A model generated the notes under the pieces. That model did no database searches and was not told the DNA's origin. It worked only from the letters and a program-made list of their open reading frames with translations. The position numbers and the translations under genes are program-made. This document shows positions 1 through 64,000 of a stretch of DNA of 64,000 nt, one piece after another (within the stretch, counting starts at the first letter, position 1; each line of letters opens with the position of its first letter). The stretch is from Clostridiales bacterium. Its GTDB lineage: Bacteria > Bacillota > Proteinivoracia > UBA4975 > PWLI01. The stretch spans positions 3,618 through 67,617 of the forward strand of contig PWLI01000011.1 in assembly GCA_003559415.1 (NCBI GenBank), written 5' to 3'.

Positions 1-899
1 TGGTCGGCGCCGGCCGGCAACTCCTTTTCATTCCCTTCTTTGTCCACCGCTTTTACAGCATCGGCAGGGGCCGGTGCTGCAAAAACCAGAAAGTCCATGA
101 GTTGCTTGACACCTATATTCTTTGTGGCAGAGCCACAGAGCACTGGAATCAGATGTCCCGACTGAACGGCCTTGCGCAGGGCTGCATGGATTTCATCTTC
201 TGTCAGTTCTTCACCTTCCAGGTACTTCATGGTCAGCTCATCGTCAGTCTCTGCGGCAAGTTCAATTATTTGTTCCCGGTATTGTTCCGCCTGGTCCGCC
301 AGGTCTGCCGGGATCTCTTCGCTGCTGTATGTCCCCTCGTCTTTGGCCACCAGGGCCTTCATGCTTAACAGGTCTACAACTCCTGAGAAATTGTCTTCAC
401 TGCCTATGGGCAGTTGAACCGGGACGACTTGTTGCCCGAACTGGTCCCGGGCCTGGGAAAGAGCCTTTTCAAAGTTGGCATTTTCCCTGTCCATTTTATT
501 GATGAACAAAAACTTGGGCATGGAACTTTTCTCGCTGAGAGCCCACACCTTTTCTGTGCCCACTTCCACTCCGGAAACGGCACACATTGTAACCAGCGCG
601 CTTTCGGTGACACGCATTGAGCTGATCACTTCGCCGATAAAATCGAAGTAGCCCGGGGTGTCAATAAAGTTAAGCTTGTTCTGGTTCCATTCAATTGGAG
701 CCAGCGAAGCATTGATGGAAATTTGCTTGAGAATTTCATCAGCATCAAAATCGCTGGTAGTGGTTCCATCCTCCACCCGGCCCATTCTCTGCACGGCTCC
801 GGTTGCAAACAGCATGCTCTCGGTCAGGGCTGTTTTTCCCGAACCGCTGTGCCCAATAATACTGATGTTGCGAATTTTGTCTGTAGAATAGTTCTTCAC
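1..899 (-). CDS. EF-G-like translational GTPase (elongation factor G paralog), N-terminal part; continues past window start
   Basis: Minus-strand translation from the GTG at 897-899 (RBS GGAGGAG upstream) gives VKNYSTDKIRNISIIGHSGSGKTAL...FIDTPGYFDF...INKMDREN...ETDDELTMKYLEGEELTEDEI, the G1-G4 GTPase motifs and EF-G domain II signature. It is absent from the ORF track because no stop lies inside the window. Confidence 0.7.
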   Translation of the reverse strand, partial: MKNYSTDKIRNISIIGHSGSGKTALTESMLFATGAVQRMGRVEDGTTTSDFDADEILKQISINASLAPIEWNQNKLNFIDTPGYFDFIGEVISSMRVTESALVTMCAVSGVEVGTEKVWALSEKSSMPKFLFINKMDRENANFEKALSQARDQFGQQVVPVQLPIGSEDNFSGVVDLLSMKALVAKDEGTYSSEEIPADLADQAEQYREQIIELAAETDDELTMKYLEGEELTEDEIHAALRKAVQSGHLIPVLCGSATKNIGVKQLMDFLVFAAPAPADAVKAVDKEGNEKELPAGAD

Positions 900-962
900 C
901 CAAATCTCCTCCTCAAAGATTCTGCGCCTTTCTGCCTTGTATAGCATTCGACCACAGCGACA

Positions 963-3419
963 TTAAATCCTTCCCTGCTGGTTGCCGTTGGCATCCTCTT
1001 TGACCACTGCCGCCACAGCGACCACCCGGTCTTCAGCATCCAGCCTGATGAGCTTAAGTCCCTGGGTAGACCGGCCTATTACAGATATTTCATCTGCTCC
1101 CTGACGGATTAGGATGCCTTTGGCTGTAACAATGATAACGTCTCCTCCCGGCTTAATAGTTTTGCCAGACACAACCTGACCGTTTTTCTCGTTCAGCTGT
1201 ATGGACTTGATGCCCTTTCCTCCCCGGGTTTGGGGCCGGAACTCTTTTATCTGGGTACGTTTCCCGTACCCCTTGTCGGTAACCACCAACACATCGCTTC
1301 CCTCATCAATGGTTGCCATTTCCACAACCCGGTCAGCTGCTGTCAGGTTTATGCCGCGAACGCCCCGGGCAGTTCTGCCCATGGGCCGCACTTCATCTTC
1401 ACGGAAACGGATACAGCGGCCGTTGCCGGTAAAGAGCATAGCTTCTTGCTCACCATTGGTTCTCTTCACATCTATCAGCTGATCGTCGGTGTCCAGCTTT
1501 ATGGCAATAATCCCTCCGCGCAGGGGAGTGTCATAGTGAGACAGCTCTGTTTTTTTCACATAACCCCTGGCGGTGGACATCATCAAAAATTCTCCGGAGG
1601 AAAAGTCTTTAATCTGAATCACTGCTGTTATCTTCTCGTTGGAACGCAGAGAAATCAGGTTCACCAGTGCTGTGCCCCGGGCCTGTCTGCCCACTTCAGG
1701 GATTTCGTAGACTTTCTTTTTATACATCAGCCCAAAGTTTGTAAAGAACAGCATGTTGTTATGGGTGGAGGTAATAAACATGTGCTTGACAAAGTCATCT
1801 TCCCGCTTGTTTACTGCCGCCACACCCCGGCCACCCCGGCGCTGGCTGCGGTAAGAAGTTACTGGCATGCGCTTGATATATCCCTGGTGGGTTATTGTTA
1901 CAACCACATCTTCCTCGGCTATCAGGTCTTCCAAGTCCAGTTCGCCTTCCTTGTTGACAATCCGGGTCCGCCGCTGATCTCCATGCTTTTTCTTTACCGC
2001 CTGCAGCTCCTCTTTGATAATCCCGTCCACCTTGGCGGGATCCGCCAAGATTTCCTTCAGGCTGGCTATCAGTTCAACCAGCTGGGCATGTTCCTCTTCG
2101 ACCTTGTTTCTTTCCAGTGCTGTCAGTCTCTGGAGCCGCATGTCCAAAATCGCATTGGCCTGAATTTTGCTCAGTGTAAACCTGAACATCAATTGCTCCC
2201 TTGCCTGGTCAACATCATCTGCACCCCTTATCAGCGCTATCACTTCGTCAAGGTTGTCCAGGGCGATGCGGAAGCCTTCAAGCACGTGCAGCCTGTCCTC
2301 TGCCCGCCGCAGTTCGTAATTGGTCCGCCGGGTAACAATCTCCCGTTGATGCTCAAGATAATAAAACAGAATCTCCCGCAGAGAAAGGGCCCGCGGCTGA
2401 TTGTCAACCAGCGCCAACATGTTAATCCCAAAGCTTTGTTGCAGCTGGGTGAATTTGTACAGCTTGTTGAGCACCACATGTGGGTTGGCCTCTTTGCGCA
2501 ACTCTATTACCACCCGAATGCCGGTGCGGTCTGTCTCGTCTCGCAGGTCGGTAATGCCTTCAACTTTTTTCTCCCGGACCAGCCCGGCAATCTTTTCAAT
2601 CATGCGCGCCTTGTTTACCTGGTAAGGAAGCTCTGTTATTACCAGGCTGTGCTTGCCGCTACTGGCCGCTTCAATCTTTACTTCACCCCGCAGCGTTATC
2701 GATCCCCGTCCGGAGGAGTAGGCTTGTTTAATACCTTCCCTTCCCAACACCGTTCCCGCCGTTGGAAAGTCCGGCCCCTTGATGTGATTCATGAGCTCTT
2801 CAACCGAAATTGAGGGGTTGTCCAACATGGCTTCCAGGGCGTCAATGGTTTCACCCAGGTTGTGAGGAGGTATGTTGGTAGCCATGCCCACTGCAATCCC
2901 TGAGCTGCCGTTTACTATAAGGTTGGGGAATCTGCTGGGCAGCACAACCGGCTCTTTTAACGTGTCATCGAAATTTGTAGCAAAATCAACGGTTTCCTTG
3001 TCAATGTCTTCCAACATAACGGTAGCCAGAGGTTTCATGCGCACTTCTGTATAACGCATGGCTGCCGCAGAGTCTCCATCAATGGATCCAAAGTTTCCAT
3101 GCCCGTCCACCAGGGGATGGCGGTAGGAGAAGTCCTGGGCCATGCGCACCATGGTGTTATAAAGAGCCAGGTCGCCGTGGGGGTGGTACTTACCCATGAC
3201 TTCACCCACCACCCGGGCAGATTTTTTATATCCCTTGCCCGGTTGCAGGCTCAAATCATTCATGGCATAAAGTATGCGCCGATGAACCGGCTTGAGCCCG
3301 TCTCTTACATCGGGCAGGGCCCGGCTGACAATAACGCTCATGGCGTAATCCATATAGGATTGTTTCATTTCGGTGCTGACTTCGCGGCTCAGTATCTTGC
3401 CATGGGTAAACTCAGTCAT
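963..3419 (-). CDS. gyrA: DNA gyrase subunit A
   Basis: 818 aa. Contains ...[22 protein letters not shown]...YHPHGD... (active-site Tyr region) and the C-terminal beta-pinwheel repeats. Sits directly downstream of gyrB. Confidence 0.97.
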
Positions 3420-3431
3420 TTTCCATCGCTC

Positions 3432-5608
<2,177 letters not shown>

Positions 5609-5610
5609 TC

Positions 5611-6693
5611 CTAAACAAGCTCTGTTATTTGTCCTTTTCTCACTGAAAATGTTTTTTGGGGGTTGGTCTCTGACAGGGGCTCTGTAGTTGTGATTATCGC
5701 CTGAATTCCCTTGGGCAGACTGTCCATCAGCAAACGGCGCCGGACCTGGTCCAGCTCAGAAAAAACATCATCCAACAGCAGCACCGGCAGATCTCCTGTT
5801 TCAGCCAAAAACAACTCCACCTCGGCCAGTTTAACAGCCAGCACCGCTGTCCGCTGTTGACCCTGGGAACCATAGCTTCGAAGATCTTCGCTGCCCAACA
5901 AAAAGGTTATGTCATCTCTGTGGGGGCCAAAGAGAGTGGTTCGTTGAATCCTTTCCTGCTTGGAGTGCTCCCTGACTTGTGCCGCCACTCCACACTCACC
6001 ACTTTCCAAACAAAAAGAAGGTGTGTAACACAATGCCAACTCTTCTGTGCCGTCGCTGAGGCGGCGGTGCCGTAAACGGGCCAGCAGACTCAGCTTTTTT
6101 ACAAACTCCCTTCTTTTGCATGAAATGTTCATGCCAAGCTTGATAAGTTTTTCCGTAAGAACAGCCAATAACGTTCCGTCCACCGTTGAAAACTTAAGCA
6201 ATGCGTTTCTCTGCTGCAACACCCTTTTGTAGCGTTCAACGTCATTACGGTACCCGGAATCCATCTGACAAATCTCCAAATCCATAAACCGCCTTCGCCT
6301 TGCCGGGCCGCCCTTGACCAAATCCATGTCTTCAGGAACAAAAAGCACAGACCTTATGTTTCCCACAACTTCGCCAAGGCGGCTAACCAGGGCGCCATTC
6401 AGCTTGTTTACCCTGCGGTTGTCTCTGTGCAATCCCATTTCTACCCAAACAGGCTCTTCCTTTGCCCTTGTTCCCTTGCCGGAAACATAGAGATATTCAC
6501 TTTCATGGTTTATCAGTTGTTCCTGCCTGGTAATGCGGGGCGAAAATCCGGTGGACAGAAAGTATACAGACTCCAAAAGATTTGTTTTCCCCTGTCCGTT
6601 TTGCCCCACCACAACGTTGACCCCGGGGGCGGGGAAAACCTCGCCTTTTTTAAAGTTTCTCCACCCGGCAAACTTTATGGCATCTATTTTCAT
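5611..6693 (-). CDS. recF: DNA replication and repair protein RecF
   Basis: 360 aa. Has the N-terminal Walker A VVVGQNGQGKTNLLE, an SMC-like signature and the C-terminal LLLDDVFSELD Walker B. Confidence 0.95.
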   Translation of the reverse strand: MKIDAIKFAGWRNFKKGEVFPAPGVNVVVGQNGQGKTNLLESVYFLSTGFSPRITRQEQLINHESEYLYVSGKGTRAKEEPVWVEMGLHRDNRRVNKLNGALVSRLGEVVGNIRSVLFVPEDMDLVKGGPARRRRFMDLEICQMDSGYRNDVERYKRVLQQRNALLKFSTVDGTLLAVLTEKLIKLGMNISCKRREFVKKLSLLARLRHRRLSDGTEELALCYTPSFCLESGECGVAAQVREHSKQERIQRTTLFGPHRDDITFLLGSEDLRSYGSQGQQRTAVLAVKLAEVELFLAETGDLPVLLLDDVFSELDQVRRRLLMDSLPKGIQAIITTTEPLSETNPQKTFSVRKGQITELV

Positions 6694-6696
6694 AGG

Positions 6697-6927
6697 TTAC
6701 CCTTCAACATTTATTTTTAGTTCGTCTTCGCCTACAACAACCCAGTCTCCGGGATAAAGCTTTTTTCCCCGCTCGGTTGTTGGGATGCCGTTAACCAACA
6801 CCGGTGTTTGCTGCAGCAACATTTTTGCCTCTCCGCCTGTTTGTACAATGTCAGCCATCTTCAGCAGTTGTCCCAGCTTTATAAATGGTGTCTCTATCTT
6901 TATGTTCACTGGTTGCTTACCTTTCAC
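6697..6927 (-). CDS. yaaA: S4-domain RNA-binding protein YaaA
   Basis: 76 aa. IKLGQLLKMADIVQTGGEAKMLLQQTPVLVNG...GKKLYPGDWV is an S4 fold. It lies at the conserved dnaN-yaaA-recF position. Confidence 0.8.
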   Translation of the reverse strand: MKGKQPVNIKIETPFIKLGQLLKMADIVQTGGEAKMLLQQTPVLVNGIPTTERGKKLYPGDWVVVGEDELKINVEG

Positions 6928-8036
6928 TGAAGCCGCACAGGCAGAACCAGGTGGAGGCAGTTGTGATCGTTTAGGGGCGTAACGAGACAGGGGCTGTACG
7001 GGCCGGTAAAGTCCATTTTAACATGTTCAGCTCCCATGTTTTTCAGGCAGTCCAACAGCAACCTGACGTTAAAACGAATTTCCATTTCTTCTCCGCTTAT
7101 TTCTGCATCAACACTGTCTTCCAGCACACCTATGTCGGGGCTCACAGAGTTTATAGCCATCTCTCCCTGGCCCAGGGACAGTTTAACCAGGTTATTTGCA
7201 CCTTCCCGGGCAATAACTTCTGCCCTGTCCAAAGCAGATGACAACTCCTTGGTTTCCAGGGTGACTGTACTCTTAAACTCGGTTGGTATTATTTGCTGAT
7301 ATGGAGGATACTTGCCCTCAACCAGGCGGGAAGAAATCACAAGCCCACCCATTTCAAAAACAATGTCGGTTTTGTTGACAGCTACGTTTACTTTTTCATC
7401 CTTCTGGTCTCTCAGGGTTTTTATCAGCTCCTGAACAACCTTGCCGGGGACGATTGCCTTGAAATCATCTTTTATTCCTGCGTTGGCCTGGCGGAAAGCC
7501 AGCCGGTGCCCGTCTGTGGAAACCAGTTTGAGTTTTTCATCTTCGTTTTCCATCAGCAATCCTGTCAACACCCTGCGCGTTTCATCCCGGGCAATGGCCA
7601 CCTCTGTCTGCATCAACATTTCCCGAAGCAGGCTCTCTGAAACAGAAAATTCTGCTGCATCTTCGCCTGTTTCCGGAAGCCGGGGAAATTCGTCTGCTGC
7701 AAACCCTGTTATATCAAACTTTATCTTGCCGCTGGTAATGTGGACCTTCATGCCCTGTTGCTCATCGGTTTTCAGTTCAACCTGACCTGCTGGCAGTCTC
7801 CTGACAAACTCCGTCAGCAGTTTTGCCGGTAAAACAATCTCTCCCGGATCAACAACATTGGCTTTTACCAGGCAACGATTGCCAAATTCCAAATCTGTGG
7901 CCTTTAGTTCTATTTTGTCTTGTTGGGCACTGATTAGTATGCCCTTCAGTGCAGGAAGGGGTGACTTTAGAGCAACGGCGCGCTGGACCATGCTTAGGGC
8001 TGCAGAGAACACTTCTTTGTCGCAAGAAAAATTCAT
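6924..8036 (-). CDS. dnaN: DNA polymerase III beta sliding clamp
   Basis: 370 aa with a three-domain clamp pattern. Directly downstream of dnaA across a box-rich spacer. Confidence 0.95.
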   Translation of the reverse strand: MNFSCDKEVFSAALSMVQRAVALKSPLPALKGILISAQQDKIELKATDLEFGNRCLVKANVVDPGEIVLPAKLLTEFVRRLPAGQVELKTDEQQGMKVHITSGKIKFDITGFAADEFPRLPETGEDAAEFSVSESLLREMLMQTEVAIARDETRRVLTGLLMENEDEKLKLVSTDGHRLAFRQANAGIKDDFKAIVPGKVVQELIKTLRDQKDEKVNVAVNKTDIVFEMGGLVISSRLVEGKYPPYQQIIPTEFKSTVTLETKELSSALDRAEVIAREGANNLVKLSLGQGEMAINSVSPDIGVLEDSVDAEISGEEMEIRFNVRLLLDCLKNMGAEHVKMDFTGPYSPCLVTPLNDHNCLHLVLPVRLQ

Positions 8037-8202
8037 TTTAAAACCTCCTGCCAGTATATTTTATATATAAGGAAGTAGCAGTGCTAATAGGGGGTGTAGA
8101 TATGTGGGTAAGTCTGTAAAAGTTCGGACACATATGTGCTTTGCCTATGGAAAACCCTGTTGGCAGCATGTTTTGGTTTTCCACACTGTGCACATATCCA
8201 CA
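8037..8202. promoter_or_regulatory. oriC part 2 (dnaA-dnaN spacer, incC-like): DnaA boxes, trio-like repeats and an AT-rich unwinding element
   Basis: DnaA-box-like 9-mers: aTATCCACA at 8194-8202 abutting the dnaA stop, TTtTCCACA at 8176-8184, and TGTGGGTAA (rc TTACCCACA) at 8103-8111. GTAGCAGTGCTAATAG at 8074-8089 reads as 3-nt TAG/TAA-type DnaA-trios. A pure A/T tract agtatattttatatataa at 8053-8070 sits next to the dnaN start. The order boxes-trios-DUE going from dnaA toward dnaN matches B. subtilis. Confidence 0.6.
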
Positions 8203-9528
8203 TTAATTGCTGAGAAGAAGCTTCTTGATGGCCTCAACTTCCCGGTATACCTGGGGGTGGGATTGCATGTCCGAAGCAATTTTTTCCTGGGCATGCATAA
8301 CGGTGGTGTGGTCTCGGCCGCCGAATTCTTCGCCGATTTTGGGAAGAGACAGATCGGTCATTTCCCGGCACAAAAACATGGCTATCTGCCGGGGATGGGA
8401 AAGGGCTTTTGTCCTTTTTTTCGCCTGCATGTCCTCAATTCTCAAGCCAAAATAGCCAGCCACAACCCGTTGTATTTTATCGATGGTAACCGGGGCCTGG
8501 TTGGGCTCGGGTAAAATGTCTTTCAGCGCCCGCTCAATCAGATCTTCATCTATTTGTTGCTGGGTCATTCGTGAATAAGCCTTGATTCTTATAAGTGCTC
8601 CTTCCAGCTCTCGGATGTTGGTTGTGATTTTGTCTGCAATCAACATAATTGCTTCGCTGGGAATGTCTATGTTTTCAGAAGCGGCTTTTTTTCGCAGTAT
8701 TGCAGCCCGGGTTTCCAGATCGGGGGCCTGAATGTCGGTTATAAGCCCCCACTCAAACCGGGAACGCAGCCGGTCTTCCAGCGTTGGTATTTCTTTTGGT
8801 TGCCTGTCGCTGGATATTACTATTTGTTTGTTGTTTTCGTGCAAAGCATTAAATGTATGGAAAAACTCTTCCTGTGTTTGTTCTTTTCCTGCCAAAAACT
8901 GAATGTCGTCAATGAGCAAAACATCTATGTTTCTGTAGCGATTGCGGAAGTCAACGGTGCGGTTGTCTCTGATTGCATTGATAAAATCATTGGTGAATTT
9001 TTCTGTGGAAAGATATACCACCCGCAGGTCGGGGTAGTGCTTTATAACAAAATGCCCTATTGCATTTATAAGGTGTGTCTTGCCCAACCCCACTCCCCCA
9101 TAAATAAACAGTGGGTTGTAAGCTTTTGCCGGAGCCTCGGCCACTGCCAAGGCTGCGGCGTGGGCAAAACGGTTGCTGTTGCCGATAACGAAAGACTCAA
9201 AAGTATAGCGGGGGTTGAGGGATGTGGAAACGATGCTGTGATCTATGTTTGTTGGCCTTTCCGGCAGCGAAGCAGGTTCTGCCGAGCCAACGACAAATTT
9301 AACAGCAAGGTTGGCGCCGGAAATGTCTCTCAAGACATCCAGGATCAGTTGGGAATAACGGTTTTCCAGCCATTCTTTGACAAAGTCTGTTGGAACAGAA
9401 ACGGTAAGGCGGTTTTGCTGCATATCCAGCGGCTCAGTGTCTTTAAGCCAGGTTTCAAAGCTGGGCCGACTGACTTTTTGCTCCAGTTCGGCCAGTGCTT
9501 CATTCCAAATCTGATTTTTGTCCATCAT
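8203..9528 (-). CDS. dnaA: Chromosomal replication initiator DnaA
   Basis: 441 aa. AAA+ Walker [11 protein letters not shown], the sensor motifs, and a C-terminal HTH box-binding domain (...DHTTVMHA...). Confidence 0.97.
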
Positions 9529-9871
9529 GGCCTTTCAACCTCCAGCTGTGTATTGGTCTGTGGAAAAAAAGAAGCAATAAAAAAACCACAGAAAGCGCCA
9601 ATATAACCAAAAAAAAGCGGAAAATTAACCACAGGGTCCTTGAAAACGCCGGTTTCCCGGAGGAAAATATCCACAGGGTTATTAACAAAGTGTTGATAAC
9701 TATTGTTTTTTCCCAAAAACAACGGCTTTCATAACCAGTTTAGCAGAATTATCCCCAGCCCGCAACAATAACAATCCACATATCCCCAGGCCCCAAAAAC
9801 AGTGTTTTTCTTGACGAAAAGGGGGAATTAAGCTATAATTTCCTTTAGCGTAAAATAAGGGGGTGGACGGC
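9529..9871. promoter_or_regulatory. oriC part 1 (rpmH-dnaA intergenic): DnaA-box cluster in both orientations plus an A-rich tract
   Basis: Each 9-mer is within one mismatch of TTATCCACA: TGTGGAAAA at 9560-9568 (rc), TTAaCCACA at 9625-9633, aTATCCACA at 9667-9675, TGTTGATAA at 9691-9699 (rc TTATCaACA), TTATCCcCA at 9749-9757, and ATCCACATATCCCCA at 9774-9789. An A-rich run at 9564-9590 is also present. Confidence 0.65.
9811..9839 (+). promoter_or_regulatory. sigma-A promoter of the rpmH-rnpA operon
   Basis: TTGACG at 9811-9816, a 17-nt spacer, then TATAAT at 9834-9839. It lies about 30 nt upstream of the rpmH RBS AAGGGGGTGG. Confidence 0.6.
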
Positions 9872-10006
9872 TTGAAAAGGACATACCAACCCAAAGTAAG
9901 AAGGCGCAAAAAAACTCACGGATTCAGGGCCAGAATGGCTACCCCGGCAGGGAGAAATGTTATCAAGCGCCGCCGCCGCAAAGGCAGAAAAAGACTATCT
10001 GCGTAA
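9872..10006 (+). CDS. rpmH: 50S ribosomal protein L34 (TTG start)
   Basis: (M)[43 protein letters not shown], 44 aa. TTG start at 9872. Below the ORF-track size cut-off. Confidence 0.9.
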
Positions 10007-10033
10007 AAGGCCGCTTATGTGGCCTTTTTGCAC
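10007..10033 (+). terminator. Hairpin plus T-run between rpmH and rnpA (possible attenuator or partial terminator)
   Basis: AAAAGGCC-gcttatgt-GGCCTTTTTG: an 8-bp stem with an 8-nt loop followed by a T-run. Confidence 0.35.
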
Positions 10034-10042
10034 CTGAACGCC

Positions 10043-10399
10043 ATGTTAAAAAAAGAAAACAGACTTAAACGCAATGAAGATTTCCGGTTGGTTTATCGCG
10101 AAGGAAAGTTTGCTGTTTCCCGGCCCGTGGTGGTATATTATAGAAGAAGAAATCAAGACACCACATTGCGCGCCGGTATTGTAGTAAGCAAAAAAATTGG
10201 CAACAGCTATATCCGCAGCAGGCATAAGCGATTGTTGAGGGAAGCCCTTCGTCCCCTAATTCCCCGAATCAAGCCGGGGCACGATGTGGTGCTTGTGGCC
10301 AGAAAAGCAATTGTTGGAGAAGATCAAGCCAACATACGCTCAACACTGGAGAATTTGTTGCAAAAAGCACGGTTGACAAATGGGAGGCGAGCCCGGTGA
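10043..10399 (+). CDS. rnpA: Ribonuclease P protein component
   Basis: [23 protein letters not shown]... is the canonical RnpA N-terminus. The ORF track starts 8 codons earlier at 10019, but 10043 fits homologs better. Confidence 0.88.
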
Positions 10400-10605
10400 G
10401 CAGGCTTGCGATTTTACTTATACGTGCCTATCAAAAGCTTATATCGCCCCTCAAGGGGCCGACGTGCCGGTTTTTGCCCACATGTTCTCAATATGCCCTG
10501 GAGGCGTTTTCCAAGTATGGATTTTGCAAAGGCGGTTACCTGGCGGTGAAAAGGGTGCTTTGTTGTCATCCCCTGCATCCCGGCGGGTACGACCCTTTGA
10601 TTTAA
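10396..10605 (+). CDS. yidD: Membrane protein insertion efficiency factor YidD
   Basis: 69 aa. ...[28 protein letters not shown]...R..RCHP...GGYDP. Confidence 0.9.
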
Positions 10606-10624
10606 TTACAAGGGGGATTTAAAG

Positions 10625-11326
10625 TTGGACTTTCTGAAATCAATTGTTGTAGACGGGCTTGTTTTCTTCTATGGTCTGCTGGGGGACTATGGGCTGGCAA
10701 TTATCATGTTGACTATCGTAGTAAGAGTCATTACCCTGCCCCTCTCCCTTAAACAAACAAAAACAACCCGGGCAATGCAGGCGCTGGCCCCGGAGCGAAA
10801 AAAGCTGGAAGAGAAGTACAAGGATGACAAGGAAAAACTCAACCAGGAAATGATGGGGCTTTACAAAAAACATAAGATCAACCCCCTTTCCGGCTGTCTT
10901 CCCCTGTTGATTCAGTTTCCTGTGTTGATTGCAGTGTTTCAGGTGCTTCGGGACCCCGAGGCCATGAAAACTGCCCTTGCGGCCAAGGATTTGTTGCCGG
11001 CCAACCCTGCAGATTACTCCCTGTTTCTGGGCTTGATGGACCTAAACGAACCTGATCGTTTGTTTGGAGTAATCCCCGGCGTGATACCAATCCTTGCCGG
11101 TCTTACCACCTGGGTGCAGACCAAGCTTACCACCCCGGAACAACCCCAGGGTGCCATGGGCAGCCTGACAACCTTTATGCCCTTCATGATTGTGATTTTC
11201 AGCTACACGCTGGCAGCAGGCCTGCCGCTTTACTGGCTTACCGGTAACTTTTTCTCCATCGCCCAACACTTTGCGGTTGAAAAATTCTCACCTCTGCCCC
11301 AGGGACAGGAGAGTGGGGAAAAATGA
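10625..11326 (+). CDS. yidC: Membrane protein insertase YidC/SpoIIIJ (short Gram-positive type)
   Basis: 233 aa. Has TM helices and the conserved ...LYKKHKINPLSGCLPLLIQFPVLIA... insertase core. Confidence 0.9.
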   Translation: MDFLKSIVVDGLVFFYGLLGDYGLAIIMLTIVVRVITLPLSLKQTKTTRAMQALAPERKKLEEKYKDDKEKLNQEMMGLYKKHKINPLSGCLPLLIQFPVLIAVFQVLRDPEAMKTALAAKDLLPANPADYSLFLGLMDLNEPDRLFGVIPGVIPILAGLTTWVQTKLTTPEQPQGAMGSLTTFMPFMIVIFSYTLAAGLPLYWLTGNFFSIAQHFAVEKFSPLPQGQESGEK

Positions 11327-11943
11327 AAAAAAACGAAGTGGTTGCCAGCGGCAAAACAGTTGAAGAGGCAATAGAAAAAGCCCTGGAGGAGCTGAAAATC
11401 CCCAGGGAAGAAGCAGAAATTGACGTAGAAGAAATTCCCGCAAAAGGCATACTGGGAATAATGAGCAAAGAAGCAGTTGTCAGGGCAAGGCGGCTTTTTG
11501 ACCCTGCAACCTTTGCAGAAAAATGGCTTCAGGAGTTTTTGGACAAGGCCTCAATGTCAGGCAGAGTTCACACTCAAACAGAAGATGGCGCAGTTTTTGC
11601 GTTTATCTCCGGTGACAACGCGGGGCCGCTTATTGGCCGGCATGGCCAAACGCTGGAATCGTTGCAATACTTGCTGACACTAACTGTAAACAAGCATACT
11701 GATGCTTATGTGCCGGTTGTGCTGGACATAGGTGACTACCGGAAAAAGCGGAACAAGGCTGTGGAAGAAATGGCAAGACAAGCGGCGCAAAAAGTTTTGG
11801 AGACGGGGCAAGAAGTCACTCTTTCTGCCATGTCTCCCGCAGAGCGAAGGATAGTGCACCTGACGCTAAGCGAAAATGAAAAAGTGAAGACATACAGCAT
11901 AGGAGAAGAGCCGCGCCGTCAGGTTGTGGTGGAAAAAGCTTAG
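11323..11943 (+). CDS. khpB: Jag/KhpB RNA-binding protein (Jag_N-KH-R3H)
   Basis: 206 aa. N-terminal Jag domain (GKTVEEAIEKALEEL) and a C-terminal R3H domain (...RRIVHLTL...). Conserved position after yidC. Confidence 0.85.
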   Translation: MKKNEVVASGKTVEEAIEKALEELKIPREEAEIDVEEIPAKGILGIMSKEAVVRARRLFDPATFAEKWLQEFLDKASMSGRVHTQTEDGAVFAFISGDNAGPLIGRHGQTLESLQYLLTLTVNKHTDAYVPVVLDIGDYRKKRNKAVEEMARQAAQKVLETGQEVTLSAMSPAERRIVHLTLSENEKVKTYSIGEEPRRQVVVEKA

Positions 11944-11983
11944 ACAAAGACCGGCCGCAGGCCGGTCTTTGTAACAACAGGGG

Positions 11984-13360
11984 GTGGAGCCTGTGTACGC
12001 AGAAGATACCATAGCCGCGGCGGCAACGGCACCCGGCCCTGGCGGGGTAGGCATAGTCCGCGTCAGCGGAACCCGGGCCCGGGAAGCAACCCAGGCCCTT
12101 TTTGAGTTTTCTGCTCCCCCTGACAACGTTCAGCCACGGAAAATGTACTATGGTGCTTTTTCAGACCAGCAGGGCCGGGAAATTGATTCGGGGTTCTGGG
12201 TTTGGTTTAACCCGCCTGCCACATTTACCGGAGAAGAAGTGGTTGAGCTTCATTGTCATGGTGGCATGTTGATTATCCGCAGAATACTCCAGGCCCTTTA
12301 CGCACAGGGCGTTCGCCCCGCTGAGCGGGGAGAGTTTACCCGCCGGGCCTTTGTAAATGGCAAACTGGACCTTTCCCGGGCAGAGGCGGTGGCAGATTTA
12401 ATTGGAGCCCGCAGCGACAGGGCGCTGGACTTGGCCCGGGCCCAATATGAGGGCTCAATCGCCAACAAGACAGAACAGCTTCGCCAACAAATGACCCAGC
12501 TGCTGGCCAGCCTGGAGGTCACAATTGATTATCCAGAAATGGACCTGGATGAACAACAAAAGGAACGCCTTCTTCAGCAGGCGACACAAGTTGTCGAAGA
12601 ACTGAAGATGTTGGCAGCGACTTACAGCCGCGGGCGCTTGTATCGGGAAGGGCTGTCCACAGTAATACTGGGGCGCCCCAACGTGGGCAAGTCTTCGTTG
12701 CTGAACCTGCTTTCCGGAGAGGACAGGGCCATAGTCACCGACATCCCCGGCACCACCAGGGACGCCCTGGAAGTGGCTGTGAGCATCAGGGGCATACCCC
12801 TTACTTTGATTGACACTGCCGGCATCAGAAGCCCGGAAGGGCTGGTGGAGCAGCTTGGTGTGGACAAGGCCCGCCGCCTGGCGACAGCGGCAGACCTGGT
12901 AATAATTTTGTTTGACGGTTCGTTGCCCCTGTCGGAACAGGACATGGAGCTGTTAAAAATGTCTCCTCCGGCCAAGACACTGTGTGTGATAAACAAAAGC
13001 GATTTGCCCCAACAACTGGATGCAGAAACGTTGCGCAAACATGGGGCAGAAAGATGTTGCAGCATTTCAGTCCTCCGCCAGGAGGGTATAGAGCAGCTGG
13101 AAGAGGGAATTGAAAAAATGTTCGCCCTCTCAGAGGGATTTGACGGACAGGTTGTCATAACAAGCCAGCGGCATTTTGAAACACTGACCCGTGCTATTGC
13201 CCTGTTGGAAGAGGCGGTGGCGGGTTGGAGCACCCTTCCGCTGGACGTGTTGGCGCAACAGGTAAGAGAGGCGTGGCAAGCGCTGGGTGAGATAACCGGC
13301 AAGACGTACACGGAAGATCTTCTGGATGTAATATTTTCTCAGTTTTGCCTGGGCAAATAG
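11984..13360 (+). CDS. mnmE: tRNA modification GTPase MnmE
   Basis: 458 aa. DTIAAAATAPGPGGVGIVRVSG N-domain, G-domain GRPNVGKSSLLN...DIPGTTRD...DTAG, and C-terminal ...CLGK. Confidence 0.95.
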   Translation: MEPVYAEDTIAAAATAPGPGGVGIVRVSGTRAREATQALFEFSAPPDNVQPRKMYYGAFSDQQGREIDSGFWVWFNPPATFTGEEVVELHCHGGMLIIRRILQALYAQGVRPAERGEFTRRAFVNGKLDLSRAEAVADLIGARSDRALDLARAQYEGSIANKTEQLRQQMTQLLASLEVTIDYPEMDLDEQQKERLLQQATQVVEELKMLAATYSRGRLYREGLSTVILGRPNVGKSSLLNLLSGEDRAIVTDIPGTTRDALEVAVSIRGIPLTLIDTAGIRSPEGLVEQLGVDKARRLATAADLVIILFDGSLPLSEQDMELLKMSPPAKTLCVINKSDLPQQLDAETLRKHGAERCCSISVLRQEGIEQLEEGIEKMFALSEGFDGQVVITSQRHFETLTRAIALLEEAVAGWSTLPLDVLAQQVREAWQALGEITGKTYTEDLLDVIFSQFCLGK

Positions 13361-13371
13361 GGGGCGGGCTT

Positions 13372-15228
13372 ATGAAGGAGCAGCTTTATGATGTTATTGT
13401 CATAGGGGCAGGGCATGCCGGGTGTGAGGCGGCGCTGGCATCTGCAAGGATGGGCTGCAGCACACTGTTGCTGACCATGAGTTTGGACAACGTTGCCCTT
13501 ATGCCCTGCAATCCGGCTATTGGCGGCCCTGCCAAGGCCCACTTGGTGTTTGAGATAGATGCCTTGGGTGGAGAAATGGGCAGAAACATCAACCAGTCCA
13601 TGATTCAGGTTCGCATGCTTAACACCAACAAGGGCGCGGCGGTTCGCTCGCTGAGGGCCCAGGCCGACAAAGGTGCTTACCAGCGCCGCATGAAACGTGT
13701 GTTGGAGCAGCAACCGGGGCTTCATCTCAAACAGGCAGTGGTGGAGAAGTTGGACACAAGTCAAACCTCACCACATGTGGTGGAAACCAACCTGGGAACC
13801 CGTTACCGTGGACACAACATTGTGGTCACTTCCGGGACCTACATGAGCGCCAAAATTATAGTGGGTGATGTGGTCTGGCAGGGTGGACCCAATGCCATGA
13901 TGGGCCCTTCCGGACTGTCTCGGTGTCTAACTGATCTGGGGTTTGAGCAGGTGCGCTTCAAAACCGGAACACCTCCCCGGGTAGATGGCAAAACCCTGGA
14001 TTTTTTCCGCATGGAGCCCCAACCGGGGGACGACTGCAAACACAGCTTTTCTTTTTATTCTTCGCCGGTTTTGGACAAACAAGAGCTGTGCTGGCTGACT
14101 CACACCACCGAAGAAACACACAGCATTATCCGCGACAACTTGCACAGGGCTCCCTTGTATACCGGCATGATCCAGGGTGTGGGCCCACGCTACTGCCCTT
14201 CCATAGAGGACAAAGTTGTGCGGTTTGCCGACAAAAACAGGCACCAGCTGTTTTTGGAGCCGGAAGGGCGCTCAACCGATGAATACTATGTCCAGGGAAT
14301 GTCCACCAGCCTGCCGGAGGATGTCCAGGAGCAGTTTCTGCGCAGCATACCTGGAATGGAGAAAGTGGATATAATCCGGCCGGGATATGCAATAGAGTAC
14401 GATGTTGTGGTTCCCACACAGCTAAAACTTACCCTGGAAAGCAAGGCCTGCCCCGGGTTGTTTTTTGCCGGGCAAATCAATGGCACTTCCGGGTACGAAG
14501 AAGCTGCCGCCCAGGGCCTGATGGCGGGCATTAATGCCGCCCGGCGGGTACAGGGCAAACCGCCGGTGGTATTGCCCCGCTCCCAGGCATATATTGGAGT
14601 GCTGTTGGATGACTTGGTGGTCAAGGGACCGGAAGAGCCTTACCGCATGCTGACTTCCCGGGCAGAGTTCCGCCTGTTGCTTCGCCAGGACAATGCCGAC
14701 AAGCGGCTTTCGCCCCTGGGACATGAGTTGGGCTTGTTGCCGGAAGAAGACTTCCAAAGGTATAAAAACAAGCAAGGGGAAGTAGAAGGGCTTGTTTGCT
14801 GGGCGCACGGGCAAAAACTCAAACCAGAACAGGCGAACCAACACCTGGGTGACAGTACATGTCAGCAAGTTTCCGAAACTGTGCTGTTGGCAGACCTTTT
14901 GCGCCGCCCCGGCGTGAGCATGGAAAGTTTCCGTAAAATGTTTGACAAACAGTATGGCGCAACGGCGGTCCAGGCAGCCGAGACGGAAATCAAATACCAG
15001 GGATACATCGAAAAGCAGCAAAAACAGGTGGAACAGATGCAAAAAATGGAGGAAGTCAAGATACCGGAGCAACTTGATTTTTCCCACATTGCCGGCTTGT
15101 CCCGGGAAGGGCGGGATAAGCTCAGCGCCCACCGGCCCCAGACTCTGGGCCAGGCTTCCCGCATTCCCGGAGTCTCTCCCGCCGATGTGTCTTTGCTGTC
15201 CATACACATAAAGGCGGCGAGATCATGA
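13372..15228 (+). CDS. mnmG: tRNA uridine 5-carboxymethylaminomethyl modification enzyme MnmG/GidA
   Basis: MKEQLYDVIVIGAGHAGCEAALA is an FAD-binding Rossmann N-terminus. RBS AAATAGGGGG lies upstream of the ATG at 13372. The ORF-track start at 13345 would overlap the mnmE stop. Confidence 0.95.
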   Translation: MKEQLYDVIVIGAGHAGCEAALASARMGCSTLLLTMSLDNVALMPCNPAIGGPAKAHLVFEIDALGGEMGRNINQSMIQVRMLNTNKGAAVRSLRAQADKGAYQRRMKRVLEQQPGLHLKQAVVEKLDTSQTSPHVVETNLGTRYRGHNIVVTSGTYMSAKIIVGDVVWQGGPNAMMGPSGLSRCLTDLGFEQVRFKTGTPPRVDGKTLDFFRMEPQPGDDCKHSFSFYSSPVLDKQELCWLTHTTEETHSIIRDNLHRAPLYTGMIQGVGPRYCPSIEDKVVRFADKNRHQLFLEPEGRSTDEYYVQGMSTSLPEDVQEQFLRSIPGMEKVDIIRPGYAIEYDVVVPTQLKLTLESKACPGLFFAGQINGTSGYEEAAAQGLMAGINAARRVQGKPPVVLPRSQAYIGVLLDDLVVKGPEEPYRMLTSRAEFRLLLRQDNADKRLSPLGHELGLLPEEDFQRYKNKQGEVEGLVCWAHGQKLKPEQANQHLGDSTCQQVSETVLLADLLRRPGVSMESFRKMFDKQYGATAVQAAETEIKYQGYIEKQQKQVEQMQKMEEVKIPEQLDFSHIAGLSREGRDKLSAHRPQTLGQASRIPGVSPADVSLLSIHIKAARS

Positions 15229-15929
15229 ATGCTGCAAAGATAAGCGAAACCCTTGCTGCCCTTGGGCTGCCGGGTGCAGAGCAGGCAGAGAAAATTGCCA
15301 AATATTTCCATTTAGTGGTGGACTGGAACCGCCGCATCAACCTTACGGCAATCACCGACCCGGAGCAGTTTCTGGTCCGTCATGTTATCGATTGCCTGTG
15401 GTTGGCCAGGGCTGAAACCCCCCGGGGCGCGCTGGCTGATGTGGGCAGCGGCGCAGGCTTTCCCGGCCTGCTGCTGGCGCTGTGCCTGCCCCACCTGCAA
15501 GTGACGATGATTGATGCCACAGAAAAGAGAGTGGGTTTTTTGCGCCACTGCTGCCGTCAGTTGCATATTGATGCCACAGTGATCCACGACAGGGCAGAAA
15601 CGCTGGGGCATTCGGCCGCCAGGGAGAGCTTTGACTGGGTGGTGGCCCGGGCGTTGGCGCCGCTGCCCGTTCTGGCAGAATACTGCTTGCCGCTGACCAG
15701 GGTTGGCGGTGTGTTCGTTGCATACAAGGGGCCGGCAGTTGAACAGGAAGTAAGGCAAGCGACAAATGCCATAGCTCTTTTGGGAGGAAAAGTCCGGGAG
15801 CAACATTGTTATCAGTTGCCCGACGGGAGTGAACGTTCATTGGTTGTTGTTGAAAAACAAACAACAACCCTGGAAAAATTCCCCCGGCGTCCGGGCATGC
15901 CGGCAAGAAGACCCCTTGGCAGCGGCTAG
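15225..15929 (+). CDS. rsmG: 16S rRNA (guanine527-N7)-methyltransferase RsmG/GidB
   Basis: 234 aa. ...WNRRINLTAITDPEQFLVRHVIDCL...DVGSGAGFPGL... are the SAM-methyltransferase motifs. Confidence 0.9.
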   Translation: MNAAKISETLAALGLPGAEQAEKIAKYFHLVVDWNRRINLTAITDPEQFLVRHVIDCLWLARAETPRGALADVGSGAGFPGLLLALCLPHLQVTMIDATEKRVGFLRHCCRQLHIDATVIHDRAETLGHSAARESFDWVVARALAPLPVLAEYCLPLTRVGGVFVAYKGPAVEQEVRQATNAIALLGGKVREQHCYQLPDGSERSLVVVEKQTTTLEKFPRRPGMPARRPLGSG

Positions 15930-16005
15930 GGGTTTTTTTACTGCAGGAAATGACCCAAAGATTGGCGAATACTGTATTACCTTGGAATTGGAAGGAGCTT
16001 CTTGG

Positions 16006-16830
16006 ATGTCTGAAGGTATTGGTAAAAATTTCCCCGGAACACTGCAGGGACAGGGCGAAGTCAGGGACATCCCCTGTGACGAAATTAAACCCAACCCCTT
16101 TCAGCCCCGCCAGGCCTTTGACCAGGCGGCGTTGGAGGAACTGGCACAATCCATCAAAACATATGGTGTGCTGCAGCCGATTATAGCCCGTCCCTGGGGC
16201 ACAGGCTACCAATTGGTGGTGGGAGAGCGTCGGCTTCGGGCTTGCAAAATGTTGGACAGGCAGACAATTCCCGCCTTTGTCAAAGAGATTAACGACTCTG
16301 CCATGGCAGCGATTGCCCTGATTGAAAACTTGCAAAGAGAAAACCTGGACTATTTTGAGGAAGCAGAGGGCTACAGGCGGCTGCTGGAAGAGTTCGGGTT
16401 TACCCAGGAAGCACTGGCACAGCGGCTGGGCAAGAGCCAGTCGACAATTGCCAACAAGCTCAGGTTGCTCAGGCTGCCTGACGAGATAAGGGAGCAGCTG
16501 TCCGCTGCCGGCCTTAGCGAACGTCACGCCCGGGCACTGCTGAGGATTTCCCATGCAGACAACTGCCGTCAGGTGCTGACCAAAATCATCAACATGGGGC
16601 TCAATGTCCGCCAGACGGAAAATCTTATAGAGAATTTGCTGCAAGACAGCCCCCCGGCTGACACGGGAGGAACGCAAAAATTTATAATCAAGGACTTTCG
16701 GGTGGTGCTCAACACCATCGGCCAGGCAGTTGCTGCCATTGAACAAACAGGCCTGCGGCCGACAATGACTCACAGTGAAAACGAAGAGTTTTTTGAAGTA
16801 GTCATTCGGCTGCCCAAAGAAGGGAGATAG
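16006..16830 (+). CDS. noc: Nucleoid occlusion protein Noc (ParB-family paralog)
   Basis: ParB N-domain GVLQPIIARP...GYQLVVGERRLRA followed by an HTH. It is the first of two ParB paralogs after rsmG, as in B. subtilis yyaA/noc. Start chosen at the ATG at 16006 with RBS GGAAGGAG. The ORF track extends it to 15829, which would overlap rsmG. Confidence 0.72.
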   Translation: MSEGIGKNFPGTLQGQGEVRDIPCDEIKPNPFQPRQAFDQAALEELAQSIKTYGVLQPIIARPWGTGYQLVVGERRLRACKMLDRQTIPAFVKEINDSAMAAIALIENLQRENLDYFEEAEGYRRLLEEFGFTQEALAQRLGKSQSTIANKLRLLRLPDEIREQLSAAGLSERHARALLRISHADNCRQVLTKIINMGLNVRQTENLIENLLQDSPPADTGGTQKFIIKDFRVVLNTIGQAVAAIEQTGLRPTMTHSENEEFFEVVIRLPKEGR

Positions 16831-16834
16831 TGAA

Positions 16835-17593
16835 GTGGGGAAAGTAATAGCCATAACCAACCAAAAAGGCGGGGTAGGCAAGACCACGACCGCAATAAAC
16901 CTGGGCGCCAGCCTGGCCCATCTGGGGAAAAAAGTTTTACTGCTGGACATAGACCCCCAGGGCAACACAACCAGCGGGGTGTGGGTTCAAAAGCAAAGCA
17001 TCAAGCGCTGCGTTTATGATGTTTTGGTTTCCGGCTTCTCCCTGGATGCAATAATAATGCCTACAGCAGTTGAGAGGCTTTGGGTGGCTCCTGCTTCCAT
17101 TCAACTGGCTGGTGCCGAGATAGAGTTGGTCCCATCCATGTCCCGTGAAGACAAACTGCGCCAACAGATGGAGCCGGTTCGTGACGATTATGACTACACG
17201 CTGATTGACTGCCCGCCGTCTTTGGGCCTGTTGACAATCAACGCACTGACTGCCGCCGATTCAGTGTTGGTGCCGATTCAGTGTGAGTATTATGCGCTTG
17301 AGGGCCTGAGCCAGCTTATCAACACCGTGAAGCTGGTGCAAAAGCATCTCAACAAAAGCCTAACTTTGCAAGGGGCGTTGCTGACAATGTACGACCCCCG
17401 GACGAACTTGTCGGCCCAGGTTGTTTCAGAAGTAAAGGCCTACTTTGGCGATCAGGTCTACGATACCATCGTTCCCCGAAGTGTCAGGCTGAGCGAGGCG
17501 CCCAGCTATGGACAGACGATACTTGATTATGACCCCCGGTCCAAGGGTGCTGAAGTGTATATGAAGTTGGCTGAGGAGGTGTTGGCACAGTGA
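16835..17593 (+). CDS. soj: Chromosome partitioning ATPase ParA/Soj (GTG start)
   Basis: 252 aa. Deviant Walker A KGGVGKTTTAINLGA. Confidence 0.92.
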   Translation: MGKVIAITNQKGGVGKTTTAINLGASLAHLGKKVLLLDIDPQGNTTSGVWVQKQSIKRCVYDVLVSGFSLDAIIMPTAVERLWVAPASIQLAGAEIELVPSMSREDKLRQQMEPVRDDYDYTLIDCPPSLGLLTINALTAADSVLVPIQCEYYALEGLSQLINTVKLVQKHLNKSLTLQGALLTMYDPRTNLSAQVVSEVKAYFGDQVYDTIVPRSVRLSEAPSYGQTILDYDPRSKGAEVYMKLAEEVLAQ

Positions 17594-18414
17594 GCGCCAC
17601 CAGAAGGGGCTTGGGCAGAGGTTTGGGCGCCCTGATCCCCACCGGAGAAGAGCAACAGGACTCGGAGCAGATTGCTGTTGAGGAAATAAAGTCCAACAAC
17701 TTTCAACCCAGAAAAAACTTTGACCCCACTGCCCTGGAGGAACTTGCCCAGTCCATCAAGGAACACGGGGTGCTGCAACCAGTGGTGGTTCGCCCCGTTC
17801 CCGGCGGGTACCAGCTGGTGGTTGGAGAGCGGCGCATGCGGGCTGCAAAGATGGTGGGGATGGAGACCATCCCGGCCGTTGTCATGGAGCTCACCGATCG
17901 GCAAATGGCAGAAATTGCCCTGATTGAGAACCTGCAGCGGGAAGACTTAAACCCCATGGAAGAGGCAGTGGCGTACAGCCGCCTGCTGGAAGATTTTGAC
18001 CTTACCCAGGATGCCCTGGCGCTGCGCCTGGGCAAAAGCCGCCCGGCAATTGCCAATACGTTGCGGCTGCTCAGCCTTGATCCCCAAGTCCAGCAGATGA
18101 TTGAGGATGGCAAGCTGTCAGCGGGCCATGGGCGGACGCTGTTGTCGTTGCCACAGGAAGAGCAGGCAGCGGCGGCCCGGGAAATGTTGAACACGGGCCT
18201 TACCGTTCGCAAGGCAGAACAGAAGCACGGAAAAAAAAGAAAAGCCGCCCCCGCGCCCTTGAGCCCCAACCTGGCCGAGGTGCAGCAGCAGCTGATGGAG
18301 GCGCTGGGCACAAAAGTGGCGATTGAAGACAAGGGCCAACGGGGCAAGATAGTGATAGACTACTACTCGCCCGACGACGCCAACAGAATTGTCAAGCGCA
18401 TCCTGGACAGATAA
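17590..18414 (+). CDS. spo0J: Chromosome partitioning protein ParB/Spo0J (GTG start)
   Basis: 274 aa. GVLQPVVVRPV..GYQLVVGERRMRAA ParB box, an HTH, and a C-terminal dimerisation domain. Confidence 0.9.
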   Translation: MSATRRGLGRGLGALIPTGEEQQDSEQIAVEEIKSNNFQPRKNFDPTALEELAQSIKEHGVLQPVVVRPVPGGYQLVVGERRMRAAKMVGMETIPAVVMELTDRQMAEIALIENLQREDLNPMEEAVAYSRLLEDFDLTQDALALRLGKSRPAIANTLRLLSLDPQVQQMIEDGKLSAGHGRTLLSLPQEEQAAAAREMLNTGLTVRKAEQKHGKKRKAAPAPLSPNLAEVQQQLMEALGTKVAIEDKGQRGKIVIDYYSPDDANRIVKRILDR

Positions 18415-18421
18415 CATGGAC

Positions 18422-18437
18422 TGTTTCACATGAAACA
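18422..18437. other. parS-like site (one mismatch to consensus)
   Basis: TGTTTCACaTGAAACA lies inside the 18-bp perfect palindrome CTGTTTCACATGAAACAG. The parS consensus is TGTTNCACGTGAAACA. Confidence 0.6.
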
Positions 18438-18444
18438 GCTGTTG

Positions 18445-18460
18445 TGTTTCACGTGAAACA
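18445..18460. other. parS site (perfect consensus)
   Basis: TGTTTCACGTGAAACA is a 16-bp perfect palindrome. It sits 7 nt after the first site and 30 nt after the spo0J stop. Confidence 0.8.
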
Positions 18461-18473
18461 AAGGAGGCAGCAG

Positions 18474-19598
18474 ATGATATACCTGGACAATGCCGCCACC
18501 AGCTGGCCCAAGCCGGAGGAGGTTTATTCCCGGGCTGACAAAGTGCTCCGAAGCGCAGCAAACCCCGGCCGCGGGGGCCATCGCTTTTCCCGCCAGTCGG
18601 CAGAGGCCCTTTTGCTGGCCCGGGAGGCGATGGCCTCATTCTTTTCCGTGCCAGACTCCCGGCAAGTTATATTTACATCGGGCGCCACCCATGGGCTTAA
18701 CATGGTTTTGTTGGGGCTGCCCGGGGTGAAGAGGATAATTTCTACAGGGTCCGAGCACAACTCGATCTGGCGCCCCTTGGAGTTTTTGCGTCAGCACCGG
18801 GACGTAGAAGTGGAATATGTAGAGTCAGGCGAAAACCTGGAAGATCTGAAAAAGTCTCTGGCCCGGCCTGCAGACCTGGTGGTGGTTACCCACGCTTCCA
18901 ATGTGACAGGGCATATTTACCCGCTGGAAGAAATAGTCTCACAGGCCCACGCTGCCGGCGCCCTGGTGCTGGCCGACGTCTCCCAGTCAGCAGGGGTGCT
19001 GCCGCTGGACTTTGTGGGGATTGGCCTTGATTTCGCCTCTTTCCCCGGGCACAAAGGGTTGTTGGGCCCCCCGGGCAGCGGTGGGATGTACGTCAGGCCG
19101 GGACTGGAGTTGACACCTCTGATGCTGGGAGGTACGGGAGCCAACTCCCATGATCCAGGCCCTCCGCCGGCCTTGCCCGACCGTTACGAAAGCGGGACTG
19201 TCAACCTGTCTGGCATTGCCGGCATGGCTGCCGGGGCAGAATTTTTACAGAACTATGGGCTGGACAAGGTGCTCTCCCATGAGCTTGACTTGCGCCGGCA
19301 AGCGGCCCAGGGGTTGTGTGGCCTGGGGGCACAGGTTTATGTCCCCGATGGCAAGACGGTGGGAGTGCTTTCCTTTAACCTGCCGGGCATTGACTCAGGT
19401 GATGTGGCAGGGATACTGGACGAGGTCTATGGCATTGCCGTCCGTGGCGGGCTTCATTGTTCGCCCCGTTCCCATGATGCCCTGGGAACATCGCATCAGG
19501 GCACAGTGCGCATCAGTCCGGGCCTTTTCAACTCTGCCCGGGATATTGACCAGTTGCTGACAGCGGTAGAAGAGATTATTGGCCAGGGTAGGAGGTAG
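18474..19598 (+). CDS. Class-V aminotransferase / cysteine desulfurase-family PLP enzyme
   Basis: MIYLDNAATSWPKPEEV..., PLP-lysine context ...SFPGHKGLLGPPGSGGMYVR. RBS AAAGGAGG just upstream of the ATG at 18474. The ORF track begins at a GTG inside parS. Confidence 0.85.
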   Translation: MIYLDNAATSWPKPEEVYSRADKVLRSAANPGRGGHRFSRQSAEALLLAREAMASFFSVPDSRQVIFTSGATHGLNMVLLGLPGVKRIISTGSEHNSIWRPLEFLRQHRDVEVEYVESGENLEDLKKSLARPADLVVVTHASNVTGHIYPLEEIVSQAHAAGALVLADVSQSAGVLPLDFVGIGLDFASFPGHKGLLGPPGSGGMYVRPGLELTPLMLGGTGANSHDPGPPPALPDRYESGTVNLSGIAGMAAGAEFLQNYGLDKVLSHELDLRRQAAQGLCGLGAQVYVPDGKTVGVLSFNLPGIDSGDVAGILDEVYGIAVRGGLHCSPRSHDALGTSHQGTVRISPGLFNSARDIDQLLTAVEEIIGQGRR

Positions 19599-19601
19599 GC
19601 A

Positions 19602-20294
19602 ATGCTCGGTACTATTGTAAACAGTTTGGCGATTGTTGTGGGTGGGGTGGTCGGTTGGACAGTCGGCCGCTGGTTTCCTGTTAAAATGCGGGAAATGATC
19701 TTGGCGGGCCTGGGGCTGGTGGTTTTTGTCGCAGGAGTTGAGATGGCTCTGAGTTGGTCCGGGACAATCCTGATTGTGATTGTTTCTGTTGTGCTGGGCA
19801 CGGCAATTGGCGAGCTTTTGGGCATAGAAAGGGGCTTGCAGGCATTGGGCGCCTGGCTTCAGCGCCAGGTGGGGGCCCGGGTAAAAGGGAACTTTGCCCA
19901 GGGATTTATCTATGCCTCTCTTGTATATTGTGTTGGCCCCATGGCAATACTGGGGGCAATGGAAAGCGGCATACAGGGCAACCACAGCATTTTGTTTGCC
20001 AAGGCTTCAATAGACGGCATCACCGCCATTGCCTTTGCGGCCACCCTGGGTCCGGGGGTTGTCTTGGCGGCAGTTCCGGTTTTGCTTTACCAGGGAGGCT
20101 TGACGTTGGGTGCCTTGGGGTTGGCGGACATAGTTGCTGTGGCCTCTGCCCAGATTACTGCCACAGGGGGAATTCTAATCATGGCTCTGGGACTGAAAAT
20201 GCTAAGCATAAAGGATATTAGTGTGGCTAACATGCTGCCGGCGTTGCCGCTGGCGGCGCTGCTGGCAATGCTTTTTGAAAAGGTGTTGATGTAG
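19602..20294 (+). CDS. DUF554-family (YqgA-like) integral membrane protein
   Basis: 230 aa with 6-7 predicted TM helices and a Gly/Ala-rich repeat structure typical of DUF554. Confidence 0.55.
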   Translation: MLGTIVNSLAIVVGGVVGWTVGRWFPVKMREMILAGLGLVVFVAGVEMALSWSGTILIVIVSVVLGTAIGELLGIERGLQALGAWLQRQVGARVKGNFAQGFIYASLVYCVGPMAILGAMESGIQGNHSILFAKASIDGITAIAFAATLGPGVVLAAVPVLLYQGGLTLGALGLADIVAVASAQITATGGILIMALGLKMLSIKDISVANMLPALPLAALLAMLFEKVLM

Positions 20295-20295
20295 A

Positions 20296-21360
20296 GTGGA
20301 CACCCCCCGTGTTGTTGTCAGTGTCAAGCGTTTGCGCCATAACATTGAGGACATGGCTGATTTTGCCCGCTCCAAAGGAGTGAAGCTTCGTCCCCATGTC
20401 AAAGCTCATAAGACGGTGGAAATTGCCCGCATGCAAATGGATGCAGGCGCTTCTGGCATAACGGTGTCCAAGCTGGGGGAAGCAGAAGTGATGTTCGGGG
20501 CAGGCATTGGTGACATTCTGTTGGCTTATCCGCTGATTGGCAGGGAAAAGCTGGCCCGGGCCAGGGCGCTGATTCAGTCGGGATGCCAGCTTTCCTTTGT
20601 GGTTGATTCGGTGGAGGGAGCCCAGGCTCTTTTGGACCTGGGAATTTCCCGGCCTGTGGATGTGCTGGTGGAAGTGGACAGCGGCCTGCAGAGATGTGGG
20701 TTGCTGCCGGGCCAAGAACTTGTGGATTATTGCCGCTGGTTGGCGGGTCAGCCGGGGTTGAATCTGCGGGGGATAATGACCCATGCCGGTCATGTCTATG
20801 CATGCAGCAGCCCGGAGGAAGTGGAAAAAATTGGTAAAGAAGAGGCGTCAATTATGATTGATGTGGCATCCCGTCTGGGCCAGCAGGGCATAGCGGCGGA
20901 GGTGGTGAGCATAGGGGCCACGCCCACCGTCAAGCACGGCGGCGGCCACCCTGGCATTACAGAAATACGGCCCGGGAACTATGTGTTTTATGACGCCATG
21001 CAGGTGGCGCTGGGCGTTGTTGACGCACAACGATGCAGCCTTCATGTGGAGAGCACCGTTGTCAGCCGCCCCAACAGCAAAAGGGCCGTCATTGATGCCG
21101 GGGCAAAGGTGCTGGCCCTGGATGCGGGAGCCCACGGCAATAGATTGCTGAGTGGCTATGGACTTCTGTCGGATCAGCGGTGGTGCCTGGCCCGTTTATC
21201 GGAAGAGCATGGCATCATTGAAGGCCAAGACCTTCCGGAAATAGGGGAAACAATAAAAATTATCCCAAATCACGCCTGCCCGGTGGTAAATTTGGCCGAT
21301 GAACTGGTGCTTTCTCATGGCGGCAGCTGGCCGGTGGCCGCCCGGGGGAAGAGTCGCTGA
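20296..21360 (+). CDS. Alanine-racemase-N-domain PLP enzyme (D-serine dehydratase-like / D-threonine aldolase family)
   Basis: 354 aa. VKLRPHVKAHKTVEIARMQMDAGASGITVSKLGEAEVM matches Ala_racemase_N with a catalytic Lys. The C-terminal domain is D-serine-dehydratase-like. Confidence 0.7.
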   Translation: MDTPRVVVSVKRLRHNIEDMADFARSKGVKLRPHVKAHKTVEIARMQMDAGASGITVSKLGEAEVMFGAGIGDILLAYPLIGREKLARARALIQSGCQLSFVVDSVEGAQALLDLGISRPVDVLVEVDSGLQRCGLLPGQELVDYCRWLAGQPGLNLRGIMTHAGHVYACSSPEEVEKIGKEEASIMIDVASRLGQQGIAAEVVSIGATPTVKHGGGHPGITEIRPGNYVFYDAMQVALGVVDAQRCSLHVESTVVSRPNSKRAVIDAGAKVLALDAGAHGNRLLSGYGLLSDQRWCLARLSEEHGIIEGQDLPEIGETIKIIPNHACPVVNLADELVLSHGGSWPVAARGKSR

Positions 21361-21435
21361 CAAAACACTGGGTATTTTTCTTGCGGAAGCAGGAAAATCC
21401 GTGATGACAACGAAATGAATCTATGATAAACTGTC

Positions 21436-21936
21436 ATGTACGCTGAAGGAGAATGCACCATGGAGTTTCTGCAGCAACACACCCAAGAGCTAGTGGTGGC
21501 TGCTTTAGCCTTTTCTTACATAACAACCACTGTTGTTCTTTTCTTGCGCCTGCGCAACTATAAGCAGTTGTCCCGGCTTGCTCGGGGAGGCAATGTTGAA
21601 GATCATATTATGGAGCTGGAAAGACGGACCAAGGATCAGGCAAAAGAAATCAGCTCTCTCCAGGCACAATCGGATTCAATCTTTGAGCAACTGCGTCGCC
21701 ATCCTCATGTGTGGGAGCTTGTGCGCTACAATGCCTTCGAAGACACAGGCGGCGAATTAAGTTTTTCGCTGGCAATGGTTGATGATTATGGCACTGGTTT
21801 TGTGCTTTCAGCAATTCATGGCCGGGAAGAGTCCCGTACATACGCTAAAAAAATTGAAGGCGGCAAATCCCGGCATACTCTGTCTTCTGAAGAAAAAGAA
21901 GCACTGAAGTCTGCTTTGCAGAAAACCAAGCCGTAG
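21436..21936 (+). CDS. DUF4446-family protein (the true start may be Met9 at 21460)
   Basis: N-terminal TM helix, then ...FSLAMVDDYGTGFVLSAIHGREESRTYAKKI, a conserved DUF4446 core often encoded near parAB in Firmicutes. Confidence 0.5.
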   Translation: MYAEGECTMEFLQQHTQELVVAALAFSYITTTVVLFLRLRNYKQLSRLARGGNVEDHIMELERRTKDQAKEISSLQAQSDSIFEQLRRHPHVWELVRYNAFEDTGGELSFSLAMVDDYGTGFVLSAIHGREESRTYAKKIEGGKSRHTLSSEEKEALKSALQKTKP

Positions 21937-21953
21937 AAACTAATCGGGGGGGT

Positions 21954-22889
21954 GTGCTTATGGGCCAGAAAAAAAACAACAGCCAGTATACTGTAATGGT
22001 TGTTCCGCATTGCCAAAAACCCCCAGTGGCCTTTAAGCTTCCTCTGCTGGCCATTCAAGCGCTGGCGGTACTGATTATTTTTGTTCCCGTCACCATGGTC
22101 GGGTTCTTTAACAACTACTATTCCGCCCAGTCATTTCTGCCCGAGCTGGAAGATTTGCGCCTGGACAATCAGCTAAAAAGTGAACAGATAGAAGCCCTGG
22201 CCAACGAAACCCAGCTGATGCTTGAAAATCTTCAGCGGCTTCAGCAGCTGGAGGAAAAACTCCGGGAGCTAACCGACCTGGAAGACGAGTCGCTATTGTT
22301 CGACATGGATACAGAAAACAATGGGACGGCCAATAATCCGGTGACTTTCCGGGAGTATACTGCCAGCCGCAGCGGCTACACCACTGTTGAGAGAACCCTT
22401 TCTGGCATCAGCCACCTTCAATCGGCGCTGCCGGAACAGGAAGACCGAATGGAAAACCTGAAAGAAGATGTGGAAGAACAGCTTCGCCGCGAGGCTGCAA
22501 CCCCCTCCATTTGGCCCACCTGGGGCCGGATTTCCTCCCCCTTCGGTTGGAGGCGCCACCCCATTACCGGTCGTCGTGACTTTCACACTGGTATTGACAT
22601 TGCCGGGCGCAACATACGTGGCAGAGCGGTTTATGCAACGGCCACAGGGACGGTGAGTTTTGCCGGGTACCGCCCCAGCTATGGGCGTCTTATAATTATT
22701 GAACATGGTTATGGTTTTACCACATATTATGCTCACTTGAGCAGAATCCGCGTACAATCAGGTCAACAGGTTGAAAAAGGTGACCTGATCGGCAATGTTG
22801 GCAGTACGGGAGATACGACTGGCCCTCACCTTCATTATGAAGTAAGAGTATGGGGCGAGCCCGCAGACCCCCGCAAATACCTACCCTGA
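21954..22889 (+). CDS. M23/LytM-family metallopeptidase with N-terminal TM anchor and coiled coil (EnvC-like)
   Basis: TM helix LAIQALAVLIIFVPV, heptad-rich LEDLRLDNQLKSEQIEALANE...LQQLEEKLRELTDLE, and the M23 motifs HTGIDIAG...GSTGDTTGPHLHYEV. Confidence 0.85.
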   Translation: MLMGQKKNNSQYTVMVVPHCQKPPVAFKLPLLAIQALAVLIIFVPVTMVGFFNNYYSAQSFLPELEDLRLDNQLKSEQIEALANETQLMLENLQRLQQLEEKLRELTDLEDESLLFDMDTENNGTANNPVTFREYTASRSGYTTVERTLSGISHLQSALPEQEDRMENLKEDVEEQLRREAATPSIWPTWGRISSPFGWRRHPITGRRDFHTGIDIAGRNIRGRAVYATATGTVSFAGYRPSYGRLIIIEHGYGFTTYYAHLSRIRVQSGQQVEKGDLIGNVGSTGDTTGPHLHYEVRVWGEPADPRKYLP

Positions 22890-22905
22890 GCCGTGAGGAG
22901 GAAGC

Positions 22906-23346
22906 ATGTTTAAGAAAAAAGAAGAAATCGACGTAACAAAAGTGGATACAGTTATTGGCAAAGACACAGAAATTACCGGCACTATTACAGCCAAAGGCGT
23001 ACTGCGTATTGAAGGCAAGATTAACGGAAAGCTAAAAGTCACCGGCGATGTTATTATCTCCCAGAGCGGAACGGTGGAAGCTGACGTCAACGCCCGCAGC
23101 ATTTCCATCGCCGGCACCCTCAAGGGCAATGTTGAGGCCCAGGGTTTGCTGGCAGTTGAACCCAGTGGCAAGATGATTGGCGATATCAAGGTTGCCAAGC
23201 TGGCAATAGGTGACGGAGCCCTTTTTGTCGGTGCATGCGAGATGCTGAATGAGCAACAGGGCGGCGGCAAAAAGCAAGAACCCGCCCCGGCCAGGAAAGT
23301 TGCCGACGGCCAAGACAACAAACAACAACCTGACGACGCAAAATAA
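22906..23346 (+). CDS. Bactofilin (DUF583) cytoskeletal protein
   Basis: 146 aa. Beta-helical repeats VIGKDTEITGTITAKGVLRIEGKINGKLKVTGDVIISQSGTVEADVNARSISIAGTLKGNVEAQGLLAV and a disordered Gln/Lys-rich tail. Confidence 0.8.
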   Translation: MFKKKEEIDVTKVDTVIGKDTEITGTITAKGVLRIEGKINGKLKVTGDVIISQSGTVEADVNARSISIAGTLKGNVEAQGLLAVEPSGKMIGDIKVAKLAIGDGALFVGACEMLNEQQGGGKKQEPAPARKVADGQDNKQQPDDAK

Positions 23347-23353
23347 AGACAGA

Positions 23354-23380
23354 GACTGCCAATGGCAGTCTTTCTTGTTT
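23354..23380 (+). terminator. Rho-independent terminator after the bactofilin gene
   Basis: GACTGCC-aat-GGCAGTC followed by TTTCTTGTTT. Confidence 0.5.
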
Positions 23381-23459
23381 CCCTGTCCGGGATAGAGTAT
23401 TTGGCCCAGGTGTGCTATTATAATTTCACCGACATTCCAAAGGCAAGGCAGGTGTATAT

Positions 23460-23993
23460 ATGGATCACGACAAGCGTTATGAAAAAGCCAATCGCCTTTT
23501 CTACCATAATCAATTTCGAGATGCCTTGGATATTTTATTGGAGATTGTTGAAGAACAGCCTGACCATGCCCTGGCGCTGAACAAAATCGGGGTCATCCAT
23601 ATACATTTCCAGCAGCGTCAGGAGGCAGAAGATTATTTTCGCCGGGCGCTGGATGCTGACCCTGAATGTGGCGCTGCCATGGGTAATTTGGCCAGCCTGT
23701 TGGTTGAGCGGGGCGAAGAGGAAAAGGCAGAGGTAATGCTGGAAAAGGCAGCCAAACTGGATCCGGAAAACCCCTATATCCTAAATAACCTGGCCGCTGT
23801 GCACAAAAAACGTGGAGACACCGAGGCCTACCTGTCATTATATAAAAAGTCCCAGCGATTACTTAGGGACAAGTTGAAGCAAGACACACGGGCAGATTTT
23901 CACAGCCTGCGAGGCCGTTCGGGATGTGGCGGGCCCGCCATGCTGGCAATGCTGTTGCTGTTGGTGGTGTTGATGGCGTTATGGCTGACATAA
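23460..23993 (+). CDS. TPR-repeat protein with C-terminal TM helix
   Basis: Three TPR-like units (ALALNKIGVIH..., AAMGNLASLL..., ILNNLAAVH...) and an MLAMLLLLVVLMALWL tail. Confidence 0.65.
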   Translation: MDHDKRYEKANRLFYHNQFRDALDILLEIVEEQPDHALALNKIGVIHIHFQQRQEAEDYFRRALDADPECGAAMGNLASLLVERGEEEKAEVMLEKAAKLDPENPYILNNLAAVHKKRGDTEAYLSLYKKSQRLLRDKLKQDTRADFHSLRGRSGCGGPAMLAMLLLLVVLMALWLT

Positions 23994-24340
23994 AAACTAC
24001 GCTTAAAACCGCAGTTTCTTTTCTGTTGCCCTTGTTGGGTCTGGTGGCAGCCGCATTTATTGTTTCCCGGGGGCTGGCGGCCCTGTCTGTCAACTGGCCA
24101 GTGGCTGCGGTGCTGGTTTTCGTGGCCACAAAAATTCTGACAGATATTGTCGCGCATTTGTTGACGCGCTCCCGAGATGTGTTTTATGTGGATGAGTACT
24201 TAAAAGAAACACTGATTTACACGTTGGCAGTGCTGGTTGCCATTGGCGCCATTCATCTGGCCAGGGTGCACATAGGCGGAGATGTCTGGGTGCCCCTGCT
24301 GGCAGCCGTCATGGCTCTGACTTGGCGGCACAGCCGCTGA
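23981..24340 (+). CDS. Small integral membrane protein (3 TM), unknown function
   Basis: MADIKTTLKTAVSFLLPLLGLVAAAFIV... The ORF-track start at 23924 overlaps the TPR gene, so the ATG at 23981 is preferred. Confidence 0.45.
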   Translation: MADIKTTLKTAVSFLLPLLGLVAAAFIVSRGLAALSVNWPVAAVLVFVATKILTDIVAHLLTRSRDVFYVDEYLKETLIYTLAVLVAIGAIHLARVHIGGDVWVPLLAAVMALTWRHSR

Positions 24341-24341
24341 T

Positions 24342-24355
24342 ATTTCCCGGGAAAT
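24342..24355. other. Noc-binding site (NBS) consensus palindrome
   Basis: ATTTCCCGGGAAAT is the exact 14-bp B. subtilis NBS consensus. It lies 2 nt after the stop of the preceding membrane-protein gene. Confidence 0.55.
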
Positions 24356-24377
24356 TATCGCACATGGGGGTGTTTTC

Positions 24378-24551
24378 GTGTATAACCCTGGTGATATAGT
24401 CGAAATGAAAAAGCCCCACCCCTGTGGGAGCAAGACCTGGAAGATTATTCGTGTCGGCATGGACTTTCGCCTGCAGTGTTGCCAGTGTGGAAGAAGTGTG
24501 CTAATGCCCCGTAAAGAAGCGGAGAAGTCCATCCGTCGAGTGTGCCAATAG
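24378..24551 (+). CDS. DUF951 (YyzM-like) small protein, GTG start
   Basis: VYNPGDIVEMKKPHPCGSKTWKIIRVGMDFRLQCCQCGRSVLMPRKEAEKS. Contains a CxxC...CxxC pattern and lies at the conserved position upstream of rpsF. 57 aa, below the ORF-track cut-off. Confidence 0.65.
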   Translation: MYNPGDIVEMKKPHPCGSKTWKIIRVGMDFRLQCCQCGRSVLMPRKEAEKSIRRVCQ

Positions 24552-24555
24552 TCAG

Positions 24556-24583
24556 TTGCATACCAGCGGCAATGTGCTATAAT
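24556..24583 (+). promoter_or_regulatory. rpsF-ssb-rpsR operon promoter (extended -10)
   Basis: TTGCAT, a 16-nt spacer, then TGcTATAAT. Confidence 0.5.
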
Positions 24584-24648
24584 ATATCAATGTCCCCCTG
24601 CTTCAACCAACGTTGAAGCCGCCAGTCCACAGGAGGAGGTGAAATTGA

Positions 24649-24936
24649 ATGCGTAAATATGAGTTGATTTATGTTATCGCCCCTGACATCGACGAAGAAG
24701 GCCAGGCAACCCTGCAAAACAAGCTTACAGGTATTGTTGAACAGGGCCAGGGCCAGGTCGCTGAAATCAAGGAATGGGGCAAGCAGCGGTTGGCTTACGA
24801 GATAAACGACCACCGCGAGGGCATCTATACTGAAATTCATTTTTCAGGTGACGGAGATGTCGTTGCTGAACTGGATCGGATTATCAAGATTACCGAAGGT
24901 TTTCTCAGGCATATAGTAGTAAGACGTGAAGAATAG
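24649..24936 (+). CDS. rpsF: 30S ribosomal protein S6
   Basis: [17 protein letters not shown]... Confidence 0.95.
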
Positions 24937-24956
24937 CAGTAATAAGAGGTGATACC

Positions 24957-25355
24957 ATGTTAAACCGGATTGTTCTTATCGGCCGGTTGGTGCGGGATCC
25001 CGAGTTGCGCTACACACCCAACGGCATTGCTGTGGCATCCTTTACCTTGGCCGTTGACCGCCCCTTTACCAACAAAGAGGGGGAGCGGGAAACTGATTTT
25101 ATCAATATCGTTGTCTGGCGCAAGCAGGCCGAAAATTGTGCCAGCTACCTGAGTAAAGGACGCTTGGCCGGAGTAGATGGACGGCTTCAGTTGCGAACCT
25201 ATGAACAAGACGGCCAGCGCAAGTACTTTACTGAAGTGGTGGCGGACAGTGTTCAGTTTTTGGACAGGGGCAGCCGCGAAGACCGCTCCGGCGACTCCGC
25301 CAGCCAAGATTACGGAAAAGATGTAGATGTCAACGAAGACGACATACCATTTTAG
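24957..25355 (+). CDS. ssb: Single-stranded DNA-binding protein
   Basis: [25 protein letters not shown] fold and an acidic C-terminal tip DDIPF. Confidence 0.95.
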
Positions 25356-25370
25356 AATAGGAGGCATAAC

Positions 25371-25598
25371 ATGCGCAGAGAACGAGGCCGAAAGCGGAAG
25401 CGCGTTTGCAGCTTCTGTGTGGATAAAGTGGCCGATATAGAGTTTAAAAATGTAGACAAGTTGCGGCGGTATGTTTCTGACCGCGGCAAGATATTGCCCC
25501 GGCGGATTACGGGAAACTGTGCCGGGCACCAGCGACAACTTACAGTAGCTATTAAGCGTGCTCGCTTCTTGGCACTGATGCCCTACACAACAGAATAG
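25371..25598 (+). CDS. rpsR: 30S ribosomal protein S18
   Basis: ...[60 protein letters not shown]. Confidence 0.95.
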
Positions 25599-25602
25599 CA
25601 GC

Positions 25603-25632
25603 AAGGGGCATCTTTGCCCCCTGTTTTTTTTA
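25603..25632 (+). terminator. Rho-independent terminator after rpsR
   Basis: AAGGGGCA-tctt-TGCCCC then CTGTTTTTTTTATT. Confidence 0.6.
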
Positions 25633-25650
25633 TTCAGGTATCAGTAAAGG

Positions 25651-26595
25651 GTGGTGGAAATGACAGAAACCTCTTACCGGGGACTGATTGAGGGATCGCT
25701 GTTGCTGGCCGTTTGGTTGTTGCTGGCAATAATAACCGCTTTTACACCCATAGGGCTTGCCTCGGCATTTTTGCTTCCCGTGCCGGTTGTGGTGCTGATG
25801 GTAAGGCAGGGATTGGGGCCGGTTGCTCTGCTGATCGCCCTTACTTTTATTGCCCCGTTGTTTATCGGGATTGACTTGCCTCGCACGTTGGTCATGGCGC
25901 TGGCTTCTGCCTTGCCCGGTCTGGCCCTGGGGTTTGGCTACCAACAGCGATGGAAGCCCACCATGGTTTTTGCCCTTGGCCTGGGTGGCAACATGCTGGC
26001 GGTGTTTTTACTGATGAACTTGTTGTCGTTGCTGTTTGGGTTGAATGTCGTTTCCGAGATGCTGGCGCTGCTGAGGCAGGCAAGCGAGCTAATTGCCCAG
26101 GGTCTGGAATCCATCCAACAGTTGCCCACCCAGGGGCTGGAGCGATTGCTTGAGGATTGGCCGTTGCTGCAAGAAGGTGCGGTTTTTCTGGTTCCCGGAT
26201 TTATACTGATGGTCTTGACTGCGGCAACGTTTTTTATGCTTAACATCTGTCAAATGGTTCTTGCCCGCCTGGGTGTGGAAGTTGAGTCCTTCCCCCCTTT
26301 TGTGAAGTGGCGTTTTGGTGACTGGTACTTATGGCTTTTTGTCCTTGCTCTGTTTTTGCGGTTTGTGGCCTGGCAGTGGCACCCGTTTTTGATGGTCATT
26401 GGTTACAATATCTTTTCTCCGCTGTTTTATGGAATGGTCATACAGGGCATGGCAGTGGTATACTGGTGGTTAAGGGTTATTCCCTGGAAACCTGTAAGAA
26501 TTCTGCCTTTGTTCACCATAGTTTTCCCCTTTGTTTTCATGCTCTTTTCTTTGGTGGGCATGGCAGACTTCCTCTTTAACTTCCGCAGACTGTAA
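25651..26595 (+). CDS. DUF2232 (YybS-like) polytopic membrane protein
   Basis: 314 aa with about 9 TM helices. Located between rpsR and rplI exactly where B. subtilis has yybS. No GdpP gene follows. Confidence 0.65.
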   Translation: MVEMTETSYRGLIEGSLLLAVWLLLAIITAFTPIGLASAFLLPVPVVVLMVRQGLGPVALLIALTFIAPLFIGIDLPRTLVMALASALPGLALGFGYQQRWKPTMVFALGLGGNMLAVFLLMNLLSLLFGLNVVSEMLALLRQASELIAQGLESIQQLPTQGLERLLEDWPLLQEGAVFLVPGFILMVLTAATFFMLNICQMVLARLGVEVESFPPFVKWRFGDWYLWLFVLALFLRFVAWQWHPFLMVIGYNIFSPLFYGMVIQGMAVVYWWLRVIPWKPVRILPLFTIVFPFVFMLFSLVGMADFLFNFRRL

Positions 26596-26611
26596 AAAAG
26601 GAGGGTTTTCT

Positions 26612-27055
26612 GTGAAAGTTATACTCAAGACAGATGTCAAGGGCCTGGGTACAGCTGGAGAAGTCAAAGATGTTTCTCCCGGCTATGCAAGGAACTTCCT
26701 TTTGCCCCGCGGGCTTGCCATTTCCGCCGACAGCGGAAACATTGAAACGCTGAAAAGGCAGCAGCAGGCAGAAGAGAAGCGCCGCAACAAAGAGTTGGAA
26801 GAGATGCGCAACCTGAAAGAGCAAATTGAACAAACTCCGCTGGTAATTGCTGCCAATGCCGGTGAAGGCGGCCGGCTGTTTGGCTCCATTACCACCAAGG
26901 ATATTGGCGAGCGGCTGGCCCGCAACGGGATCAAAATTGACCGGAGAAAAATACTGCTTTCCGAGCCGGTGCGCCAGCTGGGGGAACATCAAATTACCAT
27001 CCGCCTGCATCCTCAGGTCGACGCCACCCTTGCCCTGGAAGTTAAGGCAGAATAA
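26612..27055 (+). CDS. rplI: 50S ribosomal protein L9 (GTG start)
   Basis: (M)KVILKTDVKGLGTAGEVKDVSPGYARNFLLPRGLA... RBS AAAAGGAGGG upstream. The ORF track extends it to 26531, overlapping the yybS-like gene. Confidence 0.9.
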   Translation: MKVILKTDVKGLGTAGEVKDVSPGYARNFLLPRGLAISADSGNIETLKRQQQAEEKRRNKELEEMRNLKEQIEQTPLVIAANAGEGGRLFGSITTKDIGERLARNGIKIDRRKILLSEPVRQLGEHQITIRLHPQVDATLALEVKAE

Positions 27056-27237
27056 TTGCCGGCTTTGGTGAACTTGTTCCCTGGCCAGGGGCTGTCGCTG
27101 GTGTTTTATTGACCCTGTTGGGAATTTAAGTTAAACTGTTTCGGGAGATGCTTTGACGGCCGCCTTTGGCGGCCGGTGTTGACTTCGTTTGCCTGTGGCT
27201 GTATTGAGATGCCACGTAGGCAGGAAAGGAGTATTTC

Positions 27238-28518
27238 ATGCCTTCTCTTGTTGTAGTTGGGACATATTGGGGCGATGAAGGTAAGGGCAAGATAACGGAT
27301 TTCTTGGCTGACAAAGCTGACATTGTAGTCCGTTATCAGGGTGGGAACAATGCCGGCCATACCATTCAAAACAAGAACAAAACCTATAAGCTGCACTTCA
27401 TTCCCTCTGGCATACTCCATCCCAACACCATGTGTGTGCTGGGAAATGGAATGGTCATTGACCCTGTAGAGCTGGTCTCTGAGATGGAGCAGCTCAGCGA
27501 TGCAGGGGTGGAGACCGATAATTTGCGGGTAAGTGACAGAGCTCACCTTATCTTGCCCTACCATAAATTGTTGGATGGGCTCAGCGAGGAAAGAAGAGGG
27601 CCCAACAAAATTGGCACTACCCGGAAAGGAATCGGCCCGGCCTATATGGACAAGGCTGCCCGCTGTGGCCTGCGTATAGTTGACCTGCTCAACCCTAAAG
27701 AGCTTGAGCAGCGCCTGTCGGAAAATATCCGGGATAAAAACATGCTGTTGCAGAGATATTATGATGTGCCTGGCTTGGACGAGAAGGCAGTGTTGGCCAG
27801 CTTGCTGGAAGCGGCCGACAAGCTTCGCCCTTTCATTGATGACACATCGGCACTGATCAATGACGCCCTGGATCAGGGCAAGTACATTGTTTTTGAGGGA
27901 GCCCAGGCAACGCTGCTGGACATTGACCACGGCACATATCCCTTTGTCACTGCTTCCAATCCTGTTGCCGGCGGTGTTTGCATCGGCGCTGGCGTTGGCC
28001 CCACCAAAATAGACAAGGTAATGGGCTTGGTAAAAGCATATACTTCCCGGGTGGGGGATGGCCCCTTCCCCACGGAAATTTTTGACGAAACGGCTGATAT
28101 CATTCGGGAAAGAGGCAAAGAGTTTGGTACTACCACCGGCCGCCCCCGTCGTGTTGGCTGGTTGGATGGGGTCATATTGCGCTATGCCCGTCGGGTCAGC
28201 GGGTTGGATGCCCTTTGCATAACCCTGCTCGATGTTTTGAGTGGCATGGAAGAGATAAAAATCTGCACACACTACGAGTTGGACGGACAGCGCACTGACC
28301 GCTTCCCGGCCAGCGTAAGCAGCCTTGGCCGCTGCAATCCGGTGTACGAAACGCTGCCTGGATGGGACCAAGACATCAGTGATTGCAAGAATTGGGAAGA
28401 TTTGCCAGCCAATGCTCAGGCATATATTCACTTTATCGAAGAACTGGCTGGCGCTCCGGTGGCAATTGTGTCAGTTGGCCCCGGCCGGGAACAGACAATC
28501 AATGTAAGAGAAATATAA
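27238..28518 (+). CDS. purA: Adenylosuccinate synthetase
   Basis: MPSLVVVGTYWGDEGKGKITD...GGNNAGHT... is the P-loop plus GNNAGH signature. The full 441-aa minus-strand ORF at 27106-28431 is antisense noise. Confidence 0.95.
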   Translation: MPSLVVVGTYWGDEGKGKITDFLADKADIVVRYQGGNNAGHTIQNKNKTYKLHFIPSGILHPNTMCVLGNGMVIDPVELVSEMEQLSDAGVETDNLRVSDRAHLILPYHKLLDGLSEERRGPNKIGTTRKGIGPAYMDKAARCGLRIVDLLNPKELEQRLSENIRDKNMLLQRYYDVPGLDEKAVLASLLEAADKLRPFIDDTSALINDALDQGKYIVFEGAQATLLDIDHGTYPFVTASNPVAGGVCIGAGVGPTKIDKVMGLVKAYTSRVGDGPFPTEIFDETADIIRERGKEFGTTTGRPRRVGWLDGVILRYARRVSGLDALCITLLDVLSGMEEIKICTHYELDGQRTDRFPASVSSLGRCNPVYETLPGWDQDISDCKNWEDLPANAQAYIHFIEELAGAPVAIVSVGPGREQTINVREI

Positions 28519-28572
28519 TTTCTCCCGTCTTGACAGTGGATATATTGATATAGTATCCTCTTTAAGTGCTAT

Positions 28573-28648
28573 GGGCCATTAGCTCAGTTGGCAGAGCACC
28601 TGACTTTTAATCAGGGTGTCCCAGGTTCGAATCCTGGATGGCTCACCA
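28573..28648 (+). tRNA. tRNA-Lys (anticodon TTT)
   Basis: GGGCCATTAGCTCAGTTGGCAGAGCA..., anticodon loop cTTTTaa, T-arm GGTTCGAATCC, 3' CCA encoded. Confidence 0.85.
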
Positions 28649-28649
28649 T

Positions 28650-28724
28650 GGCCCCTTGGTCAAGTGGTTAAGACACCGGCCTTTCAAGCCGGTAACAGGG
28701 GTTCGAGTCCCCTAGGGGTCACCA
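28650..28724 (+). tRNA. tRNA-Glu (anticodon TTC)
   Basis: GGCCCCTTGGTCAAGTGGTTAAGACACCGGCCTTTCAAGCCGG..., 3' CCA. Confidence 0.85.
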
Positions 28725-28728
28725 TATT

Positions 28729-28805
28729 GGAGCTGTGGTGTAGAGGCCTAACATGCCTGCCTGTCACGCAGGAGATCGCGGGTTCGAATCCCGTCAGCTC
28801 CGCCA
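28729..28805 (+). tRNA. tRNA-Asp (anticodon GTC)
   Basis: Acceptor GGAGCTG/CAGCTCC, anticodon stem-loop CCTGC-cTGTCAc-GCAGG, T-arm GGTTCGAATCC, CCA. Confidence 0.8.
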
Positions 28806-28807
28806 GT

Positions 28808-28883
28808 GCCGCGGTAGCTCAGTTGGTAGAGCAGTGGACTGAAAATCCACGTGTCGGCAGTTCAATTCTGCCCTGCGGCACCA
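28808..28883 (+). tRNA. tRNA-Phe (anticodon GAA)
   Basis: GCCGCGGTAGCTCAGTTGGTAGAGCA, anticodon loop cTGAAaa, CCA. Confidence 0.85.
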
Positions 28884-28891
28884 TTTTTTTT

Positions 28892-28967
28892 GCCGGCGTA
28901 GCTCAATTGGCAGAGCAGCTGAATCGTAATCAGCAGGTTGCGGGTTCGAGTCCCATCGCCGGCTCCA
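28892..28967 (+). tRNA. tRNA-Thr (anticodon CGT)
   Basis: GCCGGCGTAGCTCAATTGGCAGAGCA, anticodon stem GCTGA/TCAGC with loop aTCGTaa, CCA. Confidence 0.8.
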
Positions 28968-28970
28968 ACT

Positions 28971-28994
28971 AGCCCCTTGGGGCTGTTTTTTTTG
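28971..28994 (+). terminator. Rho-independent terminator closing the tRNA cluster
   Basis: AGCCCC-tt-GGGGCT then GTTTTTTTTG. Confidence 0.6.
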
Positions 28995-29063
28995 TTTTAT
29001 TTCCCTTTTCAAACAGGAATACTTGCTTAGCATGGCGAAACATTACGGGAAAGGGGGGAGCGC

Positions 29064-30428
29064 ATGAATACTTTGCACAAAAAGATCATCAGCCTGGTTG
29101 CTTTCTGCGTGTTCTTGTTGCCCCCATTTTTTGCTTTGGCCTGGATGCAGCAGCACAGCCCCCAGTGGGTATACTCGGTGGAAGTGGATGGCAGCTGTAT
29201 AGGCTATGTTGATAACCAAGAAGATTACTCTGATATAGTAGGTGGCATTCTCGCAGCGGCAGAGCAAGAGTGGGATTGCAATCTTGTTATTGATCAAAAA
29301 GTGCAACTGCATAAAGTCAGGCAGTGGCATGCTGAAACCAGCCCCGGCGTTGTTCACGCCCGGGCCAATGACGTATTTATTTTTAAGCGCAGTGGCTGGG
29401 CAGTCTATGTTAACGGATCCCGGGCGGTTGTGCTGGACTCAGAAGAGGAAGCCATGGCAGTGTTGGAAGAGGTAAAGCAACACTTTGTTTCCAGTGCCTC
29501 CAACCGTGAACTTGTGTCGGTCTCCTTCGTCGATTCGGTGGAAATAAGCAAGGTCGCGGTGGAGCCGGAAGAAGTGTTGGAAGGGGAGGCCGCGTTGGAT
29601 GTCTTGTTGTCCGGCAGCAAGCGCCAGGAAACACATGTGGTTTCCCGGGGCGAGACACTTTCCACCATCGCCCGTTCTTACAACCTTTCTTTGAGCCATT
29701 TGCGGGAGGCAAATCCCGGCATAAAGGATGACCTGATTGTTCCCGGCCAGGAATTGAGTCTGGTTGTTGCCACTCCGGCAGTCCGCGTTGCTACTGTGGA
29801 AAAGTTGTCGGTCACGGAAAGAATAGCTCCACCGGTTCGCTATGTCCGCACCAGCTCCTTGTGGTACTACCAAACCCGTGTGCAGGAAGCGGGCACCAGC
29901 GGCAGCCGGGATGTTGTTTACAAAGTTGAATCGGTCAACGGTGCAGAAGTAAATCGCACATTGCTGGAAAAAAACATAACAAGACAGCCAACTACCCGGG
30001 TAATTGCCACCGGCACTTCCCGTTGGCCTTCCCGGGCCACCGGCATGTTTGACTGGCCGCTGCGCAGCGGCCGCATTTCCGACCGTTTCGGCACCTGGCG
30101 TCGCCACGGCCGTCATCAGGGAGTTGACATAGCAGTCAGGTCGGGGGAACCGATTTACGCAGCCCGGGGCGGGGTTGTAATCCGGGCAGAATACCATCGT
30201 TCTTATGGCTACTATGTGGTTATCGACCATCAAAACGGCTATGGCACTCTCTATGCCCACGCCAGCAGGCTGCGGGTAAGTTCCGGCCAGCAAGTCAGCA
30301 GAGGTCAGGTGATTGCCAATGTGGGCAGCACCGGGGAAAGCACCGGGCCCCACCTGCACTTTGAAATATTCCGCATTGTCAACAACAGGTGGGAACGGCT
30401 GGACCCCCTTCGCTTTTATGCACCCTAA
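29064..30428 (+). CDS. Secreted LysM-domain M23/LytM peptidase
   Basis: Signal/TM N-terminus, LysM (HVVSRGETLSTIARSYNLSLSHLREANPGIKDDLIVPGQEL), and a C-terminal M23 (HQGVDIAV...GSTGESTGPHLHFEI). Confidence 0.85.
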   Translation: MNTLHKKIISLVAFCVFLLPPFFALAWMQQHSPQWVYSVEVDGSCIGYVDNQEDYSDIVGGILAAAEQEWDCNLVIDQKVQLHKVRQWHAETSPGVVHARANDVFIFKRSGWAVYVNGSRAVVLDSEEEAMAVLEEVKQHFVSSASNRELVSVSFVDSVEISKVAVEPEEVLEGEAALDVLLSGSKRQETHVVSRGETLSTIARSYNLSLSHLREANPGIKDDLIVPGQELSLVVATPAVRVATVEKLSVTERIAPPVRYVRTSSLWYYQTRVQEAGTSGSRDVVYKVESVNGAEVNRTLLEKNITRQPTTRVIATGTSRWPSRATGMFDWPLRSGRISDRFGTWRRHGRHQGVDIAVRSGEPIYAARGGVVIRAEYHRSYGYYVVIDHQNGYGTLYAHASRLRVSSGQQVSRGQVIANVGSTGESTGPHLHFEIFRIVNNRWERLDPLRFYAP

Positions 30429-30440
30429 GGGTGCTTTTTG
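30420..30440 (+). terminator. Terminator overlapping the peptidase stop codon
   Basis: GCACCC-taa-GGGTGC then TTTTTG. Confidence 0.5.
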
Positions 30441-30465
30441 TTATGCCCGATAAACCATTGACAGT

Positions 30466-30494
30466 TTGACGATGTTGGCGGGAAAGATTATTAT
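30466..30494 (+). promoter_or_regulatory. Putative sigma-A promoter of the walRK-like operon
   Basis: TTGACG, a 17-nt spacer, then TATTAT. The ORF track would start walR inside this promoter. Confidence 0.45.
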
Positions 30495-30561
30495 ATGTAC
30501 AGCATTGTTTTCAAACAACAATTTCGAAAATTATCCCAAAATGTCATGTGGGGGTGGCGCT

Positions 30562-31260
30562 GTGGCAAAAGCTTACAAAATACTTGTTGTCGAAGACGAA
30601 AAACCCATTGCCGACATTCTGGATTACAACCTGGGCAAAGAAGGCTTTGACGTCAAAGTCGCCCATACCGGAGATGAGGCAGTGGAGTTGGCCAGGGAAT
30701 TTGTTCCGGACTTGATCTTGTTGGACATCATGTTGCCCGGCATAGACGGGCTCAATGTCTGCCGACAGGTGCGCCAGCAAATGGACTGCCCGATAATTAT
30801 GCTGACGGCCAAGGATGCAGAGATTGACAAGGTGTTGGGCCTGGAGCTGGGCGCAGATGACTATGTTACCAAACCCTTTAGTTTCCGGGAGCTGTTGGCA
30901 CGGGTAAAAGCCCAGCTGCGCCGAAGCAGCCAAAACGGCCGGGAGAAACGCAGTGAAGCCCAGTCACCGGCCACCGACCTGGAAATTGACCGGGATTTTT
31001 TCACCGTCAGGCGGGGAGACAACACCATAGACCTCACTCAGCGGGAATTTGAGTTGTTGGATTTTTTGGCCAGCAACCCCGGGAAAATATTCACCCGCGA
31101 AGACCTGCTGCAAAAAGTATGGGGCTATGATTATTTTGGCGATGTTCGGACAGTCGATGTCACCATCCGCCGCCTCCGGGTGAAAATAGAAGAAAACCCC
31201 GGCAATCCTCAGTACATTTTAAGCAGGAGGGGCCTTGGCTACTACTTCAAGGGGAGCTGA
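30562..31260 (+). CDS. walR: OmpR-family response regulator, WalR/YycF-like (GTG start)
   Basis: (M)[19 protein letters not shown]..., receiver Asp in [13 protein letters not shown], and a winged-helix C-terminus ...[10 protein letters not shown].... RBS GGGGGTGG precedes the GTG at 30562. Confidence 0.85.
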
Positions 31261-31265
31261 ACAGC

Positions 31266-33035
31266 ATGAAAAGCATTCAGTGGAAGCTGGTAATCGTATA
31301 CTTTTTGCTGCTGCTGTTTGCTTTGGAGCTGTTTGGCGTATACATGCTTTCTTCTATTGAGAACTATTATATGACTGACCTCGAGGAAAACATCCACGGC
31401 CAGGCCCGGCTCCTTGCCGGCCTGGCTGAACGCTATTTTCGGGACAGCCCTGACCAAGAGGGCCTGCAGCAACTGATTCGTGAGTACAGCCTGCTAATCG
31501 GCGGTGAAGTCTACCTGCTGAGCTCCACAGGTGTGGTGCTGGCATCTTCTCCCGGCGTCGAAGAGTTCATCGGCCGCCGGCTGGTTCAGCAGGAAGTTAT
31601 ATCGGCAATCCAGGGTCGTTCAGGCAACGCAACCCGGGTAGACTTTGAAACCAATCAACGCCATTACTACTATGCCGAGCCCATTGCCAGTAACGATGAA
31701 ACTGTGGGAGTGGTGTATGTATCAACACCCCTGCAGTTGATTGACAGTACATTGGATCAGCTGCGCAGAATTTTGATCACCGGTGCAGTGTTGACGCTGG
31801 CAGTGTCTGCCATCCTGGGCCTCAACCTGGCGGGGACCATTACCCGGCCGCTGCGGAAAATTACCGACCAGGCAGAAGCCATGAAAGAAGGAGACTTTAG
31901 CACAAAAATCGACATCAAGGCGGATGATGAAATAGGCCGCTTGTCTGAAACATTCAACGCCCTCAGCGACAGATTGAAAGAAAGCTGGGCCGAGCTGGTT
32001 CAGGAAAAAGACAAGGTGGAGGGCATCTTGGCCAACCTGACTGACGGCCTGATTGTCCTCAGCCACAATGATGAGGTTTTGCACATAAACAGCACCGCTT
32101 GCAGCTGGCTGGGCCTGGAACGGGGAAAAATGGAAGAGCAGGGCATGGCTGTTGACCTGCATTGGCTGACAGATGACAAGGGGTTTATACATCTGGAGAA
32201 TGGACTGATTCTCCGCCAGCGCCGGCTTCCCCTGTTGCAGGCTGGCCAGAAGCATGGCACAATCATTGTTCTTTCTGATGTGACGGAACAACAACGCCTG
32301 GATAAAATGCGTCAGGAGTTTGTGGCCAATGTGTCCCACGAGTTGCGCACCCCGCTGACATCAATCAAGTCATACCTGGAAGCGTTGATAGGAAACCCCG
32401 ATGAAGACCCTAAAATCAAGAACCGGTTTTTGTCGGTTATCAATGCGGAGACAGACCGCATGGTGCGAATGGTGGAAGATTTGCTAGTACTTTCCCGGAC
32501 TGAAGACACACAAAGCCAGGCCTTTGACCTGCAGTCTATAGAAGAGATTATCGCCACCCTGGCCAAGCAGGTTGAAGTCGATCTGAAAAACAAAAGAATA
32601 GACCTGCAGTTTAAAATGTCTTCCCACTTGCCACTGGTCCGGGGAGACAGGGATCAGCTGTACAGACTTTTTCTCAACATTGTCAACAACAGCATTAAGT
32701 TCACACCCGCCGGAGGGAGTATTACCATTTCAGCCGGCAGCAGGAAAAACTATCTGGAAATTGCCATAGCTGATACGGGAATCGGCATCCCCCAACAATC
32801 CCTGGGACGAATTTTCGAACGGTTTTACAGAGTCGAAAAAGCAAGGAGCCGGCGTGGCGGCGGCTCGGGCCTGGGGCTGGCAATTGCCAAGCAAATTGCT
32901 GAAATTCACGGTGGGAACATCAGCATTTCCAGCCAGGAAGGAAAGGGAACAGAGGTTGTGGTCACATTGCCCATCGCCGCACGGCAAAAGCTCCGCGTGG
33001 GAAGGGCTTCAAAAGGAGGGAATGCTGATGTCTAA
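31266..33035 (+). CDS. walK: Sensor histidine kinase, WalK/YycG-like (TM-sensor-TM-HAMP-PAS-HisKA-HATPase)
   Basis: 589 aa. Two TM helices flank an extracytoplasmic loop of about 150 aa, then a HAMP domain, a PAS domain, the H-box SHELRTPLTSIKSYLEAL, and the N/G1/G2 boxes. Confidence 0.85.
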   Translation: MKSIQWKLVIVYFLLLLFALELFGVYMLSSIENYYMTDLEENIHGQARLLAGLAERYFRDSPDQEGLQQLIREYSLLIGGEVYLLSSTGVVLASSPGVEEFIGRRLVQQEVISAIQGRSGNATRVDFETNQRHYYYAEPIASNDETVGVVYVSTPLQLIDSTLDQLRRILITGAVLTLAVSAILGLNLAGTITRPLRKITDQAEAMKEGDFSTKIDIKADDEIGRLSETFNALSDRLKESWAELVQEKDKVEGILANLTDGLIVLSHNDEVLHINSTACSWLGLERGKMEEQGMAVDLHWLTDDKGFIHLENGLILRQRRLPLLQAGQKHGTIIVLSDVTEQQRLDKMRQEFVANVSHELRTPLTSIKSYLEALIGNPDEDPKIKNRFLSVINAETDRMVRMVEDLLVLSRTEDTQSQAFDLQSIEEIIATLAKQVEVDLKNKRIDLQFKMSSHLPLVRGDRDQLYRLFLNIVNNSIKFTPAGGSITISAGSRKNYLEIAIADTGIGIPQQSLGRIFERFYRVEKARSRRGGGSGLGLAIAKQIAEIHGGNISISSQEGKGTEVVVTLPIAARQKLRVGRASKGGNADV

Positions 33036-34383
33036 GGCTAAAACCATATTTTTGGTGCTGCTGGTGGCGACCAGTGTTGTCCTTTCGGTAACATTGATGA
33101 TTGGCCAGGTATTCCCCGGGGGAGTGCCCGAGCATCAACCGGTCTATTTTAGCCCCCGGCCGGACATCGGTGAGCTCAGCATCCCGTCGCGAATACAAGT
33201 TGTCGGCCTGGAGGGCCAGATAAACCAGATTCAAACCTTTTCAGAAACCTATACCACATTGGTTATCAGCTTAAGCCAATTGGACTACGGCGCTGTCGAT
33301 GAAGGTGAAGTTTGGAGCCTTGCCGAGCAACTGCCATCTCCCTATGCCCCCGGCGTGCTGTTTCGTTTTGACTATCCTCTGACAAGGGGGTTGTTGGCGG
33401 GACTTCTGTCTAACTTTCACACCGCCGACTTTCCCTTTGATACAGTTGACATGATTTTTGTGCCCTACGGAGTTTCGCAGGATACCGATCAGCAAGACAC
33501 TGACCAGCAACAATTTGGCCAGGTGTTTTTCATAAACGAAGAAGAACAAGAGGCATGGGTGTTGACAGGCAACCTTACCCGGACGCTGTACCAGAATATA
33601 GTTACATCCCCTGCTGAAGTTTTGGACATTGAGTTTACTGTGCTGCAACCTGGCGCCACCTACGATGTGGCTCCCCGGGTTTTTGATGCGGCAACGACTT
33701 ATACCATTCAGATTCCGCCCTTCCAGCGGGAAGATATCGACAGAAGCGCCCTGGTTCGCGCATTCAACCTGGACTCTTCAATCACCCGCCTGATACAGGA
33801 AATGGATGGCGCGGAATTGTTCACTGACGGGCTGCAGGCATTGCGGATCTTTCCCTCGGGGGAGTTGGAATACACAGTTGCCAAGCGTCAGCACGAAGGG
33901 TTGATCCCCGCCCAGCGGGATGCAATAGACGCCTCCCTGGACTTTGTGACCAAGCATGGTGGCTGGCCGGGGGACATTCTGTTAAGCCAAGTCAGCCCAC
34001 TGCCGGGTGGACAGACAAAGTTGCACTTTACTACGGTAGGAATGGGTCTGCCCCTGTATGGCACCCATACCGGCATAAACATTACCATGGACGGCCTGTC
34101 GGTAAGTTATTATGGCCGCAATCTGTTTTTTGTGGAAAGAGATGAGTACCAGGACACATATGAGGTGCGCCCGTTTTCGGTGTTGCTGGAAGATGCGTCG
34201 ACAGCGGTTTCCCAAAGAATAAGCGCCCTGGATGAGACAATTCAGGACCTCAGCCTGGGATTTTATTGGCGTCATCAAACACTCCATGTTGTGTGGCGCG
34301 TAAGTCTTGAAAACGGTTTTTTGTTGGTATCTGCCCGGGACGGAAGCATCCTGGAAGAGGATTGGCCGGGGGGTGTCAGGTAA
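33028..34383 (+). CDS. yycH: YycH-like WalK regulatory protein (N-terminal TM, extracytoplasmic)
   Basis: MSKAKTIFLVLLVATSVVLSV... The start overlaps the walK stop. Size, topology and operon position match yycH. Confidence 0.6.
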   Translation: MSKAKTIFLVLLVATSVVLSVTLMIGQVFPGGVPEHQPVYFSPRPDIGELSIPSRIQVVGLEGQINQIQTFSETYTTLVISLSQLDYGAVDEGEVWSLAEQLPSPYAPGVLFRFDYPLTRGLLAGLLSNFHTADFPFDTVDMIFVPYGVSQDTDQQDTDQQQFGQVFFINEEEQEAWVLTGNLTRTLYQNIVTSPAEVLDIEFTVLQPGATYDVAPRVFDAATTYTIQIPPFQREDIDRSALVRAFNLDSSITRLIQEMDGAELFTDGLQALRIFPSGELEYTVAKRQHEGLIPAQRDAIDASLDFVTKHGGWPGDILLSQVSPLPGGQTKLHFTTVGMGLPLYGTHTGINITMDGLSVSYYGRNLFFVERDEYQDTYEVRPFSVLLEDASTAVSQRISALDETIQDLSLGFYWRHQTLHVVWRVSLENGFLLVSARDGSILEEDWPGGVR

Positions 34384-35256
34384 ATGGAATGGGAAAAGAC
34401 CAAGACCATACTGATAATATCCTTTTTGGTGCTTAATCTCTTCTTTGTGTTCCAACTCTGGCTTGTTCCCTCTTTTCTGTCGGCCTCTCTCTACACCAGC
34501 AGGGAAGAAGTGCAGGAGACGGTCAGGCAGCTGGAAGTCAGGGGAATAACTGTGGACAAGGAAGTCCCCCGACAGCTCCACCGCCTGTCCATGATCCAAT
34601 TTAAGCTTCCGGAACTGGATGCCCAGCATGTTGCAGAGCAAATTCTCGGGCCCGACGCTGTCCATGTGTCAACGGTCATCAATCCATCACCAGGCCATAA
34701 GCTGTTCAGAGCCGGGCTTGAAGAAGTTACAATATATAACGATGGAAGGGTTTTTTACCAAAACAGGGATATAAAGGTGCAGCCGGGAGGCAGCGAGCAA
34801 TCGGCCCGGGAAACGGCAGAGGCGTTTGTGAGCAACACTCTGGGCATGCCCAGGGGCGCTCGGTTGTCAACGGTGGTTCGTCACCAGGGAGCCTGGTGGG
34901 TGGAGTTTCGCCCTGTGTGGCGCAACCGTGTTGTTCACACATCTTACATGGTTTTTCAGGTGTCCGGCGACAAGGTAATGAGCATGGAAATGTACTGGCT
35001 GGGCTCGGGAGACACAAGTGGCCGCAGAATTCTTTCAATCCCCGCCACCGGCGCCATGTTGGTGGCAGCTGACAACTTGAGTCCGGGTGAGGAAATAACA
35101 GACATTTATATCTCCTGGTACAGCGCGCCAATGATGGCAGAGACTTGGCGGGTTCCGCCAGTGTGGGTGATTGAAACAGCAGCCGGCGAAAGGTACTATA
35201 TCAATGCTTTCACGGGGGAGCTGGAGGCGGTGCAGGAATTCCCTCCCTCACGTTGA
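34384..35256 (+). CDS. yycI: YycI-like WalK regulatory protein
   Basis: MEWEKTKTILIISFLVLNLFFVF is a single N-terminal TM helix, 290 aa, immediately after yycH. Confidence 0.6.
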   Translation: MEWEKTKTILIISFLVLNLFFVFQLWLVPSFLSASLYTSREEVQETVRQLEVRGITVDKEVPRQLHRLSMIQFKLPELDAQHVAEQILGPDAVHVSTVINPSPGHKLFRAGLEEVTIYNDGRVFYQNRDIKVQPGGSEQSARETAEAFVSNTLGMPRGARLSTVVRHQGAWWVEFRPVWRNRVVHTSYMVFQVSGDKVMSMEMYWLGSGDTSGRRILSIPATGAMLVAADNLSPGEEITDIYISWYSAPMMAETWRVPPVWVIETAAGERYYINAFTGELEAVQEFPPSR

Positions 35257-35289
35257 ATACTACTAGGTCAGACTGAATCGGGGGTAACC

Positions 35290-36540
35290 ATGGAAAAATA
35301 CATTGTAAACGGCAATCATAAGCTGACAGGAGAAGCCAACATTCATGGAGCAAAAAACGCGGCAGTGGCCATTATACCCGCCACGTTGCTGGCCCAGGGG
35401 CCCTGCGTGCTGGAAAATGTTCCCCCTGTCACCGATGTGGGGGTTTTGTGCGATATCCTCAACATACTGGGGGCCAAGGTGTCCTGGAGGGACAAGTTCA
35501 CCTTGGAGCTGGACACAGCCAACCTGAACAAGGCGGTGGTGCCGGCAGATTTAACAAACAAGCTGCGGGCATCTTATTATCTTATGGGAGCAATGCTGGG
35601 AAGGTTTGGGCAGGCAACGGTGGGGTTGCCCGGCGGATGTAAAATAGGCCCCCGCCCCATTGATCAACACCTCAAGGGGTTTCATGCCCTGGGTTGTGAA
35701 ACCGAGATAAAGAGCGGGGACGTGGTGATGACAAGCCCCGGGCTGACGGGAGGCCATGTGTACTTTGATGTTGTGTCTGTGGGGGCAACAGTAAATGTTA
35801 TGTTGGCTGCTGCAGGGGCCGAAGGCACAACCGTTATAGAAAATGCCGCCCGGGAGCCGGAAATAATTGATCTGGCCAACTTCCTGAACCAGATTGGTGT
35901 GGGCGTCAAGGGCGCCGGTACTGGCACCATAAGGATTTCCGGGGCGAAGGAGCGGGACAACGCGGTCCATTCAATAATCCCCGACCGCATCGAAGCGGGA
36001 ACATTTATGATCGCCGCCGCTGCCACAGGCGGTGATATACGGGTAAAGGGTGTCATCCCCCGTCACTTGGAGCCTGTTACTGCAAAGCTGAGGGAAACGG
36101 GCAGCCAGGTAACAGAAGGAGACGACTGGATTCAGGTGCAGGGAGCGGAACGCGGTTGCGCCGTAGACCTGAAAACCCTTCCTTACCCCGGGTTCCCCAC
36201 CGATTTGCAACAGCCAATGTCTTCCTACCTGGCCCGCTGCACCGGCACCAGCGTCGTGACAGAAAATATATTTGAAAACCGGTTTCGCTATGTCGAAGAG
36301 CTAAAAAGAATGGGCGCCAACATCAAGGTGGAAGGCCGGGTGGCAATCATCGAAGGAGTGGATGAGTTGGAGGGTTCGGTTATTACCGCCCATGACTTGC
36401 GGGCCAGCTCTGCCCTTGTCATTGCAGCTTTGTCAGCATCGGGCCAATCGGAAATACGGGGGATTGAGTTTCTCAACCGCGGGTACTATGATTTTGCAGG
36501 CAAGCTGGAAAGATTGGGTGCCCGGATTAAAAAAGACTGA
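35290..36540 (+). CDS. murA: UDP-N-acetylglucosamine 1-carboxyvinyltransferase
   Basis: 416 aa. ...KNAAVAIIPATLLAQGPCVLENVP..., active-site Cys in LPGGCKIGPRPIDQH. Confidence 0.95.
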   Translation: MEKYIVNGNHKLTGEANIHGAKNAAVAIIPATLLAQGPCVLENVPPVTDVGVLCDILNILGAKVSWRDKFTLELDTANLNKAVVPADLTNKLRASYYLMGAMLGRFGQATVGLPGGCKIGPRPIDQHLKGFHALGCETEIKSGDVVMTSPGLTGGHVYFDVVSVGATVNVMLAAAGAEGTTVIENAAREPEIIDLANFLNQIGVGVKGAGTGTIRISGAKERDNAVHSIIPDRIEAGTFMIAAAATGGDIRVKGVIPRHLEPVTAKLRETGSQVTEGDDWIQVQGAERGCAVDLKTLPYPGFPTDLQQPMSSYLARCTGTSVVTENIFENRFRYVEELKRMGANIKVEGRVAIIEGVDELEGSVITAHDLRASSALVIAALSASGQSEIRGIEFLNRGYYDFAGKLERLGARIKKD

Positions 36541-36583
36541 CCAAGCGGGGGCAAGCCCCCGCTTTCCCATGGAGGATAATGAC

Positions 36584-37363
36584 ATGAAACTTTTTTCTTT
36601 GGCCAGCGGCAGCAGCGGCAATGCCTACCTGGTATATTATGGCGGCACGGCTGTCTTGCTGGATGCTGGTTTGAGCGGCAAAAGAATTATCATGGCCATG
36701 GAATCGCTGGGCCCCTTCAGGCAATGCCTGCAGGGTATTTTCGTCAGCCATGAGCACGTGGACCACTCCCGGGGGGCGGGTGTGCTCAGCCGTATGCTCA
36801 ATTTGCCACTGTACATGACCCGGGGAACGTGGCAGGGATGCAGGCAAAAAATTGGCGCCATTGCCCCGGAGAATGTCAGGCTTATCAAGGCGGGGTCGGT
36901 GTTTAACATGGGCAGCCTGGAGCTTACCGCCTTTCCGCTTTTGCATGACGGGAGGGAACCGGTAAATGTTGTGGTGGACAGTGGCCGGGCCCGCCTGGCG
37001 GTGTTGACGGATACAGGGGTTGTCAACGGGGAAACAGTGGATATGTTGGCCACCTGCGATGGATTGGTGCTGGAAGCCAACCATGACCCGGACATGCTGG
37101 CCAAAGGCCCTTACCCGCATTTTCTCAAGCGGAGAATTCGCAGCGAAGTTGGGCACCTTTCCAACCAGCAGGCTGCTGAAGTTGCGCGGTTGCTGTTTAA
37201 CAGGGGCCGCTTGAAACAGCTTCAGCTGGGTCATCTCAGCGAGGTAAACAACACACCGGAGTTGGCGGCCCAGGCGGTTTTTGCCGGCCTGGGAGAAACA
37301 TTGCCCAAGGCCAAACTGGATGTGCTTCCCCGCCATGTGCCCGGGCCATTGTTGCAGCTATAG
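36584..37363 (+). CDS. yycJ: MBL-fold metallo-hydrolase YycJ/WalJ
   Basis: MKLFSLASGSSGNAYLV...HEHVDHSRG. RBS GGAGGA precedes the ATG at 36584. The ORF-track start at 36362 overlaps murA. Confidence 0.8.
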   Translation: MKLFSLASGSSGNAYLVYYGGTAVLLDAGLSGKRIIMAMESLGPFRQCLQGIFVSHEHVDHSRGAGVLSRMLNLPLYMTRGTWQGCRQKIGAIAPENVRLIKAGSVFNMGSLELTAFPLLHDGREPVNVVVDSGRARLAVLTDTGVVNGETVDMLATCDGLVLEANHDPDMLAKGPYPHFLKRRIRSEVGHLSNQQAAEVARLLFNRGRLKQLQLGHLSEVNNTPELAAQAVFAGLGETLPKAKLDVLPRHVPGPLLQL

Positions 37364-37403
37364 ATGCAGTTTTGATAGAATCGGTAATGAGGGGGGTTGA
37401 GCC

Positions 37404-38513
37404 ATGGAAGGGCCGGAAAATCATGAGCCTGAAAACAATCTGAAACAGATTTTTTCCATGGTCGCTGCTGGCTGTATAGGCGGACTTGTAGTGTTGGCTT
37501 TGTTGCCGCTGATTCTCCACGTGGTTTTGCCTGATATTGTTGCCCGGGAATACCAGAGCCCGATTGTTCTGCAGGCTCCCCAGCATCAGCAAACGGCAAT
37601 CATTAACGCAGTGGACAAGGTTTCTCCCGCCGTTGTGGGCGTCACCAGGTATACCCCTTCACCCTTCCGCCCGGAAGAGGAGCTTGTGCAATCGGCGGTG
37701 GGAAGCGGGCTGATTTTCCGGACAGAGGGTTATATCGTCACCAATTACCACGTCATAGAGGGTGCCACAGAAGTGGTGATTACCCTGCCCCGGGGTGAAG
37801 AGTATGTGGCGGAGATAATAGGTGTTGACCCGGGGACAGATTTGGCGGTGCTTAAAATTAATGCTGGCTACAACCTGCCGGCGGCTGTTTTTGGCGACTC
37901 AGATGCAGTGCTGGTTGGGGAGTACGTTTTGGCCATTGGCAACCCCAGCGGCTTGCAATTGCAACAGTCTGTTACCCTGGGCATTATCAGCGCCAAAGAC
38001 CGCAGCCTGGAAGTCTATGACTGGGTGTTTGGATTGCTGCAAACCGATGCTGCAGTTAACCCGGGCAACAGCGGCGGGCCGCTGGTAAACACCCAGGGCC
38101 AGGTAATTGGCATCAACAGCGCCAAGTTGTTCAACGCAGAGGGCCTTGGCTTTAGCCTGCCCAGCAACCTGGTTGTGGACATTATAGATGCTTTGTTGGA
38201 GCAGGGCAGGGTGGTCAGGCCCATGCTGGGTGTTGTGATTCAGGAGGTTACGCCCTCTTTGGCCCGGGCCTATGACTTGCCGGTGGAAAAGGGCTTGCGT
38301 GTAATTGAAGCTCCGGTAGATGCCCCGGCCTATCAGGCCGGCATCCGGGCTGATGATATAATCATCGCAGTTGATGGCCACGACATTGCCACGTTACGGG
38401 ATTTGCGCAGAATTCTCAGCCGCAAGCGAGTTGGCGATGAGGTGGAAGTGGTTTTTGTCCGGGACGATGACACGAGAAATGTAACGCTGGTGTTGGCAGA
38501 TCTTACCAACTAG
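37404..38513 (+). CDS. htrA: HtrA/DegP-family serine protease (YycK-like) with TM anchor and PDZ domain
   Basis: Catalytic triad contexts ...TNYHVIEGA..., ...DLAVLKI..., GNSGGPLVN, and a C-terminal PDZ (...GLRVIEAPVDAPAYQAGIRADDIIIAVDG...). Confidence 0.85.
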   Translation: MEGPENHEPENNLKQIFSMVAAGCIGGLVVLALLPLILHVVLPDIVAREYQSPIVLQAPQHQQTAIINAVDKVSPAVVGVTRYTPSPFRPEEELVQSAVGSGLIFRTEGYIVTNYHVIEGATEVVITLPRGEEYVAEIIGVDPGTDLAVLKINAGYNLPAAVFGDSDAVLVGEYVLAIGNPSGLQLQQSVTLGIISAKDRSLEVYDWVFGLLQTDAAVNPGNSGGPLVNTQGQVIGINSAKLFNAEGLGFSLPSNLVVDIIDALLEQGRVVRPMLGVVIQEVTPSLARAYDLPVEKGLRVIEAPVDAPAYQAGIRADDIIIAVDGHDIATLRDLRRILSRKRVGDEVEVVFVRDDDTRNVTLVLADLTN

Positions 38514-38525
38514 GGGAGGGGCGCA

Positions 38526-38693
38526 ATGTACGTAGTCTGTGAAAGGCATCTGGAAAAAGCCATTGATGAATTTGTGGAAACATATGAGATGCCCCCCGAC
38601 ATCTACCTTTTGGACCAGGTGTCTTTTACCAGTTGGGCTGCCCCTGCCGAATGTGATTTTTGCACAACCCATCCGGTCTACCTGGTGGTCTAG
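38526..38693 (+). CDS. CxxH/CxxC small protein (BA_5709-like family)
   Basis: MYVVCERHLEKAIDEFVETYEMPPDIYLLDQVSFTSWAAPAECDFCTTHPVYLVV, 55 aa, not in the ORF track. CERH and CDFC motifs, RBS AGGGGAGGGG. It ends 1 nt before rlmH. Confidence 0.55.
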   Translation: MYVVCERHLEKAIDEFVETYEMPPDIYLLDQVSFTSWAAPAECDFCTTHPVYLVV

Positions 38694-39170
38694 ATGAAGA
38701 TCAACCTGTTGACGGTTGGCAAGCTCAAAGAGCCGTGGCTGAAACAGGGGGTGGAGCACTACAGCAGGCGCCTCAAACGTTGGGCCCGGGTTTCTGTCAC
38801 AGAGGTTGCGGAGCAGCCGCTGGGGGACAAGGATGTCGGGGCCCGGAGCAAGACGGTGGCCCGGGAAAGCTCCCTGGTTTTAGAGCGAATTGTGCCGGGA
38901 ACCTGCCTGATCGTTTTGGACATCTGTGGCCGGAAGATGAACTCAGAGCAGCTGGCAGGGTTTATCCAGGAGAAAAAAGTCAGCGGCTTCAGCGACTTTA
39001 CGTTTGTTATCGGCGGTTCAATGGGGCTTAACGATGAAGTCAGGGCAAAGGCAGACTTATTGCTGAGCTTTTCAGGTTTGACCTTCCCCCATCAACTTAT
39101 GCGAGTAATGCTGTTGGAACAAATATATCGTGCGCATAAAATACTGGCAGGAGAGACATATCACAAGTAA
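38694..39170 (+). CDS. rlmH: 23S rRNA (pseudouridine1915-N3)-methyltransferase RlmH
   Basis: MKINLLTVGKLKEPWLKQGVEHYSRRL... SPOUT fold, 158 aa. Confidence 0.9.
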   Translation: MKINLLTVGKLKEPWLKQGVEHYSRRLKRWARVSVTEVAEQPLGDKDVGARSKTVARESSLVLERIVPGTCLIVLDICGRKMNSEQLAGFIQEKKVSGFSDFTFVIGGSMGLNDEVRAKADLLLSFSGLTFPHQLMRVMLLEQIYRAHKILAGETYHK

Positions 39171-39192
39171 TCCCGCCGAGGGAGGAAATGCG

Positions 39193-39936
39193 GTGAAGGA
39201 CTACTACAAAGTGCTTGGAGTTGCTCCAGGCGCGCCCACAGAGGTGGTGAAGGCCGCCTACCGCGCTTTGATGAAAATTCATCACCCTGATGTGGGTGGC
39301 GACCCGCAGCGGGCCAAGGAAATAGAAGAAGCATTCCGTCACCTCAGTGCCCAGCCCCAGCCAAGACGGGAGACTGACAGGCAAGACACTGTCGAGCCTC
39401 CCGCCCCTGTCAGAAGGCGTTCCGACGGCATAGTGGTAGCGGGCAAGTACATCGAAATTGCGGTGTTTGAGCTGTTTGGCAACAGGGTGCTCAGCTGCCC
39501 GCGGGAGTGCACCTTTTACCGTCGAAAGTGTCGGTTTAAGCAAGTTCTGTCGGTGGAAAGTGATGACTTGTTGACCTTCAAGGCAACTACCCTGGACATT
39601 CAAGTGCGCAACCTGACCGACAACCCCCAGACTGTGGACTTTCGCCATGGCCGGGGGGTGCTGGTGGATCAGAATGGCGAGTTCTACCAGTGCCATCAAG
39701 TCTGTGCCTACCAACACCCGGCCAAATACAAAGAAGCAGTTGTAGAGCTTTTTGCAGGAACCCAGGCAAATATAATGCTTTGGTTTCAGCAACAGCCACC
39801 AGGCAGGTATGCAAGCCGCCTGGTCTACAAGCACAGGGCACTTGTGTCAGGAATGAGGGGAGATTACTGGGACCAGGAAATACTGGACGTCAACCTGACG
39901 GGCAAGGGTAAACTTTACCTCAGGGGGAAAAAGTAG
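39193..39936 (+). CDS. J-domain (DnaJ-like) protein with uncharacterised Cys-rich C-terminal domain (GTG start)
   Basis: DYYKVLGVAPGAPTEVVKAAYRALMKIHHPDVGGD is a canonical J domain with HPD. A Pro-rich linker follows, then a 170-aa region with CPRECTFYRRKC and YQCHQVC motifs and no recognisable family. Confidence 0.7.
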   Translation: MKDYYKVLGVAPGAPTEVVKAAYRALMKIHHPDVGGDPQRAKEIEEAFRHLSAQPQPRRETDRQDTVEPPAPVRRRSDGIVVAGKYIEIAVFELFGNRVLSCPRECTFYRRKCRFKQVLSVESDDLLTFKATTLDIQVRNLTDNPQTVDFRHGRGVLVDQNGEFYQCHQVCAYQHPAKYKEAVVELFAGTQANIMLWFQQQPPGRYASRLVYKHRALVSGMRGDYWDQEILDVNLTGKGKLYLRGKK

Positions 39937-39956
39937 CAGCAGACTGCTGCTTTTTC
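39935..39956 (+). terminator. Rho-independent terminator after the J-domain gene
   Basis: GCAGCA-gac-TGCTGC then TTTTTCAG. Confidence 0.5.
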
Positions 39957-39993
39957 AGTTTGAGCCAGCAAGCCGGATACGGAGAGATGAACT

Positions 39994-42459
39994 ATGGACA
40001 ACTTGCAACTTGGCGACCAAGTAAAAACAAGCATCCGACAGTTGATTGCCGGGGCCGACGGCAACGAGCTGTTTTTTGTCGCCCAAGTGGAAGAAAGGCA
40101 AATAACATCAGCAGAAGTTGTTGCCCGGGGAAACAGCGTCAGCGTCCCGGCTGTGACCGAAAAACTCCGCCCTGGCATGTTGGTGTTGCACAATCATCCC
40201 AGCGGTGACCTGACGCCATCAGGCGCGGACATTACCCTGGCCAGCAGACTTGCCGCCGATGGGATTGGTTTTGCCATTACAGATAATGCAGCCAGTCAGC
40301 TGTATGTGGTGGTAGAACCTGATGGCGGCCGGGCAGCCAAGGCCGTTTCGCTGGTTGAGCTTGAAGAGGTGTTGTCTGCCGGCGGAAGCATCAGCCACCG
40401 CATGACGGGCTATGAGACCCGGCCCCAGCAGCTGGCAATGGCTGAACGGGTCAGCCATGTGTTGCACAACGGAGGACAGGGTGTTTTTGAGGCGGCCACC
40501 GGCACAGGGAAAAGCCTGGCCTACCTGGTGCCGGCGATTATCTGGGCGCTGGAAAATGACAAAAGAGTGGCGGTTTCCACCAACACCATTAATTTGCAGG
40601 AACAGTTGCTGCACAAAGATATTCCCTTGCTGGCAAGCGCCCTTTCCCGGCCCTTTAAAGCTGTGCTGGTAAAGGGAAGGGGCAACTATCTGTGTCGCCG
40701 CAAGTTGCGGGAAGTATGCCGCTCTGGTGAGGATTTGTTGGACGACGGCGACCTGGAACCGCTGCAAATGTTAATGAGCTGGGAAAAGGCAACCAGCGAC
40801 GGCAGCCTGTCAGACCTGGATTTTGCCCCCCGCTCCGAGCTGTGGGAATTGCTTTGCTCTGAAGGGGACACTTGCCTGCGCAGTGAATGCCCGATTTTCA
40901 GGGACTGCTTTTTCCACCGTGCGCGCCGGGAGGCTCTCAATGCCCAGTTGCTGGTGACCAATCATCATCTGCTCTTTGCAGACATATCCATGAGGGTTGC
41001 CGGCGGAGAGGCGGGAGTGCTGCCCCGGTACCATGCCGCGATAATTGATGAAGCCCATAACATTGAGCGGGTGGCAACAACCTGGTTTGGCGCCAGGGTT
41101 ACCCGTTTGGGCCTGCTCCGCCTGTTGGGCCGCTTGTATGGGCAGCGGGGAGCGAAGGCCAAGGGCCTGCTGTTGTTGATTGAACGAAAAATTGCTGCCA
41201 GTCAGCAGCTTTCTGAGCAAAAATCCCAGGACATAGTTTCCCGAATTCATCATGAGCTGGTTCCCCTTATCATAAATGCGGCAGCCGGTGTAAATGATTA
41301 CTTCACCCGTATGCAGGTCTATGCCGCCGATGGCCAGGATAAGAAAATCCGTTTGGACGGCAAGGATGGAGCATGGAAAGGACGGCTGGAAGAGGGCCGG
41401 GAAATGATACATCGCCTGGACTCGCTGGCCCATGGGCTGGAGGGGTTTGTCCGGCGCCTGGAACAGGCTTCTCCCGGGGGATTTGAAAACCTCTTGACCT
41501 CTGTTGTTGAGCTGATTTCGGTGTCCGGGCGCCTGCAGGGGCTGACGGACAGCCTCAGAGAGATATTCTTTGGCAATGACCAGCACGCCGTCCGCTGGCT
41601 GGAAGCATATAGCACCCGCCAGGGGCCGGCAGTAAGCTTCCATCAGGCGCCGCTTTCAGTTGACACGTTGCTGGCAGACAACATCTGGCGACGGATACCG
41701 GCAACGGTGCTTACCTCTGCCACGCTGTCGGTGGCCGGCGATTTTGGCTATCTGCGGCGGCAATTGGGCCTGTCGGAAAACATGCCGGTGGAGGAGGGAA
41801 TTTTCCCCTCCCCCTTCGACTACTCATCCCAGGTTATGGTGGGAGTGGCCACAGACATCCCCGAGCCGGAGCAGGGAGCTTATGCGAAAAAACTCGGCCC
41901 CGCCCTCCTGGCCTCTGTCCAGGCCACCAGGGGCAGGGCGCTTATACTGTTTACTTCCTATGCCATGCTGAAAAATGCCCACGGTTATTTGCGCAACAGC
42001 CTGGATGGGAAGGGCATCAGCCTGCTTTGCCAGGGCGAAGCGCCCAGAACCCAGTTGCTGGACAGGTTTCGCAAAGACACCGGCTCTGTGTTGCTGGCAA
42101 CCTCTTCCTTTTGGGAAGGCGTTGATGTGGTGGGGGAAAGTCTCAGCAGCTTGATTATAACCAGGCTGCCCTTTTCTGTGCCCGACGACCCGGTGATGGA
42201 GGCCAAGCTGGAGCGGCTGAGAGACCAGGGCCACAACCCCTTTTACGACTACCAGTTGCCCCAGGCAGTGCTCAGGTTCAAGCAGGGGTTTGGGCGGCTG
42301 ATCCGCAGCCGCAGTGACAGGGGGGTTGTACTGGTGCTGGACAGGCGGATCAGCACCCGGCGTTACGGGAAAATGTTTTTTGGCTCCCTGCCGGAATGCA
42401 CGGTTTTGGAAGATGAACTTTTGTCGATTTTGGACCTGCAGGGCAAGTTCATCGGCTGA
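39994..42459 (+). CDS. RadC-like JAB/MPN domain fused to a DinG/Rad3-family Fe-S ATP-dependent DNA helicase
   Basis: Residues 1-130 carry the JAMM motif LVLHNHPSGDLTPSGADITLASRL (HxHx7Sx2D) with RadC-like flanks. Then Walker A ATGTGKSLAYL, a four-Cys Fe-S insert (C...CLRSECPIFRDC), DEAH (IIDEAHNI), and C-terminal helicase motifs (LLATSSFWEGVDV, GRLIRSRSDRGVVLVLD). Confidence 0.8.
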   Translation: MDNLQLGDQVKTSIRQLIAGADGNELFFVAQVEERQITSAEVVARGNSVSVPAVTEKLRPGMLVLHNHPSGDLTPSGADITLASRLAADGIGFAITDNAASQLYVVVEPDGGRAAKAVSLVELEEVLSAGGSISHRMTGYETRPQQLAMAERVSHVLHNGGQGVFEAATGTGKSLAYLVPAIIWALENDKRVAVSTNTINLQEQLLHKDIPLLASALSRPFKAVLVKGRGNYLCRRKLREVCRSGEDLLDDGDLEPLQMLMSWEKATSDGSLSDLDFAPRSELWELLCSEGDTCLRSECPIFRDCFFHRARREALNAQLLVTNHHLLFADISMRVAGGEAGVLPRYHAAIIDEAHNIERVATTWFGARVTRLGLLRLLGRLYGQRGAKAKGLLLLIERKIAASQQLSEQKSQDIVSRIHHELVPLIINAAAGVNDYFTRMQVYAADGQDKKIRLDGKDGAWKGRLEEGREMIHRLDSLAHGLEGFVRRLEQASPGGFENLLTSVVELISVSGRLQGLTDSLREIFFGNDQHAVRWLEAYSTRQGPAVSFHQAPLSVDTLLADNIWRRIPATVLTSATLSVAGDFGYLRRQLGLSENMPVEEGIFPSPFDYSSQVMVGVATDIPEPEQGAYAKKLGPALLASVQATRGRALILFTSYAMLKNAHGYLRNSLDGKGISLLCQGEAPRTQLLDRFRKDTGSVLLATSSFWEGVDVVGESLSSLIITRLPFSVPDDPVMEAKLERLRDQGHNPFYDYQLPQAVLRFKQGFGRLIRSRSDRGVVLVLDRRISTRRYGKMFFGSLPECTVLEDELLSILDLQGKFIG

Positions 42460-42611
42460 CCGGTTCTTTGTTTAGCCTCTGTGTGCTATACTCGATATGG
42501 CTCCGTTTTTGCCGGACAGTCGGCAAGCAATCACAGCACAGGGCTGTTTTTATCGCCCATGATGCCCGATTATGAGCGGCAAGGCAAAATATTTTGCAAG
42601 GGGTTGGGCCG

Positions 42612-43973
42612 ATGAACAGCGACATAACCCACAATCTTTTGGAAGTGATTATCAGCCAAAGTGATCTGGCCATCCATGTGGTGGACAGGGATGGGGTTAC
42701 AACAATCTACAACAATGCCGCGGAAGCCATGGATGGCCTGTCCCGGCAAGATGTTTTGCACCGCCATATTCTCCAGGTGTTTCCGTCGCTGAACAGGGAC
42801 ACCAGCACCTTGCTTCGGGTGCTGGCCAGCGGCCAGCCAATCTACAACCAGCAGCAAACATACACAAACCTGCATGGCAAGAGCATTGCCACCGTCAACA
42901 CCACCCTGCCAATCACGGGACAGGACGGCGAAAGGGTGGGGGCGGTGGAAATGGCCAGGGACGTTTCCACCATCAAGGCGCTGTCCCAACAGGTTATCAA
43001 CTTGAGCCAGCGCCTGCAAAAACATTCTTCTGAGGCAAACGACCCCAGCTTTTACAGTTTTGATCAAATAGTTGGCAGGGATGCCCAGTTGCTGGCGGTG
43101 GTTGACAAAGCCCGCAAGGCTGCCAGAACATCCTCCCCTGTGCTCATAAGCGGCGAAACGGGTACGGGAAAGGAAATGATTGCCCAGTCAATCCACGGGT
43201 TCAGCCCCCGGGCTTCTCACCCCTTTGTTGCCCAAAACTGTGCAGCATTGCCGGAATCATTGCTGGAAGGGTTGCTTTTTGGCAGCGTCCGGGGGTCTTT
43301 TACCGGGGCCATGGACCGGCCGGGCCTGCTGGAGCTGGCCCACCAGGGGACGCTGCTTCTCGATGAAATTGGTTCTTTGCCCCCGGCGTTGCAGGCCAAA
43401 CTGTTAAGGGTGTTGGAACACGAGGAGGTAAGGCGCCTGGGCGACACCCGGGTAAGGAAGATAAGCTTCCGTTTGGTGGCGGCTACGGCGGCCGAACCAA
43501 GGGAGTGTTTGCGTCCCGATTTGTACTACCGGCTCAATGTAGTCAGCTTACACATGCCCCCGTTGCGGCAGCGGATAAGAGACATACCAATGCTTTGTGC
43601 TCACTTTCTCTCTCGCCAAAACCGGGAAATGGGCAACTCTATAACCGGAATCAGCCATGGGGCCATGGACATACTGCAAAGCTATCATTGGCCCGGCAAT
43701 GTCAGGGAGCTGGCAAACCTTTTGGAGAGCATTGGCAACTATCGGGAAAGCGGCAACATTGTTGCCACCGACCTTCCTGAGCACCTGCGGGCGGGAAGGG
43801 AAGAGTTTTCTTTGCGCAATGAACTGCAGCAACTGGAGAGAAAACACATCCTGGCAGCGATGGAGGCTGCCGGGAATAACATCTCCCGGGCGGCCCAATT
43901 GCTGAAACTGCCCCGCCAGACGCTGCAGCGGAAGTTGAAGGCCCTTGGTTGGCACACTAATTGCACAGAATAA
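42612..43973 (+). CDS. Sigma-54-dependent transcriptional activator (PAS - AAA+ - Fis-type HTH)
   Basis: PAS (HVVDRDGVTTIYNNAAEAMDGL), AAA+ with Walker A GETGTGKE and a GSFTGA variant of the GAFTGA loop, Walker B LLLDEIG, and a C-terminal HTH AAQLLKLPRQTLQRKLK. The ATG at 42612 has a better RBS than the TTG at 42594. Confidence 0.85.
   Translation: MNSDITHNLLEVIISQSDLAIHVVDRDGVTTIYNNAAEAMDGLSRQDVLHRHILQVFPSLNRDTSTLLRVLASGQPIYNQQQTYTNLHGKSIATVNTTLPITGQDGERVGAVEMARDVSTIKALSQQVINLSQRLQKHSSEANDPSFYSFDQIVGRDAQLLAVVDKARKAARTSSPVLISGETGTGKEMIAQSIHGFSPRASHPFVAQNCAALPESLLEGLLFGSVRGSFTGAMDRPGLLELAHQGTLLLDEIGSLPPALQAKLLRVLEHEEVRRLGDTRVRKISFRLVAATAAEPRECLRPDLYYRLNVVSLHMPPLRQRIRDIPMLCAHFLSRQNREMGNSITGISHGAMDILQSYHWPGNVRELANLLESIGNYRESGNIVATDLPEHLRAGREEFSLRNELQQLERKHILAAMEAAGNNISRAAQLLKLPRQTLQRKLKALGWHTNCTE
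43950..43965 (+). promoter_or_regulatory. Sigma-54 (-24/-12) promoter for the lysine-fermentation operon, embedded in the last codons of the activator gene
   Basis: TGGCAC-actaa-TTGCA is a perfect TGGCAC-N5-TTGCA. It ends 6 nt before the activator stop codon and lies about 35 nt upstream of the kdd start. Confidence 0.65.
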
Positions 43974-44000
43974 GGACAAAGGGAGTAGGGAGTGAGCAAC

Positions 44001-45047
44001 ATGAAAACCAAAGGTTGTGCATACGGCACACATCGCAGCATCGAGCCCCGGGGGTCGCTTCCCCAACCAGCATGGAAAATTGACAACACGCTGGACATTT
44101 GGAGCAATGAACTGTTGATAGATGTTGACACCCTCAACATTGATGCAGCCAGTTTCCGTCAGATTTCTGCTTCAGCCCAGGGCGATGAAGGTGAAATCGC
44201 CAATATAATAATGAAAACCGTTTCTGAACGGGGCAAGCAACACAACCCGGTGACGGGTTCCGGGGGCATGCTTGTAGGCCGGGTGGCAAAAGTCGGGAAA
44301 GACTGGCCCAACAATGTTGAACCAGACAGCCGCATGGCCACCCTTGTTTCCCTGTCTTTGACCCCCCTGGTCATTGAAGAAGTGCTTGCAGTGCGCCCCG
44401 ATACCTGTCAGGTAGACGTGCGGGGCAAGGCTGTTTTGTTTGAAAGCGGCATATATGCCCTGTTGCCCCAGGACATGCCGGAAAAAATGGCGCTGGCTGT
44501 GTTGGATGTTGCCGGTGCCCCCGCCCAAACTGCCCGCCTGGCCCGTTCCGGTCAGACGGTGGTTGTTATTGGAGCCGGCGGAAAGTCTGGGTTGCTCTGT
44601 CTCTTCCAGGCCCGGCAAAAGGCAGGGGATCAGGGCCGGGTGCTGGCCCTGGAGTTTTCCCAGGCAGGCGTGGAGCGAATTGAGGAAACGGGTTATGCCG
44701 ATGAGATCATTGTCGCTGATGCCACCAACCCCACAGATGTTTTGGACAAGGTAAGTGCCGTCACAGATGGAGCACTGGCAGACCTGACCATAAACTGTGT
44801 GGACATCCCGGGAACGGAGATGTCGTCAATTCTTTCCACCAAGAATGGAGGGACCGTCTATTTTTTCAGCATGGCCACCAGCTTTACTGCCGCGGCGCTG
44901 GGTGCAGAAGGAGTAGGCAAGGACGTGACCATGATAATTGGCAATGGCTACACTCGGGGACATGCTGATATGGCCCTGGAATGCATGCGCCAGCAACCCC
45001 GGTTGAAAGAGATTTTTTCCCGGGCTTACGTTGAAAAGGAGGACTAG
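44001..45047 (+). CDS. kdd: L-erythro-3,5-diaminohexanoate dehydrogenase
   Basis: MKTKGCAYGTHRSIEPRGSLPQPAWKIDN... is the conserved Kdd N-terminus, followed by a Rossmann VVVIGAGGKSG. About 350 aa. RBS TAGGGAG. The ORF track uses a GTG at 43992. Confidence 0.8.
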   Translation: MKTKGCAYGTHRSIEPRGSLPQPAWKIDNTLDIWSNELLIDVDTLNIDAASFRQISASAQGDEGEIANIIMKTVSERGKQHNPVTGSGGMLVGRVAKVGKDWPNNVEPDSRMATLVSLSLTPLVIEEVLAVRPDTCQVDVRGKAVLFESGIYALLPQDMPEKMALAVLDVAGAPAQTARLARSGQTVVVIGAGGKSGLLCLFQARQKAGDQGRVLALEFSQAGVERIEETGYADEIIVADATNPTDVLDKVSAVTDGALADLTINCVDIPGTEMSSILSTKNGGTVYFFSMATSFTAAALGAEGVGKDVTMIIGNGYTRGHADMALECMRQQPRLKEIFSRAYVEKED

Positions 45048-45049
45048 CC

Positions 45050-46288
45050 TTGGCTGATTACAAAGACATACCCCTGTTTGAATCGGTGACAAAGGAACAG
45101 TGGCAAGACTGGCATTGGCAACTGCAAAACCGCATAAGCGATGTTGCCACGCTCAAAAAGGTAATCAACCTTACCAGCCAGGAAGAAGAGGGGATTGAGC
45201 GCTGTTTGCAGTCGTTGAGAATGGCCGTTACCCCTTACTATGCCAGCCTGATGGATAGGGACGACCCCAACTGCCCCATAAGGCGGCAGGCTGTTCCTGT
45301 CAGCAATGAGTTGAACATGTCTGCTACCGATATGGACGATCCCTTGGCAGAGGATACCGACTCGCCGGTGCCCGGCCTGACCCACCGATACCCCGACAGG
45401 GTGCTGTTGCTGGTAACTGACCAGTGTTCCATGTATTGCCGCCACTGCACACGCAGAAGGATGGCGGGAGCCACCGACAAAGCCCTGCCGGGAGAGCAGG
45501 TGGATGGAGCGATAGAATATATCCGCCGCACCCCGGCCATAAGGGATGTGCTGATTTCCGGTGGCGACGGGTTGCTTATTTCAGATGCTCACCTGGAAAA
45601 AATAATCCAGAAGCTGCGCAGCATCCCCCATGTTGATGTTATTCGCATTGGCACCCGGGTGCCGGTGGTGATGCCCCAGCGCATTACCCGGGAACTGGTA
45701 ACGATGTTGCAACGCTACCACCCTGTTTGGCTGAACACCCACTTTAACCATCCCCGGGAGGTTACCCCTGAAGCCTGTAAGGCGTTGGAAATGCTGGCCA
45801 ATGCGGGCATACCCCTGGGCAACCAGTCGGTGCTGTTGCGGGGTGTAAATGACTGCGTCGGCGTGATGAAGGCGCTGGTGCACAAGCTGGTGCAAAACCG
45901 GGTGCGCCCATACTACATTTACCAGTGTGACCTCTCCCGGGGGATAGAGCATTTTCGCACACCAGTGGCCAAGGGGATTGAAATTATTGAAGGCCTGCGG
46001 GGCCACACTTCTGGCTATGCAGTGCCCACCTATGTCGTAGATGCCCCCGGCGGAGGGGGCAAAATACCGGTGATGCCCCAATACCTGATCTCTCATTCTC
46101 CCCAGAGGGTAGTGTTGCGTAACTTTGAGGGCGTCATAGCGGCTTACACCCAGCCCTCAGAATACAGCGACCCGGATTGCAGTCAGTGTGAATATTGTCA
46201 GCAATCAATTGGTGTCAGCAGTGTTTTGCAAGGCAGTCGGCCCAGCCTTGAACCGGAGGGTTTGGACCGGCAGAGACGCCGCAAATGA
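45050..46288 (+). CDS. kamA: L-lysine 2,3-aminomutase (radical SAM)
   Basis: CSMYCRHCTRRR is the CxxxCxxC cluster. PLP-binding and the C-terminal Zn-Cys motif CSQCEYC match the KamA architecture. Confidence 0.9.
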   Translation: MADYKDIPLFESVTKEQWQDWHWQLQNRISDVATLKKVINLTSQEEEGIERCLQSLRMAVTPYYASLMDRDDPNCPIRRQAVPVSNELNMSATDMDDPLAEDTDSPVPGLTHRYPDRVLLLVTDQCSMYCRHCTRRRMAGATDKALPGEQVDGAIEYIRRTPAIRDVLISGGDGLLISDAHLEKIIQKLRSIPHVDVIRIGTRVPVVMPQRITRELVTMLQRYHPVWLNTHFNHPREVTPEACKALEMLANAGIPLGNQSVLLRGVNDCVGVMKALVHKLVQNRVRPYYIYQCDLSRGIEHFRTPVAKGIEIIEGLRGHTSGYAVPTYVVDAPGGGGKIPVMPQYLISHSPQRVVLRNFEGVIAAYTQPSEYSDPDCSQCEYCQQSIGVSSVLQGSRPSLEPEGLDRQRRRK

Positions 46289-47307
46289 ACAAGTTGCTCA
46301 AGCAGGCTGTAGAGGGAGGCAGTCTGGCAGTAGTGGGCATGGCCAAAAATGCCGGCAAAACTGTGACAATAAACTATCTGTTGGCACAGGCTGCCATCCA
46401 TGGAATCCGTACGGGACTGACCTCCACCGGCCTGGATGGTGAAACAACGGACTCCCTTTACCTGCTGCCCAAACCGGAAATAACGCTGTCTGCCGGATCC
46501 CTGCTGGCCACGGCCCGGGGCAGCCTTTCCCAGGGGTCGGCTCGCCTGGAATTGTTGCGAGGCACAAGGCTGGTAAACCCTTTGGGTGAAATAGTGATTG
46601 CCCGGGTTAGACGGGAAGGAACGGTGGAAGTAAGCGGCCCGGAAACATGCAGCGACCTGGCAAAAGTTATATCCCTGATGTCCGGAGAAGTCGACTTGGT
46701 GTTGGTGGATGGCGCCCTGGACAGGGTGGCGGCATCTGCTCCTTCAGTCACTGGTGGCGCAGTGCTGGCTACCGGTGCAGTGGTGGCTGGCAACGTGGAA
46801 GGCGTGGTGCGGGAAACTGTTTACCAGGCAAGGTTGCTGATGCTTCCCCCTTGCCGCAGTTTAAACGTGGACGAAAAAAATCTCATTGAGCAGGGCGGCA
46901 TCGCTGTTTCCAGCGCTGACGGCCTTGAAATCCTTCCATTGGAGACAGCAGTTGACGGCCCCCTGGAGATACTGGACTACCTGACGCCCCAGTGTAAACT
47001 GTTGTTGGGCGGCGCATTTACAGATGAACTGGCCCAGTTGCTGTTGGGGGCCTCCCGGCGCCTGGGAGAACTGTCAGTGGTGGTGAGGGATGGAACCAGG
47101 GTTTTTGTCGGCTCCCGTCTCTGGCAGCAGTTGGAACGGTCCAGTGTGGATGTGTTGGTTATGGAGGCGATAAATCTGATGGCGGTGGTTGTCAACCCTG
47201 TTGATGTTCGCGGCAGACAGCTTCCGGGGGACAAGCTGATTTCGATTCTTTCTCAACTTCTGCCGGGGGTGTCCGTGTTCAACCCTCTGGCTACAGGGGG
47301 TGACTGA
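46285..47307 (+). CDS. P-loop NTPase of unknown function encoded between kamA and kamDE
   Basis: Walker A VVGMAKNAGKTVT, a hydrophobic-strand-then-Asp LVLVDGALD, and Gly/Ala-rich core strands. No confidently recognisable family. Confidence 0.55.
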   Translation: MNKLLKQAVEGGSLAVVGMAKNAGKTVTINYLLAQAAIHGIRTGLTSTGLDGETTDSLYLLPKPEITLSAGSLLATARGSLSQGSARLELLRGTRLVNPLGEIVIARVRREGTVEVSGPETCSDLAKVISLMSGEVDLVLVDGALDRVAASAPSVTGGAVLATGAVVAGNVEGVVRETVYQARLLMLPPCRSLNVDEKNLIEQGGIAVSSADGLEILPLETAVDGPLEILDYLTPQCKLLLGGAFTDELAQLLLGASRRLGELSVVVRDGTRVFVGSRLWQQLERSSVDVLVMEAINLMAVVVNPVDVRGRQLPGDKLISILSQLLPGVSVFNPLATGGD

Positions 47308-48955
47308 AATAGAAAGGTTTATTGGCAAACCATGCCAACAGCAAATTGGACTTGAATGGGTGCTGGAGCACTTGACCCCCTTAAGTTGCTACGGCCGCCT
47401 GCGGCAGGAGAGAATGCCGGTTTATTTGCCTGGGTGTGAGCACCAACTGACCAGGGAGTGGGAGCGGATTGGCAGCCTGCTGGACGTCTGGCAATCTTAT
47501 CCCGAAAAGGTCCAGGCTGTTGAGGCGGAAATACATGGCCTCAGGGACATACGCGGTATAGTTCGCAAGGCCTGTGCTCATCTGACCCTGGAAGAACATG
47601 AGCTCTTTGACCTTAAGCAATGGTTGCAGCAGGTTGACCGCCTTTCTCAGACCCTTGTTACTTTGCCTTCTTTTTTGCCCCGACGTTTTTCGCTGTACTG
47701 CTGCCCCCGTTTGTTGGCATCCTTGAGCATGGAGGGTGACAGCGGATTCTATCTGGCAGACTGCTATGACCCCAAACTTGCCAGCCTGCGGCAATTGCAG
47801 CGGCAAAAGTTTTCTGTGCTGTCGGAAATAAAAGAAAAGCGGCAGGCTTGCATTACCCGGGAAACGGGCCTGGAGTTCAATTACCAGGGCTGTCTCCGGG
47901 TGGGCAAACATCAAACAGAATTACTGGACAAGTTGCATAATCGCAGCGACCTTCTGACAGTTGCAGAAACATATACTGAAGTGGAATTTACCCTGCGTAA
48001 AACTGCAGAAATGTTGGAGCTGTCCCGCCAGATAGCGGATCTTGAACAGGAAATCCAACAGCAGGAATATATAATCCGTCAGGTGTTGACAGAGCAAGTT
48101 GCCCGGCACAGCCGTTGGCTGCTGGCGTCGTGCAATCGTATCGGTGCCATTGATTTGCTCTTTGCCAAGGGGCGCCTGGCCCGGGAACTGGGCGGTTGCG
48201 TGCCCACCCTTGTTTCTGAAAACAAGTTGCAGATTTCAGCACTGGTTCACCCCCTTGTTGAAAACCAGCTTGCCAGCCAGGGATTGGTGTTCCAGCCATT
48301 GGACATTAATGTTGTTGGCAAAAGAGTTACCCTGATTACCGGGGCCAACATGGGCGGCAAGTCGGTGGCCCTCAAATCAATTGGGTTGGCGGTGGCCATG
48401 GCCCAAAGGGGCTTGTTGGTCCCTGCCCGCCGGATGGAGTTTTCGTTGCGCAGCTTTGTGTATTACTCTCAACAGGAAGAAAACCCGCGGCAGGGCCTCA
48501 GCACCTTCGGCGCAGAAATACACAGCCTCGCCCAGATGTTGCCCCGCCACCACCAGCCCGGCTTGTACCTGCTGGATGAGCCCGCCAGGGGCACCAACCC
48601 CCATGAGGGAGCAGGATTGGTGGCAGGGATAATTAACTGGCTGGTCTCGGGAAACAGCCTGGCAATTATCGCCACCCACCTGTCCGGCCTGACTGAGGGT
48701 GCAGCTGTGGATCACCTGCAGGTTGCCGGGTTGAGCAATGTTGAACCGGATCAGTTAAACCAGGCCCTGGCCGGGGGGAGAAAGTCTTTGCAACAGCTGA
48801 TGGACTACACCCTGGTCCCCTCTGGCGGGGATGTTCCCCGGGATGCTCTCAAGGTGGCTGCTTTTTTGGGGCTGGACCGGGAGATAATAAACTATGCACA
48901 TCGTAAATTGGGATTACCAGCTCAGGAGGTGGTTGACGATGAAATTGAATCTTGA
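47300..48955 (+). CDS. MutS-domain-V-like ATPase (MutS paralog without a mismatch-binding domain) in the kam cluster
   Basis: The C-terminal half has the MutS ABC-ATPase motifs ITGANMGGKSVALKSIG, ...STFGAEIHSLAQML..., LYLLDEPARGTNPHEG, and ATHL. The N-terminal half is helical and not MutS I-IV-like. Confidence 0.7.
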   Translation: MTEIERFIGKPCQQQIGLEWVLEHLTPLSCYGRLRQERMPVYLPGCEHQLTREWERIGSLLDVWQSYPEKVQAVEAEIHGLRDIRGIVRKACAHLTLEEHELFDLKQWLQQVDRLSQTLVTLPSFLPRRFSLYCCPRLLASLSMEGDSGFYLADCYDPKLASLRQLQRQKFSVLSEIKEKRQACITRETGLEFNYQGCLRVGKHQTELLDKLHNRSDLLTVAETYTEVEFTLRKTAEMLELSRQIADLEQEIQQQEYIIRQVLTEQVARHSRWLLASCNRIGAIDLLFAKGRLARELGGCVPTLVSENKLQISALVHPLVENQLASQGLVFQPLDINVVGKRVTLITGANMGGKSVALKSIGLAVAMAQRGLLVPARRMEFSLRSFVYYSQQEENPRQGLSTFGAEIHSLAQMLPRHHQPGLYLLDEPARGTNPHEGAGLVAGIINWLVSGNSLAIIATHLSGLTEGAAVDHLQVAGLSNVEPDQLNQALAGGRKSLQQLMDYTLVPSGGDVPRDALKVAAFLGLDREIINYAHRKLGLPAQEVVDDEIES

Positions 48956-50513
48956 TCAGGCAGTGATCAACCGCTGCCGCCAGGCCGCCGGTCACATCGC
49001 GGGCGATGTTGACCAATTTATCCGGCAAAGAACGACGGTATCTTTGGAACGTGCGGTGTTGAGGCTTATGGGCATAAACGATGCCATGGATGACGTTCCG
49101 GTGGCCAACCTTTTTGTTGAGACCATCCAGGCCGGGCAGGGCCTGGGCAGGGGGGCGGCCTATTGGTTGGCCAATGGCTGTTACCAGCTAAAACTCACTG
49201 CTGACGAAGTGGCCCAAAGAGTTGTATCGGGACAACTGGATTTGTTTCAATTGCCCCAGGCTGACCGGGCCACCCTCAATCCAACGCTGGAAAAGCTGAT
49301 GCAGCCCACAATTGAAAAAATTAAAGATCAACACCGGTTCAGAAAAGACAAACTGTCAAATCTTGGCATGGGCCCTGAGCCCTTGCTGTACGTGATTGTC
49401 GCCACCGGCGATATCTACCAGGATGTGGACCAGGCAGTGGCGGCAGTGGCCCAGGGGGCCGACATCGTGGCTGTTATCCGGACAACGGGGCAGAGCCTGT
49501 TGGACTATGTGCCCCATGGCTCCACGCGGGAAGGTTTTGGCGGTACATACGCTACCCAGGAAAACTTTCGCATCATGAGGGAAGCGCTGGATGAGGCAGG
49601 GGACAAAGCCGGCCGCTATGTGATGCTGGTCAATTACAGCTCCGGCTTGTGCATGCCGGAAATAGCTGTCCTGGGCGCCTTGGAGCGGCTGGATATGATG
49701 TTGAACGATGCCCTGTACGGAATTCTTTTCCGGGACATAAATATGCAGCGCACCTTGATTGACCAACATTTCTCCCGGCAGATAATCGGATTTGCCGGAG
49801 CGATAATCAACACCGGTGAAGACAACTACCTGACAACTGCCGATGCTGTGGAAGAAGCCCATACCGTGACGGCTTCCCAGTTCATAAATGAACAACTGGC
49901 GCTGTTGGCAGGCCTGGAAGACAGGCAAATCGGTTTGGGCCACGCCTTTGAGATAGACCCGTCCATGACTGACGGCTTGTTGTTGGAAATTGCCCAGGCA
50001 CAAATGGCCCGTCAGCTTTTCCCCCGGGCACCGTTGAAATACATGCCGCCTACAAAGCACATGACTGGTGATATTTTCCAGGGACATTTGCAAAACGGCC
50101 TGTTCAACCTGACATCGGTGCTCACCGGACAGGGAGTGCACCTGTTGGGCATGGTGACCGAGGCAATCCACACACCCTATGTTCAGGACCGCTTGCTGGC
50201 ATTGCAAAATGCCCGTTATGTCATGAACAACGCCCGCAACCTGGGAGAGGAATTGTCCATACGGGATGACGGCAAAATTTCCGCCCGGGCCCGAGACGTG
50301 CTGGAGAAGGCCGCCCAGATGCTGGAAACAGTTGCTGAAATAGGTTTGTTTGCAGCCCTGGAGAGGGGCATGTTTGCAGACATTGAGCGTTCCCGTGACG
50401 GGGGCAAGGGTTTGGATGGTGTGGTGATGAAGGATGTTGATTACTGCAATCCTTTCCAGGAGCTATTGACACAACAGGCTGGAAGTTCAGGAGGTGGCAA
50501 TGATGAGAAGTAA
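48939..50513 (+). CDS. kamD: Lysine 5,6-aminomutase alpha subunit (PLP/TIM-barrel subunit)
   Basis: MKLNLDQAVINRCRQAAGHIAGDV... About 520 aa. RBS CAGGAGGTGG. The ORF-track start at 48894 lies inside the previous gene. Confidence 0.85.
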   Translation: MKLNLDQAVINRCRQAAGHIAGDVDQFIRQRTTVSLERAVLRLMGINDAMDDVPVANLFVETIQAGQGLGRGAAYWLANGCYQLKLTADEVAQRVVSGQLDLFQLPQADRATLNPTLEKLMQPTIEKIKDQHRFRKDKLSNLGMGPEPLLYVIVATGDIYQDVDQAVAAVAQGADIVAVIRTTGQSLLDYVPHGSTREGFGGTYATQENFRIMREALDEAGDKAGRYVMLVNYSSGLCMPEIAVLGALERLDMMLNDALYGILFRDINMQRTLIDQHFSRQIIGFAGAIINTGEDNYLTTADAVEEAHTVTASQFINEQLALLAGLEDRQIGLGHAFEIDPSMTDGLLLEIAQAQMARQLFPRAPLKYMPPTKHMTGDIFQGHLQNGLFNLTSVLTGQGVHLLGMVTEAIHTPYVQDRLLALQNARYVMNNARNLGEELSIRDDGKISARARDVLEKAAQMLETVAEIGLFAALERGMFADIERSRDGGKGLDGVVMKDVDYCNPFQELLTQQAGSSGGGNDEK

Positions 50514-51243
50514 TTTTGTCAAGGCATACGGCGACGCCCTCAATGATGGAGCTGTCCAGCTGTCTTTTACCCTGCCGTTGTCACCGGGCGGGATGGCCAA
50601 AGAAGCGGCCCGGCACCTGGCAGAGAAAATGGGCTTGGACCAACCGGAAGTGGTACACATGGTCGAGGCCGGCACCGGATTCAGCTTCTTCATCGTTTAC
50701 GGCTTCTGTCGCCACCAGGTAGACACCAGTCAACTTCAGGCGACAGAGGTTGAGATCCAGGAAATGAGCTTCAATGAAATAAACCAGTATATACAGGAAA
50801 GAATAGGTCGCAGGCTAAATGTGGTGGCAGCATGCACCGGCACGGATGCTCACACCGTGGGCATTGATGCGATTATGAACATGAAGGGCTACAAGGGCGA
50901 GTACGGCCTGGAGCGCTACTCCTGGATCAACGCCTGGAACATGGGCAGCCAGGTGCCCAATACCCGGCTGGTTGCTGAAGCAAAAAAAACACAGGCCGAT
51001 GCCCTGTTGGTTTCCCAGGTGGTAACCCAACGGGATGTGCACATATCCAACCTGTCCCAGCTCACCGAGTTGTTGGAGGCGGAAGGTATGCGTCAGAATG
51101 TGTTGCTGATTGTTGGCGGGCCGCGGATCAGCCACCAGCTGGCTCTGGAATTGGGATATGATGCAGGCTTTGGGCCGGGGACAACCCCTCGTCAGGTGGC
51201 CAGCTATATAGCCCGGGAGATATATCGCCGACAACAGGGATGA
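50500..51243 (+). CDS. kamE: Lysine 5,6-aminomutase beta subunit (B12-binding)
   Basis: Cobalamin DxHxxG motif in GTDAHTVGIDAIM within a Rossmann B12-binding domain. The PLP-Lys region lies N-terminal. Confidence 0.85.
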   Translation: MMRSNFVKAYGDALNDGAVQLSFTLPLSPGGMAKEAARHLAEKMGLDQPEVVHMVEAGTGFSFFIVYGFCRHQVDTSQLQATEVEIQEMSFNEINQYIQERIGRRLNVVAACTGTDAHTVGIDAIMNMKGYKGEYGLERYSWINAWNMGSQVPNTRLVAEAKKTQADALLVSQVVTQRDVHISNLSQLTELLEAEGMRQNVLLIVGGPRISHQLALELGYDAGFGPGTTPRQVASYIAREIYRRQQG

Positions 51244-51306
51244 TGAGAATAACCTTTGCCTGCAGAAGGCAAAAAGAGTAGAATAGCAATAAGGGGGGTA
51301 TGCTGA

Positions 51307-52917
<1,611 letters not shown>

Positions 52918-52918
52918 G

Positions 52919-53305
52919 ATGGAAGAGAAAGTGGTGTTGAGGCTGCGCATCAGCGCTGCTGACGTGCATTATGGAAGCGGGCTGGTGGCTGGAGCAAAAA
53001 TCGCCAGCTTGTTTGGCGATGCTGCAACAGCCTTGCTGATAAAACACGATGGCGATGAGGGACTTTTTGTCGCCTACCAGTCCCTGGAGTTCAAGGCGCC
53101 TGTCTATGCCGGGGACTTTTTGGAAGTCCAGGCATCGATAGAGAAAACCGGCAACAGTTCCCGAACCATTTCCTTTGAAGCCTGGAAAATTATAGCGGCC
53201 AATCCACAAAAGGGCCCTTCAGCGGCAGACTGGCTTGATGAGCGCCAGCTTGTGGCAACAGCCCGGGGCACATGTGTGGTACCCAAGGAGAGGCAAAGGA
53301 GGTAA
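52919..53305 (+). CDS. kal: 3-aminobutyryl-CoA ammonia-lyase (hot-dog fold)
   Basis: 128 aa. Size, hot-dog-like sequence and adjacency to kce match Kal of the lysine fermentation pathway. Confidence 0.7.
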   Translation: MEEKVVLRLRISAADVHYGSGLVAGAKIASLFGDAATALLIKHDGDEGLFVAYQSLEFKAPVYAGDFLEVQASIEKTGNSSRTISFEAWKIIAANPQKGPSAADWLDERQLVATARGTCVVPKERQRR

Positions 53306-53307
53306 GC

Positions 53308-54126
53308 ATGGAAAAGTTAATAATAACGGCAGCCCTTACCGGAGCTGAACTCAGCCGCCAGGAAAATCCCAACTTGCCCATATCGCCGGAGGAAATCGCC
53401 GGGGAAGCAAAGCGGTGCTGGGATGCGGGAGCCAGTATTATTCACATTCATGCCCGCCAACCTGATGGAACCCCCACCCAGGACAAAGAGATATACCGGG
53501 AGATTATTCAGGCCATCCAGCAAAGAAGCGACGCCATTGTTCAGGTCTCCACCGGCGGTGCTGTTGGCATGAGCCCGGAAGAGAGGGTGCAACCGGTCAC
53601 CCTTGCCCCTGAGATGGCCACCCTGACCACCGGAAGCGTTAACTTCGGCCAGGGGGTTTTTCATAACCCCCCGGAGATGATCAGGCATTTTGCCCGGAAG
53701 ATGATAGATTGCGGGGTAAAGCCGGAAATAGAGGTTTTCGACAGCGGCATGATTGCCAACGCCCTGTCATTAGTCAAGGAAGGCTTGTTGTCTCATCCCC
53801 TGCACTTTGATTTTGTGTTGGGTGTGCCGGGCGGCATGCCGGGAACACCGGAAAACCTGATGTTTTTGCGCCACCTGCTGCCCCCCGATGCCACCTGGAC
53901 GATGGCGGGCATAGGCAGGGCAGAGCTGCCCCTGGCAGTGATGGCCCTGGTCCTTGGCGGCCATGTGCGTGTGGGGTTTGAAGACAACATCTATTACAGC
54001 AAAGGAGTGCTGGCCCAGAGCAATGCTCAACTGGTGGAGAGAGTTGTCCGTATTGCCGGTGAACTGAATCGTCCTGTTGCCACGCCCTCTGAGGCGCGGG
54101 AAATATTAAGCATGGGGAGGTCTTGA
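53308..54126 (+). CDS. kce: 3-keto-5-aminohexanoate cleavage enzyme (DUF849/BKACE)
   Basis: MEKLIITAALTGAELSRQENPNLPISPEEIAGEA...IIHIHAR is a TIM-barrel BKACE signature. RBS AGGAGG. Confidence 0.8.
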   Translation: MEKLIITAALTGAELSRQENPNLPISPEEIAGEAKRCWDAGASIIHIHARQPDGTPTQDKEIYREIIQAIQQRSDAIVQVSTGGAVGMSPEERVQPVTLAPEMATLTTGSVNFGQGVFHNPPEMIRHFARKMIDCGVKPEIEVFDSGMIANALSLVKEGLLSHPLHFDFVLGVPGGMPGTPENLMFLRHLLPPDATWTMAGIGRAELPLAVMALVLGGHVRVGFEDNIYYSKGVLAQSNAQLVERVVRIAGELNRPVATPSEAREILSMGRS

Positions 54127-54986
54127 CAATGGCATTGGTTTCTCTGTCGGAAATGTTGGCAGATGCGAAAAAACACGGATATGCTGTGGGAGCTTTTAAC
54201 ACAAACAATATGGAAATTGTGCAGGCCATTGTGGCTGCTGCAGAGGAGATGGAAGCACCGGTCATCCTTCAGGCAAGCCAGGGCGCCATCAAGTACGCAG
54301 GCCTGGAGTACATAGTGGCCATGGTGAAGGCAGCGGCCAGCCAGGTGTCGGTGCCGGTGGCAATGCACCTGGACCACGGTACCAGCTTTGAACAGGTGGT
54401 GGGATGCATCCGGTCAGGCTTTTCATCGGTAATGTACGATGGCTCAAAGCATCCCTTTGACATCAATGTGGCCAACACCCAAGAGGTTGTCCGGGTGGCC
54501 CATGCAGTGGGGGTAACTGTGGAAGGTGAACTTGGCAAAATCGGAGGCACAGAAGATGACATCCATGTGGATGAAGCTGCTGCCATGATGACTGTTCCGG
54601 AAGAAGCGGTTGAATTTGTCCGGGACAGCGGTGTGGATGCCCTGGCAATTGCCATCGGCACCGCCCATGGGCCCTACAAGGGGGAGCCGTGCCTGGATTT
54701 TGACAGGCTGGAAAAAATCGGCAAAATGGTAGAAATACCCCTGGTGCTCCATGGGGCATCGGGAGTTCCCGATGATGCCATAACCCGTTGCATTAAGTTG
54801 GGGATAAGCAAAATAAACATCGACACAGATTTGCGCCAATCTTTTACTGCCGCCATACGGGATGTTCTGGCCGAAAGGCCGGGAGAGATTGACCCCCGCA
54901 AATATATCGGCGCTGGCAGAGAACGGCTGAAAGAGGTAGTGAAGACAAAAATTTCCCTCTTTGGAACTGCCGGGAAGGTCCGATAG
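54123..54986 (+). CDS. fba: Class II fructose-1,6-bisphosphate aldolase
   Basis: ...PVILQASQGAIKYAG...HLDHGTS...LHGASG... Confidence 0.9.
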   Translation: MTMALVSLSEMLADAKKHGYAVGAFNTNNMEIVQAIVAAAEEMEAPVILQASQGAIKYAGLEYIVAMVKAAASQVSVPVAMHLDHGTSFEQVVGCIRSGFSSVMYDGSKHPFDINVANTQEVVRVAHAVGVTVEGELGKIGGTEDDIHVDEAAAMMTVPEEAVEFVRDSGVDALAIAIGTAHGPYKGEPCLDFDRLEKIGKMVEIPLVLHGASGVPDDAITRCIKLGISKINIDTDLRQSFTAAIRDVLAERPGEIDPRKYIGAGRERLKEVVKTKISLFGTAGKVR

Positions 54987-54988
54987 CC

Positions 54989-55633
54989 ATGAAATTTTTT
55001 CTGGATTCAGCCAATGTTGAAGAGATCACCCGGGTCATGTCCTGGGGAGTTGTGGCGGGAGTGACCACCAACCCGTCACTGGTGGCCCGGGAGGGCAAGG
55101 AATTTATGCCCCTGCTGAAACAGATCTGCAGCATTGTTCCCGGCCCCGTCAGTGCAGAGGTGCTGAGTGAAGGGGCTGATGACATGGTTGCCGAAGCCCG
55201 GGAGCTGGCGGCGGTGGCGGACAATGTTGTTGTGAAAATTCCCCTGACAGCTGATGGGCTTGCTGCCACCAGGGAGCTATCTGCCCAGGGAATAAAGACC
55301 AACCTGACGCTGGCTTTCTCTCCTGTGCAGGCCATGCTGGCCGCCAGGTCGGGGGCAACCTATGCAAGCCTTTTTATCGGCCGCCTGGATGATGTGGGGG
55401 CATGCGGCCTGTCGGCCGTTGCTGAGACTGTCAGAAACTTTCAGGCATACGCCGTGGGAACAAGAGTTATTGCAGCCAGCATCCGCAATGTCGGGCATGT
55501 CGAAGGCGCAATGTCCGCAGGAGCTGATTATGCCACTGTTCCATTCCGGGTGCTCAGCGATTGCCTGCATCACCCCCTGACAGATCAGGGCATAGAAAAA
55601 TTCAAGGCTGACTGGGAAAAAGCAATGAAGTAA
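54989..55633 (+). CDS. tal: Transaldolase / fructose-6-phosphate aldolase (short TalC/FSA type)
   Basis: MKFFLDSANVEEI......GVTTNPSL.... 214 aa. Confidence 0.85.
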   Translation: MKFFLDSANVEEITRVMSWGVVAGVTTNPSLVAREGKEFMPLLKQICSIVPGPVSAEVLSEGADDMVAEARELAAVADNVVVKIPLTADGLAATRELSAQGIKTNLTLAFSPVQAMLAARSGATYASLFIGRLDDVGACGLSAVAETVRNFQAYAVGTRVIAASIRNVGHVEGAMSAGADYATVPFRVLSDCLHHPLTDQGIEKFKADWEKAMK

Positions 55634-55726
55634 AAACAGCCGGCTTGTGCCGGCTTTTTGCAGGACTTATTTTCCCCAAGGCAGAATTGACAAGGTAAAG
55701 GGAAATATTGAATGAGGAGGCGCCAC

Positions 55727-56683
55727 ATGGATAGAGAACTGGCACTGGAAATGGTCAGGGTCACTGAGGCAGCAGCGCTGGCTTCTGCCCGTTGGATGGG
55801 CAGGGGAGAAAAGGAAAAAGCTGACGGCGCGGCAGTGGATGCCATGCGGATGATGTTTGACACCGTTTCCGTCAGCGGCACAGTGGTTATCGGCGAGGGC
55901 GAAGTTGACGAAGCCCCCATGCTCTATATCGGGGAAAAGGTGGGCATGGGCGGCCTGGCTGTGGATGTAGCCGTTGATCCGGTGGAAGGCACCAACCTTG
56001 TAGCCAAGGGATTGCCCAATGCAATTGCCGTTGTCGCCATGGCGCCCCAGGGCTGCCTCCTGCATGCACCGGATATGTACATGGAAAAAATTGCCGTTGG
56101 CCCCAAGGCTGCAGGGCATGTACACCTTGATGCCAGTCCCGAGGAAAACCTCAACAACATTGCCAAGGCGTACAATATGCCGGTTCGCGACCTGGTTGTG
56201 GTGATTCTGGACCGGGAGCGCCATGCTGAAATTATCCGCAAGGTCAGGGAGGCAGGAGCCAGGGTCAAATTAATATCCGATGGCGATGTGGCCGGGGCGA
56301 TTTCAACAGCCATACCCGAGGCAGGAGTCCACATGTTGTTGGGTACAGGCGGTGCCCCGGAAGGAGTGTTGGCTGCTGTGGCGCTGAAAGCCATGGGCGG
56401 CGAAATCCAGGGCAGGCTTGCCCCCCGGGACAAACAACAGGAGCAAAGGATTGTCAGCATGGGCATGTCCGACCCGCGGAAGATACTGGCCATGGGCGAC
56501 TTGGTCTCCGGCGAGGACTGCTTCTTTTCCGCCACCGGCATTACCGACGGAGACTTGGTCAAAGGGGTTCGTTACAAGGGCAATATCGCAACCACGCATA
56601 CAATTGTCATGCGCGGCAAGACCGGCACCATCAGGCATGTTGAAGCCAGGCATGATTTGGATAAAAAGCCCTACAGGTTTTAG
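55727..56683 (+). CDS. glpX: Fructose-1,6-bisphosphatase class II (GlpX)
   Basis: [37 protein letters not shown]... RBS GAGGAGG upstream of the ATG at 55727. Confidence 0.9.
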
Positions 56684-56714
56684 CAGCAATAAATCTTTGA
56701 ACTGACTACAGGGG

Positions 56715-57722
56715 GTGCTGCCGTTGCTGGAGCTGTGGGCCAGGTTCTTTTTGGCAGCTGGGGTGATAATCCTGGCTGCTTCCAGCCTTTCCCGCAATGC
56801 GGACATTGTTGCCGAAAAAACCGGCCTGGGCCGCGCCTGGGTGGGGGTATTGCTGTTGCCTCTTTTTACCTCTTTGCCGGAGATTGTTACCAGTGCCCAG
56901 GCTGCCCTGGTTAACAATCCGGACCTGGCTTTGGGCAATGTGTTGGGCAGCAACATGTTCAACCTGATGATTATTGCCGTCATTGACCTGGTACAGGGCA
57001 GCGGCCCAATTCTCCGCTATGTTCGTCCCGGGCACATCCTTACTGCCTCCATAGGCGTAATGCTGGCCGGCTTTACTGCCTTTGCCGTGCTGGCCGGAGG
57101 GTTTGGCACAATCCCCTTTTTGAAGATAGGCTATGGAAGCCTGGTAATAGTGTTGCTTTTCCTTGCCGGGCTGCGCTTGATTGTCCGCTATGAGCGGCGC
57201 CACCGGGATCCGGAACAGCTCCAACGACTTTATGCCGGCAAATCATTGCCCCTTGCCCTGACCCTGATGTTGGTCGCGGGGGTGTTGATTGTGTTCTCCG
57301 GGCGGGGTTTGGCCTTGGCCGCGGATGAGATTAGCCGGGTTACCGCGCTGGGCGGCACCTTTGTGGGAACTTTTATGATGGCCATCGCCACGTCGTTGCC
57401 GGAGTTGGTTGCCACCATAGCCGCCGTTCGCCTGGGGGCTTTGGATATGGCTGTTGGCAATATCCTGGGCGCCAATGTGATGAATATGATTATTATCGTT
57501 GCCGCCGATGGTTTTTACCGTCAGGGCAGCATTTTAGCCGGTGCTTCATCCACAGTGGCTGTTGCCGCAGTGCTGGCCATGATGCTCACTGCCATCGTGA
57601 TTATAGGGTTGATATACAAATCAAACAAAAGCTATCTTTTCCTGGGTTTGGATGCCTACAGCATAATTATACTTTACCTGGCGGGAGCATTTTTTCTCTA
57701 CCGGTTGGGGCTAAGCTTGTAA
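56715..57722 (+). CDS. Na+/Ca2+ exchanger (CaCA) family membrane protein (GTG start)
   Basis: Two alpha-repeat motifs (GNVLGSNMFNLMII and GNILGANVMNMIII) separated by a cytoplasmic loop. Confidence 0.8.
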   Translation: MLPLLELWARFFLAAGVIILAASSLSRNADIVAEKTGLGRAWVGVLLLPLFTSLPEIVTSAQAALVNNPDLALGNVLGSNMFNLMIIAVIDLVQGSGPILRYVRPGHILTASIGVMLAGFTAFAVLAGGFGTIPFLKIGYGSLVIVLLFLAGLRLIVRYERRHRDPEQLQRLYAGKSLPLALTLMLVAGVLIVFSGRGLALAADEISRVTALGGTFVGTFMMAIATSLPELVATIAAVRLGALDMAVGNILGANVMNMIIIVAADGFYRQGSILAGASSTVAVAAVLAMMLTAIVIIGLIYKSNKSYLFLGLDAYSIIILYLAGAFFLYRLGLSL

Positions 57723-57794
57723 TCGCTGTGGTTGACAAAAGCAGGTAACAGTTGCTTCCATAGAGAATAGATATAATAGAAAAAGCCGGAGGTA

Positions 57795-58376
57795 TTGCCG
57801 ATGCATTTAATGAAGGACATGGGCTGGATTGAAGTCATAACAGGCAGCATGTACAGTGGAAAAAGCGAAGAGCTGATCCGCCGCATAAAGCGGGCCCGGA
57901 TTGCCCGGATGAAGATTCAGGTTTTCAAGCCCCAGGTGGATGACCGGTACAGCAAAGCCAGTGTCAAGTCCCATGACGGGGATGAGGCTGAGGCGGTGGC
58001 AGTGCCCGATTCGGGAATTTTGCTCAGGGCGGTGGAAAAAGATACCCAAGTGGTTGCCATAGACGAGGTGCAGTTCTTTGACAACGGCTTGGTTGATGTT
58101 TGCCGCCGTTTGGCCGACCAGGGCAAGCGAGTTGTTGTCGCCGGCCTGGATATGGATTTTCGCGGCCAGCCCTTTGGCCCCACCCCAACTTTGATGGCGG
58201 TGGCGGAATTTGTGGACAAGCTGCAGGCCATATGCATACAATGCGGCAACCCCGCCAACCGGACCCAGCGCATGATAAACGGCAAGCCTGCCCTGGCCAG
58301 TGAGCCGACAATCCTGGTCGGTGCCGCCGAATCATACGAGGCCCGCTGCCGCAGCTGCCATGAGGTGCCCCGGTGA
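57795..58376 (+). CDS. tdk: Thymidine kinase
   Basis: P-loop [12 protein letters not shown], a [10 protein letters not shown] Walker B, and a C-terminal Zn ribbon CIQCG...CRSC. Confidence 0.9.
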
Positions 58377-59266
58377 ACCATGTAGGCGGGCAAGCGGTGC
58401 TGGAAGGTGTGATGATGCGTTACAAGCACCGTCAGGCCCTGGCTGTCCGCGGGCCCGATGGAGAGATAGTGGTTGAAGTTAACCATGTTGCACCTTTGTC
58501 TGATCGGTGGCCATGGCTAAAGTTGCCGCTTTTGCGGGGCATCGCTGCCTTGGCCGAGGCGATGTCAGGGGCGGTGAAGACGCTGGGCCGCTCTGCCCAG
58601 ATTGTCAGCCCCGAGGAAGAGATAAGCGGGCGGGACTTGGCGCTGGCTGTGGCCCTGGCTGTGACCCTGGCCGTTGGCCTGTTTTTTATTCTGCCCGCCG
58701 TTGTGGTCACCCCCCTTTCCCGTTTGGGATGGTCCTCTGTGGCTGTTAGCCTGATTGAAGGCCTGGTGCGCATAACGGTGCTTGTCGGCTACTTGCTGCT
58801 GGTTCGGATCAACGCCGATATCCGACGGACCTTTGCCTATCACGGGGCGGAGCACAAGGCAATTTTCAGCTGGGAACAGGGTAAGGATGATGTGGATTCT
58901 GCCTTGCAGGCTTCCTGTTCCCACCCCCGGTGTGGGACAAGCTTTATACTGCTGGTTGTGGTGACCGGGATTTTTGTTTTTTCCTTCATTTCCCCGCCCA
59001 CACTGTTGTGGCGGGTGCTCAGCAGGGTTTTGCTCTTGCCGCTTTTGGCGGGGATTGCCTATGAGTTTATCCGCTGGACCGGGGCCAGCAACAGCCCTGT
59101 TGCCCGGTTGGCCATGGCGCCGGGAATGGCTTTGCAGCGTCTGACCACACTGGAGCCTGACCGTGGACAGGTGGAGGTGGCGCTGGCGGCCCTGCGGGCA
59201 GTTGTTGACCCTGACGGGGACAGGGGTTATAATGGGTCAGATTCTGACACAGCACAAGAGGTGTAA
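58373..59266 (+). CDS. DUF1385 (YqhQ-like) membrane protein (GTG start)
   Basis: ...[10 protein letters not shown]..., a conserved ...YHGAEHK... motif, 4-5 TM helices. Confidence 0.65.
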
Positions 59267-59269
59267 AAG

Positions 59270-60343
59270 ATGCTAGACAAATTAGAGGCGCTGGAGAAGA
59301 AATACCTTCGTCTGGAACAACAGCTTGCCGACCCCGAGCTGGTAAACAAGGACAACAAAAAATGGTTGGAAATGACCAAGGAACATGCCGCTTTGTCTGA
59401 AACAGTGGCTCTCTTTCGCCAGTACAAAGAATTGCAACAGTCGCTGTCAGAGGCGGAAGATATTATCGGTGAAAAGGCCGACGATGACTTGGTGGAGTTG
59501 GCCAAAGAAGAGCAACAGGCTCTGAAAGAGCAACTTGCAACGGTTGAAGAAAGCCTCAAGGCCGCCCTGATTCCCAAGGACCCCAATGATGAAAAAAACG
59601 TCATCATGGAAATCCGCGGGGGCACCGGCGGTGAAGAGGCGGCGCTGTTTGCAGCTGAAATCTTTAAGATGTACACCCGGTACGCTGAAGGCAAGGGTTG
59701 GAATACCGAAATGCTCAGCGCCAACTACACAGACATTGGCGGAGTGAAAGAGGCGGTCTTCGTCGTGGAAGGCCGGGGCGCCTACAGCCGCTTGAAATTT
59801 GAAAGCGGCGTTCACCGGGTGCAGCGCATACCCTCCACAGAATCCGGCGGCCGCATCCACACTTCTGCTGTGACGGTGGCAGTGTTGCCCGAGGCTGAGG
59901 AAGTAGAGGTTGACATAAACCCTGCTGATTTGCGCATAGACCTGTTTTGCTCCACCGGCCCGGGGGGGCAGAGCGTCAACACCACCCAGTCGGCTGTGCG
60001 CATTACCCACCAGCCCACGGGCATCGTTGTGTCCTGCCAGGATGAGAAATCCCAGCATAAAAACAAGGACAAGGCAATGCGGGTGTTGCGTGCCCGGTTG
60101 ATGGACAAAATTCAGGAAGAACAACATGCAGAAGAAGCGGCGGCCCGCAGAAGCCAGGTCGGTTCCGGCGACCGCAGCGAACGAATTCGCACCTATAATT
60201 TTCCCCAAAGCCGGGTTACCGACCACCGGATCAACCTCACCTTGCACCGGCTGCAAGAAATACTTGCCGGCAACCTGGAGGAGATAGTTGATGCCTTGAC
60301 CACTGCTGACCAGGTTGCCCGGGTGGAGCAGCTGGAAGAATGA
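59270..60343 (+). CDS. prfA: Peptide chain release factor 1
   Basis: PST tripeptide in [18 protein letters not shown] in [10 protein letters not shown]. Confidence 0.95.
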
Positions 60344-61200
60344 CCTCGATAGGCCAGGTGTTGCGATGGGCCAGCGACAAGTTGCACAAGGCCGGGGTTG
60401 CAGACCCTTACAGCGAGGCGCAGATTTTACTTTCCCATGTCCTAAAAGTCCCAAGGGTTAACCTGGTGCGAGACAGCGAAAAGATGCTTTCCCGGCTGCA
60501 ATTGCTTAAATATAGAAGAGCTGTGGTGCAGCGCCAAAAGCGTCGCCCCACAGCTTATATTCTGGGTCGCAAGCCCTTTATGCACTGGGAGTTTTATGTC
60601 ACTCCAGGTGTGCTGATTCCCCGTCCGGAAACAGAAACCATGGTGGAGCTGGCAGTGGAGGCGCTGCGAGGAAAGCCCCGGCCCCTGGTAGCGGACATCG
60701 GCACCGGCTCCGGAGTGGTGGGTCTTAGCATTGCCGCATTGGTTGCCCAGGCCCGGGTTCACGCGGTGGATATTTCCCGCCGGGCGCTGACGGTGGCCCG
60801 GCGCAATGCCCGCATGCTGGGCGTTTCATCAAGGGTGCATTTTCACCGGGGAGATTTGCTTGTCCCCCTGGAAAGATGGCGGGGAAAGTTTGACTGTATA
60901 GTGGCGAACCTTCCCTATTTGTCGGTTGAAGACTATGCAGCGCTGGCTCCCGAGCTTTACCACGAACCCCGCGGCGCCCTGGTGGCCGAGCCCGATGTTG
61001 CGTCACTCTACCGGCGCATGCTGTCTGCTGCTGTTGGCACCTTGCGCCCCGGAGGCCTGGTTGTTATGGAAATTGGCAGCGGCCACCATGAAATGGTGGA
61101 GTCCATCTGCAAGGAACAGGGGTTTGTTTCCATCGAAGTAATCAAAGACCTGGCCGGGCACAATCGCATAATTCGCTGCCTGTCCCCTGCCAAGCCCTGA
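60340..61200 (+). CDS. prmC: Release factor glutamine N5-methyltransferase PrmC/HemK
   Basis: [13 protein letters not shown] motif and NLPY substrate motif. Confidence 0.9.
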
Positions 61201-61212
61201 AGGGCTTTTTTG
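61192..61212 (+). terminator. Rho-independent terminator after prmC
   Basis: AAGCCC-tgaa-GGGCTT then TTTTTG. Confidence 0.55.
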
Positions 61213-61218
61213 TTGCGG

Positions 61219-61247
61219 TTGACAGCAAATGTTTTGGGCGTTATAAT
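61219..61247 (+). promoter_or_regulatory. Consensus sigma-A promoter of the rrf2-nifS-nifU operon
   Basis: TTGACA, a 17-nt spacer, then TATAAT. Confidence 0.55.
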
Positions 61248-61293
61248 ATCCTAGCAAAACACTATGGATTGTTTAGATATAGGAGGATGGGCA

Positions 61294-61716
61294 ATGCGTG
61301 TTTCCACCCGTGGAGAATATGGATTGCGAGCTGTGTTGGTGCTGGCTGGCCAAGACAGACAGCAGGCCATGCCGCTCAGGGAAATTGCGGCCCGGGAAAA
61401 TATCTCAGAGCAATACCTGGAGCATTTGTTCCGGGCGCTGCGCTTGTCAGGTTTGGTGGTCAGCCACAGGGGATCCCGGGGGGGCTATACCCTCTCCCGC
61501 CATCCTTCTGACATAACGGTGGGACAAGTGCTGCGCACACTGGAAGGGTCGTTGACGCCCATGGAGTGCGTAGACGGGAAACAAGTCTGTGCCCATGGCG
61601 ACCGTTGTGCCACCAGGCTGTTGTGGAAAAAACTCAAGGACGCCACGGACAGCGTTGTTGATTCAACAACACTGGCAGACCTGCTGTCCATGGCAGATGC
61701 CAACGACAAGGAGTGA
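61294..61716 (+). CDS. Rrf2-family transcriptional regulator (IscR/CymR-like)
   Basis: MRVSTRGEYGLRAVLVLA... wHTH. Three Cys, CVDGKQVCAHGDRC, are candidate Fe-S ligands. RBS AGGAGG upstream of the ATG at 61294. Confidence 0.8.
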   Translation: MRVSTRGEYGLRAVLVLAGQDRQQAMPLREIAARENISEQYLEHLFRALRLSGLVVSHRGSRGGYTLSRHPSDITVGQVLRTLEGSLTPMECVDGKQVCAHGDRCATRLLWKKLKDATDSVVDSTTLADLLSMADANDKE

Positions 61717-61721
61717 TTGCC

Positions 61722-62900
61722 ATGCGGAAAGTCTATCTTGATCATGCTGCCACTACACCGCTAAGGGAAGAAGTTCTGGAAGTGATGTTGCCCTATTTTT
61801 CTCAGCACTTTGGCAACCCCTCCAGCATTCACTGGTATGGCCGGGAAATTCGTAAAGTTGTGGAAGCTGCCCGGGAACAGGCCAAAGCGCTTTTGGGTGG
61901 CTCATCCGGGAGCATTTACTTCACCTCCGGCGGGACCGAATCTGACAACATTGCCATACTGGGTGCGGCGGAAGCCCTGGCCAAAAAGGGCAATCATATT
62001 ATCACCAGTGCAGTGGAGCATCACGCGGTGCTGGATGCCTGCAAATCCTTGGAGAAAAAGGGCTACGAGCTCACCGTGCTCCCTGTGAACCAGCATGGCT
62101 TGGTTTCCCCCGATTCACTGGCCGCCGCAATCACCGATAAAACCGTCCTGGTTACCATTATGCATGCCAACAATGAAGTGGGCACAATTCAGCCGATAAA
62201 GGAATTGGCGGCGGTGGCCCGGCAGCACGGTGTTTTGTTTCACAGCGACGGTGTCCAGGCGGTGGGACAGATTCCCGTAAACCTGGATGAGTTGGGAGTG
62301 GACATGTACACAATTTCCGGGCATAAAATCTACGGCCCCAAGGGAGTCGGCGCCCTCTATATTCGCAAAGGTGTGAAAGTGCGGCCCCTCTACCATGGCG
62401 GAGCCCAGGAAGAAAAGGTCCGCCCTGGCACGGAAAATGTTGCCGGCATAGTCGGCCTGGCCCGGGCGCTGGAGTTGGCTGTAGAAGAGCAAAGGAGTCT
62501 AGCAGATACTTTGCTGCCGCTTCGGGAGAAAATGATAAAGGGCCTAACAGCCCTGCCCGACGTAACTCTCAACGGGCACACCAGCCTGCGGCTTCCCAAC
62601 AATGTGAATATCAGTGTGGATCGGGTGGAGGGGGAATCGCTGATCCTCAGCCTGGATATGGCGGGGATAGCAGTTTCCAGCGGTTCGGCCTGTACATCGG
62701 GAGAATTGGAGCCCTCCCATGTTCTGATGGCCATGGGCCTGGACCACCAAACCGCCCACGGTTCGTTGCGCATGACCATGGGCAGATCCACATCAGAACA
62801 GGACATAGATTATGTGTTGGATGTTGTTCCCGGCATCATAGAAAGATTGCGGGCCATGTCTCCGCTCAAAGGGGAAGGAGGAAAGCAAAATGTACAGTGA
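61722..62900 (+). CDS. nifS: Cysteine desulfurase NifS/IscS
   Basis: MRKVYLDHAATTP..., PLP-Lys in TISGHKIYGPKGVGALY, active-site Cys in SSGSACTSG. Confidence 0.9.
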   Translation: MRKVYLDHAATTPLREEVLEVMLPYFSQHFGNPSSIHWYGREIRKVVEAAREQAKALLGGSSGSIYFTSGGTESDNIAILGAAEALAKKGNHIITSAVEHHAVLDACKSLEKKGYELTVLPVNQHGLVSPDSLAAAITDKTVLVTIMHANNEVGTIQPIKELAAVARQHGVLFHSDGVQAVGQIPVNLDELGVDMYTISGHKIYGPKGVGALYIRKGVKVRPLYHGGAQEEKVRPGTENVAGIVGLARALELAVEEQRSLADTLLPLREKMIKGLTALPDVTLNGHTSLRLPNNVNISVDRVEGESLILSLDMAGIAVSSGSACTSGELEPSHVLMAMGLDHQTAHGSLRMTMGRSTSEQDIDYVLDVVPGIIERLRAMSPLKGEGGKQNVQ

Positions 62901-63261
62901 AAAAGTAATGGATCACTTCCAAAATCCCCGGAACGTGGGAGAGATTAAGGATGCCGACGGCATCGGTGAGGTGGGAAATGTCCGCTGCGGTGATATCATG
63001 AAGCTTTACATCAAGGTAGGCAAGGATGAAACTATTGAGGACATCAAGTTTCAGACCTTTGGTTGTGGAGCGGCAATTGCCACCAGCAGCATCATAACCG
63101 AACTGGTCAAGGGCAAAACCCTTTCTGAAGCTGTCACAATCAGCAACAAGGATGTGGCTGAAGCACTGGACGGGTTGCCGCCGGTCAAGATGCACTGTTC
63201 CAACCTGGCTGCCGATGCCCTGCGAGCAGCGGTGGAAGACTATAACAAAAAGAAGGCCTGA
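62890..63261 (+). CDS. nifU: Fe-S cluster scaffold NifU/IscU
   Basis: ...NPRNVGEIKDADGIGEVGNVRCGDIMKLYIKV...FQTFGCGAAIATSS...MHCSNLAADAL has the three conserved Cys. Confidence 0.9.
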   Translation: MYSEKVMDHFQNPRNVGEIKDADGIGEVGNVRCGDIMKLYIKVGKDETIEDIKFQTFGCGAAIATSSIITELVKGKTLSEAVTISNKDVAEALDGLPPVKMHCSNLAADALRAAVEDYNKKKA

Positions 63262-63372
63262 TTGCGGCAATTTCTGCCACCTCTCCCCCCGAGGTGGCTT
63301 GTTTATTGACAGCAAGGCAAGTGTGCTATAACATTGTACAGATGAATGCTGCAAAGATGGGAGCTGAGGGAG

Positions 63373-64000
63373 TTGCCGCTGTGGGCTGAAATTACAATGG
63401 GTGTGGCTGGCGGGCTGGGCCTATTTATTTTTGGCATGAAATTAATGGCAGAGGGCCTGCAGAGGGCTGCCGGCGACCGGCTGCGCCGCATTCTGGAAAT
63501 GCTTACTTTCAACCGCTACGTGGCGGTGCTGACCGGCATCATAATTACCGTTCTGGTGCAAAGCAGCAGCACCACCACCATCATGATGGTGGGTTTTGTA
63601 AATGCCGGTTTGATGACGCTGACCCAGGCGGTGGGAACTATTTTGGGCGCCAACATCGGCACCACCATCACAGCCCAGATTATCGCTTTTAAGATAACAG
63701 AACTGGCCCTGCCGGCTATTGCCGTGGGTGTTGTTCTGTCTTTCTTTTTTAAGCGCCGGGTACACAAGAATATCGGCCAGGCAGTGATGGGGTTTGGGTT
63801 TTTGTTTTTGGGCATATCCATCATGGGCGACAAGCTCCATGTGCTTCGCGACTATCCGGCCTTTATTGATTTTCTGGCCACCTTCGGCCAGGTGCATATA
63901 CTGGGCATTTTGGCCGGTGCTGTCTTCACAGTCGCCGTCCAGAGCAGCAGCGCCAGCACCGCCACCATCCTTGTGTTGGCGGGCAGCGGTGTGCTCACTC
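63373..64000 (+). CDS. Na+/phosphate cotransporter (NptA/YjbB) family protein, 5' part; runs off the window end
   Basis: (L)PLWAEITMGVAGGLGLFIFGMKLMAEGLQRAAGDRLRRILE...VQSSSTTT...ANIGTTITAQ... are the repeated Na/Pi-cotransporter QSSS motifs. Absent from the ORF track because there is no stop in the window. Start is the TTG at 63373 or the ATG at 63397. Confidence 0.7.
   Translation, partial: MPLWAEITMGVAGGLGLFIFGMKLMAEGLQRAAGDRLRRILEMLTFNRYVAVLTGIIITVLVQSSSTTTIMMVGFVNAGLMTLTQAVGTILGANIGTTITAQIIAFKITELALPAIAVGVVLSFFFKRRVHKNIGQAVMGFGFLFLGISIMGDKLHVLRDYPAFIDFLATFGQVHILGILAGAVFTVAVQSSSASTATILVLAGSGVLT

Follow-up and report, generated by a model that had tools for sequence, protein, structure and literature searches.

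A tandem pair of predicted origin-proximal parS sites directly behind parB in an uncultured Bacillota bacterium

ParB nucleates at parS, where a CTP-dependent clamp closes, slides and builds the partition complex. Whether a protein of this family is specific for parS or for the Noc-binding site (NBS) is set by the residues at positions 173, 179, 184 and 201, in Caulobacter numbering (Jalal et al., PMC7383237). Chromosomal parS sites can be densely packed: the two strongest sites of Caulobacter crescentus, parS sites 3 and 4, lie on one 260-bp segment, and Myxococcus xanthus carries 22 parS sites in ~3.1 kb. What ParB does to the expression of genes that adjoin parS has also been studied in several species. 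The clearest positive case is P. aeruginosa, in which ParB-parS binding represses the promoters beside the intergenic sites parS3 and parS4 (PMC5521831). In S. pneumoniae and V. cholerae, expression effects next to parS are few and selective (review PMC7022226), and in B. subtilis the loss of Spo0J leaves the expression of genes next to 10 parS sites unaltered, according to the account that the same review gives of Breier and Grossman 2007.

We analysed a 64-kb stretch of DNA (hereafter, the window) from an uncultured Bacillota bacterium in which two such sites lie in tandem directly behind parB. The gap between the parB stop codon (TAA, 18412-18414) and the ATG of the next gene (18474) is 59 nt long and is filled by two 16-bp palindromes, so that positions 18415-18473 read CATGGAC-TGTTTCACATGAAACA-GCTGTTG-TGTTTCACGTGAAACA-AAGGAGGCAGCAG, then ATG. 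The first of them, parS1, begins 7 nt past the stop codon and is a perfect palindrome apart from its central CA/TG step; another 7 nt separate it from parS2, and the two sites are 23 bp apart from start to start, a pair that a repeat finder reports as well. Both match TGTTNCACGTGAAACA, the 16-bp palindrome of chromosomal parS, one of them completely and the other with a single mismatch (Table 1). A pattern search of the whole window returned two parS-like matches, both located in the gap between parB and the aminotransferase gene that follows it, and a search with TGTTTCACGTGAAACA detected no further parS in the window at up to three mismatches. By chance, 0.05 matches with up to two mismatches are expected per 64 kb, and two hits were obtained in 0 of 100 shuffles. 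An earlier note on this DNA had described two palindromes 7 nt apart behind spo0J, and its coordinates, mismatch counts and gap were all confirmed. Its assignment of these palindromes as parS, with the cognate spo0J/parB as the adjacent gene, likewise fits the sequence, the specificity residues of ParB, the origin-proximal position and the conservation in relatives. We consider it highly probable from these sequence features that the two palindromes constitute an origin-proximal chromosomal centromere (parS), that is, functional ParB loading sites.

The ParB encoded immediately upstream is of the parS-recognising type. Its segment LGKSRPAIANTLRLLSL...LSAGHGR provides R, T, S and G at positions 173, 179, 184 and 201, respectively, and, as in a cognate ParB, R173 and G201 are combined with a GERRxRA motif, here the CTP-binding motif GERRMRA. 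The protein also carries the N-terminal LGRGLGALIP, the segment ENLQREDL and a ParB_C dimerisation domain, and it aligns to the structures of B. subtilis Spo0J, Thermus Spo0J and Caulobacter ParB with E-values from 5e-58 to 2.5e-49. That this ParB might read a different sequence, a possibility raised along with the parS assignment, is at odds with these residues, which are of the parS type as far as sequence can tell.

In contrast, the ParB paralog encoded upstream of soj has Q, K, R and R at the four specificity positions (residue 184 is R, where K is usual). It scores 324.7 bits against the NCBIfam model nucleoid_noc, for which the cut-off is 315, and is, judged by its sequence, a bona fide Noc. 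The mechanically called noc ORF, with its start at GTG 15829 (333 aa), over-extends the gene, which is 274 aa long in the deposited call. A perfect Noc-binding-site core, ATTTCCCGGGAAAT, is found at 24342-24355, right behind the stop codon of the ORF at 23924-24340; taken with its flanks (TATTTCCCGGGAAATT), it agrees at 15 of 16 positions with what we take to be the B. subtilis NBS consensus. Copies of the core with two mismatches lie at 45683-45696 and 47852-47865, which makes three hits in all versus 0.32 expected.

The genes around the parS pair are arranged in the order of a classic Bacillota origin region (Table 1). The window contains 30 matches to DnaA-box-like 9-mers, compared with 11.3 expected, and the clusters that flank dnaA suggest a Bacillota-type bipartite oriC. 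The GC skew switches sign at 8-10 kb. On the basis of dnaA and dnaN, the DnaA-box clusters and this switch, the parS pair is placed ~9 kb from oriC, which is the origin-proximal location of a chromosomal parS. Five tRNA genes (Lys-UUU, Glu-UUC, Asp-GUC, Phe-GAA and Thr-CGU) are encoded on the + strand at 28573-28967, ~10 kb past the parS pair.

Table 1. Features of the origin region and of the gap between parB and the aminotransferase gene (window coordinates)
Feature	Coordinates	Strand	Remarks
gyrA, gyrB, recF-like, dnaN, dnaA	8203-9528 (dnaA)	-	Pfam/NCBIfam scans
DnaA-box-like 9-mer cluster	8103-8202		between dnaA and dnaN
DnaA-box-like 9-mer cluster	9559-9757		upstream of dnaA
yidC, jag, mnmE, mnmG	13345-15228 (mnmG)	+	Pfam/NCBIfam scans
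rsmG	15225-15929	+	Pfam/NCBIfam scans
noc	16006-16830	+	274 aa; ParB paralog; probable first operon gene
soj/parA	16835-17593	+	252 aa; 4-nt overlap with parB start
parB/spo0J	17590-18414	+	274 aa; Pfam ParB_N, HTH_ParB, ParB_C
parS1	18422-18437		TGTTTCACaTGAAACA; 1 mismatch to consensus, A for G at centre
parS2	18445-18460		TGTTTCACGTGAAACA; 0 mismatches to consensus parS
Shine-Dalgarno (SD) GGAGG of aminotransferase gene	18463-18467	+	6 nt upstream of ATG
Class V aminotransferase, cysteine desulfurase family	18474-19598	+	374 aa; Pfam Aminotran_5, 3e-74
DUF554, Ala_racemase_N/D-Ser-dehydratase-like protein, DUF4446, M23 peptidase			past the aminotransferase gene

The best ParB identity to the window was 58% among GTDB species genomes (L001) and 49% among JGI metagenomes, and a protein search added nine contigs (clade P0002-P0016, ParB 59-78% identical), which gave ten related loci with ParB proteins 58-78% identical to that of the window. 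In all ten, the gene order is mnmG-rsmG-noc-soj-parB-aminotransferase, and DUF554 and a racemase-fold gene usually come next. The gap between parB and the aminotransferase gene holds two parS sites in seven of these relatives and one in the other three (L167, L170 and L171), and no parS was found outside this gap in the 5.7-7.3 kb covered per locus. The RBS-proximal position is occupied by a parS in every relative, and the position equivalent to parS1 in seven. With the window included, the RBS-proximal site ends 12-18 nt ahead of the start codon in all 11 clade loci. Since the start-to-start spacing differs among the eight tandem loci (23, 23, 25, 27, 28, 28, 28 and 32 bp, window included), the pair is best described as two independent sites and not as a composite of fixed geometry. 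The same 23-32 bp range led us to reject a constant helical phasing between the sites.

An alignment of the clade loci (A1) shows hardly any change within the 16-mers. Variation is found in the spacer that separates them, which differs in length (7-16 nt) and in sequence, in the bases that follow the stop codon, and at synonymous positions of the two flanking genes. Because the sites are conserved across orthologous loci and their flanks are not, selection acts on the parS DNA sites themselves, and the 16-mers are under purifying selection. In one relative (L165, 3887-4237), the aminotransferase call is only 116 aa long and is directly followed by DUF554, and both perfect parS sites are kept upstream. 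This shortening reflects a deletion or else an error of assembly; if it is not an artefact, the conservation of parS may not need an intact downstream gene.

The frequency of such arrangements was surveyed in 160 loci of diverse bacteria in which parB was located by tblastn, with ParB identities to the query of 41-58%, and the 156 loci with enough downstream sequence were scanned for parS at up to one mismatch. Because ParB peptide words were used to find these loci, and many of them are near-duplicates from gut Oscillospiraceae, the percentages are descriptive and not phylogenetically independent: parS was present anywhere in the locus in 119 of 156 (76%), within 100 nt past the parB stop in 41 (26%), and as a pair within 60 bp of each other in 36 (23%), nearly always ~1.8 kb before the parB stop and upstream of parA. 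The two adjacent sites of the window had been regarded as an unusual density, a view that these 36 loci and the far larger M. xanthus cluster do not support. Two parS sites after the parB stop were seen in a single survey locus, the nearest relative of the window (L001), and the 23-bp spacing of the window pair is the tightest in the sample. In other lineages, mostly gut Oscillospiraceae (L030, L096-L129 and others), a single consensus parS follows the parB stop by 2-4 nt and precedes by 13-17 nt the start of another gene, one that encodes a product beginning with MLDIKF; in many gut Oscillospiraceae contigs the latter distance is 14-17 nt. The gut Oscillospiraceae loci with this gene usually have, in addition, two parS sites in tandem ahead of parA. 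A parS between the parB stop and the RBS of the next gene is therefore a feature that recurs across lineages. Tandem parS sites are common, as are parS sites set against the next RBS, and only their combination is clade-specific.

The start of the downstream gene was then reconsidered. The earlier note had put the second parS 5 nt before the RBS of this gene; parS2 does adjoin the RBS, at a distance of 2 nt, and the purine-rich block at the SD is conserved among relatives (alignment A1). It had also placed a GTG start codon inside parS, but the first nucleotide of this GTG (18444-18446) still precedes parS2, and only the other 2 nt lie within it. As the start of the aminotransferase gene, GTG 18444 was rejected because of where the RBS lies, where the deposited call begins and how the N-terminus is conserved. 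Because an SD sequence lies 6 nt upstream of ATG 18474, the deposited call (contig PXAF01000060.1, MAG GCA_003565975.1) runs from this ATG for 374 aa and the N-terminus MIYLDNAAT is kept in all relatives, ATG 18474 is the true start, and for annotation the gene start moves there from GTG 18444. The product scores 363.9 bits against TIGR01977 (NCBIfam), slightly below the cut-off of 377.

Apart from the two parS sites and the SD sequence, the gap contains nothing else. The scans and the alignment of relatives revealed no conserved promoter or terminator between parB and the aminotransferase gene, for which reason the spacer is best read as the intercistronic gap of one operon; this is more likely than the 5' UTR that had been proposed. 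A promoter for the downstream gene in the 3' end of parB was rejected, the sole match (TTGTCA-17-TAACAT, 18389-18417) fitting 9 of 12 positions and not being conserved in relatives. At the other end of the operon, a strong terminator-like hairpin that carries a T7 tail extends over the rsmG end (15913-15932, + strand), suggesting that noc-soj-parB begins a transcription unit separate from mnmG-rsmG. Given this hairpin and the tight packing of noc, soj and parB (a 4-nt gap between the first two, and an overlap of the same length between the last two), the likeliest unit runs from noc through soj and parB to the aminotransferase gene (csd) and onward, and noc-soj-parB-csd-DUF554 is most likely a single transcription unit.

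With the pair acting as a centromere, ParB dimers encoded immediately upstream would use their helix-turn-helix domain to contact each 16-bp site, and would bind CTP. The dimers would then close as clamps, slide onto flanking DNA and build a partition complex, on which Soj/ParA and SMC would act. The presence of two independent parS sites could provide redundancy or a higher loading rate. ParB binding, CTP-dependent loading and sliding, and a role in segregation are what we infer here from established ParB biology. No other non-coding DNA separates parB from the next gene, which is why the parS sites in the gap abut the RBS of that gene.

Since the published precedents are mixed, an effect of ParB on the expression of the downstream gene, which the earlier note had expected, is possible by analogy, but it is not to be expected by default. 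It is unlikely, in our estimation, that parS serves in addition as an operator or roadblock, such that ParB bound 2 nt upstream of the SD, or piled-up clamps, would lower csd transcription or alter its translation and couple expression to ParB occupancy. The constant 12-18 nt between the RBS-proximal parS and the start codon in 11 of 11 clade loci would suit an operator, but a minimal intercistronic gap simply explains this tight juxtaposition, and other lineages have parS 13-17 nt before the start of an unrelated gene. Similarly, the repression of promoters adjoining parS3 and parS4 by P. aeruginosa ParB and the local effects in V. cholerae and S. pneumoniae offer precedents, whereas B. subtilis without Spo0J shows unchanged expression beside its parS sites. 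ParB-controlled operators of the P. aeruginosa parS3/4 type or of plasmid KorB/ParB silencing have parS at a functional promoter; in the window, by contrast, no conserved promoter overlaps parS, the 9/12 match at 18389-18417 being absent from relatives. Moreover, L165 retains both parS sites upstream of a truncated aminotransferase call. Still less probable is that the clade-fixed parS 12-18 nt before the csd start, mostly with a second site 23-32 bp upstream, is a selected coupling device, with ParB bound at the centromere, or its clamps passing along the DNA, holding back read-through or translation of csd-DUF554-aldolase. If true, this would link csd-DUF554-aldolase expression to the segregation state of the chromosome.

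A role of the palindromes as RNA appears very improbable. In that case, parS1:parS2 pairing or self-folding would create an intercistronic stem-loop that stabilises the parB segment or tunes translation of the next cistron. A 15-bp parS1:parS2 hairpin that leaves the RBS unpaired is predicted (-17.8 kcal/mol, z = -2.3), but two palindromic copies of one sequence necessarily fold in this way, so the hairpin arises automatically. Furthermore, the universal parS consensus is kept at all 16 positions, the prospective loop included, neither compensatory changes nor covariation are seen, and the three single-site relatives cannot form the long hairpin. Covariance models detected no Rfam match in 18200-18700 at E <= 1. 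The remaining explanations are that the matches are due to chance, that an unrelated regulator with CACGTG specificity binds them, or that they terminate the parB operon as an intrinsic terminator. These have a negligible probability and appear effectively refuted by conservation and consensus identity, given that 0.05 matches are expected per window by chance and the sites are conserved in relatives. A terminator after parB was rejected: the parS1 hairpin listed by a terminator scan (18421-18438) is weak, with three GC pairs, and lacks the conserved GC-rich stem and U tract of an intrinsic terminator. Its T-containing tail coincides with the left arm of parS2, relatives have no T-rich sequence there, and the next gene begins 13 nt past parS2 with its own SD.

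Read as ParB loading sites, the pair marks the predicted centromere of an uncultured Bacillota lineage, and its importance lies mainly in annotation. To have parS right behind the gene of its binding protein is a common, well-understood arrangement, and the clade-specific tandem placement after parB and the tight 23-bp spacing are minor variations. No new question on ParABS biology is raised by the locus, the spacing and the clade-specific tandem being mildly interesting.

The locus can be set beside several described systems. As in P. aeruginosa, where parS3 and parS4 are ParB-dependent operators of PA0011 and PA0013, an intergenic parS lies near the start of a neighbouring gene; promoter activity of the P. 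aeruginosa regions has been confirmed experimentally, whereas no conserved promoter was found in the gap of the window. Several strong, functionally redundant parS sites are likewise clustered near parAB and oriC in C. crescentus, M. xanthus and P. aeruginosa (parS1-4), but the window has two sites only, 23 bp apart and confined to an intercistronic gap. The consensus parS pairs of Oscillospiraceae and other Bacillota, 30-59 bp apart at the par operon, resemble the tandem of the window, although they lie upstream of parA and the pair of the window clade lies after parB. In B. subtilis, the 359-degree parS is inside spo0J, and the Bacillus cereus-group loci of our sample have parS 195 nt before the parB stop, whereas the window has its two sites in tandem just past that stop. 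Nevertheless, the window shares with the Spo0J parS system of B. subtilis (consensus TGTTNCACGTGAAACA) the same 16-bp sequence, the same ParB recognition residues and the same origin-proximal noc-soj-spo0J neighbourhood.

Follow-up and report, generated by a model that had tools for sequence, protein, structure and literature searches.

A rare J-domain protein of uncultured Bacillota with a Cys-containing C-terminal domain of predicted DUF4352/MPT63-like fold

Class C (type III) J proteins decide where Hsp70 acts, and very few of the bacterial ones have known clients. Some J domains without helix IV and with a shortened loop are functional (Tim14-type), and J domains are also found fused to Fe- or Fe-S-binding modules, as in Dph4 and in the plant and algal J-ferredoxin proteins. 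DUF4352-type domains usually belong to lipoproteins outside the cytoplasm, and we know of no link between them and chaperones. In the mycobacterial phage-resistance protein Mpr, DUF4352 serves as an oligomerisation scaffold (PMC12596739). The body of a census of J proteins reports 2,712 architectures from 1,725 domains, with many clade-specific DUFs (PMC10410713); in it and in the other literature searched, we found no published protein that joins a J domain to a DUF4352-like fold.

The 64,000-nucleotide stretch of DNA analysed here (the window) codes for a J protein with a new and very rare architecture, in which a familiar J domain is combined with a familiar predicted fold in an unfamiliar sequence guise. 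We consider it probable that this protein is a specialised class C (type III) co-chaperone of DnaK, whose β-sandwich, presumably stabilised by a metal, would target a specific client or site. An earlier note on this DNA had located the ORF correctly and had suggested that the protein could be a specialised Hsp70 co-chaperone that delivers a client, an interpretation that our results support in part. The gene and the regions of its product are as follows.

39193..39936, + strand: whole gene, coding for a 247-residue class C J-domain protein, with a GTG start and a TAG stop
39179..39184, + strand: Shine-Dalgarno sequence GGGAGG, 8 nt upstream of the GTG codon, as seen in the sequence itself
39193..39357, + strand: J domain, residues 1-55, with three predicted helices and no helix IV
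39283..39291, + strand: HPD motif, H31-P32-D33
39358..39438, + strand: linker, residues 56-82, Pro/Arg/Gln-rich, variable and predicted to be disordered
39439..39897, + strand: C-terminal β-sandwich domain, residues 83-235, a sequence orphan with a predicted DUF4352/MPT63-like fold
39496..39531, + strand: first Cys cluster, C102-x3-C106-x6-C113 (CPRECTFYRRKC), placed by the secondary-structure string of the model in the loop that follows the long second strand
39691..39717, + strand: second Cys/His cluster, C167-H168-x2-C171-x3-H175, in the loop that follows a later strand of the same string
39898..39933, + strand: basic, variable C-terminal tail, residues 236-247, missing in half of the homologues, with pLDDT <50

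The reading frame starts at the GTG at 39193 and ends with the TAG at 39934-39936. Save for the reading of the start codon, the protein is identical to that of another assembly (P0001, GCA_003565975.1), whose contig PXAF01000060 is essentially the window. With 12 J-bearing homologues and a low dN/dS (0.042 overall, relative to the nearest relative, L088), the ORF is a real gene and not a chance one. In the same comparison, dN/dS is 0.035 for the J domain, 0.37 for the linker and 0.022 for the C-terminal domain, and the mean pairwise identities of these regions among 12 J-bearing sequences are 82%, 18% and 61%, respectively. The J and C-terminal domains are thus under strong purifying selection and the linker is without such constraint, a pattern of two domains held under constraint with a freely evolving connection between them.

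The family is very small. When 5.8 billion proteins were searched by indexed words with the C-terminal part as the query, six were collected, all with a J domain; an exhaustive HMMER scan over 1.84 billion representatives brought in two further J-bearing proteins and a few J-less ones. Full-length relatives occur in only five of 185,579 species-representative genomes, all of them Bacillota MAGs. Altogether we count about 12 J-bearing homologues, all in Bacillota MAGs and the most divergent of which (L092) is 45% identical, and about six J-less ones; among the billions of proteins searched, the family forms about 15 sequence clusters. Adding the J-less homologues (P0023, P0025 and P0027-P0030) yielded a wider alignment of 14 sequences, and a profile search with it returned zero new members. 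Scans of viral contigs (IMG/VR) with degenerate patterns found no relatives. Three other proteins from the exhaustive search (P0022, P0024 and P0026) were discarded as long repeat or low-complexity proteins in which one strand-turn-strand motif is matched repeatedly. Four loci from the genome scan whose similarity extends beyond the J domain (L013, L019, L051 and L078) code for canonical DnaJ or unrelated J proteins.

The J domain is recognized by Pfam PF00226 (DnaJ) over residues 3-59, with a score of 42.8 bits, above the gathering cutoff of 27.8 (E 5.8e-11), and the homologues score between 35 and 50 bits. The AlphaFold2 model has helices at residues 4-8, 16-30 and 38-53 and no helix IV, with the HPD between the second and third of these; residues past 55 are Pro-rich and disordered. 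The model of the J domain superposes on the solved J domains of DNAJC27 and Tim14 (56 residues, 1.3-1.4 Å). The loop between the HPD and helix III is, by hand alignment, what we take to be about four residues shorter than in E. coli DnaJ. The description of this region as a canonical J domain holds for the Pfam match and the HPD, but the domain is shorter than the textbook version, with only three predicted helices. The linker that follows is Pro-rich, as the earlier note had it, and its pLDDT of 29-38 in the AlphaFold2 model, together with its variation in length among homologues, is consistent with disorder.

The absence of helix IV and the shortened loop after the HPD might suggest that the J domain is degenerate and acts independently of DnaK, as a structural or dimerization element, with the β-sandwich acting alone. 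The existence of J-less homologues of the C-terminal domain, which implies that this domain can function by itself, is in keeping with such a scenario. Nevertheless, we regard it as highly improbable, as the HPD and its flanking residues are invariant (HPDVGG in 12/12 J-bearing homologues), no other part of the protein is as conserved as the J domain, whose dN/dS is low, and its Pfam score is well above the cutoff. Furthermore, helix II keeps its basic residues K20, R24 and K28; the last two do not vary among the 12 J-bearing homologues, and the first alternates between Lys and Arg. Given the HPDVGG motif and these basic residues, the minimal J domain is likely to be functional.

The C-terminal domain is an orphan by sequence. 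It has no Pfam match at E<=10 and no NCBIfam match at E<=1, it matches neither PHROGs, whose hits cover only the J domain, nor the PADLOC profiles of anti-phage defence, and phmmer and profile searches against PDB sequences gave nothing significant. No resemblance to the DnaJ Zn-finger or CTD, or to the C-domains of DjlA, CbpA or HscB, had been recognized earlier, and these Pfam, NCBIfam and PDB searches agree. Pfam DnaJ_C and DnaJ_CXXCXGXG do not match the protein; the NCBIfam models of DnaJ, CbpA, DjlA and TopJ align only with its first ~33-76 residues, which hold the J domain and the beginning of the linker, with scores of at most one tenth of the cutoffs for DnaJ, CbpA and TopJ and about one seventh for DjlA. 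The non-J domains of DjlA (TM and TerB), CbpA (DnaJ_C) and HscB (HSCB_C) are all missing. Clear homology to a client-binding domain of a J protein, looked for by sequence and by predicted fold, was not found, and the domain is not a known domain of that type.

When the full-length protein was modelled by AlphaFold2 with seven close sequences, the C-terminal domain had a pLDDT of 56; this model was replaced by one of the domain alone, built with the 14-sequence alignment. The resulting model shares its fold with the solved DUF4352 members YjhA (3cfu) and YcdA (4r4g), and matches to DUF4352/MPT63-like structures are at 11-13% sequence identity. The values in the fold-match table are listed here.

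B. subtilis YcdA (4r4g): 11.5
B. subtilis YjhA (3cfu): 10.3
Lmo1068: 9.2
MPT63: 9.1
S. aureus lipoprotein (3qfg): 8.2

At the sequence level, Pfam DUF4352 (PF11611) matches neither the domain of the window nor that of any of nine homologues at E<=10. The domain, of about 155 residues and predicted to be all-β, is thus new by sequence, and its predicted fold places it among the DUF4352/MPT63-like, Ig-like sandwiches. The claim that it is novel applies to its sequence only; the predicted fold is a common bacterial β-sandwich. The protein has no signal peptide or hydrophobic segment (maximal KD window 1.17). The whole C-terminal region, residues 83-247, has a pI of 9.2 and a charge of about +7.

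Two other sets of matches to the domain were set aside. TIGR00266 (AIM24-like, NCBIfam) aligned with residues 208-245 at 19 bits, against a cutoff of 96.6, and was considered noise. Antibody light chains appeared as weak, non-significant PDB matches (E 0.09-1.7) owing to a segment, WFQQQPPGRYASRLVY, that resembles the Ig VL framework-2 sequence WYQQKPG..LLIY. The resemblance to VL framework 2 concerns residues 195-210 (39775-39822; MLWFQQQPPGRYASRLVY) and seems to have arisen by convergence of a strand-turn-strand motif within an Ig-like sandwich.

Both Cys motifs quoted earlier occur in the protein: residues 102-113 read CPRECTFYRRKC and residues 165-171 read YQCHQVC. Each of C102, C106, C113 and C171 occurs in no less than 90% of the 14-sequence alignment, J-less members included, and all four are invariant in the 12 J-bearing homologues. 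In the latter set H175-P176 is also invariant. C167 and H168 are variable in the wider alignment, with some conservation of C167 within the J-bearing subfamily. From the conservation of the four Cys residues we infer that they may hold a structural Cys4 metal site, with Zn the most likely metal; by sequence, Zn, an Fe-S cluster and disulfide bonds look alike.

Alternatively, the conserved Cys residues, with H175, could form a redox- or metal-sensing site or bind an Fe-S cluster, which would make the protein a co-chaperone switchable by stress. This idea is compatible with the function that we favour and refines it. It accords with the near-invariance of the four Cys residues, to which C167 and H175 are added in the J-bearing subfamily, with the anaerobic, amino acid-fermenting lifestyle of the hosts, in which lysine-fermentation genes lie downstream, and with the existence of J domains fused to Fe or Fe-S modules. 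We nevertheless deem it unlikely: no Fe-S family was matched in Pfam or NCBIfam, and the spacing of the Cys residues differs between the J-bearing branch (CPxxC-x6-C) and the J-less branch of the wider alignment (CxC-x7-8-C), a variability that is better explained by a tolerant, structural Zn knuckle than by a cluster-binding motif.

The J gene is close to the replication origin region. The genes gyrA-gyrB-recF-dnaN-dnaA occupy the start of the window (963-9528, minus strand) in their canonical origin-proximal order, so that some 30 kb separate the locus from the origin region; the origin itself is probably in the ~1 kb gap after 9528. The J gene is the last of a block that comprises a LysM/M23 peptidase gene, walR, walK, yycH, yycI, murA, walJ, htrA, yyzF and rlmH. 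Its flanking features are the following.

38694..39170, + strand: rlmH, coding for a SPOUT methyltransferase (Pfam SPOUT_MTase 2e-50), the upstream neighbour, 22 nt before the J gene
39927..39956, strand unassigned: terminator-like hairpin with a 13-bp stem, an A-tract 5' and a U-tract 3', overlapping the stop codon (-21.2 kcal/mol, z -2.9)
39994..42459, + strand: gene for a JAB(RadC-like)-DinG/YoaA-type helicase, with RadC-JAB and Helicase_C_2 matches

The order of the block is kept in all nine other J-bearing loci on contigs of sufficient length, except that L012 has lost rlmH and has its J gene directly after yyzF. Synteny is informative only inside one narrow clade, and the walR-to-PBP region is syntenic throughout; the neighbourhood thus says little on function. 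The yyzF-like gene between htrA and rlmH codes for a protein of 55 residues (38526-38693, + strand; Pfam 5.1e-18) with 67-75% identity in all relatives, which is high for its small size.

The proximity of rlmH raises the prospect of a J protein for the ribosome or rRNA maturation, which would be co-expressed with RlmH and tether DnaK to ribosomes or late assembly intermediates. RlmH methylates 23S rRNA on assembled 70S ribosomes. Its gene is the constant, immediate same-strand neighbour upstream, at 18-22 nt from the J gene in the closest loci and without a terminator-like site between the two, and the basic C-terminal region would also suit a ribosomal partner. However, the J gene of L012 persists without rlmH, and no RNA-binding fold was detected. 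Moreover, rlmH holds the same position in Bacillota generally, including lineages without a J gene, so the J gene may be a simple insertion at the end of the operon. We thus find a ribosomal function quite unlikely.

Downstream, the earlier note had described the J gene as lying immediately upstream of the JAB-DinG gene and separated from it by a terminator. The 13-bp hairpin stands as a prediction, within a spacer of 57 nt, and the adjacency appears to be secondary and is absent in most relatives. The JAB-DinG gene is at most 1.2 kb from the J gene in every J-bearing locus, but minus-strand genes for a DUF1622 membrane protein and/or a BON-domain protein are present between the two in six of nine relatives' loci (L001, L008, L009, L011, L012 and L092). 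Those with coordinates are listed here.

L001 8755-9132, - strand: DUF1622 and/or BON
L008 6747-7745, - strand: DUF1622 and/or BON
L009 6781-7380, - strand: DUF1622 and/or BON
L012 6734-7749, - strand: DUF1622 and/or BON
L092 8765-9789, - strand: DUF1622 and/or BON

Since these genes on the opposite strand intervene in most relatives, the juxtaposition in the window looks secondary, and it suggests that the lineage of the window lost the DUF1622/BON genes by deletion. With its A-tract on the 5' side and its U-tract on the 3' side, the hairpin could act in both directions, and it could have served convergent transcription units.

Some features of the downstream region stand on their own. In its N-terminal part, the helicase has a JAB/MPN segment of the RadC type (residues ~61-88, HNHPSGDLTPSGADI; Pfam RadC 6.2e-06) where the NCBIfam DinG models TIGR01407 and NF005569 describe a DnaQ-like exonuclease domain, and the JAB-DinG fusion is kept in relatives. 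Further along (42594-50513, + strand), the gene of a PAS/AAA+ activator that depends on sigma-54 precedes genes of lysine fermentation, which code for a KDD_N-type dehydrogenase, lysine 2,3-aminomutase and the alpha subunit of D-lysine 5,6-aminomutase. A gene for a MutS_V-domain protein is embedded in this cluster, an odd placement.

The J-less homologues are found in different genetic environments, at the following loci.

L090: 3121-8329
L089: 1-1204
L095: 1-3926

The gene of P0023 is flanked on one side by an NsnA/GmrSD_N-like gene and its small partner and on the other by a DpdB/DndB-like gene and a GIY-YIG nuclease gene. That of P0025 shares 32 nt with the 3' end of a gene for a UvrD/GajB-like helicase. 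A P0028-like copy adjoins genes for a GIY-YIG-like protein and for PIN and RelE/HigB-like toxins, the toxins being judged by eye; the RelE/HigB-like neighbour has only a weak PADLOC match, to NsnC (E 2e-5). This copy is preceded by what we take to be the end of an IS transposase gene. These contexts, two or three in number and all on short contigs, hint that the family of the C-terminal domain is at home in accessory, nucleic acid-related islands.

On these grounds, the protein might be a dedicated partner of JAB-DinG or of DNA transactions, in which the sandwich would bind the helicase or a repair intermediate and the J domain would bring DnaK. The constant proximity of the two genes, the basic nature of the C-terminal region and the location of the P0025 and P0023 genes beside those of nucleic-acid enzymes are compatible with this idea. 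Nonetheless, we judge it improbable. Opposite-strand genes separate the pair in most relatives, the terminator-like hairpin does so in the window, the walR-to-PBP synteny makes proximity little informative, and the J-less contexts are too few and too short to weigh much. Broader still is the idea that the Cys4 β-sandwich represents an unrecognized family of adaptors for DNA helicases and nucleases in systems of genome conflict or repair, and that its fusion to a J domain recruits DnaK to JAB-DinG or its substrates. If true, this would amount to a chaperone-coupled module for DNA repair or defence, but we hold it to be very improbable. A role of the window gene in defence was rated low, given its conserved housekeeping block, its vertical inheritance and the lack of a PADLOC match.

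A class C co-chaperone that targets DnaK thus remains our preferred reading, and it might work as follows. The J domain would dock on ATP-bound DnaK and trigger ATP hydrolysis, the variable linker would provide reach, and the basic β-sandwich would be the targeting module, which would recognize a single client or a single place in the cell. The four Cys residues would most likely hold a structural Zn ion that makes the inserted loops rigid. The gene is probably cotranscribed with rlmH at the end of the origin-proximal walRK-yycHI-murA-walJ-htrA-yyzF-rlmH block, with transcription probably ending at the hairpin. No dnaK gene is present in the 64-kb window. Were its client identified, a further dedicated pathway of DnaK would be known, and a DUF4352-like fold, so far described in lipoproteins and in Mpr, would have its first cytoplasmic role. 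The members of the family are few and uncultured, and the general principle is well established; the impact would thus be limited unless the link to the helicase or to defence is real.

Compared with described systems, the protein of the window is closest in layout to class C J proteins such as DjlA, HscB, AtcJ and the phage protein Rki. Like them, it has an N-terminal J domain with an HPD, a linker and a family-specific targeting domain, and neither a G/F region nor DnaJ_C domains, and the role expected for all is to steer DnaK to one client or place. It differs from them by its short, three-helix J domain, by its restriction to a handful of uncultured Bacillota lineages and by a targeting domain that has no relation in sequence or fold to TerB (DjlA), HSCB_C or the other partner domains listed for J proteins.

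With the J-less homologues, the C-terminal domain shares 18-30% identity, the same near-invariant Cys residues, an Asp-x2-Gly turn and a PxLP-like strand. In contrast with the protein of the window, these homologues have no J domain, some carry additional Zn-ribbon-like segments (C-terminal in P0023, N-terminal in P0029), and their settings are accessory or resemble defence islands, whereas the window gene belongs to a housekeeping block. DUF4352/MPT63-like proteins, including YcdA, YjhA, MPT63 and Mpr of M. smegmatis, have neither the conserved Cys4 insertion nor the fusion to a J domain. They are usually extracytoplasmic or lipoproteins, whereas the protein of the window, with its N-terminal cytosolic J domain, is cytoplasmic.

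Class A DnaJ offers a further likeness, as it also combines a J domain, a flexible linker and a β-sandwich with a Cys-rich, probably metal-binding insertion. The G/F region, the four CxxCxGxG repeats and DnaJ_C are missing from the protein of the window, whose linker is rich in Pro, Arg and Gln and whose Cys residues occur as CPREC-x6-C and CHQVC. Its predicted layout may thus be analogous to that of class A DnaJ, in which a Zn insert protrudes from a client-binding sandwich, but built on an unrelated sandwich.

Follow-up and report, generated by a model that had tools for sequence, protein, structure and literature searches.

What does a RadC-type JAB domain do when it is carried at the front of a DNA helicase? 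The question is raised by a gene in the window, the 64,000-nucleotide stretch of contig PWLI01000011.1 from a Clostridiales bacterium that was analyzed here. Few bacterial proteins that lack an assigned activity are as widespread as RadC, whose designation as a "DNA repair" protein goes back to a mis-mapped mutation. Because the substrate of the partner is known (single-stranded DNA, tracked 5′→3′), the fusion to DinG is the cleanest natural clue to the target of a RadC-type JAB domain. This clue was published in 2011 and restated in 2025, and the window thus contributes one more ordinary member of a known group and not a new idea. We are nearly certain that its protein is an orthodox "RadC-like DinG," that is, a chromosomal 5′→3′ SF2 DNA helicase of the DinG/YoaA branch in a housekeeping context, with a 4Fe-4S insert and a catalytically complete Zn-JAB N terminus held on a fixed-length linker at the position occupied by DnaQ in the DinG of Bacillus and Staphylococcus. 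Within this assignment we infer that zinc is bound and which way the helicase travels, and most of all what the substrate is.

The fused protein and its two domains

The coding sequence (39994..42459, + strand, stop codon included) is a single-frame ORF of 821 amino acids, preceded by a Shine–Dalgarno-like GGAGAG (39981..39986, +) that can be read in the sequence 7 nt 5′ of the ATG. With an in-frame TGA at 39988-39990, immediately 5′ of it, the ATG at 39994 is the sole possible start. The first-pass annotation had described a fusion in frame within one polypeptide, with a frameshift or assembly join near the junction as the alternative, and the fusion is upheld. The same architecture recurs at 64 independent genome loci and in 68 full-length fusions among 160 representatives, and the linker (residues 108-130; 40315..40383, +), which has a short helix at residues 120-127 in AlphaFold2 models, is exactly 23 residues long in all 54 aligned homologues. 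The AlphaFold2 model of the full-length protein is confident and continuous (pLDDT 87.3, pTM 0.84), composition is flat across the JAB/helicase junction, with no anomaly in the gene as a whole, and NCBI has an identical 821-aa protein from two contigs. Taken together, these observations leave a negligible chance that two genes were merged by a frameshift, in assembly, or through a wrongly called start, and we discarded this explanation.

The N-terminal domain (residues 1-112; 39994..40329, +) is of the RadC-like JAB/MPN type according to Pfam, AlphaFold2, fold searches, and a family profile. The Pfam RadC model PF04002 matches it at 26.6 bits, above the gathering score of 22.1, over residues 61-88 only (profile positions 66-93 of 121), and at 29.5 bits when the N-terminal fragment is searched alone. 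The domain is modeled with a pLDDT of 88.4, its fold matches are exclusively JAB/MPN proteins, and residues 7-128 score 154 bits with the profile derived from our alignment. Its JAMM site is complete: the general-base Glu25 (codon at 40066..40068, +) and the motif HNHPSGDLTPSGAD (residues 66-79; 40189..40230, +), which supplies H66, H68, S76, and D79, are invariant in both alignments (A1 and A2). The earlier description of an intact HxHx7Sx2D motif in a RadC-like domain is therefore borne out, and the check for a missing fold or degenerate ligands returned a JAB/MPN fold with intact metal ligands. Among homologues the motif is intact in 113 of the 120 top matches, in 158 of 160 representatives, and in 64 of 84 loci, which becomes 64 of 66 once loci without the domain are set aside. 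Metal ligands have been lost in some members from Firmicutes and Fusobacteriaceae, and the whole domain is missing from sister helicases of Planctomycetota, Poribacteria, and Parachlamydiaceae, with no separate copy within 6 kb. The domain has no DNA-binding module of its own, and it is acidic (median pI 5.1, net charge −5), in contrast to the basic helicase (pI 8.1).

The remainder of the protein (residues 129-821; 40378..42459, +) is a DinG/YoaA-type SF2 Fe-S helicase body, as indicated by NCBIfam models and by its match to PDB entry 6fwr, E. coli DinG (E 1e-50 by sequence and 3e-42 by fold). Fold searches with the body returned DinG/XPD helicases only, and the first-pass view that a complete DinG/Rad3 helicase is present holds at the level of Pfam domains, motifs, and the 6fwr alignment. 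Walker A, or motif I (GTGKS, residues 170-174; 40501..40515, +), has G170, G172, and K173 invariant, and Walker B, or motif II (DEAH, residues 352-355; 41047..41058, +), has D352, E353, and H355 invariant. Between them lies the Fe-S insert with Cys234, Cys294, Cys299, and Cys305 (40693..40908, +), which align with the cluster cysteines of 6fwr; apart from C294, which is kept in at least 90% of sequences, all are invariant. Motif III is present, TSAT lies at 574, and motifs V and VI, with invariant residues, lie in motor domain 2, the Pfam Helicase_C_2 domain (residues 641-801, E 8e-49; 41914..42396, +), where QGFGR begins at 764 within QGFGRLIR (764-771); Pfam also places a DEAD match at 154-207. 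The body scores 595 bits (595.4) with the NCBIfam YoaA model, 525 with ExoDinG PRK08074, and 414 with DinG PRK11747. Positions 247-923 of PRK08074 align to residues 129-814, and because the alignment begins only at model position 247, the window protein lacks the exonuclease domain. This places the JAB module where the DinG of Firmicutes has its DnaQ exonuclease, as had been proposed.

A published family in a housekeeping neighborhood

The fusion was judged uncommon at first sight, a view that does not survive comparison with the literature and the databases. Iyer, Zhang, Rogozin, and Aravind reported the JAB–DinG fusion in 2011, with Firmicutes explicitly included (PMC3239186), and the 2025 review [quoted passage not shown] named the subgroup "RadC-like DinG," taking as its model a protein from Desulfuromonas soudanensis (PMC11981726). 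[quoted passage not shown] We find 606 clusters at 50% identity that have this N-terminal domain, and members in at least 10 phyla. The window protein has thousands of homologues and aligns at 96-100% query coverage with more than 100 proteins of 820-890 aa, and loci from Geobacter, Desulfuromonadales, Gemmatimonadota, Spirochaetota, and others match it from residue ~5 to residue ~805.

This clade of the N-terminal domain occurs almost always as a helicase fusion. A family HMM searched against six-frame translations of the window and of 84 loci found the domain solely at the helicase N terminus, with no stand-alone or split copy. A word-indexed search with the domain alone returned just 14 fragments, and the short database matches to it are fragments or frameshifted pieces.

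The gene lies in a housekeeping region, murA–yycJ–htrA–yyzF–rlmH, whose synteny is kept in relatives and which forms part of the core genome that they have in common at 50-61% identity. Upstream, the terminator that had been noted is present as a terminator-like hairpin at the end of the J-domain gene (39935..39951, +; a 7-bp stem with four G-C pairs, followed by TTTTT). The J-domain neighbor, to which attention had also been drawn, is a genuine ORF (Pfam DnaJ, E 7e-11), but a functional partnership with the helicase is not borne out, and we rejected it: the pairing tracks lineage synteny only, opposite-strand genes (DUF1622 and BON) stand between the two in close relatives, the J-domain gene is absent beside the helicase in Anaerobranca and in 80 distant loci, and the hairpin separates the genes. 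Clustering of the flanking ORFs of the 80 loci yielded no neighbor conserved across phyla, only within-phylum synteny in Gemmatimonadota and spurious high-GC ORFs. No Ubl, E1, or E2 genes were found within ~6 kb of the gene in the window or in relatives, no Cas or defense genes near it, and no CRISPR array or CRISPR-like repeats in the window. A scan for Cheo/LexA-like boxes, with a consensus that may not be that of this lineage, gave none close to the gene and fewer matches across the window than expected by chance, so that a damage-inducible role is unsupported here.

Candidate roles of the JAB domain

The reading that we favor, to which we give somewhat less than an even chance, is that the JAB domain is a Zn hydrolase delivered by the helicase to protein obstacles on single-stranded DNA. 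The basic helicase body would load onto single-stranded DNA at gaps or stalled forks and translocate 5′→3′ at the expense of ATP, its Fe-S/Arch side encountering any block on the strand. Carried along, the acidic JAB domain would hydrolyze the obstacle by means of a Zn-activated water held by E25, H66, H68, and D79, with S76 stabilizing the intermediate, and the favored target would be a peptide or isopeptide bond of a protein tightly bound to, or covalently trapped on, DNA. To our knowledge, all JAB enzymes with this exact site that have been assayed are (iso)peptidases, and the fold neighbors with known activity (Rpn11, CSN5, AMSH, BRCC36, PfJAMM1, Cap3, BilC, and BubCD) are likewise all (iso)peptidases. 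A peptide or isopeptide target is favored for this reason and because of the precedent of FANCJ and SPRTN, in which FANCJ, as it translocates, runs into a crosslinked protein and unfolds it for cleavage by SPRTN (PMC12279946). The JAMM set, intact in 158 of 160 representatives and in 64 of 66 loci, would suggest on sequence grounds an active enzyme, and we counted the 23-residue linker in 54 homologues, together with the pTM of 0.84, in favor of a fixed geometry between the two parts.

Several observations weigh on the other side. With no neighbor conserved across phyla, the genomic context points to no protein substrate, and loss of the domain or of its ligands in some lineages indicates that the JAB domain is evolutionarily dispensable. 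RadC-type JAB domains have been argued to lack the groove for a ubiquitin-like tail, so that the classical substrate-binding mode would be missing (PMC3239186). No relevant experimental study connecting RadC with DNA–protein crosslinks emerged from a search of the literature.

Possible, though somewhat doubtful, is that the JAB domain is instead a metal-dependent nuclease, or other nucleic acid-processing enzyme, that trims the translocated or displaced strand as the equivalent of the DnaQ 3′-5′ exonuclease of ExoDinG. The closest helicase relatives bear a 3′-5′ exonuclease at the same position, which favors this reading: the JAB domain sits exactly where the exonuclease would (PRK08074 position 247 corresponding to residue 129), and the structures nearest to the helicase body include ExoDinG of Staphylococcus aureus. 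Iyer et al., who described the JAB-fused and exonuclease-fused helicases as close relatives, proposed a nonhomologous displacement of the exonuclease by JAB, and noted that elsewhere the fusion partners of RadC JAB domains are modules that bind DNA (HhH, ArdC-N, and primase) (PMC3239186). The chemistry of the domain speaks for a different activity, in that E/HxH/S/D is the catalytic set of an isopeptidase with a single Zn site, and we counted the pairing of an acidic N-terminal domain with a basic helicase in favor of a peptidase over a nuclease. Moreover, we know of no JAB/MPN protein for which nucleic acid cleavage has been demonstrated. Fold searches, both ours and those of the 2025 review, yield peptidases and zero nucleases (PMC11981726). 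The displacement argument itself fits a peptidase at least as well as a nuclease, because ssDNA-binding ArdC-N, to which RadC JAB domains are also fused, is paired in canonical ArdC with a zincin metallopeptidase (PMC3239186).

It is unlikely that the JAB domain contributes little or nothing to catalysis on DNA lesions, serving instead in regulation, as a scaffold or for partner binding, or processing a ubiquitin-like or other small modifier while the helicase acts as an ordinary DinG/YoaA-type enzyme. The MPN scaffolds Rpn8, CSN6, Prp8, and eIF3f/h are among the fold matches, several lineages keep the helicase having lost the metal ligands or the whole domain, and the body is nearest to YoaA (595 bits), which works via a protein partner; the YoaA-like C-terminal helix points the same way, but in organisms that lack HolC (PMC11981726). 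Against such a role, ~97-99% of members, drawn from at least 10 phyla, retain every catalytic residue, which argues for a selected enzymatic activity, and a modifier in particular would have to be reconciled with the absence of Ubl, E1, and E2 genes near the gene in the window and its relatives and with the ubiquitin-tail groove that RadC-type JAB domains are said to lack (PMC3239186). Finally, an anti-phage or anti-plasmid defense helicase akin to CasDinG/Csf4 or DdmD, with JAB as its effector, is very improbable: PADLOC typeIV_DinG models match the body at 435 bits, CasDinG and DdmD structures are among the fold matches, and JAB domains occur in CBASS (Cap3), Bil, and Bub systems, but these matches reflect general DinG homology, and we discarded this explanation on the basis of the Csf4 equivalog score (109.9 bits against a cutoff of 400), the lack of CRISPR-like repeats and of Cas or defense neighbors, and a conserved core-genome location in relatives (50-61% identity) with no compositional anomaly. 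The murA–rlmH synteny, the absence of Cas and CRISPR, and the low Csf4 score were counted together for a housekeeping role.

The hydrolase reading has a narrower form, which we put forward only tentatively and regard as rather unlikely as it stands, in which JAB would be a protease brought to its target by the helicase: moving 5′→3′ along single-stranded DNA, the Fe-S motor would collide with a protein that is trapped covalently or bound very tightly, and the tethered Zn-JAB site would cut this protein. If this is true, then RadC-like DinG would be the single-polypeptide bacterial counterpart of FANCJ plus SPRTN, and the long-orphan RadC family, in which JAB is combined with HhH, ArdC-N, or primase targeting modules, would consist of DNA-targeted proteases. 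The practical value of the window protein is that of a compact, 821-aa candidate for biochemistry in which all catalytic residues are intact.

Comparison with known systems

The window protein has the same architecture as the RadC-like DinG subgroup, with end-to-end identities of 35-45% to proteins of Geobacter, Desulfuromonadales, and others, and there is no substantive difference; it is a Bacillota member located in the yyc/htrA/rlmH syntenic region. With E. coli YoaA and DinG, which are stand-alone Fe-S 5′→3′ helicases, it has in common the helicase core, the four Fe-S cysteines, and motifs I-VI, YoaA being its best NCBIfam model and DinG 6fwr its best structural match. It differs from both in its extra N-terminal JAB domain and in scoring below the equivalog cutoffs (680 bits for YoaA NF053712 and 598/789 for the others), and is thus YoaA-like without being a YoaA orthologue. 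The ExoDinG proteins of Bacillus and Staphylococcus (8zef and 9ii8) are close structural matches with the same layout, in which an accessory hydrolase leads through a linker to a DinG body. Their N-terminal domain is a DnaQ-like 3′-5′ exonuclease of the RNase H fold, whereas that of the window protein is an unrelated Zn JAB fold, and the protein falls short of the ExoDinG models PRK08074, PRK07246, and TIGR01407 (525 bits against 789).

Compared with RadC/YsxA/YeeS (PF04002; 2qlc), the window protein lacks the N-terminal HhH region, and only 28 of its residues match the RadC models of Pfam and NCBIfam. Its scores fall well below the RadC-proper models PRK00024 (26.5 bits against 180) and TIGR00608 (21.3 against 134), with ~28-35 residues matching, and phmmer with the N-terminal domain retrieves helicase fusions and not canonical RadC. 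The short, subcutoff match and the retrieval of fusions indicate that the domain forms a separate clade of RadC-like JAB. The JAMM/MPN+ isopeptidases (Rpn11, CSN5, AMSH, BRCC36, PfJAMM1, Cap3, and BilC) have the MPN fold and the E...HxHx7Sx2D signature in common with it, but the window domain is minimal (~110 residues) and has no Ubl partner or E1/E2 context. By functional analogy only, the arrangement resembles FANCJ and SPRTN, where a 5′→3′ Fe-S helicase of the XPD/DinG family and a Zn metalloprotease act against protein linked to single-stranded DNA. There, the two activities reside in separate proteins and the protease, SPRTN, is a zincin, while in the window protein a helicase and a JAB domain are joined in one polypeptide.

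The JAB domain and its helicase

The RadC-like DinG is encoded by an uninterrupted 821-aa ORF on the forward strand (39994..42459), with a Shine-Dalgarno sequence, GGAGAG, located 7 nt upstream of ATG 39994; a same-frame TGA at 39988–39990 leaves this ATG as the sole possible start. A motif scan recovered every motif listed in the first-pass annotation where it had been placed: the JAMM motif HNHPSGDLTPSGAD (residues 66–79), GTGKS (residue 170), the Fe-S cysteines (Cys 234/294/299/305), DEAH (residue 352), TSAT (residue 574), and QGFGR (residue 764). In alignment, all four cysteines fall on the Fe-S cysteine positions of E. coli DinG, and they are invariant or nearly so among homologues. Pfam matches the body of the protein to DEAD (residues 154–207) and Helicase_C_2 (residues 641–801, E 8e-49). 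Three NCBIfam models match residues 125–814: YoaA at 595 bits, Bacillus-type exonuclease-DinG at 525 bits, with model position 247 as the first aligned, and E. coli DinG at 414 bits; none of these three reaches its equivalog cutoff.

At the N terminus, the Pfam RadC model (PF04002) clears its gathering score (26.6 versus 22.1 bits) but covers residues 61–88 only. Because this match is short, the fold was examined directly by structure modeling. Modeled with AlphaFold2 from an alignment of 61 sequences, residues 1–135 give a confident structure (pLDDT 88.4, pTM 0.75), and Foldseek searches against the PDB returned JAB/MPN proteins exclusively, including RadC (2qlc), Rpn11 homologues, AMSH/Sst2, CSN5, BRCC36, and bacterial BubCD. 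E25, H66, H68, S76, and D79 are invariant in alignments of 54–61 diverse homologues and make up the full set of JAMM catalytic residues, the upstream glutamate among them. With this fold and these invariant ligands, the N-terminal region is RadC-like and its metal site is intact, in agreement with the first-pass claim.

The fusion itself is real. The identical 821-aa protein is present in NCBI from two contigs, and the best 120 homologues are 816–890 aa long with 96–100% coverage, the exceptions being two proteins of 717–718 aa without the N-domain. The segment running from the last JAB strand to the helicase (residues 108–130) has the same length, 23 residues, in each of the 54 aligned sequences, no compositional break was found at the JAB/helicase junction, and the full-length model is continuous (pLDDT 87.3, pTM 0.84). 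Together, these data show that the initial structural reading, an in-frame fusion of JAB to a DinG/XPD-type Fe-S helicase, is sound. The top structural match of the full-length model is E. coli DinG (6fwr, E 3e-42), followed by S. aureus exonuclease-DinG (9ii8/8zef) and then CasDinG and XPD.

Genomic setting

The gene sits in the core genome, in a stretch typical of Bacillota with the order murA (35290–36540), YycJ-type metallo-β-lactamase, HtrA-type protease, YyzF, RlmH, J-domain protein, helicase. The 55-aa YyzF-like protein between the HtrA-type protease and rlmH (38526–38693, forward strand; PF14116, E 5e-18) occupies the same place in relatives. A five-tRNA cluster (Lys-TTT, Glu-TTC, Asp-GTC, Phe-GAA, Thr-CGT) lies at 28573–28967 on the forward strand. 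The J-domain ORF (39130–39936, forward strand) has an N-terminal DnaJ domain. The start given by the ORF finder overlaps rlmH and probably lies too far upstream, since the alignment to the same-position protein of relative L081 (67% identity) begins at 39193, where GTG is the likely true start. The protein, of ~247 aa, has an uncharacterized C-terminal region of ~165 residues and no PADLOC match.

The first-pass annotation had pointed to this J-domain neighbor, a link that comparison does not support. Relatives at 50–61% identity share the window's gene order but place one or two opposite-strand genes (DUF1622, BON) between the J-domain gene and the helicase; neither a J-domain gene nor any other window neighbor lies beside the helicase in 80 distant loci (0/80); and a terminator-like hairpin (39935–39951) with a T-run, the terminator noted at first pass, separates the two genes. 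The adjacency is thus synteny, not partnership. In Anaerobranca, the upstream genes differ from those of the window.

Directly after the helicase, all on the forward strand, are a PAS/σ54 activator (42594–43973), a dehydrogenase weakly resembling ADH_zinc_N (43992–45047), and a lysine 2,3-aminomutase (45050–46288; LAM_C, E 1e-39); 42594–46288 looks like a σ54-controlled lysine fermentation cluster. In three relatives, L081 (8495–8617), L082 (8504–8626), and L083 (8456–8578), a Cys-rich 40-aa ORF (LEHCxxCxxxCPxIxGC), which has no Pfam match, is conserved immediately after the helicase, on the strand opposite to it (minus). The window lacks both this ORF and the adjacent PBP1 / pvlArgDC-speE-speB block.

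No CRISPR-like repeats were found in the window, and no Cas or Ubl/E1/E2 genes in the helicase context. PADLOC "typeIV_DinG" models match the helicase, but the score with the curated Csf4 model is 110 bits, short of the 400-bit cutoff, so these matches reflect general DinG homology and not a CasDinG identity. No LexA/Cheo-like box was found near the helicase gene.

Possible roles of the JAB domain

The analysis shows a complete, strongly conserved JAB site of the predicted Zn-binding type, a linker of rigid spacing, a whole Fe-S DinG motor, and a housekeeping location. DinG, YoaA, and XPD translocate 5′→3′ on ssDNA, and by analogy the motor would run in this direction and bring the JAB hydrolase to whatever obstacle it encounters. 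The model we tentatively favor is that the JAB domain may cut a protein stuck on DNA at a peptide or isopeptide bond. A peptidase is preferred because, to our knowledge, all assayed enzymes with this catalytic set are (iso)peptidases, which are also the sole enzymes among the fold neighbors of the N-domain, and because the JAB domain is acidic (median pI 5.1) versus the basic helicase (pI 8.1). The literature adds further support. RadC JAB domains are also joined to the ssDNA-binding module ArdC-N, whose partner in canonical ArdC is a zincin peptidase, so that displacement logic points to a peptidase too. FANCJ, of the same helicase family, pushes into crosslinked proteins, which the metalloprotease SPRTN then cuts (PMC12279946).

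The competing reading, that the JAB domain is instead a nuclease, is somewhat less likely: the domain occupies the position of the exonuclease in ExoDinG, the Bacillus/Staphylococcus DinG, but we know of no JAB nuclease. Non-homologous displacement of the 3′–5′ exonuclease of close relatives was the basis on which Iyer et al. 2011 (PMC3239186) proposed this activity, and the proposal was restated in PMC5512222. A role that is non-catalytic, regulatory, or in Ubl processing is less likely still: the catalytic site or whole domain is lost now and then, which suggests such a role, but the five catalytic residues are near-universally conserved, which speaks against it.

Distribution and decay of the family

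An exhaustive phmmer search of 1.84 billion cluster representatives with the 128-residue N-domain matched 606 proteins at E ≤ 0.001 (362 at E ≤ 1e-10). With this many members, the architecture, described at first pass as uncommon, is not rare. Full-length fusions make up 68 of the 160 matches inspected, nearly all others being fragments that enter helicase sequence or stop at a contig edge, and HxHx7Sx2D is intact in 158. Two short proteins, P0248 and P0255, continue from the N-domain into unrelated sequence (one resembling an ABC ATPase, the other an XRE HTH) and are probably chimeric or frameshifted contigs. Carriers among the listed matches, in species-representative genomes, are Terriglobia, Thermodesulfobacteriota, Geobacter, Desulfuromonadales, Nitrospiraceae, Gemmatimonadota, Sumerlaeota, Hydrogenedentota, KSB1, Halanaerobium, Fusobacteriota, Spirochaetota, and Brachyspira.

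The closest helicases in Planctomycetota, Poribacteria, and Parachlamydiaceae lack the JAB domain, and no separate copy was found within 6 kb of them. Two Fusobacteriaceae loci (L061, L063) keep the N-domain without the JAMM motif. A few Firmicutes relatives lack the first histidine. Homologues at 47–50% identity provide further examples of decay or loss (P0028–P0032, P0070, P0098): P0028–P0031 have R, Y, or C in place of the first JAMM His, and in P0032 the entire HxH...S..D motif has decayed. Naturally decayed or N-domain-less members could act as natural controls in functional work. Iyer et al. 2011 (PMC3239186) likewise noted that some fusobacteria have lost the zinc ligands, and the distribution, domain loss, and site decay seen here agree with the published description. 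The window protein is thus an ordinary member of a family already described, named, and structurally modeled in the literature.

Follow-up and report, generated by a model that had tools for sequence, protein, structure and literature searches.

The closing codons of a sigma-54 activator gene also spell a complete -24/-12 element on the plus strand, and the explanation that best covers the locus as a whole, which is held here with high confidence on the strength of comparative sequence analysis, is that this element is the working sigma-54 promoter of the lysine-fermentation operon kdd-kamA-kamB-kamC-kamD-kamE. The element was identified in a 64-kb stretch of DNA (hereafter the window, covering the whole stretch analysed), and the features that define it are the following.

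42612-43973, plus strand: sigma-54 activator (enhancer-binding protein) gene, 453 aa from ATG 42612
43950-43965, plus strand: sigma-54 promoter TGGCAC-ACTAA-TTGCA (TGGCACACTAATTGCA), 0 mismatches
43950-43955, plus strand: -24 element TGGCAC, followed by the spacer ACTAA
43961-43965, plus strand: -12 element TTGCA
43975-43977, plus strand: predicted transcription start, 11-13 nt past the C of the -12 GC, by standard sigma-54 geometry

The GG and GC dinucleotides of the element are 10 nt apart, as the pattern TGGCAC-N5-TTGCW requires, and the element is in frame with the activator: TGG CAC ACT AAT TGC is read as W-H-T-N-C, after which ACA GAA TAA encodes T-E-stop (stop codon at 43971-43973). An earlier note on this DNA had placed TGGCAC-N5-TTGCA in the C-terminal codons of the activator, and its sequence, frame and coordinates were borne out. 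Its description of the element as perfect stands, and no other exact match to TGGCACN5TTGCW exists within the window, but such a match is not rare in itself: shuffled sequence of the same composition gave 0.28 matches per 64 kb on average, and at least one match turned up in 27 of 100 shuffles. The significance of the element therefore comes from its position, its strand and its conservation. A search for further sigma-54 promoters ahead of the activator gene and of kal-kce returned nothing better than 2-mismatch matches, whose number (56, against 59 expected) is that of chance. No RpoN box was detected in any frame of the window, which is devoid of an rpoN/sigL gene.

The genes that this promoter would serve were assigned with family-specific models, as follows.

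43988-43992, plus strand: ribosome-binding site GGGAG for kdd
44001-45047, plus strand: kdd, L-erythro-3,5-diaminohexanoate dehydrogenase, first gene of the operon (NF052381, 247 bits, cut-off 200)
45050-46288, plus strand: kamA, lysine 2,3-aminomutase (TIGR03820, 627 bits, cut-off 525; Pfam LAM_C and Radical_SAM)
46285-47307, plus strand: kamB, lysine 5,6-aminomutase reactivase subunit (NF052386, 299 bits, cut-off 210)
47300-48955, plus strand: kamC, reactivase ATPase, MutS-like (NF052383, 439 bits, cut-off 300)
48894-50513, plus strand: kamD, lysine 5,6-aminomutase alpha subunit (NF052384, 830 bits, cut-off 600)
50494-51243, plus strand: kamE, lysine 5,6-aminomutase beta subunit, B12-binding (NF052385, 379 bits, cut-off 280)

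All six genes exceed their NCBIfam equivalog cut-offs and make up the complete set for the 3,5-diaminohexanoate pathway, with kal and kce found farther downstream of the operon. The true start of kamD is probably ATG 48939, the NF052384 model beginning at residue 17 of the open reading frame. For kdd, the ribosome-binding site, the orthologues and the NCBIfam KDD model agree on ATG 44001 as the likely start, rather than GTG 43992, and GGAGG-like sites are present at the equivalent place in orthologous loci. This start puts 27 nt between the activator stop and the kdd ATG, and 37 nt between the C of the -12 GC and the ATG. The distance from the activator stop to the ribosome-binding site, given as 18 nt in the earlier note, is about 14 nt when measured to GGGAG. 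The predicted transcription start falls 2-4 nt beyond the activator stop codon, which would leave kdd with a leader of roughly 25 nt that includes its ribosome-binding site.

The activator was examined both as a protein and as the carrier of the promoter. Its longest open reading frame begins at TTG 42594, and the database protein P0001 (453 aa) is identical to the product from ATG 42612. Pfam matches to PAS (2.7e-10), Sigma54_activat (PF00158, 7.9e-56, residues 159-319 of the open reading frame), AAA_lid_14 and HTH_8 (1.3e-12) describe an N-terminal PAS sensor, an AAA+ sigma-54 interaction domain and a C-terminal Fis-type HTH, and relatives in the PDB include NifA, ZraR, FleQ and NtrC1. The sigma-54 contact motif is as follows.

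43293-43310, plus strand: codons of the GSFTGA loop, a variant of GAFTGA

The substitution pointed out in the earlier note is thus present, but it is not unusual, as GSFTGA is the majority form among the closest homologues (76/120); PMC6615313 also counts it among the functional variants of Clostridiales activators. Named activator equivalogs (PrdR, NifA, NorR, AtoC and others) were considered and rejected, every NCBIfam match lying below its cut-off, with PrdR the best at 350.6 bits against 795. Many homologues are named 'arginine utilization regulatory protein' by database sources. In the AlphaFold model, the HTH helices occupy residues 424-431 and 435-444, the latter being the last of them; the W-H-x-x-C tail is placed beyond it, with a short helix at residues 447-452, and model confidence drops in the tail.

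Among homologous activators, a tail W-H/Y-x-x-C is carried by all 34 of the closest clusters (50-100% identity) and by none of 86 more distant homologues. Its composition in the 34 clusters is W-(H 33, Y 1)-X1-X2-C-X3, where X1 is always an amino acid with purine-initial codons, X2 takes no values other than N, T, I and S, which have ANT codons, and X3 is restricted to amino acids with A- or T-initial codons or to a stop. An invariant peptide of this kind could in principle be a protein motif, for instance a His/Cys pair sensing metal or redox state, with the likeness to a promoter incidental: at the level of amino acids the tail does not vary, His and Cys commonly serve as ligands, and the model has a short helix in the tail. 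We regard this as barely credible, given the DNA behind the tail. Twelve in-group loci, the window among them, and an outgroup, L021 (Anaerobranca), were compared at the DNA level, the orthologues having been found via exact-protein look-ups. The element is present in 12/12 in-group loci as TGG-CAY-RNN-ANT-TGC-W, the second codon being CAC in 4, CAT in 7 and TAC in 1, and the base after TGC being A in 11 and T in 1. The tail Cys is encoded by TGC in every locus against a background use of 52% (probability about 4e-4), and the wobble base preceding it is T throughout (about 1e-5). Over the promoter, third-position entropy in a 6-codon window falls to 0.38 bits against a mean of 1.39, the lowest value in the whole gene, whereas synonymous sites in the adjacent invariant codons P-R-Q-T-L-Q-R-K-L vary freely. 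The T that usually precedes TGG is absent in 9 of the 12 loci.

These bases are frozen exactly where a promoter requires it, and since the frozen positions are synonymous, protein-level selection offers no explanation for them. Nor would a ligand-binding motif account for the confinement of X2 to ANT-codon amino acids and of X1 to purine-initial codons, for the 0 to 12 residues that follow the Cys in different relatives, or for the identical class of DNA element being non-coding in the outgroup. Spacing tells against a protein motif as well: every one of the 12 in-group loci keeps its kdd start 33-40 nt from the -12 GC, whereas the activator stop lies anywhere from 3 to 39 nt past the -12 GC and overlaps or abuts the kdd start in L008 and L018. 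The 12 in-group loci belong to one syntenic lineage and are not independent samples, and the argument depends on synonymous sites being saturated elsewhere in the activator gene. Read with this in mind, the promoter is conserved in all 12 orthologous loci beyond what coding explains, and the synonymous pattern in these loci and the 34 protein clusters together identify the DNA signal, rather than the peptide, as the layer under selection. The core proposal of the earlier note, that the kdd-kam promoter is encoded in the end of its own activator, is strongly supported by this conservation across the lineage. Selection on the promoter bases would in turn have fixed a peptide tail, W-H-x-x-C-(N/I/K/Y...), behind the DNA-binding helix, and the tail is best seen as a probable by-product of the DNA signal.

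The proposed working of the promoter follows from its class. Sigma-54 RNA polymerase would sit on TGGCAC-N5-TTGCA as a closed complex, to be opened through ATP hydrolysis by the PAS-AAA+-HTH activator, which resembles RocR and KamR and whose PAS domain presumably senses lysine or an intermediate of the pathway. The kdd transcript would then begin about 2-4 nt beyond the codon that ends the activator.

The outgroup locus shows how the same parts can be arranged apart from one another. In L021, synteny is kept for the activator, kdd, kamA, kamB, kamC and kamD, and a promoter of the same class, TTGGCACTAAATTTGCA, lies 44 nt before kdd in a 96-bp spacer, where it is non-coding. A terminator-like hairpin followed by U7 (-9.9 kcal/mol, z -2.9) stands in the spacer ahead of the promoter, and the activator is 5-7 residues shorter at its end and lacks W-H-x-x-C. 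The order stop codon, terminator hairpin, promoter, kdd is probably the ancestral one, kept in Anaerobranca. Between the activator and kdd of the window, no terminator-like or stable fold was found (z +1.15). If the in-group lost both spacer and terminator, transcripts of the activator would also run into kdd; the sequence makes such read-through, begun at the activator's own promoter, plausible, and it could set a basal level of kdd beneath sigma-54 induction. The activator leader holds two elements that bear on its own transcription.

42484-42492, plus strand: possible extended -10 (TGcTATACT) of a housekeeping-sigma promoter for the activator
42533-42552, plus strand: weak terminator-like hairpin with a T run in the activator leader, counterpart of a hairpin conserved in relatives

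The -10 candidate recurs as an identical GTGTGCTATACT in L006, and the corresponding position of L008 and L018 reads TGnTATAAT; the candidate was left uncalled in a consensus scan because a good -35 element is absent. The conserved leader hairpin of the relatives has the form AAGCAACC-N4-GGTTGCTT+TTTT. An Rfam search of the activator leader and of the activator-kdd junction gave nothing credible.

Read-through of this kind raises the question of whether the element is mainly a roadblock or attenuator of activator transcripts, or a relic in an operon expressed chiefly by read-through. The junction without a terminator is in keeping with that, the stop/start overlap or abutment in L008 and L018 suggests co-transcription and translational coupling, and no promoter role is known for many of the intragenic sigma-54 sites of E. 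coli (PMC4591121). A relic, however, would hardly keep perfect -24/-12 synonymous sites and a spacing of 33-40 nt across relatives of 50-80% identity; the terminator-like hairpin of the outgroup would leave the promoter as the main route into kdd there, and an activator encoded next door, its sigma-54 contact loop intact, implies that there is a promoter for it to act on. This alternative is accordingly rated as quite improbable, and the element is treated below as the working promoter of the operon.

Where the activator binds is the weakest step of the explanation. The earlier note expected its sites 80-150 bp upstream of the promoter, at about 43800-43880, and for this the 12 orthologous loci gave no conserved support. 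Across the 13 loci, the 400 bp preceding the promoter yielded no conserved perfect 6-nt inverted repeats and no conserved NifA-type TGT-N10-12-ACA, and synonymous variation shows no drop there. The only other DNA-level constraint in the activator gene is a palindrome, TGCCC-N6-GGGCA, about 1.05 kb upstream of the promoter, and a second copy precedes the gene.

42563-42578, no strand assigned: candidate remote enhancer site 'a', TGCCCGATTATGAGCG, 2 mismatches to TGCCC-N6-GGGCA
42907-42922, no strand assigned: candidate remote enhancer site 'b', TGCCAATCACGGGACA, 2 mismatches, in the PAS-domain codons L-P-I-T-G-Q

With at most 1 mismatch, each site is found in 11 of the 13 loci, L011 and L020 having perfect copies, and both are degenerate in the window. 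In this form, site 'a' precedes the activator start by about 50 nt in 10 of the 11 other in-group loci and by about 30 nt in the outgroup; site 'b' occurs as TGCCC-N6-GGGCA in 10 other in-group loci and in the outgroup, and its region has the second-lowest synonymous variation in the activator gene. In the window, site 'a' is about 1.4 kb upstream of the promoter, and site 'b', about 290 nt past the activator start, is separated from the -24 element by 1043 bp. L006 shares the degenerate site 'b' of the window and has a perfect site 'a'. The two palindromes flanking the activator start codon are the likeliest binding sites, and would act from afar through DNA looping. RocR uses an enhancer that, in the work of Belitsky and Sonenshein from 1999, reportedly functions at long range and from downstream of rocG. 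The distance in that case is about 1.5 kb. The candidates here, at about 1.05-1.4 kb, are unusually far away, the typical enhancer distance being 100-250 bp (PMC6615313).

Sites in the 3' part of the activator gene are a competing possibility that we consider unlikely, with the far palindromes employed for something else. The candidate is GGCAACATTGTTGCC at 43752-43766, which precedes the promoter by 198 bp, in line with the usual enhancer distance of about 200 bp (PMC6615313); it is a perfect palindrome in the window with 1 mismatch in L006, and a second GGCAA-N5-TTGCC is present at 42876-42890 in both loci. The degeneracy of site 'b' in these same two loci, and of site 'a' in the window only, is in keeping with this possibility. 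GGCAA-N5-TTGCC nevertheless occurs in none of the 10 other in-group loci and is lacking in the outgroup too, while the recognition helix PRQTLQRKL is identical across all of them, and third-position entropy gives no sign of constraint at that stretch. The window and L006 are moreover 79% identical, so that the shared palindrome may reflect mere common ancestry in coding DNA. The TGCCC-N6-GGGCA palindromes, for their part, could have another role, either in autoregulation of the activator gene or as the target of another protein.

Taken jointly, the observations allow a fuller scenario that is offered tentatively: loss of the spacer and terminator would have turned the promoter into the last codons of the activator, its binding sites would lie 1.05-1.4 kb off, and the promoter complex could feed back on the gene that contains it. 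With binding sites at the other end of the gene, the whole activator gene would fall within the enhancer-promoter loop. If this holds, a stable sigma-54 closed complex could act back on the activator's own read-through transcripts.

The closest known parallel is Bacillus thuringiensis HD73, where, according to PMC4428206, kamA is under sigma-54/KamR control (Zhang et al. 2014, as cited there). That source gives the kamA promoter as TTGGCATAACTATTGCT, its -12 element separated from the start codon by 38 nt, records TTGGTAC as a working -24 variant, and places validated sigma-54 promoters 32-55 nt from the gene start. As in the KamR system, the gene of a PAS-containing sigma-54 activator immediately precedes a lysine 2,3-aminomutase cluster in the same orientation, and the distance from -12 to start codon (37 nt) is close to the 38 nt of kamA. 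The comparison extends to layout and distance; in the window, the promoter lies inside the activator reading frame, the first target would be kdd, and the operon comprises the full anaerobic lysine-fermentation set. The PAS, AAA+ and Fis-type HTH architecture is also that of RocR in the RocR/SigL system of Bacillus subtilis, RocR being activated by ornithine, an amino acid of its pathway (PMC10404663). RocR promoters, in contrast, are intergenic and serve a different pathway, and the enhancer proposed here is deduced from conservation.

Sense intragenic sigma-54 promoters that drive the next gene are known from E. coli, Salmonella and Myxococcus, examples being nagB->nagE, yqeC->yqeB, rlmD->relA and targets of Nla28 and Nla6, and some are conserved between species (PMC4591121; PMC9765219). 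The present element is similar in lying in the sense direction within the upstream gene, from where it would drive kdd. The predicted leader of about 25 nt is nevertheless far from the 360-760 nt of the E. coli-type cases (PMC4591121), and the promoters in these two sources (PMC4591121; PMC9765219) are not described as lying within the gene of their own activator. Unlike them, the promoter here constitutes the activator's last codons in a single frame that is held, which yields a lineage-wide peptide signature. Anaerobranca shares the gene order, the promoter class and both TGCCC-N6-GGGCA palindromes near the activator start, and differs in that its promoter is non-coding, in a 96-bp spacer behind a terminator-like hairpin.

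The locus would represent an unusually clean natural case of dual coding, in which a 16-bp promoter and five codons occupy shared bases, and it illustrates that conserved C-terminal 'motifs' in annotation can be shadows of regulatory DNA. To our knowledge, most published sigma-54 regulon reconstructions search intergenic DNA only. Promoter searches of that type would entirely overlook the promoter of this operon. Sigma-54 control of lysine catabolism, known for kamA of B. thuringiensis, would be extended to a complete anaerobic lysine-fermentation operon, and a synonymous change of TGC to TGT is expected to end induction while leaving the protein unchanged. The uncultured Bacillota lineage that carries this locus recurs in metagenome assemblies, its organisms being represented by metagenome bins.

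A pattern scan of the whole window for TGGCACN5TTGCW returned one exact match, situated on the + strand 37 nt before kdd, the first gene after that of the activator. The earlier note had read this element as a sigma-54 promoter lying in the C-terminal codons of its own activator; the motif was confirmed in the sequence, and its interpretation as a promoter at the end of the activator gene is strongly supported by comparative evidence.

Features of the activator-kdd junction
42612-43973, + strand: activator gene (ATG at 42612, stop codon TAA at 43971-43973), 453 aa, identical to database protein P0001
43950-43965, + strand: sigma-54 element TGGCAC-ACTAA-TTGCA, read from the sequence
44001-45047, + strand: kdd, above the NCBIfam equivalog cut-off

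In frame, the element TGG CAC ACT AAT TGC is translated as W-H-T-N-C, followed by T-E-stop. The activator comprises PAS, Sigma54_activat (7.9e-56), AAA_lid_14 and HTH_8 domains (Pfam), and according to the NCBIfam cut-offs it is the equivalog of no named family. The genes kdd, kamA, kamB, kamC, kamD and kamE, each exceeding its own NCBIfam equivalog cut-off, form a run which ends at 51243; no rpoN gene was found within the window. Dinucleotide-preserving shuffles of the window contained 0.28 exact matches on average, with at least one in 27 of 100 shuffles. The exact match by itself thus proves little, and its weight derives from strand, position and comparative data.

A protein search with the activator recovered a tight group of 34 clusters (P0001-P0034, 50-100% identity), below which scores drop to the level of ordinary RocR-like activators. 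The C-terminal pattern W-(H, once Y)-X1-X2-C-X3 is present in all 34 clusters, and the W-H/Y-x-x-C tail in none of the next 86 homologues. X1 is limited to E, D, K, N, G, T, A and S, with purine-initial codons (AGY for Ser), while X2 is limited to N, T, I and S, encoded by ANT codons in the 12 loci for which DNA was available and, we infer, in the other 22 clusters; X3 is N, I, K, Y, T, S or a stop, all A/T-initial. Back-read into DNA, the tail gives TGG-CAY-RNN-ANT-TGC-W, equivalent to the sigma-54 consensus TGGCAY-R-N4-TTGCW, and its variable positions behave like DNA rather than protein. The HTH_8 match stops three residues short of the Trp, and in the AlphaFold model (mean pLDDT 87.8) the recognition helix spans residues 435-444, followed by the tail at residues 447-453, where confidence drops to ~50 at the extreme end. 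The tail is therefore an appendage outside the DNA-binding fold, a position which can tolerate arbitrary sequence.

DNA was obtained through exact-protein look-ups for 11 more members of this in-group and for 1 outgroup. The in-group is a single syntenic lineage of uncultured Bacillota, and its 12 loci are consequently related samples. The gene order activator, kdd, kamA, kamB, kamC, kamD is common to all loci, and upstream synteny is largely kept (DinG-like helicase, penicillin-binding protein, polyamine genes).

Codons and bases of the tail in the 12 in-group loci
His codon: CAC in 4, CAT in 7, TAC in 1
Cys codon: TGC in 12 of 12
Base before the Cys codon: T in 12 of 12
Base after the Cys codon: A in 11, T in 1

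Since TGC accounts for 52% of the Cys codons in the same genes, its presence in 12/12 loci has a probability of ~4e-4; for the wobble T before Cys the probability is ~1e-5 given the amino acids present, the loci being related members of one lineage. In the codon alignment, synonymous codons of the adjacent invariant P-R-Q-T-L-Q-R-K-L vary freely, and the third-position entropy minimum of the entire gene falls in the six-codon window over the promoter (0.38 vs a mean of 1.39 bits). In every in-group locus, 33-40 nt separate the -12 GC from the kdd start; the position of the activator stop is variable, 3 to 39 nt past the GC. The single TGGTAC variant, in locus L020, matches the -24 form TTGGTACGTATTTTGCA, active in B. 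thuringiensis (PMC4428206). In relative L008 the activator stop overlaps the kdd ATG (ATGA, 6389-6392), and in L018 it directly adjoins the kdd start codon (6390-6395). In both, the activator reading frame also takes in the kdd ribosome-binding site and the predicted sigma-54 transcription start; translational coupling of activator and kdd on read-through transcripts is possible there.

The nearest outgroup, P0035 of Anaerobranca californiensis (locus L021), shares the in-group gene order. Its activator ends in ...QYKLKQFKLK-stop and is followed by a 7-bp hairpin and then U7 (-9.9 kcal/mol, z = -2.9), downstream of which TTGGCACTAAATTTGCA is non-coding and lies 44 nt upstream of kdd. In the simplest history, the in-group would have lost spacer and terminator, with extension of the activator reading frame over the promoter. 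As the activator-kdd junction of the window has neither a stable fold (z = +1.15) nor a terminator-like site, activator transcripts should run on into kdd.

In B. thuringiensis, lysine 2,3-aminomutase is under sigma-54 control via the PAS-domain activator KamR, with a promoter-to-start-codon spacing nearly equal to that of the window (PMC4428206). Sigma-54 promoters within upstream genes are established in Myxococcus (PMC9765219) and are known in nagB, yqeC and rlmD of E. coli, where leaders are long (PMC4591121), whereas the leader predicted in the window is short. The apparently new elements are the placement of a promoter within the terminal codons of the gene for its own activator, the short predicted leader, the retention of one reading frame long enough to yield a diagnostic peptide tail, and codon-level evidence showing on which layer, DNA or peptide, selection acts. 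No published account of such an arrangement was found among the open-access papers covered.

The GSFTGA loop, earlier reported as replacing the canonical GAFTGA, is indeed present, but it is no distinguishing feature: 76 of 120 homologues carry it, making it the commonest form in the subfamily, and it is listed among the loop variants still permitting activation (PMC6615313).

Activator-binding sites had been expected 80-150 bp upstream of the promoter, inside the gene, an expectation which the comparison does not sustain. Across 13 loci, the 400 bp before the promoter contain no conserved inverted repeat and no TGT-N10-12-ACA, and synonymous variation shows no dip. PAS-domain codons 99-105, which rank second in constraint within the activator gene, read CTG CCC RTT TTT GGG CAG in most loci, i.e. 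the palindrome TGCCC-N6-GGGCA; the AT-rich outgroup (36% G+C) still has CTG, GGG and CAG. In 11 of 13 loci the same palindrome recurs ~50 nt 5' of the activator start codon, in some as a perfect 16-bp palindrome, and the two sites are located ~1.05 kb and ~1.4 kb upstream of the promoter.

Degenerate copies of the palindromes in the window
42563-42578: site a, before the activator start, 2 mismatches
42907-42922: site b, in the PAS codons, 2 mismatches

Both sites are decayed in the window; in its closest relative, L006, site b is decayed as well and site a is perfect. This pair provides the best, still tentative, enhancer candidates; it could instead serve activator autoregulation. For the related activator RocR, an enhancer reportedly acts from downstream of rocG, a precedent for long distance. 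Enhancers in Clostridiales are usually 100-250 bp away, and ~1.05-1.4 kb is long by comparison (PMC6615313). Two GGCAA-N5-TTGCC palindromes inside the activator gene (42876-42890 and 43752-43766; gene positions +264 and +1140 in L006) are, among the loci compared, exclusive to the window and L006, and each also conforms to a GG-N10-GC sigma-54-like site, whichever strand is read.

Upstream of the activator there is a conserved hairpin, AAGCAACC-N4-GGTTGCTT, with a T run after it; in L011 it scores -10.3 kcal/mol (z -3.8).

Positions of the leader hairpin
Window: 42521-42557
L007-L020: ~60-90 nt before the activator start
L021: 5930-5965

Compensatory changes were observed in L012 and L020 (A-T to G-C) and in the outgroup (C-G to G-C); the window's copy is weak. 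The hairpin is kept even with a divergent upstream gene (L008, L018) and is therefore more than just the terminator of the arginase-family gene; it could be an attenuator of the activator gene. A perfect palindrome, GCAAAAT-ATTTTGC (42584-42597), adjoins the 5' side of the activator ribosome-binding site; its counterpart is GCAAAAA-TTTTTGC in L006 and just GCAAAA...GC in the other loci, and it may act as an operator or belong to the leader structure. Positions 39994-42459, immediately before the activator, encode an 821-aa DinG-type helicase carrying a RadC-like JAB domain at its N terminus, a fusion syntenic in all related loci. Between helicase and activator, most relatives have a penicillin-binding protein and polyamine genes (a PvlArgDC-family arginine decarboxylase, a spermidine-synthase-family gene and an arginase-family gene), absent at this position from the window and L006.

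Downstream, the lysine-fermentation genes are interrupted by the housekeeping gene pyrG (region 51243-54126).

Genes following kamE
51307-52917: pyrG, between kamE and kal
52919-53305: kal (NF052388, 161 bits vs a cut-off of 160)
53272-54126: kce, after kal and followed by fba, tal and glpX

Since the region before kal-kce has no sigma-54 motif and no T-run terminator follows kamE, the sigma-54 transcript may cross pyrG, or kal-kce may use the pyrG promoter. The window also includes the chromosomal origin block (963-15228), where gyrA, gyrB, recF, dnaN and dnaA (8203-9528) on the - strand face rnpA, yidC, mnmE and mnmG on the + strand; the lysine operon is ~34 kb from this block and co-oriented with its + strand genes.

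Follow-up and report, generated by a model that had tools for sequence, protein, structure and literature searches.

KamB and KamC, predicted accessory NTPases of lysine 5,6-aminomutase in a clostridial lysine-fermentation operon

Two NTPase genes situated between kamA and kamD in a clostridial lysine-fermentation operon, kamB and kamC, almost certainly have the predicted role of servicing the B12 enzyme lysine 5,6-aminomutase (5,6-LAM, KamDE). We consider it likely that they are accessory genes of this operon and correspond to the biochemically described factor E2, acting by the rescue mechanism proposed below. This explanation is supported by full-length matches to equivalog families, synteny with kamDE, overlapping codons, invariant Walker motifs, confident structural models with fold matches, and review accounts of E2. 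As a 5,6-LAM reactivase, KamB/KamC are already known at the annotation level. Since NCBI curated families name both proteins as reactivase subunits, the reactivase idea is sound but not new, and the 64-kb stretch of DNA analyzed here (the window) contributes a further member rather than a discovery.

KamB matched the NCBIfam equivalog NF052386 ("lysine 5,6-aminomutase reactivase subunit") with 299.3 bits against a cut-off of 210, its residues 14-333 covering profile positions 1-325 of 326. KamC matched the equivalog NF052383 ("reactivase ATPase") with 438.9 bits against a cut-off of 300, residues 16-535 covering positions 1-506 of 508. Thus, the initial annotation, which proposed the pair as a candidate reactivase or chaperone of 5,6-LAM, made the same statement as these two families, whose curated cut-offs both proteins passed, while its description of the two open reading frames as of unrecognized function is superseded by the NCBIfam names. 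Its remark that no gene had been firmly assigned agrees with reviews from 2014 and 2022 and has been overtaken by the NCBIfam release of June 2026. Homologs in RefSeq and UniRef bear the names KamB and KamC. The proteins encoded in the window show 30-40% identity to the members from clostridia and fusobacteria that bear these names and about 50-80% identity to homologs from metagenome-assembled genomes that do not, and they share the operon position between kamA and kamD with the NCBIfam members, without substantive difference. In the open full-text literature, we found no paper naming kamB or kamC in connection with the aminomutase and no biochemical proof for either, nor a MutS-like protein linked to 5,6-LAM, apart from Perret 2011, where the legend of a figure points out 'HP' and 'mutS' in clusters for lysine.

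The gene order in the window is kdd-kamA-kamB-kamC-kamD-kamE, all on the forward strand. It comprises kdd, encoding L-erythro-3,5-diaminohexanoate dehydrogenase (43992-45047; NF052381, 247 bits, cut-off 200), kamA, encoding the radical SAM enzyme lysine 2,3-aminomutase (45050-46288; TIGR03820, 627 bits, cut-off 525), kamB (46285-47307; ATG start, 340 amino acids, 35.4 kDa), kamC (47300-48955; GTG start, 551 amino acids, 61.8 kDa), and kamD (48939-50513; NF052384, 830 bits), followed on the same strand by a gene matching NF052385 (50494-51243; 379 bits), by kal, encoding 3-aminobutyryl-CoA ammonia lyase (52919-53305; NF052388, 161 bits, cut-off 160), and by a gene matching NF052387 (53272-54126; 443 bits). 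The two open reading frames of 340 and 551 codons reported between kamA and kamD/kamE are indeed present, and their overlap with both flanking genes was confirmed: the kamA stop and the kamB start share ATGA (46285-46288), a 4-nt overlap, and kamC overlaps kamD by 17 nt. Between the two genes, the kamC GTG at 47300 precedes the kamB stop TGA (47305-47307), giving an 8-nt overlap. This GTG start is supported by conservation among homologs from about residue 5 and by a model that is confident from residue 1; the 531-amino-acid kamC call of NCBI on the same contig would cut away conserved sequence. The start of kamD is most likely the ATG at 48939, behind AGGAGG (48924-48929), rather than the ATG at 48894, and the 17-nt overlap with the kamC stop (48953-48955) follows from this choice.

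Upstream, on the same strand, lies a gene for a PrdR-like regulator with PAS, sigma-54 activator, and HTH_8 domains (42594-43973; Pfam and NCBIfam matches), and in the locus comparison many related loci had a homolog of this regulator ahead of kdd. A sigma-54 -24/-12 promoter-like site, TGGCACACTAATTGCA (43950-43965, forward strand), is located 27 nt 5' of the kdd start and is the sole zero-mismatch match to TGGCAC-N5-TTGCW within the 64-kb window. Judged by this site, a sigma-54 promoter at 43950 probably drives kdd-kamA-kamB-kamC-kamD-kamE. Scanning of the 42-57 kb region yielded no terminators or sigma-70 promoters splitting the operon above shuffled expectation.

Conservation of the gene pair across kamD clusters, proposed as a check in the initial annotation, was borne out. 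Among 67 informative kamD loci, with absence scored within 10 kb, 51 carried both kamB and kamC, 7 carried kamB alone, and 59 carried at least one of the two, whereas neither gene was found within 10 kb in 8. These loci span six or more phyla, including Bacillota, Bacteroidales, Fusobacteria, Thermotogae, Spirochaetes, and Asgard archaea. Conversely, kamD was present in 28 of 29 metagenome loci that were centered on kamB and had 5 kb on both sides. Direct adjacencies counted over 160 loci were kamB to kamC in 110 and kamC to kamD in 86. In 12 cases kamA directly preceded kamD, which, like the 8 loci with neither gene, speaks against the explanation given above. In the window, kamB lies two genes upstream of kamD. 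Between about one fifth and one quarter of the clusters have kamB directly beside kamDE without kamC. The existence of such KamB-only systems shows that KamB is the more universal partner. One apparent KamC-KamD fusion (P0228, MutS_V plus Lys-AminoMut_A) was rejected as an artifact, because its contig (L161) has 0.9x coverage and every gene on it is fragmented.

KamC carries the MutS ABC-ATPase in its C-terminal half, as described initially (Pfam MutS_V at residues 345-533), and MutS_I and MutS_II were absent in the Pfam search, in agreement with the reported lack of mismatch-recognition domains. The label 'domain-V-only' does not apply, as the alignment of the protein with the MutS2 core of lever, clamp, and ATPase runs from one end to the other. 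In a PDB profile alignment, KamC profile positions 6-538 aligned with Bacillus subtilis MutS2 residues 3-513, and the KamC model superposed in Foldseek on the whole Thermotoga maritima MutS2 core with a TM-score of 0.80 on the target. Based on this alignment and superposition, the N-terminal half is assigned to the MutS lever/core and small clamp, the strands of the clamp domain being modeled at about residues 198-232. On the forward strand, the Walker A motif TGANMGGKS (48338-48364; T347, G348, and N350-K354 invariant), the MutS signature GLSTFGAE (48494-48517), and the Walker B motif LLDEPARGT (48569-48595; D426 and E427 invariant) were located. Across the family, Walker A, the STF of the signature, the DE of Walker B, and a conserved histidine are invariant or nearly so, and the same motifs and domains occur in MutS2 (B. 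subtilis 7qv3, T. maritima 9kce). Unlike MutS2, KamC has no coiled-coil/KOW/Smr C-terminus and is encoded inside a B12-enzyme operon: its C-terminal end coincides with the end of the MutS2 core, Pfam detected neither Smr nor KOW, and its score of 180 bits for the MutS2 equivalog TIGR01069 is below the cut-off of 400. Likewise, it does not belong to the mismatch repair MutS1 proteins, lacking domain I and connector domain II, and its alignment to Escherichia coli MutS starts only at about residue 335 of the latter.

In KamB, the reported Walker A motif GMAKNAGKT was found at residues 18-26 (46336-46362, forward strand). It constitutes an unusual extended P-loop, G-x5-GKT, in which K21, N22, G24, K25, and T26 are invariant, and a Walker-B-like strand, LVDGALDR (46702-46725, forward strand), has invariant D142, G143, A144, and R147. 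According to its predicted model, which is of high confidence and has fold matches, KamB belongs to the SIMIBI class of P-loop NTPases and carries a beta insertion as well as an alpha/beta domain at the C-terminus. Foldseek against the PDB returned no whole-protein structural relative at E <= 1e-3. The best 150 of 2393 family representatives all had a single architecture of about 312-386 amino acids, and no fusions or other architectures were seen among them. Of the kinship to MeaB, MobB, or DUF1611 considered in the initial annotation, the fold class stood, these being SIMIBI NTPases, but family scores and motifs ruled out membership of the G3E, MobB, or DUF1611 families. G3E GTPases (MeaB/ArgK, UreG, HypB) are marked by an ExxG Walker B and an NKxD guanine motif. 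Both are absent from the invariant residues of KamB, which has G-x5-GKT as its P-loop, gives no family-level match to MeaB/MMAA or other G3E metallochaperones, and differs from them by the additional beta insertion and C-terminal domain. With dethiobiotin synthetase (BioD)-type SIMIBI ATPases, DUF1611, and MobB, about 160 residues were alignable at 13-19% identity, and all Pfam scores for these families were far under the cut-off. For MobB (PF03205), the score was 12.6 bits against a gathering threshold of 26.6 and involved the P-loop region only, the PDB MobB match having E = 0.01 over 47 residues; for DUF1611, no Pfam match over the whole two-domain protein was obtained.

Reviews describe E2 as an ATP-dependent reactivating protein of 5,6-LAM, about 80 kDa in mass, that has AdoCbl synthetase activity, transfers label from [8-14C]ATP to E1, and causes ATP to activate E1 allosterically; recombinant KamDE alone, they state, undergoes suicide inactivation and shows no ATP regulation. 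We infer that KamB and KamC together may be the genetic counterpart of this factor. Some observations weigh against this. The mass of E2, about 80 kDa, does not fit KamB plus KamC (97 kDa) or either monomer, but roughly fits a KamB dimer (71-77 kDa). E2 was also termed a sulfhydryl protein; the KamB and KamC family alignments contain no invariant cysteine. Moreover, another protein, OraS, was reported to restore ATP regulation to KamDE.

The mechanism that we envisage would start from KamDE that self-inactivates during turnover and ends with bound cob(III)alamin. A KamC dimer might then act as an ATP-driven MutS-type clamp that grips KamDE instead of nucleic acid. By opening the mobile domain that binds B12, the clamp would allow the damaged cofactor to leave or to be re-adenosylated. 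For KamB, which probably dimerizes in a nucleotide-dependent manner as other SIMIBI proteins do, we envisage docking on KamDE, where it would either gate the cofactor step or carry it out itself. The mechanism that we infer is thus one in which ATP drives the release of damaged cobalamin or its re-adenosylation. It is tempting to speculate that KamC is the first MutS-family clamp ATPase acting on a protein-cofactor complex rather than on nucleic acid or ribosomes and that KamB is a new, structurally uncharacterized B12 chaperone or adenosyl-transfer NTPase forming the universal core, independent of KamC in Asgard-type and other KamB-only clusters, a proposal that we advance tentatively. Although the gene names exist, this combination of clamp and chaperone appeared in no paper found in the open full-text literature. 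The proposed task is that of DdrAB/GdrAB and EutA, which rescue an AdoCbl enzyme of neighboring genes from suicide inactivation in an ATP-dependent manner. These reactivases have actin/Hsp70-type folds, and family, profile, and structure searches revealed no sequence or fold kinship of KamB or KamC to them.

KamB might instead be the actual enzyme, a novel type of protein that uses ATP to handle cobalamin and would be either the E2 component with 'AdoCbl synthetase' activity or a gatekeeper resembling MeaB, with KamC as an optional booster that opens KamDE; we regard this division of labor as possible but doubtful. That ATP acts through E2 as an allosteric activator and that recombinant KamDE lacks ATP regulation would also suit KamB and KamC as allosteric ATP regulators of 5,6-LAM catalysis rather than repair factors. 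This appears improbable, considering that both proteins retain catalytic Walker B and signature residues of hydrolyzing NTPases, and the early biochemistry did not separate regulation from reactivation, so that the two readings are not mutually exclusive.

Two further possibilities would detach one or both proteins from KamDE. Direct succession of kamA and kamB in 97 of the 160 loci, together with their 4-nt overlap in the window, could indicate that KamB and KamC service the radical SAM enzyme KamA, for example in reductive activation or at its Fe-S cluster. Yet 4 of the 29 well-flanked kamB loci contained kamD without kamA and none the reverse, kamA is missing from the vicinity of kamB(C)-kamDE in loci such as L026, L041, L091, and L105, kal-kce-kdd separates kamA from kamBC in Intestinimonas-type clusters, and systems with KamB only have kamB directly next to kamD (23 loci) or behind kamE (2 loci), which together make service to KamA very improbable. 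Still less credible is that KamC is a true MutS2-type factor acting on nucleic acid or ribosomes (recombination suppression, ribosome rescue) and merely travels with the operon, and that KamB is unrelated. The fold of the entire MutS2 core and the ATPase motifs are retained in KamC, which would suit this reading, but the protein falls short of the MutS2 equivalog cut-off, has no KOW/Smr C-terminus, the part by which MutS2 function is defined, and constitutes a family of its own whose operon context is fixed in six or more phyla.

In vitro, self-inactivation of 5,6-LAM takes only minutes, which limits mechanistic work as well as biocatalytic applications of the enzyme to beta- and diamino acids. 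Knowledge of the E2 factor sustaining it dates from the 1970s. Should KamB/KamC prove to be E2, their co-expression with KamDE should yield a long-lived enzyme, and the combination of a MutS2-like clamp with a SIMIBI NTPase would represent a reactivase architecture unrelated to DdrAB/EutA and MeaB. To the existing annotation, our analysis adds the absence of a close solved relative of KamB, its G-x5-GKT P-loop, the whole MutS2 core in KamC, and the existence of KamB-only systems.

The 340- and 551-aa proteins encoded between kamA and kamD are, with near certainty, members of the KamB and KamC families, for which release 20 of NCBIfam holds curated equivalog models. Over their full lengths, the shorter protein matched NF052386 ("lysine 5,6-aminomutase reactivase subunit KamB") with 299 bits (cut-off, 210) and the longer one NF052383 ("lysine 5,6-aminomutase reactivase ATPase KamC") with 439 bits (cut-off, 300). 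RefSeq and UniRef homologs, e.g., from Paramaledivibacter, Fusibacter, Fusobacterium necrophorum, and Clostridium estertheticum, carry the same names, and many older records read "hypothetical," "MutS2," or even "methionine ABC transporter substrate-binding protein." Thus, the proposal of the initial annotation that the pair is a candidate reactivase or chaperone of the B12-dependent lysine 5,6-aminomutase (5,6-LAM, KamDE) coincides with current curated annotation; the gene assignment is already known, and comparative genomics supports this interpretation well. In the searchable literature, no open-access paper or preprint mentioning kamB or kamC together with "aminomutase" was found, nor was the biochemistry behind the two names. 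In a cluster figure, Perret et al. (2011) labeled two genes "HP" and "mutS" without comment, the only link between "MutS" and the aminomutase in the open literature searched. Reviews from 2014 and 2022 treat E2, the ATP-dependent activating protein of 5,6-LAM, purely biochemically and name no gene.

From 42594 to 54126, all ORFs lie on the forward strand and were identified with Pfam and NCBIfam, kamB with the latter alone: a PAS/sigma-54 activator gene (42594-43973), kdd (43992-45047), kamA (45050-46288), kamB (46285-47307), kamC (47300-48955), kamD (best start 48939, end 50513), kamE (50494-51243), the CTP synthase gene pyrG (51307-52917), kal (52919-53305), and kce (53272-54126). The overlaps proposed earlier for the junctions from kamA to kamD were indeed seen. 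An ATGA contains both the stop codon of kamA and the start codon of kamB, the kamB TGA and the kamC GTG at 47300 overlap by 8 nt, and the kamC stop (48953-48955) lies 17 nt inside kamD, provided that kamD starts at ATG 48939, which is preceded by a perfect AGGAGG. The NCBI call for kamC on this contig (P0121) is 531 aa long and starts 20 codons 3' of GTG 47300 (47300-47360). This cuts off a segment in which KamC homologs keep F-x-D/E...IGL; since this segment is conserved and the structural model is confident from residue 1, 551 aa is the better reading.

KamC is a MutS2-type core lacking the KOW/Smr tail as well as domains I and II. Pfam detects MutS_V alone (residues 345-533), and the protein had been described as domain V only, which was wrong: positions 6-538 of the family profile align with residues 3-513 of Bacillus subtilis MutS2 (7qv3, E = 5e-60), and the AlphaFold model (pLDDT 91.7) superposes on the complete core of Thermotoga maritima MutS2 (9kce; TM 0.72 for the query and 0.80 for the target) and also on domains III-V of Taq and Escherichia coli MutS. 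In the model, long lever helices (158-189 and 236-269) flank a small beta clamp (~198-232), followed by the ATPase and, at the C terminus, a pair of helices. The family shows little or no variation in Walker A (TGANMGGKS), the STF signature, Walker B (DE), and a conserved His. The initial annotation was correct that a mismatch-recognition domain is missing. This architecture might suggest a genuine MutS2 role on nucleic acids, but the absence of the Smr/KOW tail, the fixed operon context, and the subthreshold score, 180 bits against the MutS2 equivalog cut-off of 400, speak against such a role. The MutS1 equivalog cut-off of 642 is not reached either (111 bits).

Family and fold searches place KamB in the SIMIBI class, outside its characterized families and without a close solved relative. 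No Pfam family matched, the top hit being MobB at 12.6 bits, far under the cut-off; membership in MobB was rejected, a PDB profile search aligning 47 residues around the MobB P-loop and nothing else (E = 0.01). Foldseek returned no PDB match at E ≤ 1e-3. The model (pLDDT 91.6) comprises an N-terminal P-loop alpha/beta domain split by a beta-rich insertion (~50-118) and a C-terminal alpha/beta domain (~200-335). Invariant residues are G18, K21, N22, G24, K25, and T26; G49, D51, G52, E53, and D56; K63 and P64; D142, G143, A144, and R147; T163, G164, and A165; D269 and T271; and N304 and P305. The P-loop, G-x5-GKT, is one residue longer than canonical Walker A and probably has the same spacing as that of BioD; GxxKNxGKT occurs in 139 of 140 KamB ORFs. 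KamB lacks an NKxD motif and hence shows no sign of guanine specificity. At 50% identity the family has 2,393 representatives, the best 150 of which all measure ~312-386 aa and share a single architecture.

The gene pair is conserved around kamD. A KamD-alignment scan of one genome per GTDB species yielded 594 confirmed relatives, of which the top 80 were retained together with 10 kb on either side, and six-frame ORFs were searched with HMMs built from KamB and KamC homologs. In 67 loci, the sequence upstream of kamD spanned at least 3.5 kb; of these, 51 encoded both proteins, 7 KamB only, and 1, at a contig edge, KamC only; 8 had neither within 10 kb. The kamD loci came from Bacillota, Bacteroidales, Fusobacteria, Thermotogae/Petrotogales, Spirochaetes, a Riflebacteria MAG, and Asgard ("Promethearchae*") MAGs. 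The commonest order was kdd-kamA-kamB-kamC-kamD-kamE, with kamB-kamC-kal-kce-kdd-kamA-kamD-kamE as the Intestinimonas/Oscillospiraceae type. At four loci (L053, L056, L073, and L078), kamA is directly followed by kamD and the available flanks lack kamB and kamC; either these organisms manage without the two genes or they encode them at another genomic site. The cluster with an upstream regulator, regulator-kdd-kamA-kamB-kamC-kamD-kamE, was also found in Laceyella and Thermoactinomyces (L001 and L003; proteins P0292, P0311, and P0313). Thermoactinomycetaceae are aerobic, and the cluster is unexpected there, the pathway being known from anaerobic fermenters.

A KamB-centered metagenome scan (569 confirmed relatives, 80 kept) bears on whether the two proteins might service KamA, the neighboring radical SAM enzyme, rather than KamDE. 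Of the 49 KamB loci whose downstream flank reached at least 3.5 kb, 45 contained kamD, 31 of them with KamC and 14 with kamB followed directly by kamD. Where 5 kb was available on both sides, kamD was present in 28 of 29 loci and kamA in 24, never kamA without kamD. KamB therefore tracks kamDE and not kamA, and this synteny contradicts service of KamA. Orphan kamB genes without lysine genes within 8 kb occurred on rumen/gut Bacteroidales-like contigs (L136, L146, L152, and L160; in L152, at 7995-9002, 3' of a Xaa-Pro aminopeptidase gene). As the kamD scan found isolated kamDE in the same clade (L022, L029, L058, L068, and L069), the genes seem to have dispersed there rather than been lost.

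KamB occurred without KamC at 7/67 kamD loci and 14/49 KamB loci, immediately 5' of kamD (e.g., L071 and L041) or 3' of kamE (L149 and L150), and all examples tested scored above the KamB cut-off. This makes KamB the more universal of the two partners, KamC being common but either dispensable or supplied from elsewhere in the genome. The P-loop variant GLAKNVSKT, with Ser for Gly before Lys, marks a KamB-only subgroup (L024, L033, L065, L102, L104, L112, L119, L126, L127, L132, L133, and L137), and GKT is kept in every examined KamB with a KamC partner. Bacterial-type lysine fermentation genes were also seen on Asgard MAG contigs. Three carry kce-kdd-kamA-kamB-kamDE without KamC, with a gene for a TPR and RING-like zinc-finger protein separating kamA from kamB in L024 (4948-6717) and gaps of 1.2-1.9 kb at this position in L033 and L065; two short contigs (L005 and L006) carry kamB-kamC-kamDE only.

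The two reviews describe recombinant KamDE as catalytically active, without ATP regulation, and prone to substrate-dependent suicide inactivation, with cob(III)alamin as the end state. They also report that native 5,6-LAM had a second component, E2, of ~80 kDa, which gave ATP-dependent activation, had AdoCbl-synthetase activity, and passed label from [8-14C]ATP on to E1. Two NTPases with intact catalytic motifs and overlapping reading frames are co-encoded with kamDE in very distant lineages, and it is quite likely that they service the cofactor state of KamDE. KamB/KamC may represent E2 or its functional equivalent. A KamC dimer would then turn its lever and clamp, powered by ATP, not on DNA or ribosomes but on KamDE, opening the mobile B12-binding domain, and KamB would dock on KamDE and gate or carry out removal or re-adenosylation of the damaged cobalamin; this specific picture of a clamp opening the enzyme is far less probable than the servicing role as such. 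The calculated masses (KamB, 35.4 kDa; KamC, 61.8 kDa; KamB dimer, 71-77 kDa; sum, 97 kDa) include no clean match to E2, and neither family has an invariant Cys, which fits poorly with the label "sulfhydryl protein" for E2. Purely allosteric regulation by both proteins is possible and compatible with repair. That KamB is itself the cobalamin-handling enzyme, with KamC as an optional helper, is a sharper variant suggested by the occurrence of KamB without KamC and by top structural matches resembling BioD; we regard it as less likely than not. In the boldest reading, a MutS-family clamp would act on a B12 enzyme, and a new SIMIBI NTPase would be the core partner.

Across the 64-kb window, the sigma-54 -24/-12 consensus is matched perfectly just once, by TGGCACACTAATTGCA (43950-43965, forward strand), which lies within the 3' end of the activator gene, 27 nt 5' of kdd. 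Since many related loci have a homologous activator gene 5' of kdd, transcription of the lysine operon probably depends on sigma-54. The position of pyrG between kamE and kal/kce departs from the usual cluster layout and recurs in a related metagenome contig (L161); the kamE-kal gap of locus L084 is of compatible size, suggesting pyrG there too. Further upstream, 39994-42459 (forward strand) encodes an 821-aa protein in which an N-terminal RadC-like JAB domain (HNHPSG motif) is fused to a DinG-type helicase (DEAD and Helicase_C_2).
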